Below, one piece after another: positions 1-64,000 of a stretch of DNA of 64,000 nt. The notes under the pieces were generated by a model. That model ran no database searches. It had not been told where the DNA came from and worked only from the letters and a program-made list of their open reading frames with translations. Where the stretch lies: contig CM082591.2 in NCBI GenBank assembly GCA_040954595.2, positions 11,053,309 to 11,117,308 of the forward strand, read 5' to 3'. Position 1 is the first letter of the stretch; each line of letters begins with the position of its first letter. This DNA comes from Balanoglossus misakiensis. Taxonomy: Eukaryota > Animalia > Hemichordata. The translations under genes and the position numbers were made by a program.

Positions 1-3000
1 AGGGGTATCTAAATATGACTCGGGATAGCAAGAAACAAAACAAAGCGGCGATGCTAAAGTCACATGAAAAGTTGTAGCGGATTGGTCAATTTCTGGTTTA
101 TAGTGTTATGTTGGCCAAAACCTCGGATAAAAATCGTGAGGCCAGCTCGTAGACAGTACAGTTGGTCGATTAATGCAGTCGGGTCCCCTGCCTCGTATGG
201 TGTGAGATTCCCTCCAAATCTCAAATAATTCGATTATATTGCTTTTTGCTATTACATATTATAATTAGAATAAGAATATTATAATTATAATTACATTTTT
301 AGTGAACAAGGAATTTAGTGTTGAACTTCAAATATTTACTGCAATTTTGTTTGTACGACGGGGTTTTCTTTGTAATCGTTCCCCATGTGTGTCTATATTT
401 GTGGAATAAATACTGGCTGCATACTGGAAATATTGAGTGCTGTACGTTCCCTGGCCCGGAAGTGACGTGTGAATATGAGCGACCTCCATTGGAGAGAACC
501 CCTGGTCACATTCTATACGATTGATCAGGCGAGCTTCCATACCTGGAGGGTTAAATAAAAGAATTGTGCAAAATTAATTATATGTCGGAATAACACATAC
601 ATCATGGTGATAAAAGACGATAGTCACTCTGAAATGTTTCGTAGCATAATCAAGAACTTAAAACAAACTGCAATTATACGGACCCGCAAAATTTCCTGAC
701 GGACCAATCACCCATAACCTACTTGGAGGTGGTGAAACCACGACGCATTGAACTTAAAAAGAGAAAAACCCGCAGATTGAAGCATGACATATGGGTTCAA
801 ATTAGCTTTTTTCAAAGCGGTCTTTATCAGTCTCATGGTGGCAAGGGATGTGTCCGGATCGTTCAGTCACTTGTATTTGTCGCAATTCAGTTGTGGGCAC
901 AGATGCAATATTTAACGAAATTTATCTCAAAATGGAGCGCGGTGACCATGCGATTTTATTTGACTCAGCTATACGTAAAATTTCGTGAAAATGGCAATAG
1001 TAGAAGTTTGATTTTTAGAAATTACCAATGCAATCCTATGGAAAGAGACACATGCGCACTGTTTACCAATGTGCGCGCAGATTTACATTTTGACACCTCG
1101 GGCGTATTATGAATAACCATTCAGCACACGGTTATCTGGGACAGTGTCTGTGATGAGGCACAAGCACTTGTTTTTGAGCACCCCTTCTCAAACCGTAAAA
1201 TGCAAAGACTAAGTTTCTCTGCTATATCAGAGAGATTTACGAAGGGGGTATTTTAAAATGTATTAAAAATTTCAATTGCCAACTTCGACATAATGCGGCT
1301 CTCTAATAGGCCTATAAGAACAATGAAGATAACTGAAGCGAGCAACTTGAGTAGGCAGGCCTGTGGCAAATGTTAACATCCTTTAGAACCTCATGATACT
1401 ATGAAAGCAAACCTTTTTGCATGGTCTTGTATAACCTAAGGTCAAAGTGGAATAATACAAACTGTGAGACCTTCTTATTTGCCGGAGCGGATTATATTTA
1501 TACTATTCAATTACCCAAGAAATAGCTATATTTTGTATTATGAGTCATTCTGCCCAATACACGGTAGTCTCAATTGAAACGTGATACGCTGGGAAATGTT
1601 CTTTTGAAGATAGTGAATAGTGTTTCATCGGTTCCCACTAAGATACTCTTACCTGAACAAATGTACGTTTTACACAATTCTAAACTAAATGTGTGTTGCT
1701 TGGCTACGTTTGGATACCCAAAGTAATTTTCTTTCTGTGTACAAGGTGGTATGACCGTCGGTGACAGACAAAAACACATAATAGCCCTCAAAACCTTCCA
1801 AGTCCTTGCAATATTAAAATGCGCTGCGTGGCATTTTGAAAACAAAGAAAAAAACTAGATTCACTTGTTTGATATCACCAGACTTGTCGACGTCACCCCA
1901 AGTGTGAGACGCTCCTCGAAAGTGAAGCACTGTTATAGAAAGGAATGGGACGAAACTGAAGTTATTTCGCTTACGAGATGAAAAACAGTAAATTAGCACC
2001 ATTTAGTGATGAGGTAAGAGGAAAGGGCGATTATGGACTTGAAACGTAGAATTGTAGTCGCATACCATCTGCATAACTGGGAGGTATTCGACATCGAAAA
2101 CATAAATCAGTCATCGGCTTTGGGACGACGTCTACCCGATGGTATCTCCAAACATGAGAACATGTTTGTAAGAAATGTGCAGTATCAATGAAGCAACTTC
2201 AAACGGTCAGTAAAAAGGCCACGTAATATCTAGCAGGGGATGTGTGCATTTTGAGATGTTTTCGTGACTTTTGTTTGGTATGAAAAGCTGTTCATGTTGT
2301 TTGACTACTTGAAGCATACTGAAATACTCGTAAACCATACCCAATCTCTGCATCGTATATAAGACAAGAGTGAACATTCGGTGAAACAATTTATGGTCTC
2401 TTACCCAGTTGTTCAATGTTGAGACAACGTTTGTCTATATACAGTGTTGTATAATGTTTAGACCACAATGGGCTTGTGATAAGACCTCAGAGTGTGGATT
2501 CCTTTCATGTTATAGCTGTCACGTTCATGTCTTGTTCCCAGTGTTCAGAGAGACCTTGCTTACAAATATGTCATATCAAATGAACGTGGAATGTGATGAA
2601 CTTATCGACGAATTGTTTGCCGTGCTTTACGATGAAATGCCAAATATGACAAAATATGCGCTGTTCTGATTACATGGTTTTCAAAAATAGGGTAGGTGGG
2701 AAGGGAATTTTTTTTATTTTGGATTTTTTTATCTTTGGCCGTGACTCTTGCGTGATTCGCGCAAGTTTCATAATTTTGTATATTTGACACCTTTATTCTT
2801 ACTTTCGGTTTACGAAGCTCTAAATGTTTAGGGTCGGCGGGCAAAATTTAGGGTAGGTCGGGCAATCGGAACAGCACATATTTTTTTATTTGGCCTAATA
2901 CAAAGTACCAAAACATATTGCTTTCAATTTTGTACTTTGTAACAATTACACTGTACTCCGATTTTAAATAAAAAATCTTGCTAGAAAGTGTCGTATGAGA

Positions 3001-3868
3001 CCCATACCAACAGCTGCACACCAGATGACGACCGCCTTTTCAGCCAAGATTTGCCGGGCATGACGTCGATTTGTCCAATTTCGGGCGACACAAACACATA
3101 TAAGGAAATTTGCTTTCACTATGCCCAGTTTTCGCCCTGTTCACGAGGTATCATCAGGTCCAACTGAAGAAAAATATGTACCTGTATTGTATTTACTTCT
3201 GTAATCACAGATAGATATCAAGACATGCCTGAAACGGTAGATTGTCATCGGAGTCATGCTTACCACAGGGTTGATACTCGCTGGTTTTGGTGCTGGGGTT
3301 GGACTATTTGCTGGTATGTAATTTGTCACCCATCTCAATTACGGTTAGATGAGATCCATTGGATTTCCCGGGGATAGATGGTGGATTGTTTTTAAAAAAA
3401 GAATTGTTGGCTGCTACGCCTTCAAGAAGAAAATGTGGACTTGTAATCGAACAAAATGCCGTTATAGTGGCTGAAAAAATGCTGACATACCCAAAATCGT
3501 CCACCCCAGAAATCAAAAAGTTCTCTCCTTAGACCAAACCATCGTTACAGCGCTGGCCATTTGAGTTTGGAGTTCCACTGTTCGAAAGAGACTGATAATT
3601 TGATAGTGTTCACCTTGTTGCACCAGCACATACCCATCAAAGGATGTATCGATTGCCGCACGTTCTTTGATCACACGAATTATAAAACATAGTATATTCA
3701 GAACTTTCCATCTTGAAGTAGATGTAATCTTTGGCGTTCAGGTGTACGATTGATTGGCTTTATAGTGTTTCGAAGTCTCGGTCAATAACGCCACATGACA
3801 ACGTTGGTTTTCAGTTATTAAGTTGGCCGTCCTGTAACATCCAAGAATAGTGTAGAAGTCTTAGAGAC
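1..3868 (+). repeat. Left arm of a giant inverted duplication/foldback; probably continues upstream of the window
   Basis: Reverse complement of 4269-7773. Mirror-image ORF pairs include 3304..3516/4621..4833, 2207..2416/5360..5569 and 318..524/7250..7456. Position 1 aggggtatctaaa pairs with tttagatacccct at 7761-7773. Confidence 0.95.
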
Positions 3869-4268
3869 GGCATTTTGTTCGATTACATGTTGACAGTAAA
3901 TGGGGTTTCAGTGGTTCAATGAGTTTCAAGAACTTACCGGCCGCGTCCAGAATCTAGATTGCAGTGTCAACTAGTGCTCGACGATGTTGACATCAGTTGT
4001 TTAATTCGTCTAGCATGATGTAGCAAAATTTCGATGTCTTAATTTCTTCAATCGTTTCACTCTCGAGAACCAATGCCAGAATTCATGTACCTACCATTTC
4101 CTAAATCGACTTGTCGCCGCAGTACTTCGCAATACTCACGTGTTGATCATATTTTACAGATAGACCCAGTTCAGTTTCGTCAGTAGTACAGACTCAAAGT
4201 TCATGGTTTGTGGAATTGTTCGCTTGGCTTAAAAGTACAGGACTTTGAAAGCCGGCGAGACCGCGCCT

Positions 4269-7200
4269 GTCTCTAAGACTTCTACACTATTCTTGGATGT
4301 TACAGGACGGCCAACTTAATAACTGAAAACCAACGTTGTCATGTGGCGTTATTGACCGAGACTTCGAAACACTATAAAGCCAATCAATCGTACACCTGAA
4401 CGCCAAAGATTACATCTACTTCAAGATGGAAAGTTCTGAATATACTATGTTTTACAATTCGTGTGATCAAAGAACGTGCGGCAATCGATACATCCTTTGA
4501 TGGGTATGTGCTGGTGCAACAAGGTGAACACTATCAAATTATCAGTCTCTTTCGAACAGTGGAACTCCAAACTCAAATGGCCAGCGCTGTAACGATGGTT
4601 TGGTCTAAGGAGAGAACTTTTTGATTTCTGGGGTGGACGATTTTGGGTATGTCAGCATTTTTTCAGCCACTATAACGGCATTTTGTTCGATTACAAGTCC
4701 ACATTTTCTTCTTGAAGGCGTAGCAGCCAACAATTCTTTTTTTAAAAACAATCCACCATCTATCCCCGGGAAATCCAATGGATCTCATCTAACCGTAATT
4801 GAGATGGGTGACAAATTACATACCAGCAAATAGTCCAACCCCAGCACCAAAACCAGCGAGTATCAACCCTGTGGTAAGCATGACTCCGATGACAATCTAC
4901 CGTTTCAGGCATGTCTTGATATCTATCTGTGATTACAGAAGTAAATACAATACAGGTACATATTTTTCTTCAGTTGGACCCGATGATACCTCGTGAACAG
5001 GGCGAAAACTGGGCATAGTGAAAGCAAATTTCCTTATATGTGTTTGTGTCGCCCGAAATTGGACAAATCGACGTCATGCCCGGCAAATCTTGGCTGAAAA
5101 GGCGGTCGTCATCTGGTGTGCAGCTGTTGGTATGGGCATTTCATCGTAAAGCACGGCAAACAATTCGTCGATAAGTTCATCACATTCCAAGTTCATTTGA
5201 TATGACATATTTGTAAGCAAGGTCTCTCTGAACACTGGGAACAAGACATGAACGTGACAGCTATAACATGAAAGGAATCCACACTCTGAGGTCTTATCAC
5301 AAGCCCATTGTGGTCTAAACATTATACAACACTGTATATAGACAAAAGTTGTCTCAACATTGAACAACTGGGTAAGAGACCATAAATTGTTTCACCGAAT
5401 GTTCACTCTTGTCTTATATACGATGCAGAGATTGGGTATGGTTTACGAGTATTTCAGTATGCTTCAAGTAGTCAAACAACATGAACAGCTTTTCATACCA
5501 AACAAAAGTCACGAAAACATCTCAAAATGCACACATCCCCTGCTAGATATTACGTGGCCTTTTTACTGACCGTTTGAAGTTGCTTCATTGATACTGCACA
5601 TTTCTTACAAACATGTTCTCATGTTTGGAGATACCATCGGGTAGACGTCGTCCCAAAGCCGATGACTGATTTATGTTTTCGATGTCGAATACCTCCCAGT
5701 TATGCAGATGGTATGCGACTACAATTCTACGTTTCAAGTCCATAATCGCCCTTTCCTCTTACCTCATCACTAAATGGTGCTAATTTACTGTTTTTCATCT
5801 CGTAAGCGAAATAACTTCAGTTTCGTCCCATTCCTTTCTATAACAGTGTTTCACTTTCGAGGAGCGTCTCACACTTGGGGTGACGTCGACAAGTCTGGTG
5901 ATATCAAACAAGTGAATCTAGTTTTTTTCTTTGTTTTCAAAATGCCACGCAGCGCATTTTAATATTGCAAGGACTTGGAAGGTTTTGAGGGCTATTATGT
6001 GTTTTTGTCTGTCACCGACGGTCATACCACCTTGTACACAGAAAGAAAATTACTTTGGGTATCCAAACGTAGCCAAGCAACACACATTTAGTTTAGAATT
6101 GTGTAAAACGTACATTTGTTCAGGTAAGAGTATCTTAGTGGGAACCGATGAAACACTATTCACTATCTTAAAAAGAACATTTCCCAGCGTATCACGTTTC
6201 AATTGAGACTACCCTGTATTGGGCAGAATGACTCATAATACAAAATATAGCTATTTCTTGGGTAATTGAATAGTATAAATATAATCCGCTCCGGCAAATA
6301 AGAAGGTCTCACAGTTTGTATTATTCCACTTTGACCTTAGGTTATACAAGACCATGCAAAAAGGGTTGCTTTCATAGTATCATGAGGTTCTAAAGGATGT
6401 TAACATTTGCCACAGGCCTGCCTACTCAAGTTGCTCGCTTCAGTTATCTTCATTGTTCTTATAGGCCTATTAGAGAGCCGCATTATGTCGAAGTTGGCAA
6501 TTGAAATTTTTAATACATTTTAAAATACCCCCTTCGTAAATCTCTCTGATATAGCAGAGAAACTTAGGCTTTGCATTTTACGGTTTGAGAAGGGTGCTCA
6601 AAAACAAGTGCTTGTGCCTCATCACAGACACTGTCCCAGATAACCGTGTGCTGAATGGTTATTCATAATACGCCCGAGGTGTCAAAATGTAAATCTGCGC
6701 GCACATTGGTAAACAGTGCGCATGTGTCTCTTTCCATAGGATTGCATTGGTAATTTCTAAAAATCAAACTTCTACTATTGCCATTTTCACGAAATTTTAC
6801 GTATAGCTGAGTCAAATAAAATCGCATGGTCACCGCGCTCCATTTTGAGATAAATTTCGTTAAATATTGCATCTGTGCCCACAACTGAATTGCGACAAAT
6901 ACAAGTGACTGAACGATCCGGACACATCCCTTGCCACCATGAGACTGATAAAGACCGCTTTGAAAAAGCTAATTTGAACCCATATGTCATGCTTCAATCT
7001 GCGGGTTTTTCTCTTTTTAAGTTCAATGCGTCGTGGTTTCACCACCTCCAAGTAGGTTATGGGTGATTGGTCCGTCAGGAAATTTTGCGGGTCCGTATAA
7101 TTGCAGTTTGTTTTAAGTTCTTGATTATGCTACGAAACATTTCAGAGTGACTATCGTCTTTTATTACCATGATGTATGTGTTATTCCGACATACAATTAA

Positions 7201-7773
7201 TTTTGCACAATTCTTTTATTTAACCCTCCAGGTATGGAAGCTCACCTGATCAATCGTATAGAATGTGACCAGGGGTTCTCTCCAATGGAGGTCGCTCATA
7301 TTCACACGTCACTTCCGGGCCAGGGAACGTACAGCACTCAATATTTCCAGTATGCAGCCAGTATTTATTCCACAAATATAGACACACATGGGGAACGATT
7401 ACAAAGAAAACCCCGTCGTACAAACAAAATTGCAGTAAATATTTGAAGTTCAACACTAAATTCCTTGTTCACGAAAAATGTAATTATAATTATAATATTC
7501 TAATTCTAATTATAATATGTAATAGCAAAAAGCAATATAATCGAATTATTTGAGATTTGGAGGGAATCTCACACCATACGAGGCAGGGGACCCGACTGCA
7601 TTAATCGACCAACTGTACTGTCTACGAGCTGGCCTCACGATTTTTATCCGAGGTTTTGGCCAACATAACACTATAAACCAGAAATTGACCAATCCGCTAC
7701 AACTTTTCATGTGACTTTAGCATCGCCGCTTTGTTTTGTTTCTTGCTATCCTGAGTCATATTTAGATACCCCT
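4269..7773 (-). repeat. Right arm of the giant inverted duplication
   Basis: Near-identical reverse complement of 1-3868 with scattered SNPs and 1-bp indels. It lacks 361 bp (2642-3002) of the left arm. A 400-bp non-palindromic spacer lies at 3869-4268. Confidence 0.95.
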
Positions 7774-8284
7774 CTGTGATTGGTCGGCTTGAGCTGGCAC
7801 TCGGCAAATCGTCGTTTTTTTTCGTAAAATCGTATTCGGGACACACATCCGGGCATGCATCATGGACGTCTATTTTCTTGCTGGATAATTTGGGATAACG
7901 TTGGTTGCCAAAACTGGACTCGTGTGAGTACATTTATATACATAAAGCTTATTTTCTGACCCGGCGGTACACGGTCACATTAAACTCTCATTCCAAAAAT
8001 CCTCTATCAACTTCCCTCGGCCATGTCGGCGCGGTGGTTACTTGTTTACATTCGACCACATCGTCGACTCATGGACAACACACCTTGTATAGCAGAACTA
8101 GGTGCGCTTGTTATGTCTGAAAGTTTCATGTGCCGTGCCGTTGTGCTTGTGGAATAAAATACCCATTTATATTTAATTTTTGGATAACCATTTGCTATTG
8201 AGAGGGGGGAAGTTGTGACGATTTTTTTCTCAAGCGTTACTTCGAACACAGTATTTTTGCATGGTTTCCGTTGGTGCATCTTTC

Positions 8285-8411
8285 AGCTGCAGTTCCAGTA
8301 GCTGTAGGCTGAGTTTTGCCTGTTGGGAGTTTTGCTTTACTTGTTAGAGGTTTTGCCATCCACTAGTAACACAAACCAACAGGCAAAACCTAGAGCTACT
8401 GAACTGCAGCT
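8285..8411. repeat. Small imperfect palindrome, MITE-like
   Basis: agctgcagttccagtagct...ttttgcctgttgg pairs with ccaacaggcaaaa...agctactgaactgcagct. Confidence 0.6.
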
Positions 8412-9879
8412 ACTCTATACATCCATACATACAGACACTTAGCTCACATAAGACCAATTTAAAATGAACACCACATATAAGTATTCCAATAGACACAAGC
8501 ATAATCTCAATTTCTTGAACTATTTACTTTGCTATAAATTATACAAAACCGACAAAATTCTTAGGAAAGTGCAAATTTGTTTTCAGCATTTTTGTTCTGT
8601 ATACCAACTACAATTTTTTGTTCTTCTCCTCATACTTATAGTACCCCAACATACCCAGGTTTCTGCTTTGCAAAATGTTTATGTGTACCTACTAGTGCAG
8701 GCTGGGCTGTTAATGGGATTTTGTTTAAATCAAGTTGTCATTGCCCAAAATATGCAAATGACCCGGAAAAATGTGAAAATAGTCAAAACTCCGTAACTCA
8801 AGTACTACTAGTCAGATTTCTTTGAAAATTGGTGTGTATGTACTTTATTGAGACTTTGTTTTATTTTAGGTCCCATTTGGCATATGTATACTGGTACATG
8901 TATTATACCAGTAGGACCTTATGGAGTAAAACTTTTCTGCTAAATTTGAGTCTTCTCACTTTGTACACTTCTAGCCGATGAATCTGGTTCAAAATGGCTG
9001 CTGGTTCAGATTGTACCTATGGCCAGATGTAAATAATGTCTGAGCATAAAGGGCAAAAACTTGGTTCACAGCATATGTCAAGCCATGTGTGATCATCATT
9101 ATGAATTACTTATTGATTTGGAGTACGTACTTTATGGATTTTGACATGAAAAAAGAGAGACTTTGTCCCTTTAACCCTAACGCTAATGGGTGTCATACCT
9201 GACTGTTTAGGATGTCAAGTCCATTAAAATATGTATGTGCCATTTTTTCTTCCTTAACCTATGCTGAACGTTTTGGCATGGTTCACATACATATCATAAT
9301 GTAATTAGACAACCTTTGCAGTTTAAACCCCTGTAAAATGCACCAAGCCGTATTGGTTTGGACTGGTTTGGCTTTGAGGGTATTGTTTAGGTTCTACTGA
9401 GTAACACACACTTGGTAGCCAAACGAGCCTGTGTTCCAGGATTCTAGGCATCCTGCTGGAAATCAAACCACTTTCAACCAACTTGGCAGCATAAAGGTTA
9501 ATGTTCTCTTAGGCAGACCATATGCTTCTTCACATAAACAAAACAGTCATTCACAAAGAACACAGCTATGCAGACAAGAAAAATTTAAGGGAACAGTGGA
9601 GCAAATAGAGAGGTGTGCAAGGTGTAAATCTTAAGAGGACACTTGGAAATTTTATTTGGGGTGGGCCACCCTCTTAAATGTTCCTGTGGAGAACACTGTA
9701 CATTGACAATAACTTGCCGCCACCAAGCATTCTGTAGAAAAGTACACATTGTGGTTACAATTTGAGATTTATTCTTGATGCTTTCATGTATTTTATCCAC
9801 ATAGAAATGAAGCAATGTAACAGAGTGAATTGAAGGCTGAACCTGAAACAGATGCGCTTGACATTAAAAAGGTGAAGAC

Positions 9880-10430
9880 TGCAACCTGGAATATATTAGT
9901 GACCATCAAAACTGTGGACCTGGAATAGACAAGTTACCATCAAAACTGTGGATCTGGAATAAACAATTGACCATCAAAACTGTTGATCTGGAATAAACAA
10001 GTGACCATAAAAACTGTGGATCTGGAATAGACAATTGACCATAAAACTGTGGATCTGGAATAGACAATTGACCATAAAACCTGGATCTGGAATAGACAAT
10101 TGACCATCAAAACTGTGGATCTGGAATAGACAAGTGACCATAAAAAATGTGGAACTGGAATAGACAAGTGACCATCATAACTGTGGACCTAGAATAGACA
10201 ATTGACCATCAAAACTGTGGATCTGGAATAGACAAGTTACCATAAAATCTGTGGATCTGGAATAGACAATTGACCATCAAATCTGTGGAACTGTAATAGA
10301 CAATTGACCATCAAACCTTTGGACCTGGAATAGACAAGTGACCATCAAAACTGTGGACCTGGAATAGACAATTGACCATCAAGCCTTGGGACCTGGAATA
10401 GACAAGTGACCATCCAACCTGTGGACATGG
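9880..10430. repeat. 34-bp minisatellite, about 16 copies
   Basis: Unit gaccatcaaaactgtggatctggaatagacaatt starts at 9901, 9935, 9969 and onward. Confidence 0.92.
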
Positions 10431-11402
10431 ACGAGTGGGCATGAAACAGGGGAAGTATTTTTCTATTATTGCTCTACCATTTTATATTTGTATAGTAATT
10501 AAGCAAAAAATAGTGTAGGTTAAGATTTTCTTATGCATAAGGAAACCTCATAACAGTGGTCCCCTGATTAAGTGTTAGTAAGTAATAATGGTAATCTGAC
10601 TTGGAGCATTATAAAAGGAATAAAAACAGTAGGGGGGGGGGACTGGGTTATTCATGATGGTAGCTGCTGAATGTCTGAATATTCTGCAAACATAATATTT
10701 TTAGAAATTATATTTCATCCAAATTGAATGCTGTATAGCCAATTATTGGTCAGACACAATTGTATTGAGAAAAAAGTTAGAAATAACCAAAATTACAAGT
10801 TTAAAACCCTGAGATGTGTAGGTCTTTCTAATGATTCTAGTGCACTGCATCTAATAGTACACAAATGAAAAATAAGAAATTTTACAAATAGTTATTAATG
10901 CAAGAAATAAATTAGGCTTAAACAAAGTGAGTGCAATAAATAAACAAACACAATGAATTTCTGTGTCATAAATTGTGCTTTATCATGGTGTAAAGCATTG
11001 TCCTCCCGTTGTCTAATTAAAATTTGATCAATTGCATTGTGTAACTTGTCTTAAATTAAAATAAATAAACCGACTGGGATAACCTCTTATAAAGAGTATA
11101 GTCTTGCTTAAACATATCTGGTCCGTTTATTTTTATACTTTTGTGCTGCTGAGTGGTACACTGACACACATCCTCGAAAATATGCCAGAAAACTTTTGTA
11201 TAAAATACCAATTTTGTTGTTCGCATAACATCTAAGCCACTTGTAAATGACAATGCCTAAGTTATTGTCCACATGTAAACGAGAGTAAATGTACTCCATA
11301 TGTAATTTAACTTTTGTAATCATGTAGGTAATTACTGTGTGTGCACCACAGTAAATATGTAGTCTAATCTTTGCAACCCAGTATACCGGTCACTGCTGGG
11401 GA

Positions 11403-13117
11403 ATGACAATTATAATAATTATGATGATGGCGATGGTGATGATAATTACACGAATGATGATTATAATGATGATGATAGTGGATAATGATTATAGTAATGA
11501 TAGTGTTGGTGGTGATAATGGTGATGATGGTGTTAATGATGATAATGATGACTTTGGTTTTAATTACAATGATGATAATGATGATGATAATAATAACTGA
11601 TTATAACAATGGTGATAATAATGTTAGTAATAATGATGGTGTTGATGGTGGTGGTGATAATGATGACTTTTGTTATAATAACAGTGATGATAGTAATAAT
11701 AATGATGGTAGTGCTGCTGATGATGATGATGATGATGATGATAACTTGTTTTAATTATGGTGATGATAATAATAGTAATAATGATGGTATTGATGATGGT
11801 GTTAGTGATAATGATAATAATGATGACATTGGTTTTAATAAAGCTGACGATGATGATTTTAATTATCATAGGGATAATGACAATAAAGATAATGGTAATA
11901 ATGATGATGATGGTGGTGATAATGATGACTTTGGTTATAAAAAAGTGATTATGATGGTAATGATTTTGGTTATAACAACAGTGATAATCATACCTAATAG
12001 TGATGATGGTGATGGTAACTAGTTATTATAATGGTGATAATGGTGATGTTATAATAAGGATGATGATGGTGGTGATGAAGGTGATAATACTGATGGTAAT
12101 GATGAAAATGATGATAGTGGTGATAATGACTTAATTGTTAATTATGGTGATGATGATGATGATTATAATTACAGTGGTTATAATGACAATAATGATGATG
12201 GTAATGGGGATGATAATTATGATGATGTTGTGATAATGATACTTATGAATTGGTAAAAAAAACAGTGATGATGATTATAATATTGATGGTAGTGAGGATG
12301 GTGGTGATGGTGATGATAATGAATACTATTTATAATTACAGTGTTAATGATGATGTTAGTGATGATGGTGGTAATGATGATGATAATAATGATAACTGCT
12401 TATAAAACCTGTGATGATAATGATAATATGATGATAGTGATAATGATGGTGGTGGTCGTGATAACGATGACTTTGGTTTTAATTACAGTGATTATCATGA
12501 TGATTACAAGTATAGTGGGGATGATCATGTAATAATGATGATGACAATAATGATGGTAATGATGAAAATGATGATAGTGGTGATAATGACTTAATTGTTA
12601 ATTATGGTGATGATGATGATGATGATTATATTTACAGTGGTTATAATGACAATAATGATGATGGTAATGGGGATGATAATTATGATGATGTTGTGATAAT
12701 GATACTTATGAATTGGTAAAAAAACAGTGATGATGATTTTAATATTGATGATAGTGATCATGGTGGTGATGGTGATGGTGATGATGATAAAGAATATTAT
12801 TTATAATTACAGTGTAAATTATGATGGTAGTGATGCTGGTGGTAATGATGATGATAATAATAATAGCTGCGTATAAAAAATGATAATGATAATATGATGA
12901 TGGTGATAATGATGGTGGTGGTGGTGGTGATAATGATGACTTTGGTTTTAATTACAGTGATCATAATGATGATAACAATCATAGTGGTGATGGTGATGAC
13001 TATAATAATGATGGTAATTATGATAATAATGATGGCGGTGATAATGATTATAATGACTTTGGCTTTAATTACAGTGATCATAATGATGATAAATATAGTG
13101 ATGATGATGACGACGAC

Positions 13118-13157
<40 letters not shown>

Positions 13158-13560
13158 GTGGTGATGACAATAATGATGATAGTAATTATGATAATAATGA
13201 TGGTGGTGATAATGATGACTGCTTGTAATAACTTTGATGATAATGATAATATGCTGATGGTTGTAATGATGGTGGTGGTGATAATGATGTCTTTGGTTAT
13301 AATAACGGTGATAATGATGATGGTGATGATGATGATGATGATGATGATGATAATGATGGTGATAATAATGATGTTGGTGGTGGTGGTGGTGATAATGATG
13401 ACTTTGGTTTTAATTACAGTAATCATAATGATGATAACAATCATAGTGATGATGGTGATGAATATAATAATGATGGTAATTATGATAATAATGATGGCGG
13501 TGATAATGATTATAATGACTTTGGCTTTAATTACAGCGATCATAATGATGATAAAAATAG

Positions 13561-13604
<44 letters not shown>

Positions 13605-14177
13605 GTGATAATGACAATAATGATGATGGTAATGGTAATGATAATTATTATGTGGTAATAATGATGATACCTATAACTTTGGTAATAAAAACAGTGATGA
13701 TGATTATAATATTGATGGTAGTGATGATGGTGGTGATGATGATGATGATAATGAATACTATTTAAACTAACAGTAATGATGATCGTAGTAGTGATGATGG
13801 TGTTGGTGATGATGATGATGATAATGATAACTGCTTATAATAACTGTGATGATAATGATAATATGGTGATGGTGATAATGATGGTGGTGAAAATGATGAC
13901 TTTGGTTATAATTACAGTGATGATGGTGATGACAATAATGATGATAGTAATTATGATAATAATGATGGTGGTGATAATGATGGTGGTGAAAATGATGACT
14001 TTGGTTATAATTACAGTGATGATGGTGATGACAATAATGATGATAGTAATTATGATAATAATGATGGTGGTGATAATGATGACTGCTTATTATAACTTTG
14101 ATGATAATGATAATATGCTGATGGTGGTAATGATGGTGGTGGTGATAATGATGACTTTGGTTATAATAACGGTGATA

Positions 14178-14211
<34 letters not shown>

Positions 14212-14330
14212 CTTTTTAAAATACTGGTGATGATGGTGATAATGATGGTGGTGGTGGTGGTGATCATTATAATAATGACTTTGGTTGTAATTATGGTGAT
14301 GATAATGATGGTAGTGATGATTATAATGAT
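11403..14330. repeat. Degenerate (GAT/AAT/GGT)n trinucleotide low-complexity tract with internal block duplications
   Basis: Runs of gatgatgat, gataat and ggtgat with the recurring motif gactttggtt(a/t)taattacagtgat. ORFs here are poly-M/I/D/H artefacts. Confidence 0.92.
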
Positions 14331-15439
14331 GGGGGTTTAATATTCATTAAACAAAATTAGCTACATTTTGAGTACAAGTTTTCGCACACAAGTGATTATT
14401 TTGATCCCGGGGGATAGTCAGCAGTATGCGTCTACATCACCCGTTTCCTGTGCGTCAATATTAACACTGATTAAGATTTCCGCGTCAAGTGAGGATTTTT
14501 GGCGTCAAATACGCATCCTTTTTGCGTAAACAGGACCTCTGCCAACCAGACTTTATTTGATTCTTTAATTAGGATCTTTATGTAATGTCATTTATTTGAT
14601 CCTATTTCATTTATTATTTAATATGTGTAATATTAGGTGCAGTGTCATGATGAGTTTGGAAGACAAACTTGTCTTTCAGAGTTCAATTTAGTGATCATAG
14701 TTATTAAATTTGCAGACTTGATTTTCCCATGAATTAAAGATGTAGCAGACAAAAGCAAGATGATGTCAAGATTTGTTGAAAAAAATCTGGCGTCTAATTG
14801 AAATTTGTCACCCTTGTAACTGCAAACCTGTGAATCTTGTATTAAGTATGTGTAACATTGGTAGGTAAATTAGTCCAATAATTGGTTATATAGAATAAGT
14901 CCTGCCCATTTTTTGTAAGATGTATAATTTTAATTTTCTGTGTTTGCAGAATTTGATGACATTTAAAAGTTAGGGTAGTAACTACAAAGCTTAGTTTATG
15001 ATAATCCCCAGAATAGAGGTGGTAATTATTATTTAATATGGCGGTACTAGGGGATAAGTTCTTTTTTCTTCATATTGTGTGAATAGTATGAACTTTGGAT
15101 GTTGATGAGGGTTTTATTTTGGTAATAATAGTTTTAATAGTTTTTCGGCATAAATAACTTTATTGGAGCAATGCAGAAAACACAACAATGGTGAGAATGT
15201 AGAGTAATTATTTATTGTAAGTAGAAAATATTTATAGTAACCAATTCCATTTTATGGGCACTATTATTATTTTGTCATTAGTTGCAGATATCACGAAACT
15301 GAAGATGGAATATGTCCTAACAGTCCAGAAGCCGACAGAAAACGCCCACCCAGAAATTATAGATACTGCAATTATCATACCAGGTAATTGTGGTCAGAAC
15401 GAAATATTCTGCTTTACTCAAATATGGACATAGAATTTA

Positions 15440-18400
15440 CACATAAACCTTCTGTCACGAACTATGTTTCTCTGTGAAATGTTTTTAAATGAAAACATTG
15501 AGATCCAATACAGCAAATGAAATTGAAAGCTTACAGGTATTGGATGAAATCAATAAGTGAAACATTAGATTCTTGGTTGTACCAATGATTGCTATGTCTA
15601 ATGAATAAATGCAGAAGTAAAGTTATATACATGTCTGGTAAAACAATATTTAAAATAGAAGTGTATTATTTTTTATTGATTGCACAGGGGAAGGAACTGA
15701 AGATGATGTCCGCCAGCTGAGATCCTGCTGAGATGCCTGTGCTTCAATGATGCCATGGATGAGAATGCAAGCCCTCCACAGATGCCTGGATGGCATTTCA
15801 GAAAGTAAGATTCACCTTCTAAAGGTACAAAATGCATTATATTGTGGAACACTATTTCAAAACATGGCTATGTTTCTGTGCAAAATGTATTCAAATAAAG
15901 ACATTGAGATCCAATACAGCCAATGAAATAGAAAGCATACAGAGTTTTGCTGCAATCTATGAGTGAAGCATTCGATTCTTGGTTGTGCCAATCATTCCTT
16001 TGTCTAAGGAATATAATGCAGAAGTAAACGTATTTATACATCTCATAAATCAGTAATTATTATAGAAATGTACTGGTATTAGTTTTCATTGATTGCACAG
16101 GTCAGAGAACTGAAGATGATGTCCACCAGCTAAGATCCTGCTGAGATGCCTGTACCTAAATGATGCCATGGATGAGAATGCAAGTCCACTACAGATGTCT
16201 GGATGTCATTTCAGAAAGTAAGATGCACGTTTAGGTCGAGAATGCATTATATTGTTGAAAACTATTTCCAAACATGGCTATGTTTCTGTACAGGTTACAG
16301 GTATTGGATGCTGTCTATTAGTGTAAAGCATTCAATTCTTGATTGTACCAATTATGATGGCCATGTCCAATGAATGCATTCAGAAGTAAAGTTATTTAAA
16401 TGTGTCGTAACACAATATTTAAAATAGAAATATATCAGTTTTCATTGATTGCAGAGGACAAGGAACTGAAGATGGGATCCACCAGCTGGGATCCTGCAGA
16501 GATGCCTGTGCCTCAATGATACCTGGATGCCATTTCAGAAAGTAAGATGCACCTTCTGAAGGTACAAAATGCTTTACATTGTGGAAAATTATTGTGAAAC
16601 AGGGCTGTGTTTCTGTACGAAATGTGCTCAAATGAAAACATGGAGATCTAATACAGGCAATGAAATGGAAAGCTTACAGGTTTTGGATGCAATCTGTGAG
16701 TGAAGCTTTTGATTCTTGGTTGTACCAATGATTGCAATGTCTAAGGAATATAATGCATAATAAACTTATATATATAGATACCGGTATATATCACGTAAAA
16801 CAGTAATTAATATAGAAATGTATTAGTTTTCATTGATTGCAGAGGACAAGGAATTGAAGATGATGTCCACCAGCTGAGATCCTGCTGAGATGCTTGTGCC
16901 ATGGATGAGAATGCAAGCCCATAACAGGTGCCTGGATGCCATTTCAGAAAGTAAGATGCACCTTCTAAAGGTAGAGAATGCATTATATTGTGGAAAACTA
17001 TTTCAAAACATGGCTTTGTTTCTGTACGAAATGAGTGGAAATAAAAACATTGAGATAAAATACTGTCAATGAAATGGAAAGATTACAGGTATTAGATGCA
17101 ATCAAAAAGTGAAACACTCTATTCCTGGTTTTGCCAATTATAATCATTGCTATGCCTGAGGAATATAATGCAGAAGTAAACTTATTTACATGTCTCGTAA
17201 AACAATAATTAAAATGGTATTGTATCAGTTTTCATTGATTGCACAGGTCAGAGAACTGAAGATGATGTCGACCAGCTAAGATCCTGCTTAGATGCCTGTA
17301 CCTCAATGATGCCAATGGATGAGAATGCAAGCCCTCCAAAGATGCCTGGATGCCATTTCGGAAAGTAAGATTCACCTTCTCAAGGTATAACATGCATTAT
17401 ATTGTGGAAAACTATTGTGGAACATGGCTATGTTTTTGTTTGAAATGTAAGCAAATAAAGACATGGAGATCCAATATAGCCAATGAAATGGAAAGCTTAC
17501 AGGTAATGTATGCAATCCATGAGTGAATCATTTGATTCGAGGTTTTACCAATTATTGCTATGTCTAATAAATAAATGCAGAAGTAAACTTATTTTCATAT
17601 CTCGTAACACAATTTTTAAAATAGAAATGTATCAGTTTACATTGATTGCACAGGTCAGAGAACTGAAGATGATGTTCAACTGCTGAGATCCTGCTGAGAT
17701 GCCTGTGCTTCAATGATGCCATGGATGAGAATGCAAGCCCTCCACAGATGTCTGGATGCCATTTCAGAAAGTAAGATGCACCTTCTAAAGGTAGAGAATG
17801 TATTACATTTTATAAACATGGCTATTTTTCTGTAGAAAATGCGTTGAAATAGAGACATTGAGATCCAATACAGGCACTGAAATAGAAAGCTTGGAGCATT
17901 CCATTCTTGGTTGTACCAATTACAATTGCCATGTCTAATGAATAAATGCAGTTGTACCAATTACAATTGCCATGTCTAATGAATAAATGCAGTTGTACCA
18001 ATTGCAATTGCCACGTCTAATGAATAAATGCAGTTGTACCAATTACAATTGCCACGTCTAATGAATAAATGCAGAAGTAAAGTTATTAACATGTCTCGTA
18101 ACAAATCATTTAAAATAGAAATGTATTATTTTTTATTGATTGAAGAGGACAAGGAACTGAAGATGATGTCCACCAACTGCGATCCTGCAGAGATGCCTGT
18201 ACCTCAATGATACCATGGATGAGAATGCAAGTCCACTACAGATGTCTGGATGCCATTTCAGAAAGTAAGATGCACCTACTAAAGGTATACATTACATTGT
18301 GGAAAACTATTTCAAAACAGGGCTATATTTCTGTACATAATGTGTGGAAATAAAGACATTGAAATCCAATACAGCCAATGAAATTTAAGCATACAGGGAT

Positions 18401-19130
18401 TGGATGCAATCTATGAGTGGAGCATTCAGTTCTTTTTTGTACCAATTATGATTGCCATGTCTAATGAATAAACGCAGAAGTAAAGTTATTTATATGTCTG
18501 GTAACACAATATTTAAAATGGAAATTAAAATTAATTTTTATTTATTTCACTGGACAAGGAACTTGAGATGATGTCCACCAGCTGAGATCCTGCAAAGATG
18601 CCTGTGCCTGAATGATGCCATGGATGAGAATGCAAGCCCATAACAGGTGCCTGGATGCCATTTCAGAAAGTAAGATTCACATTCTCAAGGTACAAAATGC
18701 ATTATATTGTGGAAAACTATTGTGGAACATGGCTATGTTTCTGTATGAAATGTAAGCAAATAAAGACATGGAGATCCAATATAGCCAATGAAATGGAAAG
18801 CTTACAGGTATTAATCCTATCCATGAGTGAATCATTTGATTCGAGGTTTTACCAATTATTGTTATTTATAATAAATAAATGCAGAAGTAAACTTATTTTC
18901 ATATCTTGTAACACAATATTTAAAATAGAAATGTATCAGTTTACATTGATTGCACAGGTCAAGGAACTGAAGATGATGTCCTACTGCTGAGATCCTGCTG
19001 AGATGCCTCTATGCTTCAATGATGCCATGGATGAGAATGCCCTCCAAAGATGCCTGGATGCCATTTCGGAAAGTAAGATTCACCTTCTCAAGGTACAAAA
19101 TGCTTTACATTGTGGAAAATTATTTTTTGC
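15440..19130 (+). repeat. Diverged ~400-bp tandem repeat, about 9 copies
   Basis: Anchor aactgaagatgatgtc recurs near 15695, 16109, 16464, 16853, 17254, 17661, 18155, 18559 and 18965. One copy has an internal ~41-bp amplification at 17911-18070. Confidence 0.9.
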
Positions 19131-20656
19131 TAGTTTTCCAATTCTTAATTTTCAATTACTTACAAACACACAACACTTTGATAAATATTGTTTCATATGG
19201 ACTCCCTTCTTGTTGCCCACAAAATAAATGCTTTTTTCAAAGTTGATATTCAAATGAGATAAAAAAGTCCCTGTTGAGAGTGTGTTAAAATAGATAGTTA
19301 TATCCCATTATTATGATTAAACCTCTATCATCAGTTTTCTCCAGCATATTTCAGTATGGATGATGCAATCTGGTCTATTGATAATTTGATAATTCACTAT
19401 TCGAAGAAGGCAAAGAAACTGTAAAGTACAGAACCTATCATAAGAAAATTTTCTAAAAGTAGCCCCAAATTAGCTATCTTTCCTCTGAGTCACTTTTTGC
19501 CCAAGTCCTTGAGTGGTGTTTTTACCATAATAAATGTGAGAGTTTTGACAATAAGGTAAGTTTAAGGATGAGATCAATTCAGCTGGAACACTGAGAGCTA
19601 AAGAGGAGCAACTCACAGAAGCCATCAATTTCTTTATTGGGATGGAGCAGACATGGACACATTTTTGTTTCTGCTGTGTGAAAGTTAACGACTCTTTGTT
19701 GCTGTGACAAATCAATACAAGGTAAGAGTAATGTCCTCTTTCTGTTTATAGGGGAGGAGAGGATACATGCGTGAATTCAAAGACCAGTGCATCAGATGCA
19801 GGGGGAAATTCCTCAGACAAGATGATTTTATATTCGTGGACTTAAACCAACATTGTTTTATTTCATCATCATTTCAAGAAAAGAACTTCTCCCATGTCTT
19901 AGAATAGAGCATTGATAAATCCCTAAGTTATATGATCTGTATTCAAAATGTAATATTGTGATTTTTCTGTATGTAATTGTGTCAGACAGAGAGGAGAGGG
20001 AGAACAGGTTCAAATTAAATTGCAATGTGTATATTTTGGCATGGCAACACTTCTTCAAATTTGATAGCAAAAAAGGAAATTTACTAACAACAATAGTCCT
20101 AAATTATCACTGTGATTTGTTTAGCCTAGCCTGAAGGCTGTTGGATCCTATAGACAAAATAACCATTGCGCATAACTAAGCTGCACGTAAACTAACACGA
20201 AATGCACTGGATACAGCAGCCTTCAGGTCATTACCACTTAGCTTTTCAGCGCGTAAATAAACCCACTAATATAGCAGTTAATATAACTGAGCTAAATGGT
20301 ATACAAAAAGAGAATACAGCATAATTCCTGTATTGGTACAGATCTTCAACCAGTTACGTGAGGAAAGCAAACATGCCCAATAAAGAGCAAACCACCATTG
20401 CATATTATTAATGTTTGACTTTGATAAACTGTATTTGGCATATGCTTGACTTGCCTAAACCACCATTGTATATTGTTTGACTTGGCTCTCCCTCTCTTTA
20501 TACATAGACTAGATTTCTATTGTTACATTATTGTAATTGATTTAGGCATAATTTACTAGTATTGTGCATTTTGAAAGTACAATGTAGAAGTATTATAGGT
20601 TTATGATGGCCATGTTTTCGTGATTTATATTGAAGTATGAACTATATCATACACAG

Positions 20657-21222
20657 TATGGGGTGAGAACACCGCCAAAAATAGCTGATGTCTTTATTTG
20701 GTAGTTTTCTCATCATTATTATGCTATTATGTCATTATTTGGCCATTACCTTGGCCATTATTATGCCGTTATTTGGTTCTTTGGCCGTTATTATGTCATT
20801 TTTCAGTACTGATGTCTTTATTTGGAAGTTTTCTCATCATCATTATGCTATTATGTCATTATTTGGCCATTATTTGGTTCTTTGGTATTTATGTCGTGGT
20901 CTCGACATTACCTCGACCATTACCTCGGCCATTATTTGGTTCGCTCGACATTACCTCGGTCATTATTATGCCGTTATTTGGTTCTTTGGCCGTTATTATG
21001 TCATTTTTCAGTACTGATGTCTTTATTTGGAAGTTTTCTCATCATCATTATGCTATTATGTCATTATTTGGCCATTATTTGGTTCTTTGGTATTTATGTC
21101 GTGGTCTCGACATTACCTCGACCATTACCTCGGCCATTATTTGGTTCGCTCGACATTATCTGACCTACTTTATTATTTGAACTCTTGCCCGGTACCCAGA
21201 ATTCATTGCACAAAATGGCGAC
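20657..21222 (+). repeat. Left terminal inverted repeat (566 bp) with an internal 205-bp duplication and short iterons
   Basis: Reverse complement of 34366-34931, with identical 160/113/109-aa mirror ORFs. Internal period is 205 bp (20822 vs 21027). Built from ccattatttgg, cattacctcg and ttattatg motifs. Confidence 0.96.
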
Positions 21223-21229
21223 GGTATGA
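21211..21229 (+). promoter_or_regulatory. CAAAATGGCG (YY1/Kozak-like) motif and 4-codon uORF MATV* at the inner end of the left TIR
   Basis: caaaATGGCGACGGTATGA has its ATG at 21215, 93 nt upstream of the ligase ATG at 21308. Confidence 0.55.
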
Positions 21230-21307
21230 AAGTTTCGCAGGCCGTGGCCGACGACAGTCTTGGAAACAGCACGCGTGGTGGGTAAACAGTGAAGGCTGAA
21301 ATGAACT

Positions 21308-24300
21308 ATGGCAGACAATAGACTCGTAGAAGCGGTTAGGGCCTGTCGGGATGCGATAAATAGTGCGGCCACACTCCTTGAGAATGTTAATACGCATCGT
21401 GATAGCGCCCATAATGTGGCAACTGTTGACAACAACAGCAGTGTTGGTCAAGCTGAGCTAAACATCGATCGACCACCAAGAAGCAGAAGCAGTGATATTG
21501 TTCGTGAATTCCACGACAATTTTGCCAGAAATGCCGTAACCGGAGCGGGACGTCGGCGGAGCCATCGTCCGAGATTTAGATCTCGCAGCGAGCAGCGAGT
21601 AGATAGTAGTAGTAATAATAGAGGCAGATCCACAGTATCACCAACTTGGACTCGTGTATGGGTGTGCGTGGAGAGTACCAAGTGTGAGTGGTGTCCAACT
21701 CCGAAGCAGCGGTCCGATTTGTCCAAAGTTGGACTAGGTGAGCGGAGAATTTCGATACCTATTGGTAGTACAGCTACCGAGGTTCATGACTTGCTCCTTG
21801 ACGAATATCCAAAATTGAGCGAAGGTGGTGGCTATGAGATATGTCGTGCATACTTAGGAAGCAGACGATTAGTTGTAATACCTTGTCCACCCGAGGGGTA
21901 CACACAAATGTGTTTAAACACTGAGGCTGGGCAAGCTAAGCTGTATATACGCCCTTTACAAAACGACCTCGAAGGAACACCAGTAATGCCAATTACTACA
22001 CCATCAGATATGGCCAGTACAATTTCGGTGAGTATTTTGTGTTTCTTTTCATGGCTATACTAATATGCTATGCATGCCATAAACCTGCAGCAGTTGCTGG
22101 GACTCCAATAAGGTTTCTTTGATGTCATTTTTACAACTTAATGTAAAAGTTTGCTTGTAAATTTTGAGACCACCTATTATTGCAGATACCAGTGTTGTAA
22201 CACATGTTTATACATGTTGTTACATAGTTACATCTGGTAATCAACACCGTGATAAGATCTCACTAATTACACAGAGGCAACTGACAGGCAGGCATGTGTC
22301 TGGAGTTTGTTGTAGTGTTTATTACTAGTAGTTTTGTCTTTGAGAACATACAGCTAGTAGGCAATATTTGAAACAAGTTCAGAACATTTAGGAACAAATT
22401 ACCTAACCTAAACTACAAACCTAACAATATCTGGAACAATCTCATCGTCAAATATTAGGTTGTTTTCACTGTAAAGTTTTTTCATTTTGCAAAAGTTATA
22501 ATGTAAACAATTTCTCTGCTATTTTAAATGTTGAAATGGTTTTGTTTGAAATGCACTTAATTATATTTTATAGGCTATAAATAATGCTCCCAGGGAAATG
22601 TGCAGTAAGTGTAATGTACAGATTCCATTTTCCCAGCTAAGGGACCATATTGATGCATGCAGAGGACTTGAGGTGGTAGAACTAGAAGATGATGAGGATA
22701 GTGACAGGTAGGCATATTTAATATACACATTTTAAAAGAGAAAGGATGGTGTAAATTATGAAGAGTCCATCGATATATGTATATTGAAAGACATTTACAA
22801 GTGTCTTTTCAATTAATTTGTAATTTGCATATGTTTTTTTGCAATTAGAGTTATATATCAAATCAGTCTCAAATTTGACGACACCTACTACAGATGTTGA
22901 TCATACAAAGCTATGATGGCGCTGTAGGACGTCTGGCAGTGTCTATTCATGTGGTTGTACCAAATTTAAGGAAACTTACTTGTCCAAGCGAAGCAAAGGA
23001 ATCTGGCGTCTTTACACCATGGATAGGGGTCAACCCCTGTTTGGACACAATTTGTACTCAGAACCTACCAATCATGGGTCGAGCAAAACATCCGCTACAA
23101 ATTATAAATTTTACAATAAAATGTTGAAGGTTATTGTAGATTACTAGTAATAGTTTGATAAATTACAATCATTGACATTTCAGAGATCTGATTCCAGTTC
23201 AAATAAGCAGTCCTGAAAGAACTACACACAGAGCAAGGCAATCAAGTACCAGAGCAAGGCAATCAAGTACACTGAGAGGGTTAGTTTTCCACCTTTATTT
23301 TTGGTAAAGCTTGTTCGATTGAAAATGTAATATCAGTGGAATAAAATCAGGAAATAAGTTTTAATAACAGTTGCTTTTAGCAATTATGGAATTGGGCAAA
23401 ATCCATATGCATGTAATGTGTGCATGTGTATTACTTTTTACAAATAACTGATCTGTTATGAATCAGCTGAATAAGTTACTATGTAGTCACCTATTGAATT
23501 ATCAATGTGCAGAGGACATTTTGTAGCTAATCTTGTTACATGAATTCAGCTCCAAGAAAGCTTACGGTTTTTGTTAAATCTTGCAGGATTTTCACTTTAT
23601 TTTACTGCAGTCACTCATTTAGAAGAGGTAGATAATACTTTCTTTACAATTGAGAAGTGACAGAAATAACAGACCATCAGTTTGTGACTGTTTCTCAACT
23701 ACATGTACTCAACATGCAGACAGCCAGAGAATTTCTTAGTTCTCACTTGTTTGATATTGTGGAATCCTGGATGAATTTCCTTGAGGCACGATACTCTGTC
23801 CTGTAAAAACTTGCTAACTTCGCCTTCCATTACTGGTGGAGACTTCTTTGCCCATAGGGAAAATAACACCAGGTTGTACATCAATAATGACAGTGTTTCA
23901 TCCAGGTCGGCATCACCAGGGGGGGATTGCCCCCCTTTGCCAGAATATTTGAGGGGATTCTACTCCGGTAAGGGGGGACTTCAACAAATTCTTTTGAAAA
24001 AGAATATACTGTTGTCTATCTCCAAGGTGTGACTGACATCATTTCATGATAGGTTGGCTGCCCCTTGGCAAATTGCTAGGGGGTGCCAACAGAGGGGGAA
24101 TTGCCCCATTGCCCTGTCTAGCTGAAACACTTTTTTGAGCACCTTGTGGCATAGACTGTTGTGTCTGTGTGTGTGTGTGTGTGTCCGCGTGTACATCCAT
24201 CTGAAAGAGGGTAAAACCAAAGTTTTTAACTACATGATTTTAACCACATTTCTTGGTTTTAACTCTAAAATCTAGCGTAAGTTCTCTTTTAAAATTTGGA

Positions 24301-27300
24301 CCAGGTGTCCATTTAAGTCTTACTTTGATTTATTCTAGAAATCATTCTGGTCAAAACCAAGACTTGACTTCTGCAAGACATTGCAATATGAACACTAGAA
24401 GTGCTAATTCACTGATGATAGCTCTTGACAGGTCAGTATTTCTAAATCAGTACTGTAGTCAGTGTAGATTATTTGCAAAGATAGACAATACAATAACTGT
24501 ATTCTGTCTTTTTCTATTCTCTCTTTATCTCCATTGTAGACTTTGTCATACCAGAGCTATTCATATTACTGATTATACATTGGTGTCAACATTATATGTT
24601 CGACTTCTTGCAGGCAAGGTATATTGGGTGGTTCTCTATCGAGGGTAACTGATCCATACAGTATGAGAGCGATAACTTATAGCGCAGCTCCAATAGAAAT
24701 ACTCTATACAGAGACTGGGATTTATTGTATCCTGGATCATTAGATAAGTTATTTTAACCAAAGACACACCTGCCATTTATGTAAGTGTATGTAAATTATG
24801 CAAATATAGTTACCATAATGGTAAGTGAGTGACATTCCATTGTCCTACCTTTGATAATGTAACTTTTACGTTACTTCCAATATGATAGGAGTTATTCACA
24901 GATATTGGATAGTACTGGTAGTGTTGATAGTCAAGAAGAAAATGAAGAAGAAACCATAGAAGCTAACAATGCTCCACTGTACCCAAGGTATGACATTTGC
25001 ACGTGTGTACTCGCTTCCTCTGTGATGCTTTGTCATTCTTTTTTTTTTCACATAATAAGTCCATTTACTTTACTTCATTCAAATACTGATTAATATTGTT
25101 GGCTTTTAAGTAGTTGTGAGATTTAGCCATTTTACCACATTCAAAACTATGTGAACTTACCAGATTCAAAGTTTTTGTTTTGTTTTAATTGTCATGTTCA
25201 GCTTATTTGCTGGCAGGTCGAGAAAGTACACAAGGTCTGTCAAAATCTTGTTAAACACATAAAACAACAACCCAGACCTCCTATCACAGCGGTGAAAATT
25301 CTATAAGCACTTCAAATTCTTGATATATTAATCTAATACTTGCAAATAAAAAGGACATAAGCTGAATTTGTTGCAAAGTTTTTCATACTTTTTAGTCTCC
25401 ATCAGATGAAACTGTGACATACAGATTAGGTTTTGTGTGCGTACATGCTTTGACTGCAGAACGTTTTCTTAGACGTGGCTGTACAGAATTTGGCTCATGG
25501 ACAGTGTAACATGTCATTCATATGTGTGGCATTTTACTTGCAATCTGATCCAAGATGGTTGACTAGTCACCAGTTTAATTTTGTAATGTCCAGAGCAATT
25601 CAATTTTTTTGGGAGATATGATCCAATATTGCTTCCACTCAGGCATTTTGCTCGTGTTTTTGTATGTGCAGAGCAAATATCCAGACATGCTCCTATGCTG
25701 ATTGTTTCAAATATGGTACAAAGGTATTGCATTATTTTGTATATGATTTTTGTGTGCAATGAGATCAAATATAGGAAACAGTCAGCCAGTTTGTGTGATT
25801 GTTTGTTTTTATTTTTGTTCGTTCAAAGGACAAAGCACCATGACTGAATATTACAATGACACCAGAGGGTCAGTCTTTACAAATCTCAACAATTGAAAAA
25901 CAGAAAATGGAAAAAATTGCAACTCATTGCACTCTAAATTATAAAAAATTGGATAAACCATTGCAGATTGAATCACTATAATCTTGTTGTCTTTTTGATT
26001 GTCATATAGATGTAGTCTGGAGTATGCTGTCCAAGTACTAAATCACCAGGTGGAACAAATGCATTTGGATTACAACAAAGGAATTGGTAGTGATTATGAT
26101 GATGATGATTATCAACGCATTAACATTTTAAGGTCGAATTTTTGGCAAACAGCTGTAAGGGCCATAAATCGATCTGATTTCCACCCAAACAAGCCGATGA
26201 AAGTGTCATTTATTGGTGAAAGTGCGGTTGATGATGGGGGACCAAGAAGGGAATTTTGCAGTTTATTGATTAATGCTGTAAAAACATCTGGTGTTCTTGA
26301 AGGCAAGGAAAACAACCTAAGCTTTTCCCATGATTTGCACTATCTGGCTGAAAGAAGGTATTTCACCGCAGGCAAGATGGTTGCTATATCTCTTTGCCAT
26401 GGTGGTCCAGGACTACACTGCCTGAGCCAAGCAACATTCCAATACATGGCAAAAGGCTGTGTTGCAGAAATGAAAGACGTTGATGAAATTCCTGGTTATG
26501 AGATACAGCTGATAGCGAAGCAGGTGAGATTTTTGGCTCGCATATGCCATATGCATATATGGCAATAGGCTTGAATAAATGCCTGTCTGCATGTATGTAT
26601 GTATGTATGTAAAATGTGTGTGTGTGTGTGTGTGTGTGTGTATTTCAACTGTCCAAAAATTGTGAAAACTAAAAAAAACCCTCTGAAAATGCTGACCAGA
26701 TTGCCTTTGTATATAGTTTCTATGTACCTTAGACAAAATCTATGAAGATTTGTTCATATTGTGTCGACATCTGTATTTTTTTATTTATTTGAATATTTTT
26801 CTGACTTCTGGGCAAAAATGATACTTAAACTATTAGTATTACTGTGCAATCCTGCTTGCCATTTTGTTAAGAGTTAGCATGAAGGCAAAGACCTATGAAT
26901 TTACATATGCGCATGCCTTTCCTTGGTGATTGTTGTCAGAGTGACTGGATTTTGGGTCATTTTGGTCAAAAATTGTATTTTAAGTATTACTGAGATATGG
27001 TATAGGCAGTTTTGTTGGAGACACCTTTCAGTGACATACATGTGTAATACCTTTGCATTTGCAATATTCATTCTCAAAGGAAAAGGATTTTTTTTGGTAT
27101 TTGTTTACGTTGATACTGCCTCCACTGCATAGGTATTGAGATATTCTTCAACATGGTTGACAATTTTGTTTATTAAGGTAAACTCTGTGTAAATAAAGTA
27201 CTTTAATTATAACCCTGTATCCTATTTATACAGATCCAGTCCAGTAACACAAATGAGGACCTCAGAATTGCTGTATCTCGTATTGGCGAAGAAAGTGTTG

Positions 27301-28952
27301 CCAATATAACAGGCTGTACGGATCCCATCGATACAATCACATTAGACATGAAAGATGCAATTCTTCAAAATCTAATAGCACATCACTGCGTATATAAAGC
27401 AATATCCGGGATAAACCAATTCTCAGATGGGATGAACATCTTGAATGTAAAGGAATTGATAAAGGCAGAACCTGGTATGTATACAGTCACTGATTAAATT
27501 GCACAGTTAATTTTCAAGATGTGGTGCCTAATTGCAAAAAATTGTCAATATGCAAATAAGCAATTAACTTGCATGCCACTGCCAACTGTCTCACAGCATT
27601 GTTAAATCTTAGAAATAGTATGATTATAATTTCTGCAAATTTTGCGAAATTTGTTCCAGTTATTGAAATATAGCTAGGTTATTCTCTTCAGGGTGCGGCA
27701 CAATCTCCACACAGAGACTAACCTAGCTAGGGAGTTTGACTAATAGCCACTATTCTCTGCCAGAGGCAAATTTAAATATTCCAGACCGGATCTTCTTTCA
27801 GTTCTGCGCGTGCTCAGTTGGTTCAATAAATATGGAAGCCATCTTGAATTGTTAATTTACATTTATGTAACCCAGAGCAGGATCTATGTTTTGCAAGTGT
27901 TCACAGAATCGAGGATCGACTTTGAAACTGGTGCATTTTTTAGTTCTTATATTTTTTGGTTCAAAATATTAAACATAAAAAAACAGGAAATGTATATTAT
28001 AGAAAACGCGCAACACCCAAAAAGTGGGTGTGAATTGTCGTCTGTGGCAGAGATTGGTGGGGGGTAGTGGTCGGACTCCCTAGCTAGGTTAGAATTATCC
28101 ACCCCAAGTGTTTGCGTGGAGATTGGGTGAGGCATTGGATTCACTTCACATGCAACACTTTCCAGATGAACCGTTTGATGAAAACAATACATGTAAACTT
28201 TGAATCTATCTAGGTAATATGGTGGTTCCAATGGAGGGATCTCTCTGTTAGGGGCTATCTATAATAAGACCAAGTTTTTAAAAATTAATCTGAACAGATA
28301 CACAGAGGTATATTTACGCAATCTTTTTTTATTCTTTTAATTAGGGTCTATGGAGCACTTCATGTGTTTCAGTAAGAAGTTGTATCCATCAGCTGATTAC
28401 TTTAAAGCTATGCATGTGGAATATAGTCCAAGTGGGTCGAATAACAGAACACAAGAAGAAACTACTATGTACTATTGGTTTGAATTCATCGATGAATGTG
28501 CTAAAGGTCAGTAACCACGTATTAAGTGCCAAAAAGATTAAAAATACAAAATGCAGTAAATTATTTCCCCTTTAAATAACTTTCTGCAGAAAAGGGTCTT
28601 ATGGGTTGAATGCCCACTTTATATATAACTCATGTGCATTCTCCAATTTTCATTTATTTTATGTCTTACAGGGAATCAGAAAGCAAGTCTGTATGCTGGG
28701 AGTGAAAATGAATCTACTGAAGTTGTCATAACACTTGCTGACATTCTGTCATTCTTCACAGGCGCACATTCAATACCCCCTTTAGGTTTCAAAGAAAGGC
28801 TGTCCATAGAATTTATCACAAATTCCACTGTTCCCACTTCCAATACATGTGCCAATACTCTGCGATTGCCAAGATATTTCAGCTGCATAGATGAATTCTC
28901 AGAGAGACTAACTTTTGCTCTAGCAAATAGTCGTGATTTTGGTAATGTCTAG
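21308..28952 (+). CDS. Transposon-borne HECT-domain E3 ubiquitin ligase (G2E3-like HECT) with UBZ4 zinc finger and SIM; about 748 aa, 8 exons
   Basis: Proposed exons: 21308-22027, 22574-22707, 23184-23279, 24889-24987, 26010-26523, 27234-27474, 28345-28506, 28672-28952. All introns are GT-AG and phase-compatible; total 2247 nt with no internal stop. HECT motifs: VSFIGESAVDDGGPRREF, YFTAGKMVAISLCHGGPG, NQFSDGM, ILSFFTGAHSIPPLGF, PTSNTCANTLRLP (catalytic Cys 28848-28850) and terminal DFGNV* with the -4 Phe. Small middle exons 3-4 are less certain. Confidence 0.85.
23891..24132. mobile_element. Degenerate hAT-like MITE in a ligase intron
   Basis: cagtgtttca at 23891 and tagctgaaacact at 24119-24131, with internal gggggattgcccc motifs. 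No clear TSD. Confidence 0.35.
26010..26523 (+). CDS. HECT domain N-lobe exon
   Basis: INILRSNFWQTAVRAI...KVSFIGESAVDDGGPRREFCSLL; acceptor atatag, donor gtgaga. Confidence 0.9.
27700..28125. mobile_element. Degenerate inverted-repeat element (MITE-like) in a ligase intron
   Basis: caatctccac...taacctagctagggagt near 27700-27737 is mirrored by actccctagctaggtta...gtggagattg near 28075-28125. Confidence 0.4.
28672..28952 (+). CDS. HECT domain C-lobe, final exon with catalytic Cys
   Basis: ITLADILSFFTGAHSIPPLGF...PTSNTCANTLRLP...DFGNV*; acceptor ttacag. Confidence 0.9.
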
Positions 28953-29689
28953 TAGATACAGAGTGCCAGTTGAATAGAAAGGACAGAAATGATCTAGCAA
29001 GCAATGAACTCACATTTAGGTGTGATCTATGGAATGTTATATCACAGTTGAATATTCTGAACTTAATTGCAAAGTTATATTGCAGAGGTGTTCCTCTATA
29101 TTGTCAATTGAGCATACAGTGTATTCTATTGATATACTGGGATACACTATACACGTTTAGCTCTGCTGTCAACAACGCAGAGCTTATCAGATAGGTGGAT
29201 TGTCCGTCTGTCAACAATTGACTTCTTCTCAGAAACCACAGTTCATACAGGCCGCTTGTTTAGAAGACTGTTACAAGATATCTCTGTTTTCGTGCATTAG
29301 CAAAAGACATTTTGTATTTTACATTGTATCTGTACTGTAATTCACTTGTTAGTACCACCAGAAATAGTCTGGAACAAGGATTATATATTTGGTTCCATGC
29401 TTTGGTTGAGATCCTTAGAATATCTTTATCCTTAGAATATCTCAAAAAATCAGCAACTAGCTTCTTTCCTTGAAATTATTCATTTACATGTGTGTTCCTC
29501 TGTCCACAGATGCGCATGTATGTATGCAAAGGGTATTCTGCCGCAAGAATATTGTCAAGAAACTTTGCACTTGCAATCTGGTATTGTACTATGTTTGTCT
29601 TAAGTACCGTCCAAGTCTATAGTAGCTAAGCAACATTATTGCTATTTTTAGAGTTGTGTTATGGACAATGTACCATGACATGTCATACA

Positions 29690-29860
29690 CCAATCTGATT
29701 AAAATTTGATGTAGAGATGGGGCGATCTTTCGCGCTCCGTATATATGGTCTTTTCTTCCGGGGTCCATTCCTCAGTATGGTCGGACCCCGGAAGAAAAGA
29801 CCATATATACGGAGCGTGAAAGATCACCCCATCTCTTCATCGGAGTTTAATCAGATTGGC
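29690..29860. mobile_element. ~170-bp palindromic MITE/hairpin between the convergent genes
   Basis: ~77-bp arms (ccaatctgattaaa...cttccggggtcc / ggaccccggaag...tttaatcagattgg) around a 16-nt loop, flanked by the direct repeat cataca(c). Confidence 0.75.
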
Positions 29861-30099
29861 CATACACATGCACTGTGTTTCGAGTAATCCAATCCAAGGC
29901 AGTTGATTTCTCCCAAGATTTTTTTTTGGGGGGGTGGGGAGGGGGTTATAAGTCCAATGGGCCTGGCCAGTGGCTTTCAAACACATAGTTGTGTTGTGCT
30001 TTAGTTATAAAGTTTTTAGTTACCAAGTAGTTAGACTCTTTTTAGGGGCTTCATGGTTCAGTGGCTAGATGGTGAGTGGGAGACCAAGCATGGCCATGA

Positions 30100-30170
30100 T
30101 GATGTGTCCTTGAACAAGGCACTTAACTTCTCATTGCTTCTTCCCCTACCCAGGAGTAATGGGTACCTCA
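30100..30170 (+). mobile_element. CORE-SINE-like fragment
   Basis: gtgtccttgaacaaggcacttaacttctc...cccagg...taatgggtacc resembles the CORE/MIR-type SINE central domain. Confidence 0.45.
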
Positions 30171-31160
30171 TCCTGTTATTGCAAATTGAATTTGCCTGTT
30201 GAATGATTGTTGAATAAAAAAATAAACAAAACATGTTCTTTTGTTAGTTACTTCATCTTGTCTTTATTCAAAGGGAACAGAGGTATGACTGGTTTTGTTG
30301 TAACTGTCTCTGTTGTGCTCAGTCAGAAAAAGCCTTCTTTGGGAACCATACACCACAAACTCCTCTAAAGTAGCATTAAAAAAATTGATAACCTTTATAG
30401 GGCTTCAATTTTATTGAAATCATAGGAATGGTGCTCTTTGACCTATACATAAACTTGAATAATGGAGTGAGGTGCTTTTATTTCTCTGTCCGTTGCCAAG
30501 TCTTAACCAATGTATATTGTACAAGCAATCTACGGTACATCAAAACATTCTACATATACAAGTTTTGTGACATTTTCAATAATGGTTTACAAAATATGTG
30601 ATATCAATACAGTGCCTGTAGCAAGTTTTTGAGATAAACAATATTTTCCAATCTTCATATGAAAAATAGTGACAATGACACTGTGCTCCCGTTTTCAAGA
30701 AATAGTGCATACCGTATAAAATTTTAAAGCTTTCAGTATCACTCAGACAAATAGTATCTGAGAAGATAATATTTTACCCCAAATTTAAGAAATCTCAAAA
30801 TTACAATAGAAAATTAAAATAGAAAATTCCAAATATCAGCACAAAATAAACAGATCTATATTAGCTCTTAATTGACATCTTTTTTTTCGTGGAGGGGGGA
30901 GGGAGCTCATATGCATATATACAACATAATTCAAACAAATTTCAATCAACAGTCCAGATGCATCCCTATCAATTGTTTTGTTTTTGTAGACAGACATACA
31001 CACATATAATATACATAACATGGATTCATGCATACATACATACATGTACATATGACAGACGTGTTACCCCAAAAGCTCTGCTTTGCCATAAACATATGGC
31101 AAATGGAAGACAATAAATCTTGAGGTTTACAATCTGCATAAAGACCAAAACAAGTCTTCT

Positions 31161-34100
31161 TTATTCCCTGTTTTCCAACACTCTCTTGACAAAGTTAATC
31201 ACATCTTGATACACTGATATGCCGTACATATCACCATCTCTTAATGGGTCAATGGAACCGATGAGATCGTCAAATTCATCAACTTCTAAAGGACAACAAA
31301 CTATGGGAATCTCGACTCTGGCATCTGTTGTATCTTCTGGAAGAGGTCCATCCCAGTCAATCCCATAATGCATGATTTCGTCCTTTAAAAAATATAAAAG
31401 ATTCAGTTTAAAGCACAAAAATCAAATCTGTTTCTTATTATCGTCCACTATCTGTGATTTCCATAAAAGAACACTAAGCATCATCACTATATCTCCTATT
31501 TTCCATCTTTTGACATATTATCTTTAAAGAGCAAGGGTCAGCCAGTTAAAAAGAAACAGTCGCAAAGTTTGGTTTGAGATACCATCTGCCAATTACAAAT
31601 TTTGTATGTCGCACTTATTTTCAATTCTTTTCAGTTAGGAAATGTCCCTCTGAAGATATTTTGATGTGTGAATTGTGAGAAACAAATGCTCAGCATGAGG
31701 ACTTTTGAAAGTGCATGGAACCTGCACCTGTACATACCTCAGTTCTTGGTTCAAATAGTTCTCTCATTGGTCTGTAATTTGAGCCTGCCATTTCCATAGA
31801 ACCTTGAATCCAAAGCTGTCTTGGCGATCTGCTATTTGCAGTGCTAAGTTTGTGTTGATTCCAACCTTCTTGCCAGTGCTGAAGATCTCGATTTATTCTT
31901 GGTAAATATGTAAAGTGCAGACAGAACATATCTATGTCACTTTCTATATCAAGCAGCAATTTATCTTCGAGGTAGTAAAACAGGTTGTAGTATTTAAATA
32001 AAATACCACAAAATACATCACGCCATAAACGTTCTATCCTCTGGTTGTGTACACTCTTGCCAGATATGAAACTTCCCCTTCCCGGTCCTCTAGCTGGATG
32101 ATTGAGCATAAATAGTGAAACAGATACATTTTCACCACCTTTGTCAGCTCTCACCCGAGATGGGACTCCGAATCTTTGAGTGGCATCTTCAAAACTTTCA
32201 AGAACTGTGTCAGATCTGTTGTTGTCACTGCATACAAGATAGACCACCATTCTTGAGAAACCATCCACTCCACCATGTACTACTAACTTCCATCTATGGA
32301 CAACAAATTGACAGAAATGGCTTGTCAAGTGATGTTGATACAGGTCTGAAAATGAAACCTTTACTGATAAAAATAGCATTATTGACACCACAACTCCATT
32401 TTGGTATATTGCATCCATCCATGCATCACATGCAATATCAAATTGAATGGTTACTGTACATAACTCAATCAAACATTTAATCTTCTTAGCCCCTTCTATA
32501 ATCCATGGCTATCAAATGGTCTGTCCCTTATGATGGATGTCAGACAAACTTTGGTCATTGTTGAGCTGTTAGTGAAATATGATCCTGCCTATTTAGATTG
32601 TCAGTTCATACAACTTGCTGCAATATCACAAAATACTTCGCCAGTGAATTAAATCGGGGTGTAGTGACATAAATGCAAGCTTTCTTAAAGGGACAAAGTC
32701 TCTCTCTCGCTGCCCCCTTTCCATTAATTATGTTTGATACCAGACACAGTTTATGTTAATGTACATGTGGATATATAGTGAATCAATGATCAACCACACA
32801 AAACTTCCATCCCACTTGTATGATATGAGAGTAAAACTTGCCCAAAATAAATAAATGGTAAAGAACGATTATTCATTTTGGCGAGTTTTTTCACTCTCCT
32901 GTCTATAAGGAGGATGGAAGTTGTGTGTGGTTGAACGTTCATTCACTATATATCCACATGTAGAATAACAAACGGTGTTTTGTATCAAATATAATTAATG
33001 GAAAAAAAAGGGCAGCGAGAGAGAGACTTTGTCCCTTTAATTTCTAAAAACATTTCATCTTATACTGTCAGGACATTGTCCTCCCATTTAATCAGAATTG
33101 GTACACTCAAGTGTGAAATACATCAATTTTATTTGGACTCAATTACCAAAACAAACCCAACAAGATACCTTTAGCATTAAATTTATACATTTTTTATCAG
33201 ATGATAGATAAGTCTGATGGCAAACATTGCCCGGAACCTGCAAACCGAAGTTCAAAGCAACTGGACAAGCAATTTCTGAAAAAGAGACCCAAAAATTTGA
33301 CCCCAAAATCAACCGAATGAGAATAATATTTTTATCATAATCTTTTACACATCACAATAAGAACAGAGCATCCTACAAACCATTTTTTAAGATAGGACAG
33401 GCAATTTCTGAGAAATGGACTTTTTAATAACATCGCAAAAATTGCCCTAAAATACAATATAAATATTTTCAACATAATTATGCTAATATCATCAAGTATT
33501 TTACCCGAAAAATGTTTTGTGAATTGTTATGTGATTGCTGAATTAGCTGGGATAGAGCACCAACATTATCCTATAAATATATTTCAGCCAGCCGTTTTTT
33601 AGAACACATTTGTCCATACGCATGGAGACCTTCGGTTTGAGTATTTCACAGGCTTGACCAATAAGTACACTAACCTACCTTATCAGTTTATGGTTTCCAT
33701 CTATGTGCCACAATGCATTAGGGCACGGAACATTGTACTGCCGCCTACGTATTGCAGTTCTTCTCCTACTGACAACTCCACTGTGATCTACACGTCGAAG
33801 GCTTTCTCTGACTCGAAAAATTGCCACACGTTTACCTTCGGCAAGTAACAGTCCATGTAGCCTTTTCATTCCCGTGTTTGGAAGACGATTGGTTATGTCA
33901 GTAACCATTCCATCAAGCTCTTCATCAGACAACTCCGCATATGATTCCGCAATTGAAATGCCATACTCGTACATACGTCTTTGTATGGTTCGTATCGAAA
34001 CGCCAAGCATTTTTGCCACTGCTGGTACGCTAAATCTTTCTGCTACAAAGAACTGCAACTGTTCTTTCGGGATATCGAAGCGAGGTCTACCACGCTCCCC

Positions 34101-34373
34101 GGAACTCACTTTGTATGAACGATACGGCCAACAGACGCTTGGACCAATGTTCTGTGACTGATTATCAAGAAAATCTATCAAAGTTGTCATAGCAAGACTG
34201 AGTTGTGCAAACACGTTGTCTGGGACATCAGTATGGATGCATAATTGGACCAGTTCTTCTTCTTGTAAAACGATGTCGTCAAACACAGCTTCCAACTCAC
34301 TTGGTCTAGTTACTGACCCAAGTGCGGAAGCAATATCGTACAACCGTCTTGTTATTACTTGTACAGTCGCCAT
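31161..34373 (-). CDS. IS3EU-type DDE transposase/integrase-core protein, about 490 aa, 3 exons
   Basis: Exons 34373-33679, 32293-31738 and 31382-31161 total 1473 nt, with GT-AG introns and an in-frame join HKLIR|WKLVVHGG. N-terminal GRPR plus HTH ([16 protein letters not shown]) and a second helical domain (LSDEELD...GMKRLHGLL). Catalytic core [46 protein letters not shown] gives DD36E. Confidence 0.92.
32689..33036. mobile_element. 348-bp Kolobok-like MITE with TTAA TSD in transposase intron 1
   Basis: TTAA|agggacaaagtctctctctcgctgccc...gggcagcgagagagagactttgtccct|TTAA, imperfectly palindromic over most of its length. A related end occurs at 9155-9174. Confidence 0.8.
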
Positions 34374-34931
34374 TTTGTGCAATGAATTCTGGGTACCGGG
34401 CAAGAGTTCAAATAATAAAGTAGGTCAGATAATGTCGAGCGAACCAAATAATGGCCGAGGTAATGGTCGAGGTAATGTCGAGACCACGACATAAATACCA
34501 AAGAACCAAATAATGGCCAAATAATGACATAATAGCATAATGATGATGAGAAAACTTCCAAATAAAGACATCAGTACTGAAAAATGACATAATAACGGCC
34601 AAAGAACCAAATAACGGCATAATAATGACCGAGGTAATGTCGAGCGAACCAAATAATGGCCGAGGTAATGGTCGAGGTAATGTCGAGACCACGACATAAA
34701 TACCAAAGAACCAAATAATGGCCAAATAATGACATAATAGCATAATGATGATGAGAAAACTTCCAAATAAAGACATCAGTACTGAAAAATGACATAATAA
34801 CGGCCAAAGAACCAAATAACGGCATAATAATGGCCAAGGTAATGGCCAAATAATGACATAATAGCATAATAATGATGAGAAAACTACCAAATAAAGACAT
34901 CAGCTATTTTTGGCGGTGTTCTCACCCCATA
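34366..34931 (-). repeat. Right terminal inverted repeat (566 bp), containing the transposase start codon
   Basis: Mirror of 20657-21222 (coordinates sum to 55588). ATG at 34373-34371 on the - strand. Confidence 0.96.
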
Positions 34932-34969
34932 ACACAGTTGGAGATATTGTCATATGTGATTACTGATTA

Positions 34970-35360
34970 ATTCATTCATTCCTTCATTCATTCATTCATT
35001 CATTCATTCATTCTTTCATTCATTTGTTTATTGTCTGCTTGTTTGTTTATTCATCACTCCATTTATCAATTCATTTTTTTCATTCATCAATTCATTCACT
35101 CCTTTACTTGTGTGTGTGTCTCTTTCTCAATGTACACGCTCATGTATGTTTTGGTATGTCTGCCTTATGTATGTACCTGCCTACCCAGGTCTGTGTGTAC
35201 TATTGTTATGTATGTATTATACTGTATACCCTAGGGAACATATGTATGTATATACGTATGTAACGTGGTTATGTTTGTAACATGATTATGTATGTATGTA
35301 TGTATGTATGTATGTATGTATGTATGTATGTATGTATGTATGTATGTATGTATGTATGTA
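34970..35360. repeat. (TTCA)n and (TATG)n microsatellites
   Basis: ttca run at about 34970-35025; tatg run at about 35287-35360. Confidence 0.9.
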
Positions 35361-36430
35361 TGTGTATACCAGAATTTTATGAAGTGTGATGTGTGGGTAT
35401 GCATGTATGTATGTATTTTTTGTATAAATGATATAATTTACTTGGTGAGCAATGACAAGACATGTCACATGCTCAAACCTTTTTTGGTTTCTAGGCCTAC
35501 TCTCTGGTTGTATTGTGGCATCTGTTGTGATTGCCAGGTTGTCTTTTTTGAATTCATTTTTGAATTTTCAAACTTTGGTATCTAGGCCTACTCTTTGGTT
35601 TTGTTGTGGCAACCGTTGTGATTGCCAGTTGTCTTTTTTGAATTCATTTTTGAATTTTCAAACTTTGGTATCTAGGCCTACTCTTTGGTTTTGTTGTGGC
35701 ATCCGTTGTGATTGCCAGTTGTCTTTTTTTAATTACCTGCCTTGTCCTGTCCCTGCCAGGTCCTGTCCCCTGACCTTTACCCTGTACCCTGGCCTGTCAT
35801 GTACCCTGTACTCTTACCTTTACCCTGTTCCCAGGCCTGTCCTGACATGTCCCCTGTCCTTTACCCTTTACCTAGCTGACCTGTAATATACCCTGTCCCC
35901 ATCCTGTCTGTAACCCTTTCCCCTGTCCTGTCCCCATGTATGTATGTATGTGTATACCAGAATTTTATGAAGTGTGATGTGTGGGTATGCATGTATGTAT
36001 GTATTTTTTGTATAAATGATATAATTTACTTGGTGAGCAATGACAAGACATGTCACATGCTCAAACCTTTTTTGGTTTCTAGGCCTACTCTCTGGTTGTA
36101 TTGTGGCATCTGTTGTGATTGCCAGGTTGTCTTTTTTGAATTCATTTTTGAATTTTCAAACTTTGGTATCTAGGCCTACTCTTTGGTTTTGTTGTGGCAT
36201 CCGTTGTGATTGCCAGTTGTCTTTTTTGAATTCCCTGCCTTGTCCTGTCCCTGCCAGGTCCTGTCCCCTGACCTTTACCCTGTACCCTGGCCTGTCATGT
36301 ACCCTGTACTCTGACCTTTACCCTGTTCCCAGGCCTGTCCTGACATGTCCCCTGTCCTTTACCCTGTACCTAGCTGACCTGTAATATACCCTGTCCCCAT
36401 CCTGTCTGGTACCCTTTCCCCTGTCCTGTC
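35350..36430. repeat. Tandem duplication (588-bp offset) with internal ~89-bp subrepeats and pyrimidine-rich cctgt tracts
   Basis: Near-identical ORF starts at 35452 and 36040. The motif tctaggcctactct recurs at about 90-bp spacing. More degenerate copies continue to about 36950. Confidence 0.85.
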
Positions 36431-36964
36431 CCCTATCCCCATTTGGTCCTGTCCATAGCCTGTACCCTGGCTTGTCCTCTTCCTAGCTACCCTACCCAGG
36501 GTTGTATTTTTCAATTCATTTTCGAATTTTCATAAAGTTTGGGTGTTTGGAAGTACATCTACTCTATGGTTGTATTTTGGCATCTGTGATGACCTGTCCT
36601 GTCCCCTGGCCTTTACCCTGTCTCCTGTTCTGTTCTGTCCCCCTCCAGGTCCTGTTCTTGGCCTGTACCCTGGCTTGTCTTCTTCCCTACCCTACCCAGA
36701 GTTGTATTTTTCAATTAATTTTTGAATTCTCATAAATTTTGGGTGTTTGCCAATTCCCCTACCGTGTCCCCTTGCCTTTATCCTTTTCCCCTGTCTTGTC
36801 CTGTCCCTACCAAGGGTTGTATTGTTTAAATCTTTTTTGAATTTTCATAATTTTCTGGTGTCTGGAAGTACTCTTGTGGTGTTTTTGGCATCTGTGATTG
36901 TCATACTTATTTTTTTTTTTGAATTCATATTTGAATTTTCGTTATTCTAGGCATGTCTTGGTTG

Positions 36965-37640
36965 TATTTAGTTATCTGATGAAGCTGGTTCACTACACAT
37001 ACAGAAGAAGTCCCTCTTCAAGCAAATTATGTCTTTGCACGCGCATCTGTCGCTTGCTGCAGTGTCCTTTCTGATTTTCATGATTCTTCGCGTGTCTGGA
37101 TTTTTTGTGGTTATCTGATGAAGCTGGTTCACCACACTTGCAGAAGAAGTCCGAAGATTGCAGTCCCTCTTCAAGCAAATGATGTCTTTGCACGCGCACC
37201 TGTCGCTTTCTGCAAGGTCCTTTCTGATTTTCATGGTTCTTCGCGTGTCTGGATTTTTTGTTATCTGATGAAGCTGGTTCACCACACTTGCAGAAAAAGT
37301 CCGAAGATTACAGTCCCTCTTCAAGCAAGTGATGTCTTTGCACGCGCACCTGTCGCTTTCTGCAATGTCCTTCCTGATTTTCATGGTTCTTCGCGTGTCT
37401 GGATTTTTTTTTGTTATCTGATGAAGCTGGTTCACCACACTTGCAGAAGAAGTCCCTCTTCAAGCAAATTATGTCTTTGCACGCGCGTCTGTCGTTTCTG
37501 CAATGTCCTTTCTGATTTTCATTGTTCTTCGCGTGTCTGGATTTTTTTGTTATCTGATGAAGCTTGTTCACCACACTTGCAGAAGAAGTCCCTCTTCAAG
37601 CAAATGATGTCTTTGCGCGCGCGCCTGCTGCTTTCTACAA
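36965..37640. repeat. ~136-153-bp tandem repeat, about 5 copies
   Basis: ttatctgatgaagct at about 36972, 37111, 37261, 37414 and 37550. Confidence 0.9.
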
Positions 37641-37744
37641 TGTATTTTCCCATATTATAAATAAAGAATGTGTATATGTGTGTATGATCATTTTAACATT
37701 TATCTCTGTGTCCTTTTTTCCTTTTTTAGGGTATGTCTTTAATG

Positions 37745-38790
37745 AAGTTTTTCCAATGGCTATAACAGATGAGAAGGGTTAAATTGCAATATGTTTTGAT
37801 ACTACCATATGTGCGACATGACTAACTTGATTTGATGATGAAGAAAAATTGCAATAGATCCTTCAAGTCCAGTATAGTTTCCTGGGATCAGTTCATTAGT
37901 CGCTTTTCACATGTGTCTGTAGTGCTCAACAGTTTGATATACCGCTATATATTTTATTTTTCACATTTTAATATAGAATTTGTGATGCATGCATCATGTG
38001 AATCTTTATAGTGTTTTAAATTTTAGACGAACATTTTCTTTACAAATACATAAATAATGTGTTTGCAGAAGCCATATAGGCATAATGTTTATTTTATTTG
38101 GGGTGGGAGTGGAGTATAATAGCAGTAAATTTGCTCATAAATTGAATATTATCGAGCCCATGCAACACGGCTTACAGGCAACACATTATTTGTACTTTTT
38201 GAACCATAAAAAACTTAACATTTTAGTATTTATTTTTCCAAAGTTTTCTATTTTTGATACACTTGCAGATTTCAGTTATTTTGCATTTGAACATTCATCT
38301 TTATGTCCTTTTCCCTCAATGTTACGAGGGCTTTAATGAAACTTTTTCTAATGGCTACATTAGATAAGGTTTCACTTTGTTTTTGCTTGACATTGTTAAG
38401 AGTTTATTATTTGTGGAACAGTTTTGATGTCAGTGTGTGTTTGGAGATTTCATCATTTATCTCAGTGTTAACGTCTTTTCTCCCAATTTCGGGATCTTTA
38501 AGAAGTTTTCCCAGTGGCTATAACAGATGACAAGGTTTCAATTTGCAATATATTGGAGAATTCCATATGTATTGCATAACTAACCTGATTTCATGATGAA
38601 AACAATTGCAATAGATCCTTCAAGTCCAGTATAGTTTCCTGGGATCAGTTCATTAGTCACTTTTTACTGCAAGCATATGCAGTGGTTGACATTCAGTTTT
38701 CAGTTACTTTACTTTCAAGTCTAGTATACTTTTTCTGTTATCAGACCATTTAGTGACTTTTCACACAACGTTTGTGTGCAGCAACAGTTT
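37745..38790. repeat. Diverged direct duplication, offset about 760 bp
   Basis: tggctataacagatga...gatccttcaagtccagtatagtttcctgggatcagttcattagtc occurs at about 37757-37901 and again at about 38515-38658. Confidence 0.75.
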
Positions 38791-39360
38791 GATATTATCC
38801 TTCTTCCTATTTTAATATGAATTTTATTTGAAGTTTTTATGAGATTTATTCTCATACATGCATCTTGTATACATCTTGTATACATCTCGTATACATCTTG
38901 TATGCATAATCAGCATTGTTGTTGTTTAAAAATTTATTCAAGTGATTGTGGCCCTTTATTTGTAGAAATTACTTTATTTATAGAACACCATCCCCTTTGT
39001 AAATTTACTGAAACACTTCATTAATTCAGTGATGAAGTATTAATTTTAATCAGTTTACCCGTAATTATCAAATTTTGCTTGATTTTTTAAAATGTTCGAC
39101 ATTATCTTACGCTTTCTACAATATATTTATGCCAGATTAGCATGTTTATTTGAAGTTAGCTTTACAAGAGGTATTAATGGAAAATTCAATTCTTTGTTAA
39201 CTTTATAAATCACCTACGCTTTCCCAGTTTTTTCCCTTATGAATAAAAGGGTTTTCCTGGGTTTTGGCGCGGGGTGAATTTTTAGTTCTGACTTTATTTA
39301 TAAAAGGACATGATAATGTGAATTGTTGCAGTTTGTTTTATTGCAATATTTTGCGGTCTC

Positions 39361-39818
39361 TATTGAACACCTATTGCCTGGCCATGAGGGCCATAGCGGC
39401 CGTTTATTACACCCGAGGGGCTGTGAGTTACCAGAATCATATGCTATTTCCCGAGGCCGCAGGCCGAGGGAAATAGCATATGATTCTGGTAACTCACAGT
39501 CACGAGGGGGTAAAAACGGCTGCTATGGCCCGAATATAGGCCAGGCTATAGGTGTTTTATAATAAACCTCATGCTAACAGCTGGGAAAATCTTGCAATTT
39601 TCTCTTGAGGTTGGCAGACGACATCTTCCGCGGTGGCCATTGTGTCAGACGACGCGACGCTGATTGACGTGACCGAGTCTGCGCACTCACGCTGGTCACG
39701 TGACCGGTTTATATTTTTTCTGCTATTTCCCTAGCGGTTCATAGTCGATTCTATTTTCCTATCATGTGACGGATTCTGGCGAATCACGGCACAGTATTAG
39801 CATGAGGTATATTATAAT
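39361..39818. mobile_element. Non-autonomous palindromic element: ~200-bp hairpin plus a second short inverted-repeat pair
   Basis: Arms at 39361-39452 and 39468-39563 surround gaggccgcaggccga. acctcatgctaa (about 39566) pairs with ttagcatgaggt (about 39797). Confidence 0.65.
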
Positions 39819-39882
39819 TCTGTCTATGTGTCAAAGGGAAATTGTGGGTCCTTCTATAGGGTAGGTAAATGACATTGTCACC

Positions 39883-42800
39883 TTCTTATTCTCATAGGCC
39901 TATCATGTGTTCTGCGAATCACAACAGAATTTTGTAAACAAACGAGGCTGTGTTTGGAAGCAACCATCGAAAGTTTAGAACTATCCGTCGATCTACAGAG
40001 TCTAGTTAAAAGTTTCTTATGCGCATAGACCTATCATGTGTTCTGCGCATCACAACAGAATTTTGTAAACAAACGAGGCTGTGTTTGGAAGCAACCATGG
40101 TAACTTTAGAACTATCCGTCGATCTACAGAGTCTAGTGGAAAACTTTCTTATGCGCATAGGTCTATCGTGTGTTCTGCGCATCACAACAGATTTCCTCAA
40201 ATAAACGAGGCTGTGTTTGGAAGCAACCATGGAAATTTTAGAACTATCCGTCGATCTACAGAGTCTAGTGGAAAACTTTCTTATGCGCATAGGCTTATCT
40301 ATGTGTTCTGCGCATCACAACGGAATTCGGTAAATAAACGAGGGTGTGTTTGGAAGCAACCATGGAAATTTAGAACTATCCATCCAGCTACAGTGGAAAA
40401 CTTCCTTATGCGCATAGGCCTATCATATGTCCTGCGCATCACAACAGAATTCAATTAATAAACGTGGCTGTGTTTGGAAGCAACCATGGAAATTTTAGAA
40501 ATATCCGTCGATCTACAGAGTCTAGTGGAAAACTTTCTTATGCGCATAGACCTATCGGGTGTTCTGCGCATCACAACAGAATTTTGTAAACAAATGAGGC
40601 TGTGTTTGGAAGCATCCATGGAAATTTTAGGACTATCTGTCGAACTACCGAGTCTATCAGAAAACCGCTCATGCGCATAGGTCTATCGAGTGTTCTGCGA
40701 ATCACAACAGATTTCCTCAAATAAACGAGGCTGTGTTTGGAAGCATCCATGGAAATTTTAGAACTATCCGTCGATCTACTGAGTCTAGTGGAAAACTTTC
40801 TTATGCGCATAGGCATATCTATGTGTCCTGCGCATCACAACAGAATTCGGTAAATAAACGAGGGTGTGTTTGGAAGCAACCATGGAAATTTTAGAACTAT
40901 CCGTCCATCTACAGAGTCTAGTGGAAAACTTTCTTATGCGCATAGGCTTATCTATGTGTTCTACGCATCACAACAGAATTTGGTAAATAAACGAGGCTGT
41001 ACCATGGAAAATTTAGAACTATCCATCTATCTACAGAGTCTAGTGGAAAACTTCCTTATGCGCATAGGCCTATCATGTGTCCTGCGCATCACAACAGAAT
41101 TCGGTAAAAAAAACGAGGGTGTGTTTGGAAGCAACCATGGAAATTTTAGAACTATCCGTTCATCTACAGAGTCTAGTGGAAAACTTTCTTATGCGCATAG
41201 GCTTATCTATATGTTCTACGCATCACAACAGAAATCGGTAAATAAACGAGGCTGTGTTTGGAAGCAACCATGGAAATTTTAGAACTATCCGTCCATCTAC
41301 AGAGTCTAGTGGAAAACTTCCTTATGCGCATAGGCCTATCATATGTCCTGCGCATCACAACGGATTTCCTTAAATAAACAAGGCTGTGTTTGGAAGCAAC
41401 CATGGAAATTTTAGAACTATCCGTCGATCTACAGGCTCTAGTGGAAAACTTTCTTATGCGCATAGGCTTATCTATGTGTTCTACGCATCACAACAGAATT
41501 CGGTAAATAAACGAGGCTGTACCATGGAAATTTTAGAACTATCCATCTATCTACAGAGTCTAGTGGAAAACTTTCTTATGCGCATAGACCTATCATGTGT
41601 TCTGCGCATCACAACAGAATTTTGTAAACAAACGAGGCTGTGTTTGGAAGCAACCATGGAAACTTTAGAACTATCCGTCGATCTACAGAGTCTAGTGAAA
41701 AACTTTCTTATGCGCATAGGCCTATCATGTGTTCTGCGCATCACAACAGATTTCCTTATATAAATAAGGCTGTGTTTGGAAGCAACCATGGAAATTTTAG
41801 AACTATCCGTCGATCTACTAAGTCTAGTGGAAAACTTTCTTATGCGCATAGGCATATCTATGTGTTCTACGCATCACAACATAATTCGGTAAATAAACGA
41901 GGCTGTGTTTGGAAGCAACCATGGAAATTTTAGAACTATCCGTCGATCTACTGAGTCTAGTGGAAAACTTCCTTATGCGCTTAGGCCTATCATGTGTCCT
42001 GCGCATCACAACAGATTTCAATTAATAAACGTGGCTGTGTTTGGAAGCAACCATGGAAATTTAGAACTATCCGTCCATCTACAGTGGAAAACTTCCTTAT
42101 GCGCATAGGCCTATCATATGTCCTGCGCATCACAACGGATTTCCTTAAATAAACAAGGCTGTGTTTGGAAGCAACCATGGAAATTTTAGAACTATCCGTC
42201 CATCTACAGAGTCTAGTGGAAAACTTTCTTATGCGCATAGGCTTATCTATGTGTTCTACGCATCACAACAGAATTTGGTAAATAAACGAGGCTGTACCAT
42301 GGAAAATTTAGAACTATCCATCTATCTACAGAGTCTAGTGGAAAACTTCCTTATGCGCATAGGCCTATCATGTGTCCTGCGCATCACAACAGAATTCGGT
42401 AAAAAAAACGAGGGTGTGTTTGGAAGCAACCATGGAAATTTTAGAACTATCCGTTCATCTACAGAGTCTAGTGGAAAACTTTCTTATGCGCATAGGCTTA
42501 TCTATATGTTCTACGCATCACAACAGAAATCGGTAAATAAACGAGGCTGTGTTTGGAAGCAACCATGGAAATTTTAGAACTATCCGTCCATCTACAGAGT
42601 CTAGTGGAAAACTTCCTTATGCGCATAGGCCTATCATGTGTCCTGCGCATCACAACAGAATTCAATTAATAAACGTGGCTGTGTTTGGAAGCAACCATGG
42701 AAATTTAGAACTATCCGTCCAGCTACAGTGGAAAACTTCCTTATGCGCATAGGCCTATCATATGTCCTGCGCATCACAACAGATTTCCTTATATAAATAA

Positions 42801-45800
42801 GGCTGTGTTTGGAAGCAACCATGGAAATTTTAGAACTATCCGTCGATCTACTAAGTCTAGTGGAAAACTTTCTTATGCGCATAGGCATATCTATGTGTTC
42901 TACGCATCACAACATAATTCGGTAAATAAACGAGGCTGTGTTTGGAAGCAACCATGGAAATTTTAGAACTATCCGTCGATCTACTGAGTCTAGTGGAAAA
43001 CTTCCTTATGCGCTTAGGCCTATCATGTGTCCTGCGCATCACAACAGATTTCAATTAATAAACGTGGCTGTGTTTGGTAGCAACCATGGAAATTTAGAAC
43101 TATCCGTCCATCTACAGTGGAAAACTTCCTTATGCGCATAGGCCTATCATATGTCCTGCGCATCACAACGGATTTCCTTAAATAAACAAGGCTGTGTTTG
43201 GAAGCAACCATGGAAATTTTAGAACTATCCGTCGATCTACAGGCTCTAGTGGAAAACTTTCTTATGCGCATAGGCTTATCTATGTGTTCTACGCATCACA
43301 ACAGAATTCGGTAAATAAACGAGGCTGTACCATGGAAATTTTAGAACTATCCATCTATCTACAGAGTCTAGTGGAAAACTTTCTTATGCGCATAGACCTA
43401 TCATGTGTTCTGCGCATCACAACAGAATTTTGTAAACAAACGAGGCTGTGTTTGGAAGCAACCATGGAAACTTTAGAACTATCCGTCGATCTACAGAGTC
43501 TAGTGAAAAACTTTCTTATGCGCATAGGCCTATCATGTGTTCTGCGCATCACAACAGATTTCCTTATATAAATAAGGCTGTGTTTGGAAGCAACCATGGA
43601 AATTTTAGAACTATCCGTCGATCTACTAAGTCTAGTGGAAAACTTTCTTATGCGCATAGGCATATCTATGTGTTCTACGCATCACAACAGAATTCGGTAA
43701 ATAAACGAGGCTGTGTTTGGAAGCAACCATGGAAATTTTAGAACTATCCGTCGATCTACTGAGTCTAGTGGAAAACTTCCTTATGCGCTTAGGCCTATCA
43801 TGTGTCCTGCGCATCACAACAGATTTCAATTAATAAACGTGGCTGTGTTTGGAAGCAACCATGGAAATTTAGAACTATCCGTCCATCTACAGTGGAAAAC
43901 TTCCTTATGCGCATAGGCCTATCATATGTCCTGCGCATCACAACGGATTTCCTTAAATAAACAAGGCTGTGTTTGGAAGCAACCATGGAAATTTTAGAAC
44001 TATCCGTCGATCTACAGGCTCTAGTGGAAAACTTTCTTATGCGCATAGGCTTATCTATGTGTTCTACGCATCACAACAGAATTCGGTAAATAAACGAGGC
44101 TGTACCATGGAAATTTTAGAACTATCCATCTATCTACAGAGTCTAGTGGAAAACTTTCTTATGCGCATAGACCTATCATGTGTTCTGCGCATCACAACAG
44201 AATTTTGTAAACAAACGAGGCTGTGTTTGGAAGCAACCATGGAAACTTTAGAACTATCCGTCGATCTACAGAGTCTAGCGGAAAACTTTCTTATGCGCAT
44301 AGGCCTATCATGTGTTCTGCGCATCACAACAGATTTCCTTAAATAAACAAGGCTATGTTTGGAAGCAACCATGGAAATTTTAGAACTATCCGTCGATCTA
44401 CTGAGTCTAGTGGAAAACTTTCTTATGCGCATAGGCCTATCATGTGTTCTGCACATCACAACAGAATTTTGTAAACAAACGAGGCTATGTTTGGAAGCAA
44501 CCATGGAAACTTTAGAACTATCCGTCGTTCTACAGAGTCTAGTGGAAAACTTTCTTATGCGCATAGACCTATCATGTGTTCTGCGCATCACAACAGAATT
44601 TTGTAAACAAACGAGGCTGTGTTTGGAAGCAACCATGGAAACTTTAGAACTATCCGTCGATCTACTGAGTCTAGTGGAAAACTTCCTTATGCGCTTAGGC
44701 CTATCATGTGTCCTGCGCATCACAACAGATTTCAATTAATAAACGTGGCTGTGTTTGGAAGCAACCATGGAAATTTAGAACTATCCGTCCATCTACAGTG
44801 GAAAACTTCCTTATGCGCATAGGCCTATCATATGTCCTGCGCATCACAACGGATTTCCTTAAATAAACAAGGCTGTGTTTGGAAGCAACCATGGAAATTT
44901 TAGAACTATCCGTCGATCTACAGGCTCTAGTGGAAAACTTTCTTATGCGCATAGGCTTATCTATGTGTTCTACGCATCACAACAGATTTCGGTAAATAAA
45001 CGAGGCTGTACCATGGAAATTTTAGAACTATCCATCTATCTACAGAGTCTAGTGGAAAACTTTCTTATGCGCATAGACCTATCATGTGTTCTGCGCATCA
45101 CAACAGAATTTTGTAAACAAACGAGGCTGTGTTTGGAAGCAACCATGGAAACTTTAGAACTATCCGTCGATCTACAGAGTCTAGTGAAAAACTTTCTTAT
45201 GCGCATAGGCCTATCATGTGTTCTGCGCATCACAACAGATTTCCTTATATAAATAAGGCTGTGTTTGGAAGCAACCATGGAAATTTTAGAACTATCCGTC
45301 GATCTACTAAGTCTAGTGGAAAACTTTCTTATGCGCATAGGCATATCTATGTGTTCTACGCATCAAAACATAATTCGGTAAATAAACGAGGCTGTGTTTG
45401 GAAGCAACCATGGAAATTTTAGAACTATCCGTCGATCTACTGAGTCTAGTGGAAAACTTCCTTATGCGCTTAGGCCTATCATGTGTCCTGCGCATCACAA
45501 CAGATTTCAATTAATAAACGTGGCTGTGTTTGGAAGCAACCATGGAAATTTAGAACTATCCGTCCATCTACAGTGGAAAACTTCCTTATGCGCATAGGCC
45601 TATCATATGTCCTGCGCATCACAACGGATTTCCTTAAATAAACAAGGCTGTGTTTGGCAGCAACCATGGAAATTTTAGAACTATCCGTCGATCTACAGGC
45701 TCTAGTGGAAAACTTTCTTGTGCGCATAGGCTTATCTATGTGTTCTACGCATCACAACAGAATTCGGTAAATAAACGAGGCTGTACCATGGAAATTTTAG

Positions 45801-48800
45801 AACTATCCATCTATCTACAGAGTCTAGTGGAAAACTTTCTTATGCGCATAGACCTATCATTTGTTCTGCGCATCACAACAGAATTTTGTAAACAAACGAG
45901 GCTGTGTTTGGAAGCAACCATGGAAATTTTAGAACTATCCGTCGATCTACAGAGTCTAGTGGAAAACTTTCTTATGCGCATAGACCTATCATGTGTTCTG
46001 CGCATCACAACAGAATTTTGTAAACAAACGAGGCTGTGTTTGGAAGCAACCATGGAAACTTTAGAACTATCCGTCGATCTACAGGGTCTAGTGGAAAACT
46101 TTCTTATGCGCATAGACCTATCATGTGTTCTGCGCATCACAACAGAATTTTGTAAACAAACGAGGCTGTGTTTGGAAGCAACCATGGAAACTTTAGAACT
46201 ATCCGTCGATTTACAGAGTCTAGTGGAAAACTTCCTGATGCGCATAGGCCTATCATATGTCCTGCGCATCACAACAGAATTCAATTAATAAACGTGGCTG
46301 TGTTTGGAAAGAACCATGGAAATTTTAGAACTATCCGTCGATCTACAGAGTCTAGTGGAAAACTTTCTTATGCGCATAGACATATCAGGTGTTCTGCGCA
46401 TAACAACAGAATTTTGTAAACAAAGGAGGCTGTGTTTGGAAGCATCCATGGAAATTTTAGGACTATCTGTCGAACTACCGAGTCTATCAGAAAACTTTCT
46501 CATGCGCATAGGCTTATCTATGTGTTCTACGCATCACAACAGAATTCGGTAAATAAACGAGGCTGTACCATGGAAATTTTAGAACTATCCATCTATCTAC
46601 AGAGTCTAGTGGAAAACTTCCTTATGCGCATAGGCCTATCATGTGTCCTGCGCATCACAACAGAATTCGGTAAAAAAAACGAGGGTGTGTTTGGAAGCAA
46701 CCATGGAAATTTTAGAACTATCCGTTCATCTACAGAGTCTAGTGGAAAACTTTCTTATGCGCATAGGCTTATCTATATGTTCTACGCATCACAACAGAAA
46801 TCGGTAAATAAACGAGGCTGTGTTTGGAAGCAACCATGGAAATTTTAGAACTATCCGTCCATCTACAGAGTCTAGTGGAAAACTTCCTTATGCGCATAGG
46901 CCTATCATGTGTCCTGCGCATCACAACAGAATTCAATTAATAAACGTGGCTGTGTTTGGAAGCAACCATGGAAATTTAGAACTATCCGTCCAGCTACAGT
47001 AGAAAACTTCCTTATGCGCATAGGCCTATCATATGTCCTGCGCATCACAACAGAATTCAATTAATAAACGTGGCTGTGTTTGGAAGCAACCATGGAAATG
47101 TTAGAACTATCCGTCGATCGACAGAGTCTAGTGGAAAACTTTCTTATGCGCATAGACCTATCATGTGTTCTGCGCATCACAACAGAATTTTGTAAACAAA
47201 CGAAGCTGTGTTTGGAAGCAACCATGGAAACTTTAGAACTATCCGTCCATCTACAGAGTCTAGTGGAAAACTTTCTTATGCGCATAGACCTATCATGTGT
47301 TCTGCGCATCACAACAGTATTTTGTAAACAAACGAGGCTGTGTTTGGAAGCAACCATGGAAACTTTAGAACTATCCGTCGATTTACAGAGTCTAGTGGAA
47401 AACTTCCTTATGCGCATAGGCCTATCATATGTCCTGCGCATCACAACAGAATTCAATTAATAAACGTGGCTGTGTTTGGAAAGAACCATGGAAATTTTAG
47501 AACTATCCGTCGATCTACAGAGTCTAGTGGAAAACTTTCTTATGCGCATAGACATATCAGGTGTTCTGCGCATAACAACAGAATTTTGTAAACAAAGGAG
47601 GCTGTGTTTGGAAGCATCCATGGAAATTTTAGGACTATCTGTCGAACTACCGAGTCTATCAGAAAACTTTCACATGCGCATAGGCTTATCTATGTGTTCT
47701 ACGCATCACAACAGAATTCGGTAAATAAACGAGGCTGTACCATGGAAATTTTAGAACTATCCATCTATCTACAGAGTCTAGTGGAAAACTTCCTTATGCG
47801 CATAGACCTATCATGTGTTCTGCGCATCACAACAGAATTTTGTAAACAAACGAAGCTGTGTTTGGAAGCAACCATGGAAACTTTAGAACTATCCGTCCAT
47901 CTACAGAGTCTAGTGGAAAACTTTCTTATGCGCATAGACCTATCATGTGTTCTGCGCATCACAACAGAATTTTGTAAACAAACGAGGGTGTGTTTGGAAG
48001 CAACCATGGAAATTTTAGAACTATCCGTTCATCTACAGAGTCTAGTGGAAAACTTTCTTATGCGCATAGACCTATCATGTGTTCTGCGCATCACAACAGA
48101 ATTTTGTAAACAAACGAAGCTGTGTTTGGAAGCAACCATGGAAACTTTAGAACTATCCGTCCATCTACAGAGTCTAGTGGAAAACTTTCTTATGCGCATA
48201 GACCTATCATGTGTTCTGCGCATCACAACAGAATTTTGTAAACAAACGAGGGTGTGTTTGGAAGCAACCATGGAAACTTTAGAACTATCCGTCGATCTAC
48301 AGAGTCTAGTGGAAAACTTTCTTATGCGCATAGACCTATCATGTGTTCTGCGCATCACAACAGAATTTTGTAAACAAACGAGGGTGTGTTTGGAAGCAAC
48401 CATGGAAACTTTAGAACTATCCGTCGTTCTACATAGTCTAGTGGAAAACTTTCTTATGCGCATAGACCTATCATGTGTTCTGCGCAACACAACAGAATTT
48501 TGTAAACAAACGAAGCTGTGTTTGGAAGCAACCATGGAAACTTTAGAACTATCCGTCCATCTACAGAGTCTAGTGGAAAACTTTCTTATGCGCATAGACC
48601 TATCATGTGTTCTGCGCAACACAACAGAATTTTGTAAACAAACGAAGCTGTGTTTGGAAGCAACCATGGAAACTTTAGAACTATCCGTCCATCTACAGAG
48701 TCTAGTGGAAAACTTTCTTATGCGCATAGACCTATCATGTGTTCTGCGCATCACAACAGAATTTTGTAAACAAACGAGGCTGTGTTTGGAAGCAACCATG

Positions 48801-51800
48801 GAAACTTTAGAACTATCCGTCGATTTACAGAGTCTAGTGGAAAACTTCCTGATGCGCATAGGCCTATCATATGTCCTGCGCATCACAACAGAATTCAATT
48901 AATAAACGTGGCTGTGTTTGGAAAGAACCATGGAAATTTTAGAACTATCCGTCGATCTACAGAGTCTAGTGGAAAACTTTCTTATGCGCATAGACATATC
49001 AGGTGTTCTGCGCATAACAACAGAATTTTGTAAACAAAGGAGGCTGTGTTTGGAAGCATCCATGGAAATTTTAGGACTATCTGTCGAACTACCGAGTCTA
49101 TCAGAAAACTTTCTCATGCGCATAGGCTTATCTATGTGTTCTACGCATCACAACAGAATTCGGTAAATAAACGAGGCTGTACCATGGAAATTTTAGAACT
49201 ATCCATCTATCTACAGAGTCTAGTGAAAAACTTCCTTATGCGCATAGGCCTATCATGTGTCCTGCGCATCACAACAGAATTCGGTAAAAAAACGAGGGTG
49301 TGTTTGGAAGCAACCATGGAAATTTTAGAACTATCCGTTCATCTACAGAGTCTAGTGGAAAACTTTCTTATGCGCATAGACCTATCATGTGTTCTGCGCA
49401 TCACAACAGAATTTTGTAAACAAACGAGGCTGTGTTTGGAAGCAACCATGGAAACTTTAGAACTATCCGTCGATCTACAGGGTCTAGTGGAAAACTTTCT
49501 TATGCGCATAGACCTATCATGTGTTCTGCGCATCACAACAGAATTTTGTAAACAAACGAGGCTGTGTTTGGAAGCAACCATGGAAACTTTAGAACTATCC
49601 GTCGATTTACAGAGTCTAGTGGAAAACTTCCTGATGCGCATAGGCCTATCATATGTCCTGCGCATCACAACAGAATTCAATTAATAAACGTGGCTGTGTT
49701 TGGAAAGAACCATGGAAACTTTAGAACTATCCGTCGATCTACAGAGTCTAGTGGAAAACTTTCTTATGCGCATAGACATATCAGGTGTTCTGCGCATAAC
49801 AACAGAATTTTGTAAACAAAGGAGGCTGTGTTTGGAAGCATCCATGGAAATTTTAGGACTATCTGTCGAACTACCGAGTCTATCAGAAAACTTTCTCATG
49901 CGCATAGGCTTATCTATGTGTTCTACGCATCACAACAGAATTCGGTAAATAAACGAGGCTGTACCATGGAAATTTTAGAACTATCCATCTATCTACAGAG
50001 TCTAGTGGAAAACTTCCTTATGCGCATAGGCCTATCATGTGTCCTGCGCATCACAACAGAATTCGGTAAAAAAAACGAGGGTGTGTTTGGAAGCAACCAT
50101 GGAAATTTTAGAACTATCCGTTCATCTACAGAGTCTAGTGGAAAACTTTCTTATGCGCATAGGCTTATCTATATGTTCTACGCATCACAACAGAAATCGG
50201 TAAATAAACGAGGCTGTGTTTGGAAGCAACCATGGAAATTTTAGAACTATCCGTCCATCTACAGAGTCTAGTGGAAAACTTCCTTATGCGCATAGGCCTA
50301 TCATGTGTCCTGCGCATCACAACAGAATTCAATTAATAAACGTGGCTGTGTTTGGAAGCAACCATGGAAATTTAGAACTATCCGTCCAGCTACAGTAGAA
50401 AACTTCCTTATGCGCATAGGCCTATCATATGTCCTGCGCATCACAACAGAATTCAATTAATAAACGTGGCTGTGTTTGGAAGCAACCATGGAAATTTTAG
50501 AACTATCCGTCGATCGACAGAGTCTAGTGGAAAACTTTCTTATGCGCATAGACCTATCATGTGTTCTGCGCATCACAACAGAATTTTGTAAACAAACGAA
50601 GCTGTGTTTGGAAGCAACCATGGAAACTTTAGAACTATCCGTCCATCTACAGAGTCTAGTGGAAAACTTTCTTATGCGCATAGACCTATCATGTGTTCTG
50701 CGCATCACAACAGTATTTTGTAAACAAACGAGGCTGTGTTTGGAAGCAACCATGGAAACTTTAGAACTATCCGTCGATTTACAGAGTCTAGTGGAAAACT
50801 TCCTTATGCGCATAGGCCTATCATATGTCCTGCGCATCACAACAGAATTCAATTAATAAACGTGGCTGTGTTTGGAAAGAACCATGGAAATTTTAGAACT
50901 ATCCGTCGATCTACAGAGTCTAGTGGAAAACTTTCTTATGCGCATAGACATATCAGGTGTTCTGCGCATAACAACAGAATTTTGTAAACAAAGGAGGCTG
51001 TGTTTGGAAGCATCCATGGAAATTTTAGGACTATCTGTCGAACTACCGAGTCTATCAGAAAACTTTCACATGCGCATAGGCTTATCTATGTGTTCTACGC
51101 ATCACAACAGAATTCGGTAAATAAACGAGGCTGTACCATGGAAATTTTAGAACTATCCATCTATCTACAGAGTCTAGTGGAAAACTTCCTTATGCGCATA
51201 GACCTATCATGTGTTCTGCGCATCACAACAGAATTTTGTAAACAAACGAAGCTGTGTTTGGAAGCAACCATGGAAACTTTAGAACTATCCGTCCCTCTAC
51301 AGAGTCTAGTGGAAAACTTTCTTATGCGCATAGACCTATCATGTGTTCTGCGCATCACAACAGAATTTTGTAAACAAACGAGGGTGTGTTTGGAAGCAAC
51401 CATGGAAATTTTAGAACTATCCGTTCATCTACAGAGTCTAGTGGAAAACTTTCTTATGCGCATAGACCTATCATGTGTTCTGCGCATCACAACAGAATTT
51501 TGTAAACAAACGAAGCTGTGTTTGGAAGCAACCATGGAAACTTTAGAACTATCCGTCCATCTACAGAGTCTAGTGGAAAACTTTCTTATGCGCATAGACC
51601 TATCATGTGTTCTGCGCATCACAACAGAATTTTGTAAACAAACGAGGGTGTGTTTGGAAGCAACCATGGAAACTTTAGAACTATCCGTCGATCTACAGAG
51701 TCTAGTGGAAAACTTTCTTATGCGCATAGACCTATCATGTGTTCTGCGCATCACAACAGAATTTTGTAAACAAACGAGGGTGTGTTTGGAAGCAACCATG

Positions 51801-54800
51801 GAAACTTTAGAACTATCCGTCGTTCTACATAGTCTAGTGGAAAACGTTCTTATGCGCATAGACCTATCATGTGTTCTGCGCATCACAACAGAATTTTGTA
51901 AACAAACGAGGCTGTGTTTGGAAGCAACCATGGAAACTTTAGAACTATCCGTCGATCTACAGAGTCTAGTGGAAAACTTTCTTATGCGCATAGACCTATC
52001 ATGTGTTCTGCGCATCACAACAGAATTTTGTAAACAAACGAGGCTGTGTTTGGAAGCAACCATGGAAACTTTAGAACTATCCGTCGATCTACAGAGTCTA
52101 GTGGAAAACTTTCTTATGCGCATAGACCTGTCATGTGTTCTGCGCAACACAACAGAATTTTGTAAACAAACGAAGCTGTGTTTGGAAGCAACCATGGAAA
52201 CTTTAGAACTATCCGTCCATCTACAGAGTCTAGTGGAAAACTTTCTTATGCGCATAGACCTATCATGTGTTCTGCGCATCACAACAGAATTTTGTAAACA
52301 AACGAGGCTGTGTTTAGAAGCAACCATGGAAACTTTAGAACTATCCGTCGATTTACAGAGTCTAGTGGAAAACTTCCTGATGCGCATAGGCCTATCATAT
52401 GTCCTGCGCATCACAACAGAATTCAATTAATAAACGTGGCTGTGTTTGGAAAGAACCATGGAAATTTTAGAACTATCCGTCGATCTACAGAGTCTAGTGG
52501 AAAACTTTCTTATGCGCATAGACATATCAGGTGTTCTGCGCATAACAACAGAATTTTGTAAACAAAGGAGGCTGTGTTTGGAAGCATCCATGGAAATTTT
52601 AGGACTATCTGTCGAACTACCGAGTCTATCAGAAAACTTTCTCATGCGCATAGGCTTATCTATGTGTTCTACGCATCACAACAGAATTCGGTAAATAAAC
52701 GAGGCTGTACCATGGAAATTTTAGAACTATCCATCTATCTACAGAGTCTAGTGAAAAACTTCCTTATGCGCATAGGCCTATCATGTGTCCTGCGCATCAC
52801 AACAGAATTCGGTAAAAAAACGAGGGTGTGTTTGGAAGCAACCATGGAAATTTTAGAACTATCCGTTCATCTACAGAGTCTAGTGGAAAACTTTCTTATG
52901 CGCATAGACCTATCATGTGTTCTGCGCATCACAACAGAATTTTGTAAACAAACGAAGCTGTGTTTGGAAGCAACCATGGAAACTTTAGAACTATCCGTCC
53001 ATCTACAGAGTCTAGTGGAAAACTTTCTTATGCGCATAGACCTATCATGTGTTCTGCGCATCACAACAGAATTTTGTAAACAAACGAGGGTGTGTTTTGA
53101 AGCAACCATGGAAACTTTAGAACTATCCGTCGATCTACAGAGTCTAGTGGAAAACTTTCTTATGCGCATAGACCTATCATGTGTTCTGCGCATCACAACA
53201 GAATTTTGTAAACAAACGAGGGTGTGTTTGGAAGCAACCATGGAAACTTTAGAACTATCCGTCGTTCTACATAGTCTAGTGGAAAACTTTCTTATGCGCA
53301 TAGACCTATCATGTGTTCTGCGCATCACAACAGAATTTTGTAAACAAACGAGGCTGTGTTTGGAAGCAACCATGGAAACTTTAGAACTATCCGTCGATCT
53401 ACAGAGTCTAGTGGAAAACTTTCTTATGCGCATAGACCTATCATGTGTTCTGCGCATCACAACAGAATTTTGTAAACAAACGAGGCTGTGTTTGGAAGCA
53501 ACCATGGAAACTTTAGAACTATCCGTCGATCTACAGAGTCTAGTGGAAAACTTTCTTATGCGCATAGACCTATCATGTGTTCTGCGCATCACAACAGAAT
53601 TTTGTAAACAAACGAAGCTGTGTTTGGAAGCAACCATGGAAACTTTAGAACTATCCGTCCATCTACAGAGTCTAGTGGAAAACTTTCTTATGCGCATAGA
53701 CCTATCATGTGTTCTGCGCATCACAACAGAATTTTGTAAACAAACGAGGCTGTGTTTGGAAGCAACCATGGAAACTTTAGAACTATCCGTCGATTTACAG
53801 AGTCTAGTGGAAAACTTCCTGATGCGCATAGGCCTATCATATGTCCTGCGCATCACAACAGAATTCAATTAATAAACGTGGCTGTGTTTGGAAAGAACCA
53901 TGGAAATTTTAGAACTATCCGTCGATCTACAGAGTCTAGTGGAAAACTTTCTTATGCGCATAGACATATCAGGTGTTCTGCGCATAACAACAGAATTTTG
54001 TAAACAAAGGAGGCTGTGTTTGGAAGCATCCATGGAAATTTTAGGACTGATAGTCTGTCGAACTACCGAGTCTATCAGAAAACTTTCTCATGCGCATAGG
54101 CTTATCTATGTGTTCTACGCATCGCAACAGAATTCGGTAAATAAACGAGGCTGTACCATGGAAATTTTAGAACTATCCATCTATCTACAGAGTCTAGTGA
54201 AAAACTTCCTTATGCGCATAGGCCTATCATGTGTCCTGCGCATCACAACAGAATTCGGTAAAAAAACGAGGGTGTGTTTGGAAGCAACCATGGAAATTTT
54301 AGAACTATCCGTTCATCTACAGAGTCTAGTGGAAAACTTTCTTATGCGCATAGGCTTATCTATATGTTCTACGCATCACAACAGAAATCGGTAAATAAAC
54401 GAGGCTGTGTTTGGAAGCAACCATGGAAATTTTAGAACTATCCGTCCATCTACAGAGTCTAGTGGAAAACTTCCTTATGCGCATAGGCCTATCATGTGTC
54501 CTGCGCATCACAACAGAATTCAATTAATAAACGTGGCTGTGTTTGGAAGCAACCATGGAAATTTTAGAACTATCCGTCCATCTACAGAGTCTAGTGGAAA
54601 ACTTCCTTATGCGCATAGGCCTATCATGTGTCCTGCGCATCACAACGGAATTCGGTAAATAAACGAGGGTGTGTTTGGAAGCAACCATGGAAATTTAGAA
54701 CTATCCGTCCAGCTACAGTGGAAAACTTCCTTATGCGCATAGGCCTATCATATGTCCTGCGCATCACAACAGAATTCAATTAATAAACGTTGCTGTGTTT

Positions 54801-57800
54801 GGAAGCAACCATTGAAATATTAGAACTATCCGTCGATCTACAGAGTCTAGTGGAAAACTTTCTCATGCGCATAGGTCTATCGTGTGTTCTGCGAATCACA
54901 ACAGATTTCCTCAAATAAACGCGAGTGTGTTTGGAAGCAACCATGGAAATTTTAGAACTATCCGTCCATCTACAGAGTCTAGTGGAAAACTTCCTTATGC
55001 GCATAGGCCTATCATATGTCCTGCGCATCACAACAGAATTCAATTAATAAACGTGGCTGTGTTTGGAAGCAACCATGGAAATTTTAGAACTATCCGTCGA
55101 TCGACAGAGTCTAGTGGAAAACTTTCTTATGCGCATAGACCTATCATGTGTTCTGCGCATCACAACAGAATTTTGTAAACAAACGAAGCTGTGTTTGGAA
55201 GCAACCATGGAAACTTTAGAACTATCCGTCCATCTACAGAGTCTAGTGGAAAACTTTCTTATGCGCATAGACCTATCATGTGTTCTGCGCATCACAACAG
55301 AATTTTGTAAACAAACGAGGCTGTGTTTGGAAGCAACCATGGAAACTTTAGAACTATCCGTCGATTTACAGAGTCTAGTGGAAAACTTCCTTATGCGCAT
55401 AGGCCTATCATATGTCCTGCGCATCACAACAGAATTCAATTAATAAACGTGGCTGTGTTTGGAAAGAACCATGGAAATTTTAGAACTATCCGTCGATCTA
55501 CAGAGTCTAGTGGAAAACTTTCTTATGCGCATAGACATATCAGGTGTTCTGCGCATAACAACGGAATTTTGTAAACAAAGGAGGCTGTGTTTGGAAGCAT
55601 CCATGGAAATTTTAGGACTATCTGTCGAACTACCGAGTCTATCAGAAAACTTTCACATGCGCATAGGCTTATCTATGTGTTCTACGCATCACAACAGAAT
55701 TCGGTAAATAAACGAGGCTGTACCATGGAAATTTTAGAACTATCCATCTATCTACAGAGTCTAGTGGAAAACTTCCTTATGCGCATAGGCCTATCATGTG
55801 TCCTGCGCATCACAACAGAATTCGGTAAAAAAAACGAGGGTGTGTTTGGAAGCAACCATGGAAATTTTAGAACTATCCGTCCATCTACAGAGTCTAGTGG
55901 AAAACTTTCTTATGCGCATAGGCTTATCTATATGTTCTACGCATCACAACAGAAATCGGTAAATAAACGAGGCTGTGTTTGGTAGCAACCATGGAAATTT
56001 TAGAACTATCCGTTCATCTACAGAGTCTAGTGGAAAACTTTCTTATGCGCATAGGCTTATCTATATGTTCTACGCATCACAACAGAAATCGGTAAATAAA
56101 CGAGGCTGTGTTTGGAAGCAACCATGGAAATTTTAGAACTATCCGTCCATCTACAGAGTCTAGTGGAAAACTTCCTTATGCGCATAGGCCTATCATGTGT
56201 CCTGCGCATCACAACAGAATTCAATTAATAAACGTGGCTGTGTTTGGAAGCAACCATGGAAATTTTAGAACTATCCGTCCATCTACAGAGTCTAGTGGAA
56301 AACTTCCTTATGCGCATAGGCCTATCATGTGTCCTGCGCATCACAACGGAATTCGGTAAATAAACGAGGGTGTGTTTGGAAGCAACCATGGAAATTTAGA
56401 ACTATCCGTCCAGCTACAGTGGAAAACTTCCTTATGCGCATAGGCCTATCATATGTCCTGCGCATCACAACAGAATTCAATTAATAAACGTTGCTGTGTT
56501 TGGAAGCAACCATTGAAATATTAGAACTATCCGTCGATCTACAGAGTCTAGTGGAAAACTTTCTCATGCGCATAGGTCTATCGTGTGTTCTGCGAATCAC
56601 AACAGATTTCCTCAAATAAACGCGAGTGTGTTTGGAAGCAACCATGGAAATTTTTGAACTATCCGTCCATCTACAGAGTCTAGTGGAAAACTTCCTTATG
56701 CGCATAGGCCTATCATATGTCCTGCGCATCACAACAGAATTCAATTAATAAACGTGGCTGTGTTTGGAAGCAACCATGGAAATTTTAGAACTATCCGTCG
56801 ATCGACAGAGTCTAGTGGAAAACTTTCTTATGCGCATAGACCTATCATGTGTTCTGCGCATCACAACAGAATTTTGTAAACAAACGAAGCTGTGTTTGGA
56901 AGCAACCATGGAAACTTTAGAACTATCCGTCCATCTACAGAGTCTAGTGGAAAACTTTCTTATGCGCATAGACCTATCATGTGTTCTGCGCATCACAACA
57001 GAATTTTGTAAACAAACGAGGCTGTGTTTGGAAGCAACCATGGAAACTTTAGAACTATCCGTCGATTTACAGAGTCTAGTGGAAAACTTCCTTATGCGCA
57101 TAGGCCTATCATATGTCCTGCGCATCACAACAGAATTCAATTAATAAACGTGGCTGTGTTTGGAAAGAACCATGGAAATTTTAGAACTATCCGTCGATCT
57201 ACAGAGTCTAGTGGAAAACTTCCTTATGCGCATAGGCCTATCATGTGTCCTGCGCATCACAACGGAATTCGGTAAATAAACGAGGGTGTGTTTGGAAGCA
57301 ACCATGGAAATTTAGAACTATCCGTCCAGCTACAGTGGAAAACTTCCTTATGCGCATAGGCCTATCATATGTCCTGCGCATCACAACAGAATTCAATTAA
57401 TAAACGTTGCTGTGTTTGGAAGCAACCATTGAAATATTAGAACTATCCGTCGATCTACAGAGTCTAGTGGAAAACTTTCTCATGCGCATAGGTCTATCGT
57501 GTGTTCTGCGAATCACAACAGATTTCCTCAAATAAACGCGAGTGTGTTTGGAAGCAACCATGGAAATTTTAGAACTATCCGTCCATCTACAGAGTCTAGT
57601 GGAAAACTTCCTTATGCGCATAGGCCTATCATATGTCCTGCGCATCACAACAGAATTCAATTAATAAACGTGGCTGTGTTTGGAAGCAACCATGGAAATT
57701 TTAGAACTATCCGTCGATCGACAGAGTCTAGTGGAAAACTTTCTTATGCGCATAGACCTATCATGTGTTCTGCGCATCACAACAGAATTTTGTAAACAAA

Positions 57801-60800
57801 CGAAGCTGTGTTTGGAAGCAACCATGGAAACTTTAGAACTATCCGTCCATCTACAGAGTCTAGTGGAAAACTTTCTTATGCGCATAGACCTATCATGTGT
57901 TCTGCGCATCACAACAGAATTTTGTAAACAAACGAGGCTGTGTTTGGAAGCAACCATGGAAACTTTAGAACTATCCGTCGATTTACAGAGTCTAGTGGAA
58001 AACTTCCTTATGCGCATAGGCCTATCATATGTCCTGCGCATCACAACAGAATTCAATTAATAAACGTGGCTGTGTTTGGAAAGAACCATGGAAATTTTAG
58101 AACTATCCGTCGATCTACAGAGTCTAGTGGAAAACTTTCTTATGCGCATAGACATATCAGGTGTTCTGCGCATAACAACGGAATTTTGTAAACAAAGGAG
58201 GCTGTGTTTGGAAGCATCCATGGAAATTTTAGGACTATCTGTCGAACTACCGAGTCTATCAGAAAACTTTCACATGCGCATAGGCTTATCTATGTGTTCT
58301 ACGCATCACAACAGAATTCGGTAAATAAACGAGGCTGTACCATGGAAATTTTAGAACTATCCATCTATCTACAGAGTCTAGTGGAAAACTTCCTTATGCG
58401 CATAGGCCTATCATGTGTCCTGCGCATCACAACAGAATTCGGTAAAAAAAACGAGGGTGTGTTTGGAAGCAACCATGGAAATTTTAGAACTATCCGTCCA
58501 TCTACAGAGTCTAGTGGAAAACTTTCTTATGCGCATAGGCTTATCTATATGTTCTACGCATCACAACAGAAATCGGTAAATAAACGAGGCTGTGTTTGGT
58601 AGCAACCATGGAAATTTTAGAACTATCCGTCCATCTACAGAGTCTAGTGGAAAACTTCCTTATGCGCATAGGCCTATCATGTGTCCTGCGCATCACAACA
58701 GAATTCAATTAATAAACGTGGCTGTGTTTGGAAGCAACCATGGAAATTTAGAACTATCCGTCCAGCTACAGTGGAAAACTTCCTTATGCGCATAGGCCTA
58801 TCATATGTCCTGCGCATCACAACAGAATTCAATTAATAAACGTTGCTGTGTTTGGAAGCAACCATTGAAATATTAGAACTATCCGTCGATCTACAGAGTC
58901 TAGTGGAAAACTTTCTCATGCGCATAGGTCTATCGTGTGTTCTGCGAATCACAACAGATTTCCTCAAATAAACGCGAGTGTGTTTGGAAGCAACCATGGA
59001 AATTTTAGAACTATCCGTCCATCTACAGAGTCTAGTGGAAAACTTCCTTATGCGCATAGGCCTATCATATGTCCTGCGCATCACAACAGAATTCAATTAA
59101 TAAACGTGGCTGTGTTTGGAAGCAACCATGGAAATTTTAGAACTATCCGTCGATCGACAGAGTCTAGTGGAAAACTTTCTTATGCGCATAGACCTATCAT
59201 GTGTTCTGCGCATCACAACAGAATTTTGTAAACAAACGAAGCTGTGTTTGGAAGCAACCATGGAAACTTTAGAACTATCCGTCCATCTACAGAGTCTAGT
59301 GGAAAACTTTCTTATGCGCATAGACCTATCATGTGTTCTGCGCATCACAACAGAATTTTGTAAACAAACGAGGCTGTGTTTGGAAGCAACCATGGAAACT
59401 TTAGAACTATCCGTCGATTTACAGAGTCTAGTGGAAAACTTCCTTATGCGAATAGGCCTATCATATGTCCTGCGCATCACAACAGAATTCAATTAATAAA
59501 CGTGGCTGTGTTTGGAAAGAACCATGGAAATTTTAGAACTATCCGTCGATCTACAGAGTCTAGTGGAAAACTTTCTTATGCGCATAGACATATCAGGTGT
59601 TCTGCGCATAACAACGGAATTTTGTAAACAAAGGAGGCTGTGTTTGGAAGCATCCATGGAAATTTTAGGACTATCTGTCGAACTACCGAGTCTATCAGAA
59701 AACTTTCACATGCGCATAGGCTTATCTATGTGTTCTACGCATCACAACAGAATTCGGTAAATAAACGAGGCTGTACCATGGAAATTTTAGAACTATCCAT
59801 CTATCTACAGAGTCTAGTGGAAAACTTCCTTATGCGCATAGGCCTATCATGTGTCCTGCGCATCACAACAGAATTCGGTAAAAAAAACGAGGGTGTGTTT
59901 GGAAGCAACCATGGAAATTTTAGAACTATCCGTCCATCTACAGAGTCTAGTGGAAAACTTTCTTATGCGCATAGGCTTATCTATATGTTCTACGCATCAC
60001 AACAGAAATCGGTAAATAAACGAGGCTGTGTTTGGTAGCAACCATGGAAATTTTAGAACTATCCGTCCATCTACAGAGTCTAGTGGAAAACTTCCTTATG
60101 CGCATAGGCCTATCATGTGTCCTGCGCATCACAACAGAATTCAATTAATAAACGTGGCTGTGTTTGGAAGCAACCATGGAAATTTAGAACTATCCGTCCA
60201 GCTACAGTGGAAAACTTCCTTATGCGCATAGGCCTATCATATGTCCTGCGCATCACAACAGAATTCAATTAATAAACGTGGCTGTGTTTGGAAGCAACCA
60301 TGGAAATTTTAGAACTATCCGTCGATCGACAGAGTCTAGTGGAAAACTTTCTGATGCGCATAGACCTATCATGTGTTCTGCGCATCACAACTGATTTCCT
60401 TATATAAATAAGGCTGTGTTTGGAAGCAACCATGGAAATTTTAGAACTATCCGTCGATCTACTAAGTCTAGTGGAAAACTTTCTTATGCGCATAGGCATA
60501 TCTATGTGTTCTACGCATCACAACATAATTCGGTAAATAAACGAGGCTGTGTTTGGAAGCAACCATGGAAATTTTAGAACTATCCGTCGATCTACTGAGT
60601 CTAGTGGAAAACTTCCTTATGCGCTTAGGCCTATCATGTGTCTTGCGCTTCACAACAGATTTCAATTAATAAACGTGGCTGTGTTTGGAAGCAACCATGG
60701 AAATTTAGAACTATACGTCCATCTACAGTGGAAAACTTCCTTATGCGCATAGGCCTATCATATGTCCTGCGCATCACAACGGATTTCCTTAAATAAACAA

Positions 60801-63800
60801 GGCTGTGTTTGGAAGCAACTATGGACATTTTAGAACTATCCGTCGATCTACAGAGTCTAGTGGAAAACTTTCTTATGCGCATAGGCTTATCTATGTGTTC
60901 TACGCATCACAACAGAATTCGGTAAATAAACGAGGCTGTACCATGGAAATTTTAGAACTATCCATCTACCTACAGAGTCTAGTGGAAAACTTTCTTATGC
61001 GCATAGACCTATCATGTGCTCTGCGCATCACAACAGAATTTTGTAAACAAACGAGGCTGTGTTTGGAAGCAACCATGGAAACTTTAGAACTATCCGTCGA
61101 TCTACAGAGTCTAGTGGAAAACTTTCTTATGCGCATAGGCCTATCATGTGTTCTGCGCATCACAACAGATTTCCTTAAATAAACAAGGCTATGTTTGGAA
61201 GCAACCATGGAAATTTTAGAACTATCCGTCGTTTTACAGAGTCTAGTGGAAAACTTTCTTATGCGCATAGACCTATCATGTGTTTTGCGCATCACAACAG
61301 AATTTTGTAAACAAACGAGGCTGTGTTTGGAAGCAACCATGGAAACTTTAGAACTATCCGTCGATCTACAGAGTCTAGTGGAAAACTTTCTCATGCGCAT
61401 AGACCTATCATGTGTTCTGCGCATCACAACAGAATTTTGTAAACAAACGAGGCTGTGTTTGGAAGCAACCATGGAAACTTTAGAACTATCCGTCGATCTA
61501 CAGAGTCCAGTGGAAAAATTTCTTATCCTCATAGGCCCATCATGTGTTCTGCGCATCACAATAGAATTTTGTAAACAAACGAGGCTGTGTTTGGAAGCAA
61601 CAATGGAAACTTTAGAACTATCCGTCCATCTACAGAGTCTAGTGGAAAACTTTCTTATGCGCATAGACCTATCATGTGTTCTGCGCATCACAACAGAATT
61701 TTGTAAACAAACGAGGCTGTGTTTGGAAGCAACCATGGAAACTTTAGAACTATCCGTCGATCTACAGAGTCTAGTGGAAAACTTTCTTATGCGCATAGAC
61801 CTATCATGTGTTCTGCGCATCACAACAGAATTTTGTAAACAAACGAAGCTGTGTTTGGAAGCAACCATGGAAACTTTAGAACTATCCGTCCATCTACAGA
61901 GTCTAGTGGAAAACTTTCTTATGTGCATAGACCTATCATGTGTTCTGCGCATCACAACAGAATTTTGTAAACAAACGAGGCTGTGTTTGGAAGCATCCAT
62001 GGAAATTTTAGGACTATCTGTCGAACTACTGAGTCTATCAGAAAACTTTCTCATGCGCATAGGTCTATCGTGTGTTCTGCGAATCACAACAGATTTCCTC
62101 AAATAAACGAGGCTGTGTTTGAAAGCATCCATGGAAATTTTAGAACTATCCGTCGATCTACTGAGTCTAGTGGAAAACTTTCTTATGCGCATAGACCTAT
62201 CATGTGTTCTGCGCATCACAACAGAATTTTGTAAACAAACGAGGCTGTGTTTGGAAGCAACCATGGAAACTTTAGAACTATCCGTCGATCTACAGAGTCT
62301 AGTGGAAAACTTCCTTATGCGCTTAGGCCTATCATATGTCCTGCGCATCACAACAGAATTCAATTCATAAACGTGGCTGTGTTTGGAAGCAACCATGGAA
62401 ATTTTAGAACTATCCGTCGATCTACTGAGTCTAGTGGAAAACTTTCTTATGCGCATAGGCATATCTATGTGTCCTGCACATCACAACAGAATTCGGTAAA
62501 TAAACGAGGGTGAGTTTGGAAGCAACCATGGAAATTTTAGAACTATCCGTCCATCTATATCTACAGAGTCTAGTGGAAAACTTTCTTATGCGCATAGGCT
62601 TATCTATGTGTTCTACGCATCACAACAGAAATCGGTAAATAAACGAGGCTGTACCATGGAAATTTTAGAACTATCCATCTATCTACAGGGTCTAGTGGAA
62701 AACTTCCTTATGCGCACAGGCCTATCATGTGTCCTGCGCATCACAACAGAATTCGGTAAAAAAACGAGGGTGTGTTTGGAAGCAACCATGGAAATTTTAG
62801 AACTATCCGTCCATCTACAGAGTCTAGTGGAAAACTTTCATATGCCCACAGGCTTATCTATATGTTCTACGCATCACAACAGAAATCGGTAAATAAACGA
62901 GGCTGTGTTTGGAAGCAACCATGGAAATTTTAGAACTATCCGTCCATCTACAGAGTCTAGTGGAAAACTTCCTTATGCGCATAGGCCTATCATGTGTCCT
63001 GCGCATCACAACAGAATTCAATTAATAAACGTGGCTGTGTTTGGAAGCAACCATGGAAATTTAGAACTATCCGTCCAGCTACAGTGGAAAACTTCCTTAT
63101 GCGCATAGGCCTATCATATGTCCTGCGCATCACAACAGAATTCAATTAATAAACGTGGCTGTGTTTGGAAGCAACCATGGAAATTTTAGAACTATCCGTC
63201 GATCGACAGAGTCTAGTGGAAAACTTTCTTATGCGCATTGACCTATCATGTGTTCTGCGCATCACAACAGAATTTTGTAAACAAATGAGGCTGTGTTTTG
63301 AAGCAACCATGGAAACTTTAGAACTATCCGTCGATCTACAGAGTCTAGTGAAAAACTTTCTTATGCGCATAGGCCTATCATGTGTTCTGCGCATCACAAC
63401 AGATTTCCTTATATAAATAAGGCTGTGTTTGGAAGCAACCATGGAAATTTTAGAACTATCCGTCGATCTACTAAGTCTAGTGGAAAACTTTCTTATGCGC
63501 ATAGACCTATCATGTGTTCTGCGCATCACAACAGAATTTTGTAAACAAAGGAGGCTGTGTTTGGAAGCATCCATGGAAATTTTAGGACTATCTGTCGAAC
63601 TACCGAGTCTATCAGAAAACTTTCTCATGCGCATAGGTCTATCGAGTGTTCTGCGAATCTCAACAGATTTCCTCAAATAAACGAGGCTGTGTTTGGAAGC
63701 ATCCATGGAAATTTTAGAACTATCCGTCGATCTACTGAGTCTAGTGGAAAACTTTCTTATGCGCATAGGCATATCTATGTGTCCTGCGCATCACAACAGA

Positions 63801-64000
63801 ATTCGGTAAATAAACGAGGGTGTGTTTGGAAGCAACCATGGAAATTTTAGAACTATCCGCCCATCTATATCTACAGAGTCTAGTGGAAAACTTTCTTATG
63901 CGCATAGGCTTATCTATGTGTTCTACGCATCACAACAGAAATCGGTAAATAAACGAGGCTGTACCATGGAAATTTTAGAACTATCCGTCCATCTACAGAG
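39883..64000. repeat. 132-bp satellite DNA array (>24 kb, about 185 monomers, open at the window end) with higher-order repeats
   Basis: Monomer tgtttggaagcaaccatggaaactttagaactatccgtcgatctacagagtctagtggaaaactttcttatgcgcatagacctatcatgtgttctgcgcatcacaacagaattttgtaaacaaacgaggctg. Length variants of about 121-133 bp recur in ordered blocks. Confidence 0.97.

What the first reader, a model, noticed from the sequence alone, without database searches (positions are those of the whole stretch)
21180..21310. TIR includes the start codon: transposase start at one end, MATV* uORF at the other
Seen: the TIR ends just after CAAAATGGCGAC. On the right this ATG (34373) opens the transposase ([10 protein letters not shown]). 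On the left the same ATG (21215) reads M-A-T-V-stop, 93 nt before the ligase ATG. Inference: both TIRs act as the same inward-facing promoter (AAAATGGCG is YY1-like), giving co-transcription, while the uORF sets the ligase:transposase ratio at the level of translation.
Basis: partly seen in the sequence, partly recalled or inferred. Interest (0 to 1): 0.7.

Follow-up and report, generated by a model that had tools for sequence, protein, structure and literature searches.

The report
Transposon end repeat swallowed start codon
In this intact jumping gene the two mirror-image end repeats reach into the transposase start codon, so a spare start codon reading four amino acids sits in front of the element's second gene; other families examined lack this, so it is likely a by-product of one end being copied onto the other, and a role in tuning protein levels is untested.

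Summary
Observation confirmed. A 14,275-bp IS3EU DNA transposon (20657-34931, 6-bp target duplication) carries two open, convergent genes: a 490-aa transposase and a 779-aa HECT ligase. Its 566-bp identical TIRs include the transposase ATG; on the left that ATG reads MATV-stop, 93 nt before the ligase ATG. Interpretation partly supported. A promoter shared by both TIRs is likely (CpG-rich ends, ATG inside the TIR) and is known from maize MuDR. A tuned uORF is not supported: 0 of 14 related two-ended elements (10 families, all distant) share the transposase ATG between TIRs; the motif is a common start context (ATGGCG in 9 of 44 families); two further upstream ATGs were missed; and the ligase keeps an 85-nt leader with an E-box-like site where 4 of 8 families have CACGTG. 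Best reading: TIR-to-TIR copying overran into the transposase start, as described for Galileo. Open alternative: the left ATG is followed by a donor-like GTATGA that would splice M-A-T in frame to ligase exon 2. No RNA data were obtained. The scan noted IS3EU-plus-HECT elements, and a Merlin element with ATG-bearing ends, on other DNA before.

The parts
20651..20656 (.). left copy of 6-bp target-site duplication ACACAG
20657..21222 (+). left TIR, 566 nt, identical to the right TIR; begins TATGG
20744..21161 (+). two tandem 205-bp units inside the TIR, differing at 2 positions; both differences are present in both TIRs
21162..21222 (+). non-repetitive inner 61 nt of the TIR: inferred transposase core promoter, short leader and first 8 coding bases, copied to the left end; Inr-like matches at 21198, 21205, 21210 (weak, consensus recalled)
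21215..21229 (+). uORF1 M-A-T-V-stop from the TIR ATG (context AAAATGG), in frame with the ligase
21221..21229 (+). splice-donor-like ACG|GTATGA (GT at 21224); the matching right-end site is not donor-like
21226..21285 (+). uORF2, 19 codons, ATG overlaps the uORF1 stop
21223..21307 (+). 85-nt ligase-side leader not shared with the right end
21270..21275 (+). E-box-like CACGCG(TGG), ending 32 nt before the ligase ATG; relatives have CACGTG 15-33 nt before theirs
21301..21321 (+). uORF3, 6 codons, out of frame and overlapping the ligase ATG
21308..28952 (+). HECT ubiquitin-ligase gene, 9 inferred exons, 779 aa, no internal stop; 62% identical to Saccoglossus protein P0001
31161..34373 (-). IS3EU transposase gene (Pfam rva_4), 3 inferred exons, 490 aa, no internal stop
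34366..34931 (-). right TIR, containing the transposase ATG at 34373
34932..34937 (.). right copy of target-site duplication ACACAG

Best explanation
The 566-bp end repeats of this IS3EU transposon include the transposase start codon, and the left-hand M-A-T-V-stop is likely a by-product of repeat-to-repeat copying that ran past the repeat array and carried the transposase's inferred promoter and first codons onto the ligase end. Shown: the identity, its end point, both open genes, and the absence of this overlap in related two-ended elements. Inferred: (1) copying went from the transposase end to the ligase end by gene conversion or repair; (2) the transposase is transcribed from inside the right TIR from a CpG-rich promoter with a short leader, so the identical left TIR probably also fires inward; (3) such left transcripts would carry three upstream ATGs and give less ligase by leaky scanning and reinitiation, as a tolerated side effect; (4) the ligase probably keeps promoter elements of its own in the 85-nt leader, so some or all ligase mRNA may start after the uORF.
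For: 0 of 14 related loci with both ends share any 12-mer overlapping the transposase ATG; their TIR similarity stops 15-262 nt before it. The ligase ATG lies 83-175 nt inside the TIR in 10 such loci and 85 nt here, so the ligase leader was kept. CACGTG lies within 60 nt before the ligase ATG in 4 of 8 families (shuffle mean 0.10, 0 of 5000 reach 4); the window has CACGCG at 32 nt, against 15, 27, 32 and 33 nt. A 205-bp duplication with 2 diagnostic differences is present identically in both TIRs, so one TIR was copied from the other after it arose. TIR pairs of relatives are shorter or less alike (best segments 75-100%, 106-394 nt). The ATG is native to the transposase: homologues have an N-terminal part of the same length, while the 31 codons from 21215 to 21308 hold three stops and show no evident likeness to the Ptychodera ligase start (by eye). 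Recruitment of internal sequence, including transposase leader and coding DNA, into TIRs is described for Galileo (PMC3573991; PMC4168063) and TIR re-homogenisation for Mu (PMC10401008).
Against: All two-ended relatives are distant (33-58% identity in the matched segments); no DNA of the close, hemichordate-like clade or of other copies in this genome was available, so conservation within that clade is untested. One mismatch followed by three matches, and weak similarity beyond the TIR (p 0.03-0.07, post hoc), could mean the ATG copy is older than the last homogenisation and has persisted. The element is intact with both genes open, so the arrangement is at least compatible with activity. The E-box motif was noticed in the same loci in which it was counted, 4 of 8 families lack it, the window's site is one base off, and a further locus (L089) has it only about 200 nt upstream. 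Ligase starts in relatives were assigned by me from first ATG and N-terminal pattern.
Confidence: 0.62

Rival explanations
1. One reading: both TIRs fire equally and the four-codon uORF is kept by selection to hold ligase below transposase.
For: ATG 21215 is in a strong context and would be the first ATG after the Inr-like sites; a 4-codon uORF with 78 nt to the main ATG would allow reinitiation (established knowledge, recalled); the leader has no unusual structure (z 0.01); both genes are open.
Against: 0 of 14 related loci have the arrangement; upstream ATGs in the ligase-side segment occur in 5 of 8 families at no fixed place and are absent in 3, and also occur on the transposase side in 8 of 10 families. 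A stop this early has about 10% chance. Two more upstream ATGs complicate a clean rheostat.
Confidence: 0.13
2. The TIR ATG is not a uORF but an alternative first exon: M-A-T is spliced at ACG|GTATGA (21224) to ligase exon 2, giving a 542-aa zinc-finger plus HECT isoform without the 240-aa N-terminal part.
For: The site ranks 3rd of 65 GT sites in 21161-22040, scoring 8.0 against 8.1 for the real exon-1 donor; the same hexamer GTATGA is the inferred donor of ligase exon 5; the right-end equivalent scores -6.9; M-A-T joined to exon 2 is in phase and open for 542 aa. The TIR identity ends exactly at the base before this GT.
Against: The matrix was built from only 10 inferred donors that include a GTATGA site, so the score is partly circular; another unused site (21738) scores as high. 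In-phase joining has a 1 in 3 chance. Exon 1 is conserved in all close homologues. No reads.
Confidence: 0.1
3. The ligase is transcribed only from its own promoter in 21223-21307, so the TIR ATG is never on the ligase mRNA and is not a uORF at all (a stronger form of step 4 of the best explanation).
For: E-box-like site at the same distance as in relatives; E-boxes are enriched around sponge transcription starts (PMC4773876).
Against: The left TIR holds every element-borne base upstream of the transposase ATG, so it should fire if the right one does; Inr-like matches lie before 21215 and none between 21215 and 21308 (weak).
Confidence: 0.12
4. The extra-long perfect TIR is an assembly or polishing artefact.
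For: The window begins with a 99% identical 3.5-kb inverted repeat, a pattern that can be artefactual; no reads were checked.
Against: Clean 6-bp target duplication, unique flanks, two open spliced genes, and a ligase leader of normal length.
Confidence: 0.03

Closest known systems
[quoted passage not shown]
   Same: TA..TA (TATGG..CCATA) ends, 6-bp target duplication, rve-type (Pfam rva_4) transposase, second gene in the opposite orientation
   Different: TIR is 566 bp and covers the transposase ATG (GingerRoot TIRs are 100-150 bp); second gene is a HECT ligase, which I found in no searched paper on this superfamily
Maize MuDR (PMC3440606, PMC10401008; passages read)
   Same: two convergent genes whose promoters and transcription starts lie inside near-identical TIRs; TIRs are re-homogenised by conversion
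   Different: different transposase superfamily; TIR about 215 bp; the passages read do not report a start codon inside the TIR or a uORF; promoter activity is shown for MuDR and only inferred here
Galileo TIR extension in Drosophila (PMC3573991, PMC4168063; passages read)
   Same: internal sequence next to one TIR, including the spacer upstream of the transposase and a piece of its ORF, becomes part of both TIRs; internally repetitive long TIRs
   Different: Galileo has one gene and the coding piece recruited is the 3' end; here the 5' end lands in front of a second gene
TISU / YY1-Kozak start element (PMC2518114, PMC3177215, PMC4773876; passages read)
   Same: ATGGCG core with purines upstream, close to a possible transcription start
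   Different: 10 of 12 positions match SAASATGGCGGC; no binding or translation test; start site unknown

Membership tests
IS3EU/GingerRoot | TA..TA termini (TAYGG..CCRTA) | tested here: met
   TATGG..CCATA; definition from PMC10045372, PMC12730594
IS3EU/GingerRoot | 6-bp target-site duplication | tested here: met
   ACACAG on both sides
IS3EU/GingerRoot | IS3/IS481-like integrase-core transposase with N-terminal helix-turn-helix | tested here: met
   Pfam rva_4 E 5e-73, rve, weak HTH hits
IS3EU/GingerRoot | phylogenetic placement with Repbase IS3EU transposases | not tested
   Repbase sequences were not in hand; no tree built
MuDR-type TIR-borne paired promoters (works like, not a member) | two convergent genes inside near-identical TIRs | tested here: met
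MuDR-type TIR-borne paired promoters (works like, not a member) | transcription starts inside both TIRs | not testable with these tools
   no reads could be laid; indirect support from CpG content and ATG position
Mutator superfamily | 9-bp target duplication and MULE transposase | tested here: not met
   6-bp duplication, rva_4 transposase
TISU element | consensus SAASATGGCGGC | tested here: not met
   no exact match in the window; 10 of 12 positions match
TISU element | ATG within a very short leader after the transcription start | tested here: inconclusive
   Inr-like matches 5, 10 and 17 nt before the ATG; such matches are frequent by chance
Conserved regulatory uORF | position or presence kept across related elements | tested here: not met
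   0 of 14 distant two-ended loci; close clade not available
Conserved regulatory uORF | on the same mRNA as the main ORF and translated | not testable with these tools
   needs 5' end mapping and ribosome profiling

The most novel reading that the evidence does not exclude
One conversion event put a transposon's two genes under one promoter and one start codon, and the element uses the copied ATG: either as a four-codon uORF that damps the ubiquitin ligase, or as a three-codon first exon spliced to exon 2 that yields a ligase without its N-terminal domain. This would be gene-regulatory rewiring by TIR extension caught in an intact element.
Probability: 0.2. Interest if true: 0.6.

Novelty: new variant of a known kind. 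Interest (0 to 1): 0.27.

Why it matters
It shows how copying between end repeats can hand one transposon gene the promoter and start codon of the other in a single step. Each ingredient is known (TIR promoters in MuDR, TIR extension in Galileo), so the value is as a clean natural test case. If the copied ATG proves to be used, it would be a first handle on how IS3EU elements, whose structure and function are called largely unexplored (PMC11934779), balance transposase against their ubiquitin ligase.

Tried and rejected
No genome is held for the window, so other copies could not be compared. No RNA holder was listed for 21150-26600; no reads were laid. Three scans of viral contigs found no relative. 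Likeness of the window's upstream 40 nt to L074's transposase leader looked striking but is not significant (109 of 1000 shuffles reach it). Residual similarity beyond the TIR is borderline (p 0.03-0.07). No unusual RNA structure in the ligase leader (z 0.01). Splicing from 21224 to an acceptor that keeps the conserved first helix: no in-phase AG before 21383. Read-through from 21215 into the ligase: three in-frame TGA codons; rejected. An apparent TIR end at the ATG in L074 came from a stray 11-mer and vanished with a collinearity limit (gap 53 nt). A hold-out look for E-boxes in 6 loci was mostly uninformative: four lacked a clear ligase start, L047 had none, L089 had one about 200 nt upstream. 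PMC3903597 passages had nothing relevant. The Kojima 2019 review (PubMed 30416149) is not held and may describe IS3EU second genes. Searches for a printed case of a TIR-borne start codon acting as a transposon uORF listed none; only listings were seen. No supplements were read; Repbase entries and supplements may bear on the novelty of the HECT pairing.

Full report
What is there. Inverted repeats at 20657-21226 and 34362-34931 bound a 14,275-bp element flanked by ACACAG on both sides and ending TATGG..CCATA. The minus strand encodes a three-exon, 490-aa integrase-core transposase (Pfam rva_4, E 5e-73) and the plus strand a nine-exon, 779-aa protein with a C-terminal HECT domain; both frames are open when the inferred exons are joined. 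Ends, duplication length and transposase fit IS3EU/GingerRoot as defined in PMC10045372 and PMC12730594 (passages). The closest ligases carry Saccoglossus and Ptychodera names, so the host is probably a related marine animal (inference).

The observation. Identity between the TIRs is exact for 566 nt and ends after CAAAATGGCGAC; one mismatch and three matches follow, so both ends read M-A-T-V. On the right this is the transposase start: homologues have an N-terminal part of similar length. On the left a stop follows, 93 nt before and in frame with the ligase ATG at 21308, whose N-terminal helix aligns with close homologues.

Is the TIR a promoter? Indirectly likely. Every element-borne base upstream of the transposase ATG lies in the TIR, and CpG observed/expected is about 1.0-1.3 over the inner TIRs and first exons, against 0.34 inside the element and 0.28 in flanking DNA. 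Three Inr-like matches lie 5-17 nt before the ATG and none in the following 93 nt (consensus recalled, weak). A YY1/Kozak motif about 10 bp after the start site and E-boxes around start sites are described for sponge promoters (PMC4773876, passages), and TISU for mammals (PMC2518114, PMC3177215, passages); the site here matches TISU at 10 of 12 positions. TIR-borne promoters for two convergent genes are established for MuDR (PMC3440606, PMC10401008, passages). No transcript data were obtained.

The comparative test. Of these 94, 14 hold both ends (9 with a perfect 6-bp duplication); I grouped them into 10 families by shared N-termini, and 12 of 14 have ligase homology on the opposite strand. 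I dropped the other 80, including L002, L012, L025, L053, L069, L081, L084 and L089, whose inverted repeats were not the element's paired ends. In 0 of 14 does a 12-mer overlapping the transposase ATG recur at the other end; TIR similarity stops 15-262 nt before that ATG. In the 10 loci (8 families) where I could assign a ligase start, it lies 83-175 nt inside the TIR; here it is 85 nt. CACGTG lies within 60 nt before the ligase ATG in 4 of 8 families (0 of 5000 shuffles reach 4; motif noticed post hoc), and the window has CACGCG at a matching 32 nt. Upstream ATGs occur in 5 of 8 ligase-side and 8 of 10 transposase-side segments at no fixed position. Among 50 loci (44 families) with a plausible transposase start and at least 120 nt upstream, 9 begin ATGGCG and 5 AANATGGCG, so the YY1-like context is ordinary. 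Limit: these relatives are distant, and the close clade could not be examined at DNA level.

How it most likely arose. The TIR holds two 205-bp units that differ at two positions, and both TIRs carry the same two differences: one TIR was copied from the other after that duplication. If such copying ran about 60 nt beyond the repeat array it would carry the transposase's leader and first codons to the ligase end, where non-coding sequence soon supplies a stop (about 10% within two codons, 35% within eight). Recruitment of flanking internal sequence into TIRs is described for Galileo (PMC3573991, PMC4168063, passages). The likely consequence is inward transcription from both TIRs and, for those left transcripts, reduced ligase translation; the retained leader suggests that the ligase may also have its own start. 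Direction, mechanism and consequence are inferred.

A rival worth a cheap test. The identity ends one base before ACG|GTATGA. Scored with a matrix from the element's 10 inferred donors, this site ranks 3rd of 65 and nearly equals the real exon-1 donor, while the right-end equivalent scores -6.9; M-A-T joined to exon 2 is open for 542 aa. The score is partly circular and an unused site scores as well, so I give it 10%.

Novelty. Element type known; TIR promoters and TIR extension known from other superfamilies. I found no paper on IS3EU with a HECT gene (passages) or on a TIR-borne ATG acting as a transposon's uORF (listings only), but subscription papers, Repbase and supplements were not seen. 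Earlier notes of this scan report IS3EU-plus-HECT elements in at least 6 genomes and a Merlin element with promoter and ATG in both ends; these are unchecked leads. Verdict: real feature, a family-level variant, most likely a by-product; interest 0.27.

Noticed in passing
window 1-7773: Large inverted repeat: arms 1-2641/5135-7773 (99.4%) and 3001-3868/4269-5136 (99.8%) around a 400-nt loop, with 359 nt extra in the left arm; foldback duplication or assembly artefact.
   Followed up: no
window 32685-33040: 348-bp element in transposase intron 1 with inverted ends AGGGACAA..TTGTCCCT flanked by TTAA; looks like a Kolobok- or piggyBac-type MITE (label recalled).
   Followed up: partly
window 29690-29859: 170-bp near-perfect palindrome (77-nt arms, 92%) between the 3' ends of the two convergent genes.
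   Followed up: no
window 39883-64000: About 24 kb of a 132-bp satellite with higher-order spacing.
   Followed up: no
window 11400-14330 and 15462-19124: Degenerate TGA-triplet repeat with strong GC skew, followed by 405-414-bp tandem units.
   Followed up: no
L081-L094: Eukaryote-type IS3EU transposases, in L090 with TIRs, target duplication and a ligase partner, on contigs titled as bacterial or archaeal genome bins; probably host DNA in those bins.
   Followed up: partly
L073, L074 ligase-side leaders: CCGCCATT, the YY1-like motif in reverse orientation, lies 10-20 nt before the ligase ATG in two families.
   Followed up: no
L034 9313-13526: Each TIR contains a second, inverted copy of the terminal sequence about 200-390 nt inside.
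   Followed up: no
window 21308-22027: The 240-aa first-exon part of the ligase has no Pfam match but a conserved EGGGYEI motif and is found upstream of HECT in many related elements.
   Followed up: partly

What the first reader, a model, noticed from the sequence alone, without database searches (positions are those of the whole stretch)
22574..22707. Hidden exon with a Rad18-type UBZ4 finger and SUMO-interacting motif: a possible transposon-encoded SUMO/ubiquitin-targeted ligase
Seen: a 134-bp exon absent from the ORF track encodes CSKCNVQIPFSQLRDHIDAC (22601-22660, C-x2-C-x11-H-x3-C), followed directly by LEVVELEDDEDSD. Known: the finger spacing and H-x-D-x-C end match ubiquitin-binding UBZ4 fingers of Rad18, WRNIP1 and FAN1, and V-V-x-L plus an acidic tail is a canonical SIM. 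Characterised STUbLs (RNF4, Slx5/8) are RING-type, and SUMO is central to animal TE silencing and break repair. Inference: a HECT-type ligase that reads Ub/SUMO marks at silenced chromatin or DNA breaks.
Basis: partly seen in the sequence, partly recalled or inferred. Interest (0 to 1): 0.85.

Follow-up and report, generated by a model that had tools for sequence, protein, structure and literature searches.

The report
Transposon ligase with swappable reader motifs
This small exon is a real part of a ubiquitin-tagging enzyme gene carried by an intact jumping gene; its zinc finger is kept across animals but is likely not the ubiquitin-gripping type proposed, and the SUMO-binding motif beside it is a predicted, optional extra that its closest relatives lack.

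Summary
The exon is real. 22574-22707 is exon 2 of a 9-exon, 779-aa HECT ligase gene inside an intact 14.3-kb IS3EU transposon (570-bp TIRs, 6-bp TSD, open DDE transposase). A Ptychodera protein matches the model end to end at 70%. No RNA was available.

The finger follows a predicted ubiquitin-like domain in relatives from sponge to fish, but it is not a good UBZ4. The Ub-contacting Asp occurs in 0 of 30 relatives, and the Pro-Val loop is Ser-Lys here. The family instead keeps the three positions that pack RNF125's C2HC finger against its RING.

The SIM fits a published pattern but is absent from the two closest relatives. Across the family, SIM patterns are enriched behind the finger (4 of 25 vs 0.5 shuffled), and 7 of 15 linkers carry UIM-like motifs or extra CPxC fingers.

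Best reading: a transposon ligase with a fixed UBL-finger head and an interchangeable Ub/SUMO-reader linker. SUMO targeting by this copy is possible (about 0.25) and untested. Nothing points to chromatin or DNA breaks.

The parts
20651..20656 (.). Left target-site duplication ACACAG
   Evidence: identical 6-mer at 34932-34937
20657..21226 (+). Left TIR, 570 bp, starts TATGG; holds a 205-bp tandem duplication; likely promoter/5'UTR of the HECT gene
   Evidence: 569 of 570 identical to right TIR; promoter role inferred
21308..22027 (+). HECT gene exon 1: disordered basic N-terminus and the ubiquitin-like domain
21641..21970 (+). Predicted beta-grasp (ubiquitin-like) domain, aa 112-221; no Pfam hit
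   Evidence: AF2 mean pLDDT 83.5; Foldseek SAP18 E 7.5e-4; VIA-align TBK1 ULD Z 7.2, rmsd 2.6, 80 aligned, tied with other beta-grasp folds; Pfam blank
22574..22707 (+). HECT gene exon 2 (the finding), phase 0 to 2
22601..22660 (+). C2HC zinc finger, aa 250-269, predicted beta-beta-alpha fold; profile closest to RNF125/TRAFD1/XAF1-type, RAD18 tied
   Evidence: (fold from the Ptychodera homologue)
22673..22705 (+). SIMa-pattern motif (VVEL core 22673-22684, aa 274-277) with acidic tail, in a region predicted disordered in the homologue; core not kept in closest relatives
23184..23279 (+). Exon 3, low-complexity linker
24339..24431 (+). Exon 4, linker
24889..24987 (+). Exon 5, acidic linker
26010..26523 (+). 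Exon 6, HECT N-lobe
27234..27474 (+). Exon 7, HECT
28345..28506 (+). Exon 8, HECT
28672..28952 (+). Exon 9, HECT C-lobe; catalytic-position Cys746 (28848-28850) intact; stop codon
   Evidence: Pfam HECT E 1.2e-12, above cut-off
31161..34373 (-). IS3EU transposase, 3 exons (34373-33679, 32293-31738, 31382-31161), 490 aa, no stop, D225/D282/E319
   Evidence: Pfam rva_4 E 5.4e-73
34362..34931 (-). Right TIR, ends CCATA; contains the transposase start codon
34932..34937 (.). Right target-site duplication ACACAG

Best explanation
The exon encodes the zinc finger and acidic tail of a HECT ubiquitin ligase gene inside an intact IS3EU transposon; the finger likely works with the predicted ubiquitin-like domain in front of it as a fixed partner-binding head, not as a Rad18-type ubiquitin receptor, and the SIM-like motif is likely an optional add-on. 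Mechanism, step by step: (1) shown in sequence: two convergent open genes between near-identical TIRs; (2) inferred: each TIR drives one gene, so ligase and transposase are co-expressed; (3) inferred: the UBL-finger head binds the substrate, and the HECT (Cys746 intact) ubiquitinates it; (4) inferred: the disordered linker is a slot in which lineages gain and lose SIM, UIM, CPxC-finger or CUE motifs that add avidity for already modified substrate; (5) my guess for the substrate, about 0.35: the element's own transposase or post-integration complex, tagged for removal so the host can repair the gaps and transposase dose stays low.
For: The 9-exon model is open and 70% identical end to end (551 of 787 columns) to Ptychodera flava XP_070577480.1. 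23 of 29 UBL-domain proteins with at least 70 residues behind the domain carry the finger, 16-43 residues after it, mostly 20-22. In 30 fingers from 154 non-redundant hits: position 10 is hydrophobic in 26, position 13 is L/I/M in 30, position 14 is K/R in 19. These positions are L109, M112 and R113 of RNF125, its RING-packing face (PMC4944129 passages; sequence). The window has F, L, R there. Pfam zf_C2HC_14 scores E 1.1e-4 against 0.089 for zf_UBZ, both below cut-off. Asp at H+2 is in 0 of 30 and Pro after the first Cys in 0 of 26. Separate Ub-reader-like modules sit behind the finger in 7 of 15 finger-to-HECT linkers, and a CUE-like stretch in L012 (E 0.034). These tags are scattered on a HECT tree.
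Against: Packing of finger on UBL is not shown: the AF2 model of the homologue has pTM 0.60 and a linker block at pLDDT 61. The window finger itself has the Asp and is closest to RAD18 in a single-sequence PDB search (9 of 24 identical); the family profile ties TRAFD1, Sgf11, RNF125 and RAD18 (E 0.026-0.19). Glu at H+2 in 13 of 30 could be a conservative stand-in for Asp. The window protein has no UIM-like, CPxC or other reader match, so if Ub reading is needed, this finger is the only candidate. No evidence here identifies the substrate; the transposase has no forward SUMO consensus site and one inverted one. No transposase was found beside the 12 metagenome relatives, which are short or decayed.
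Confidence: 0.55

Rival explanations
1. One reading: the finger binds ubiquitin and the SIM binds SUMO, so this copy is a HECT-type SUMO/ubiquitin-targeted ligase recruited to modified proteins, for example at silenced chromatin or breaks.
For: VVELEDD matches SIMa and lies in a region predicted disordered in the homologue. SIM patterns occur within 45 aa after the finger in 4 of 25 relatives vs 0.50 shuffled (p about 0.0003), within 60 aa in 5 of 24 vs 0.69, and in 8 of 26 pre-HECT regions vs about 3 under local shuffles. Cod relatives carry a SIM directly before a UIM-like motif; cichlid and sucker relatives carry a SIM before a CP[IV]C finger. Yeast Rad18 works as a STUbL through one SIM (PMC3526273 passages). 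The window finger keeps the Asp.
Against: The SIM core is I-E-D-I in the 70% relative and absent in the Saccoglossus copies; 0 of 29 relatives have a SIM within 12 aa of the finger. Shuffling the window's own 20-aa tail gives a SIM 9% of the time. It is a single SIM, whereas RNF4 uses four and RNF111 three motifs (PMC8161396 section 2). Charged residues in the beta-loop are said to disrupt the Ile44 contact (PMC4370504 passages), and the window has Lys there. Five window sizes were tried; shuffles ignore natural clustering; 4 of 26 HECT parts also match the SIM patterns. No data on localisation.
Confidence: 0.25
2. The finger binds ubiquitin by a non-UBZ4 mode (helix-based), making the ligase a chain extender; the acidic tail is a spacer or charge patch and the SIM match is chance.
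For: UBZ domains fall into at least three binding classes, and NEMO, with Lys in the loop, is put outside the Rad18 class. A hydrophobic helix face is conserved. Relatives recruit UIM-like and CUE-like motifs, suggesting selection for Ub reading.
Against: The FAAP20/Pol-eta signature (Asp at H-2, Ala at H+2) is in 0 of 26 relatives and absent here. The conserved face is equally explained by domain packing as in RNF125.
Confidence: 0.15
3. The exon is a gene-prediction artefact or the ligase is a dead passenger.
Against: The exon is needed for frame. The finger is 13 of 20 and 11 of 20 identical in two other species with all four ligands kept. An intronless relative has the finger in one open frame with UBL and HECT. 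The HECT is 303 of 380 identical to the Ptychodera protein with the Cys intact.
Confidence: 0.05

Closest known systems
IS3EU/GingerRoot DNA transposons (PMC10045372, PMC12730594, PMC6839031; passages read)
   Same: TA..TA / TAYGG..CCRTA ends, 6-bp TSD, integrase-like DDE transposase; fungal members also carry an accessory gene opposite the transposase (alpha-kinase)
   Different: The accessory gene here is a HECT ligase; 'HECT' and 'ubiquitin' have 0 hits in the main text of all three papers
G2E3 / GL-Metazoa class IV HECT ligases (PMC3673628, PMC2837046; passages read)
   Same: Divergent HECT; relatives are annotated 'G2/M phase-specific E3 ubiquitin-protein ligase-like'
   Different: Vertebrate G2E3 has RING/PHD-like fingers and a non-functional HECT; this protein has a UBL, a C2HC finger and an intact Cys, and lies in a transposon. 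Placement on their tree was not tested.
RNF125-type C2HC finger (Pfam PF18574; PMC4944129 passages)
   Same: Same ligand spacing; L109/M112/R113-equivalent face kept; best Pfam match
   Different: Below the Pfam cut-off (22.4 vs 25 bits); follows a UBL rather than a RING; packing not shown
UBZ4 of RAD18/WRNIP1 (PDB 2mre; PMC4370504 passages)
   Same: Same spacing and predicted fold; this copy has the helix Asp and an I-P-x-S stretch
   Different: Pro-Val loop is Ser-Lys; Asn before the His helix turn is Arg; the Asp is not conserved in the family
STUbLs: RNF4, RNF111, yeast Rad18 (PMC8161396 section 2; PMC3526273 passages)
   Same: A SIM-pattern motif in a disordered arm linked to an E3 domain
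   Different: HECT rather than RING; one SIM, not conserved; no binding shown

Membership tests
UBZ4 (RAD18/WRNIP1 class) | C-x2-C-x11-H-x3-C ligands, beta-beta-alpha fold | tested here: met
   sequence; fold predicted for the homologue, pLDDT about 94
UBZ4 (RAD18/WRNIP1 class) | Pro-Val (hydrophobic) beta-loop contacting Ub Ile44 | tested here: not met
   Ser-Lys here; Pro in 0 of 26; V/I/L/M at the second loop position in 5 of 30; criterion
UBZ4 (RAD18/WRNIP1 class) | Conserved helix Asp contacting Ub Arg42 | tested here: inconclusive
   present in this copy (D267) but 0 of 30 relatives; Glu 13, Lys/Arg 8
UBZ4 (RAD18/WRNIP1 class) | Binds ubiquitin | not tested
UBZ, FAAP20/Pol-eta class | Asp at H-2 and Ala at H+2 of the helix | tested here: not met
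   Arg and Asp here; 0 of 26 for each in relatives; criterion
RNF125-type C2HC finger | Pfam PF18574 gathering score | tested here: inconclusive
   22.4 bits vs cut-off 25, E 1.1e-4; 4 of 14 aligned members hit weakly
RNF125-type C2HC finger | Hydrophobic/hydrophobic/basic packing face (L109, M112, R113) | tested here: met
   F259, L262, R263; 26, 30 and 19 of 30 relatives
RNF125-type C2HC finger | Follows and stabilises a RING | tested here: not met
   preceded by a beta-grasp domain; no RING in the model
SIM | Hydrophobic core with acidic flank (SIMa pattern) | tested here: met
   VVELEDD at aa 274, the only SIMa/b/r match in the protein
SIM | Lies in an accessible disordered region | tested here: met
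   homologue tail pLDDT 53-74, no secondary structure
SIM | Conserved in close homologues | tested here: not met
   core broken in Ptychodera and Saccoglossus proteins
STUbL | RING E3 domain | tested here: not met
   HECT; definition
STUbL | SUMO-dependent ubiquitination of substrates | not testable with these tools
   needs in vitro assay
IS3EU | TA..TA (TAYGG..CCRTA) termini in TIRs | tested here: met
   features
IS3EU | 6-bp TSD | tested here: met
   ACACAG both sides
IS3EU | Integrase-like DDE transposase | tested here: met
   rva_4 E 5.4e-73; D225/D282/E319; no tree against Repbase entries was built
HECT E3 | HECT domain with catalytic Cys | tested here: met
   Pfam above cut-off on exon 9; C746; activity itself untested

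The most novel reading that the evidence does not exclude
IS3EU transposons of animals encode a family of HECT-type SUMO- and ubiquitin-targeted ligases: a fixed UBL-C2HC head plus a linker that repeatedly gains SIM, UIM, UBZ-like and CUE readers (SIM-UIM and SIM-UBZ tandems, as in host repair adaptors). They would be the first transposon-encoded and first HECT-type STUbL-like enzymes, used to strip SUMO-marked complexes from the element.
Probability: 0.3. Interest if true: 0.8.

Novelty: new variant of a known kind. Interest (0 to 1): 0.5.

Why it matters
If active, a cut-and-paste transposon brings its own ubiquitin ligase and tunes it with borrowed Ub/SUMO-reading motifs, which would show a selfish element steering host protein turnover. 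It also suggests that many 'G2E3-like' genes annotated in fish and invertebrate genomes are transposon parts, not host ligases. This copy is intact, so the claims can be tested directly. The HECT-IS3EU pairing was not found in the papers searched, but this scan has noted it 12 times already, and Repbase entries, which I could not see, may annotate it.

Tried and rejected
No genome is held and no RNA holder was listed, so splicing and copy number are unchecked.

A first 10-exon model with 24540-24618 was open but was dropped: homologues lack that segment and need an acceptor at 24889.

My first SIM counts (0 of 24 within 20 aa; 1 of 11 linkers) used an anchor pattern that dropped four finger proteins (P0034, P0054, P0123, P0139), three of them with SIMs behind the finger. 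One search supersedes them. A 'VIDLT-like' pattern was written after seeing the data and is not used. The UIM-like pattern was also post hoc and recalled; Pfam supports only one of its hits, weakly (P0139, E 0.015).

A complex prediction of finger with ubiquitin was not available (no verdict), although a ubiquitin 74 of 76 identical to the PDB sequence was located. A finger-only alignment was not made. The UBL-finger model gave no fold match with E below 0.001.

Word-index homologue searches found few relatives (1, 2 and 7). No transposase was detected beside the 12 metagenome loci, which is weak evidence given their state. The RAD18-Ub NMR paper was not held. No supplements were read. Atlas hits were unnamed clusters. 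Earlier-findings look-ups by sequence, by place and for UBZ/SIM words returned nothing.

Full report
OBSERVATION. The exon at 22574-22707 has canonical splice sites and encodes the finger (22601-22660), Arg-Gly, and the acidic tail (22667-22705). The motif is unique in the window's six frames; 1 of 200 shuffles of the element produced one. The exon is needed to keep the reading frame.

CONTEXT. The gene lies in a 14,275-bp element, 20657-34931, with 570-bp TIRs (one mismatch), TATGG..CCATA ends and an ACACAG duplication. These are the IS3EU hallmarks given in PMC10045372 and PMC12730594 (passages). The minus strand holds a 3-exon, 490-aa transposase with D225/D282/E319. The plus strand holds a 9-exon, 779-aa HECT gene with Cys746. 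The model aligns end to end with Ptychodera flava XP_070577480.1 (70%) and with Saccoglossus proteins (62-72%), which occur at 98-100% mutual identity on at least four contigs, as expected of transposon copies. Both genes are open and the TIRs nearly identical, so the insertion is likely recent. The host is an unnamed animal; the nearest relatives are hemichordate.

ARCHITECTURE. Exon 1 encodes a domain with no Pfam match that AF2 folds confidently and that matches only beta-grasp folds (Z 7.2 is middling and shows fold, not function). The full HMMER search with the Saccoglossus protein gave 2,567 hits at E 0.001; I examined the best 150 plus those. Named relatives span sponge, jellyfish, mollusc, echinoderms, hemichordates and fish. 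Of 29 UBL proteins long enough to judge, 23 have the finger; three of the six misses show a degenerate or truncated one. Of 12 metagenome loci, 6 show an intact finger, 3 a broken one, and 3 show none.

IS IT UBZ4? PMC4370504 (passages) names the contacts of this class: a Pro-Val beta-loop on Ub Ile44 and a helix Asp on Arg42, and says charged loop residues should disrupt the first. The window has Ser-Lys. Among 30 family fingers (154 non-redundant proteins; 11 near-duplicates and the later cluster members left out) the Asp occurs 0 times, Glu 13, Lys/Arg 8. That call's pattern excluded Pro by design; the open pattern found Pro in 0 of 26. What the family keeps is a hydrophobic residue at position 10 (26 of 30), Leu/Ile/Met at 13 (30 of 30) and Lys/Arg at 14 (19 of 30). 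In RNF125 these are L109, M112 and R113, which pack the finger on the neighbouring RING (PMC4944129 passages). Pfam ranks that family first, while the family profile ties several fingers including RAD18. The near-constant 20-22-residue spacing to the UBL fits a UBL-finger unit, but the AF2 model does not show packing. Seven of the 154 proteins carry CP[IVL]C fingers, which have the UBZ4-type loop; six are second fingers in fish proteins, and one has the Asp as well. So UBZ4-like fingers do exist in this family, at another position.

IS IT A SIM? It matches SIMa as quoted in PMC3395311 (passage) and is the only match in the protein. The two closest relatives, which group with the window at 100/100 on a HECT tree of 23 rows (5 left out), lack it. 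Chance from local composition is 9%. At family level there is a signal: SIM patterns within 20, 30, 45 and 60 aa of the finger in 2 of 28, 2 of 27, 4 of 25 and 5 of 24 (shuffle means 0.26, 0.38, 0.50, 0.69), and in 4 of 15 finger-to-HECT linkers vs 0.94. Local shuffles leave 8 of 26 pre-HECT regions vs about 3. These controls ignore relatedness and natural clustering, and 4 of 26 HECT parts match too. UIM-like motifs (post hoc, recalled pattern) occur in 6 of 26, SIM-UIM tandems in cod, and SIM before a CPxC finger in cichlids and a sucker. An intronless relative has a CUE-like stretch.

MECHANISM. Shown: gene structure, intact catalytic residues, conserved UBL-finger head, variable linker. 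Inferred: co-expression from twin TIR promoters (the transposase ATG lies inside the right TIR); substrate capture by the head; optional avidity from linker motifs. Guessed: the substrate is the element's own transposase or integration complex (about 0.35). One earlier AI note reports a model docking such a ligase on its transposase; I did not test it and do not count it as support. A host silencing or repair factor is the alternative target. Nothing here speaks to chromatin or breaks.

COMPARISON. It is an IS3EU element and a HECT ligase by every feature tested. It is not a member of UBZ4 or of STUbLs as defined (PMC8161396 section 2), since a defining feature fails in each. It may still work like a STUbL; yeast Rad18 does so with one SIM (PMC3526273 passages), and the HECT ligase HERC2 binds SUMO through a ZZ finger (PMC12751080 passages). 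The HECT surveys PMC2837046 and PMC3673628 (passages) describe divergent G2E3-like families without mention of transposons.

NOVELTY. Searches for HECT with IS3EU, G2E3 or transposase terms found no relevant paper; subscription journals, supplements and Repbase were not seen. The scan has 12 earlier notes on the IS3EU-HECT pair and none with UBZ/SIM terms. The new part here is the UBL-C2HC head and the swappable reader linker.

VERDICT. Observation confirmed; interpretation partly supported. Interest 0.5; new variant of a known kind.

Noticed in passing
window 21215-21229 and 34362-34373: The transposase start codon lies inside the right TIR; its mirror in the left TIR opens a 4-codon upstream ORF before the ligase ATG. 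The only TIR mismatch (21223) falls in it. Possible translational damping of the ligase.
   Followed up: partly
window 21641-21970: Widespread unnamed beta-grasp domain with a helical insertion, no Pfam family, in about 100 of the hits; candidate for a new domain family.
   Followed up: partly
L012 73-2259: Intronless 728-aa relative: UBL, finger, CUE-like stretch, HECT; a transcript contig or retrocopy.
   Followed up: partly
P0166/P0138 (cod), P0034 and P0123 (fish): SIM-UIM and SIM-CPxC-finger tandems before the HECT; better candidates for a SUMO/Ub-targeted HECT than the window copy.
   Followed up: partly
P0058, P0128, P0161, P0160: Related HECT proteins with other N-terminal parts: Neuralized, SIX1-SD plus UBX, SAM, a RING-like stretch; some may be gene-model fusions or domesticated copies.
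   Followed up: no
window 29690-29859 and 32685-33040: Palindromic inserts (87% and 82%) inside the element, between the genes and in transposase intron 1; probably nested MITE-like elements.
   Followed up: no
window 39883-63962: 24-kb satellite array, 132-bp unit, about 184 copies; other tandem arrays of 405-414 bp at 15462-19124. The element sits in repeat-rich DNA.
   Followed up: no
L013-L134 (viral contigs): At least 122 viral-contig stretches match a ubiquitin motif; some encode ubiquitin 74 of 76 identical to the PDB sequence.
   Followed up: no
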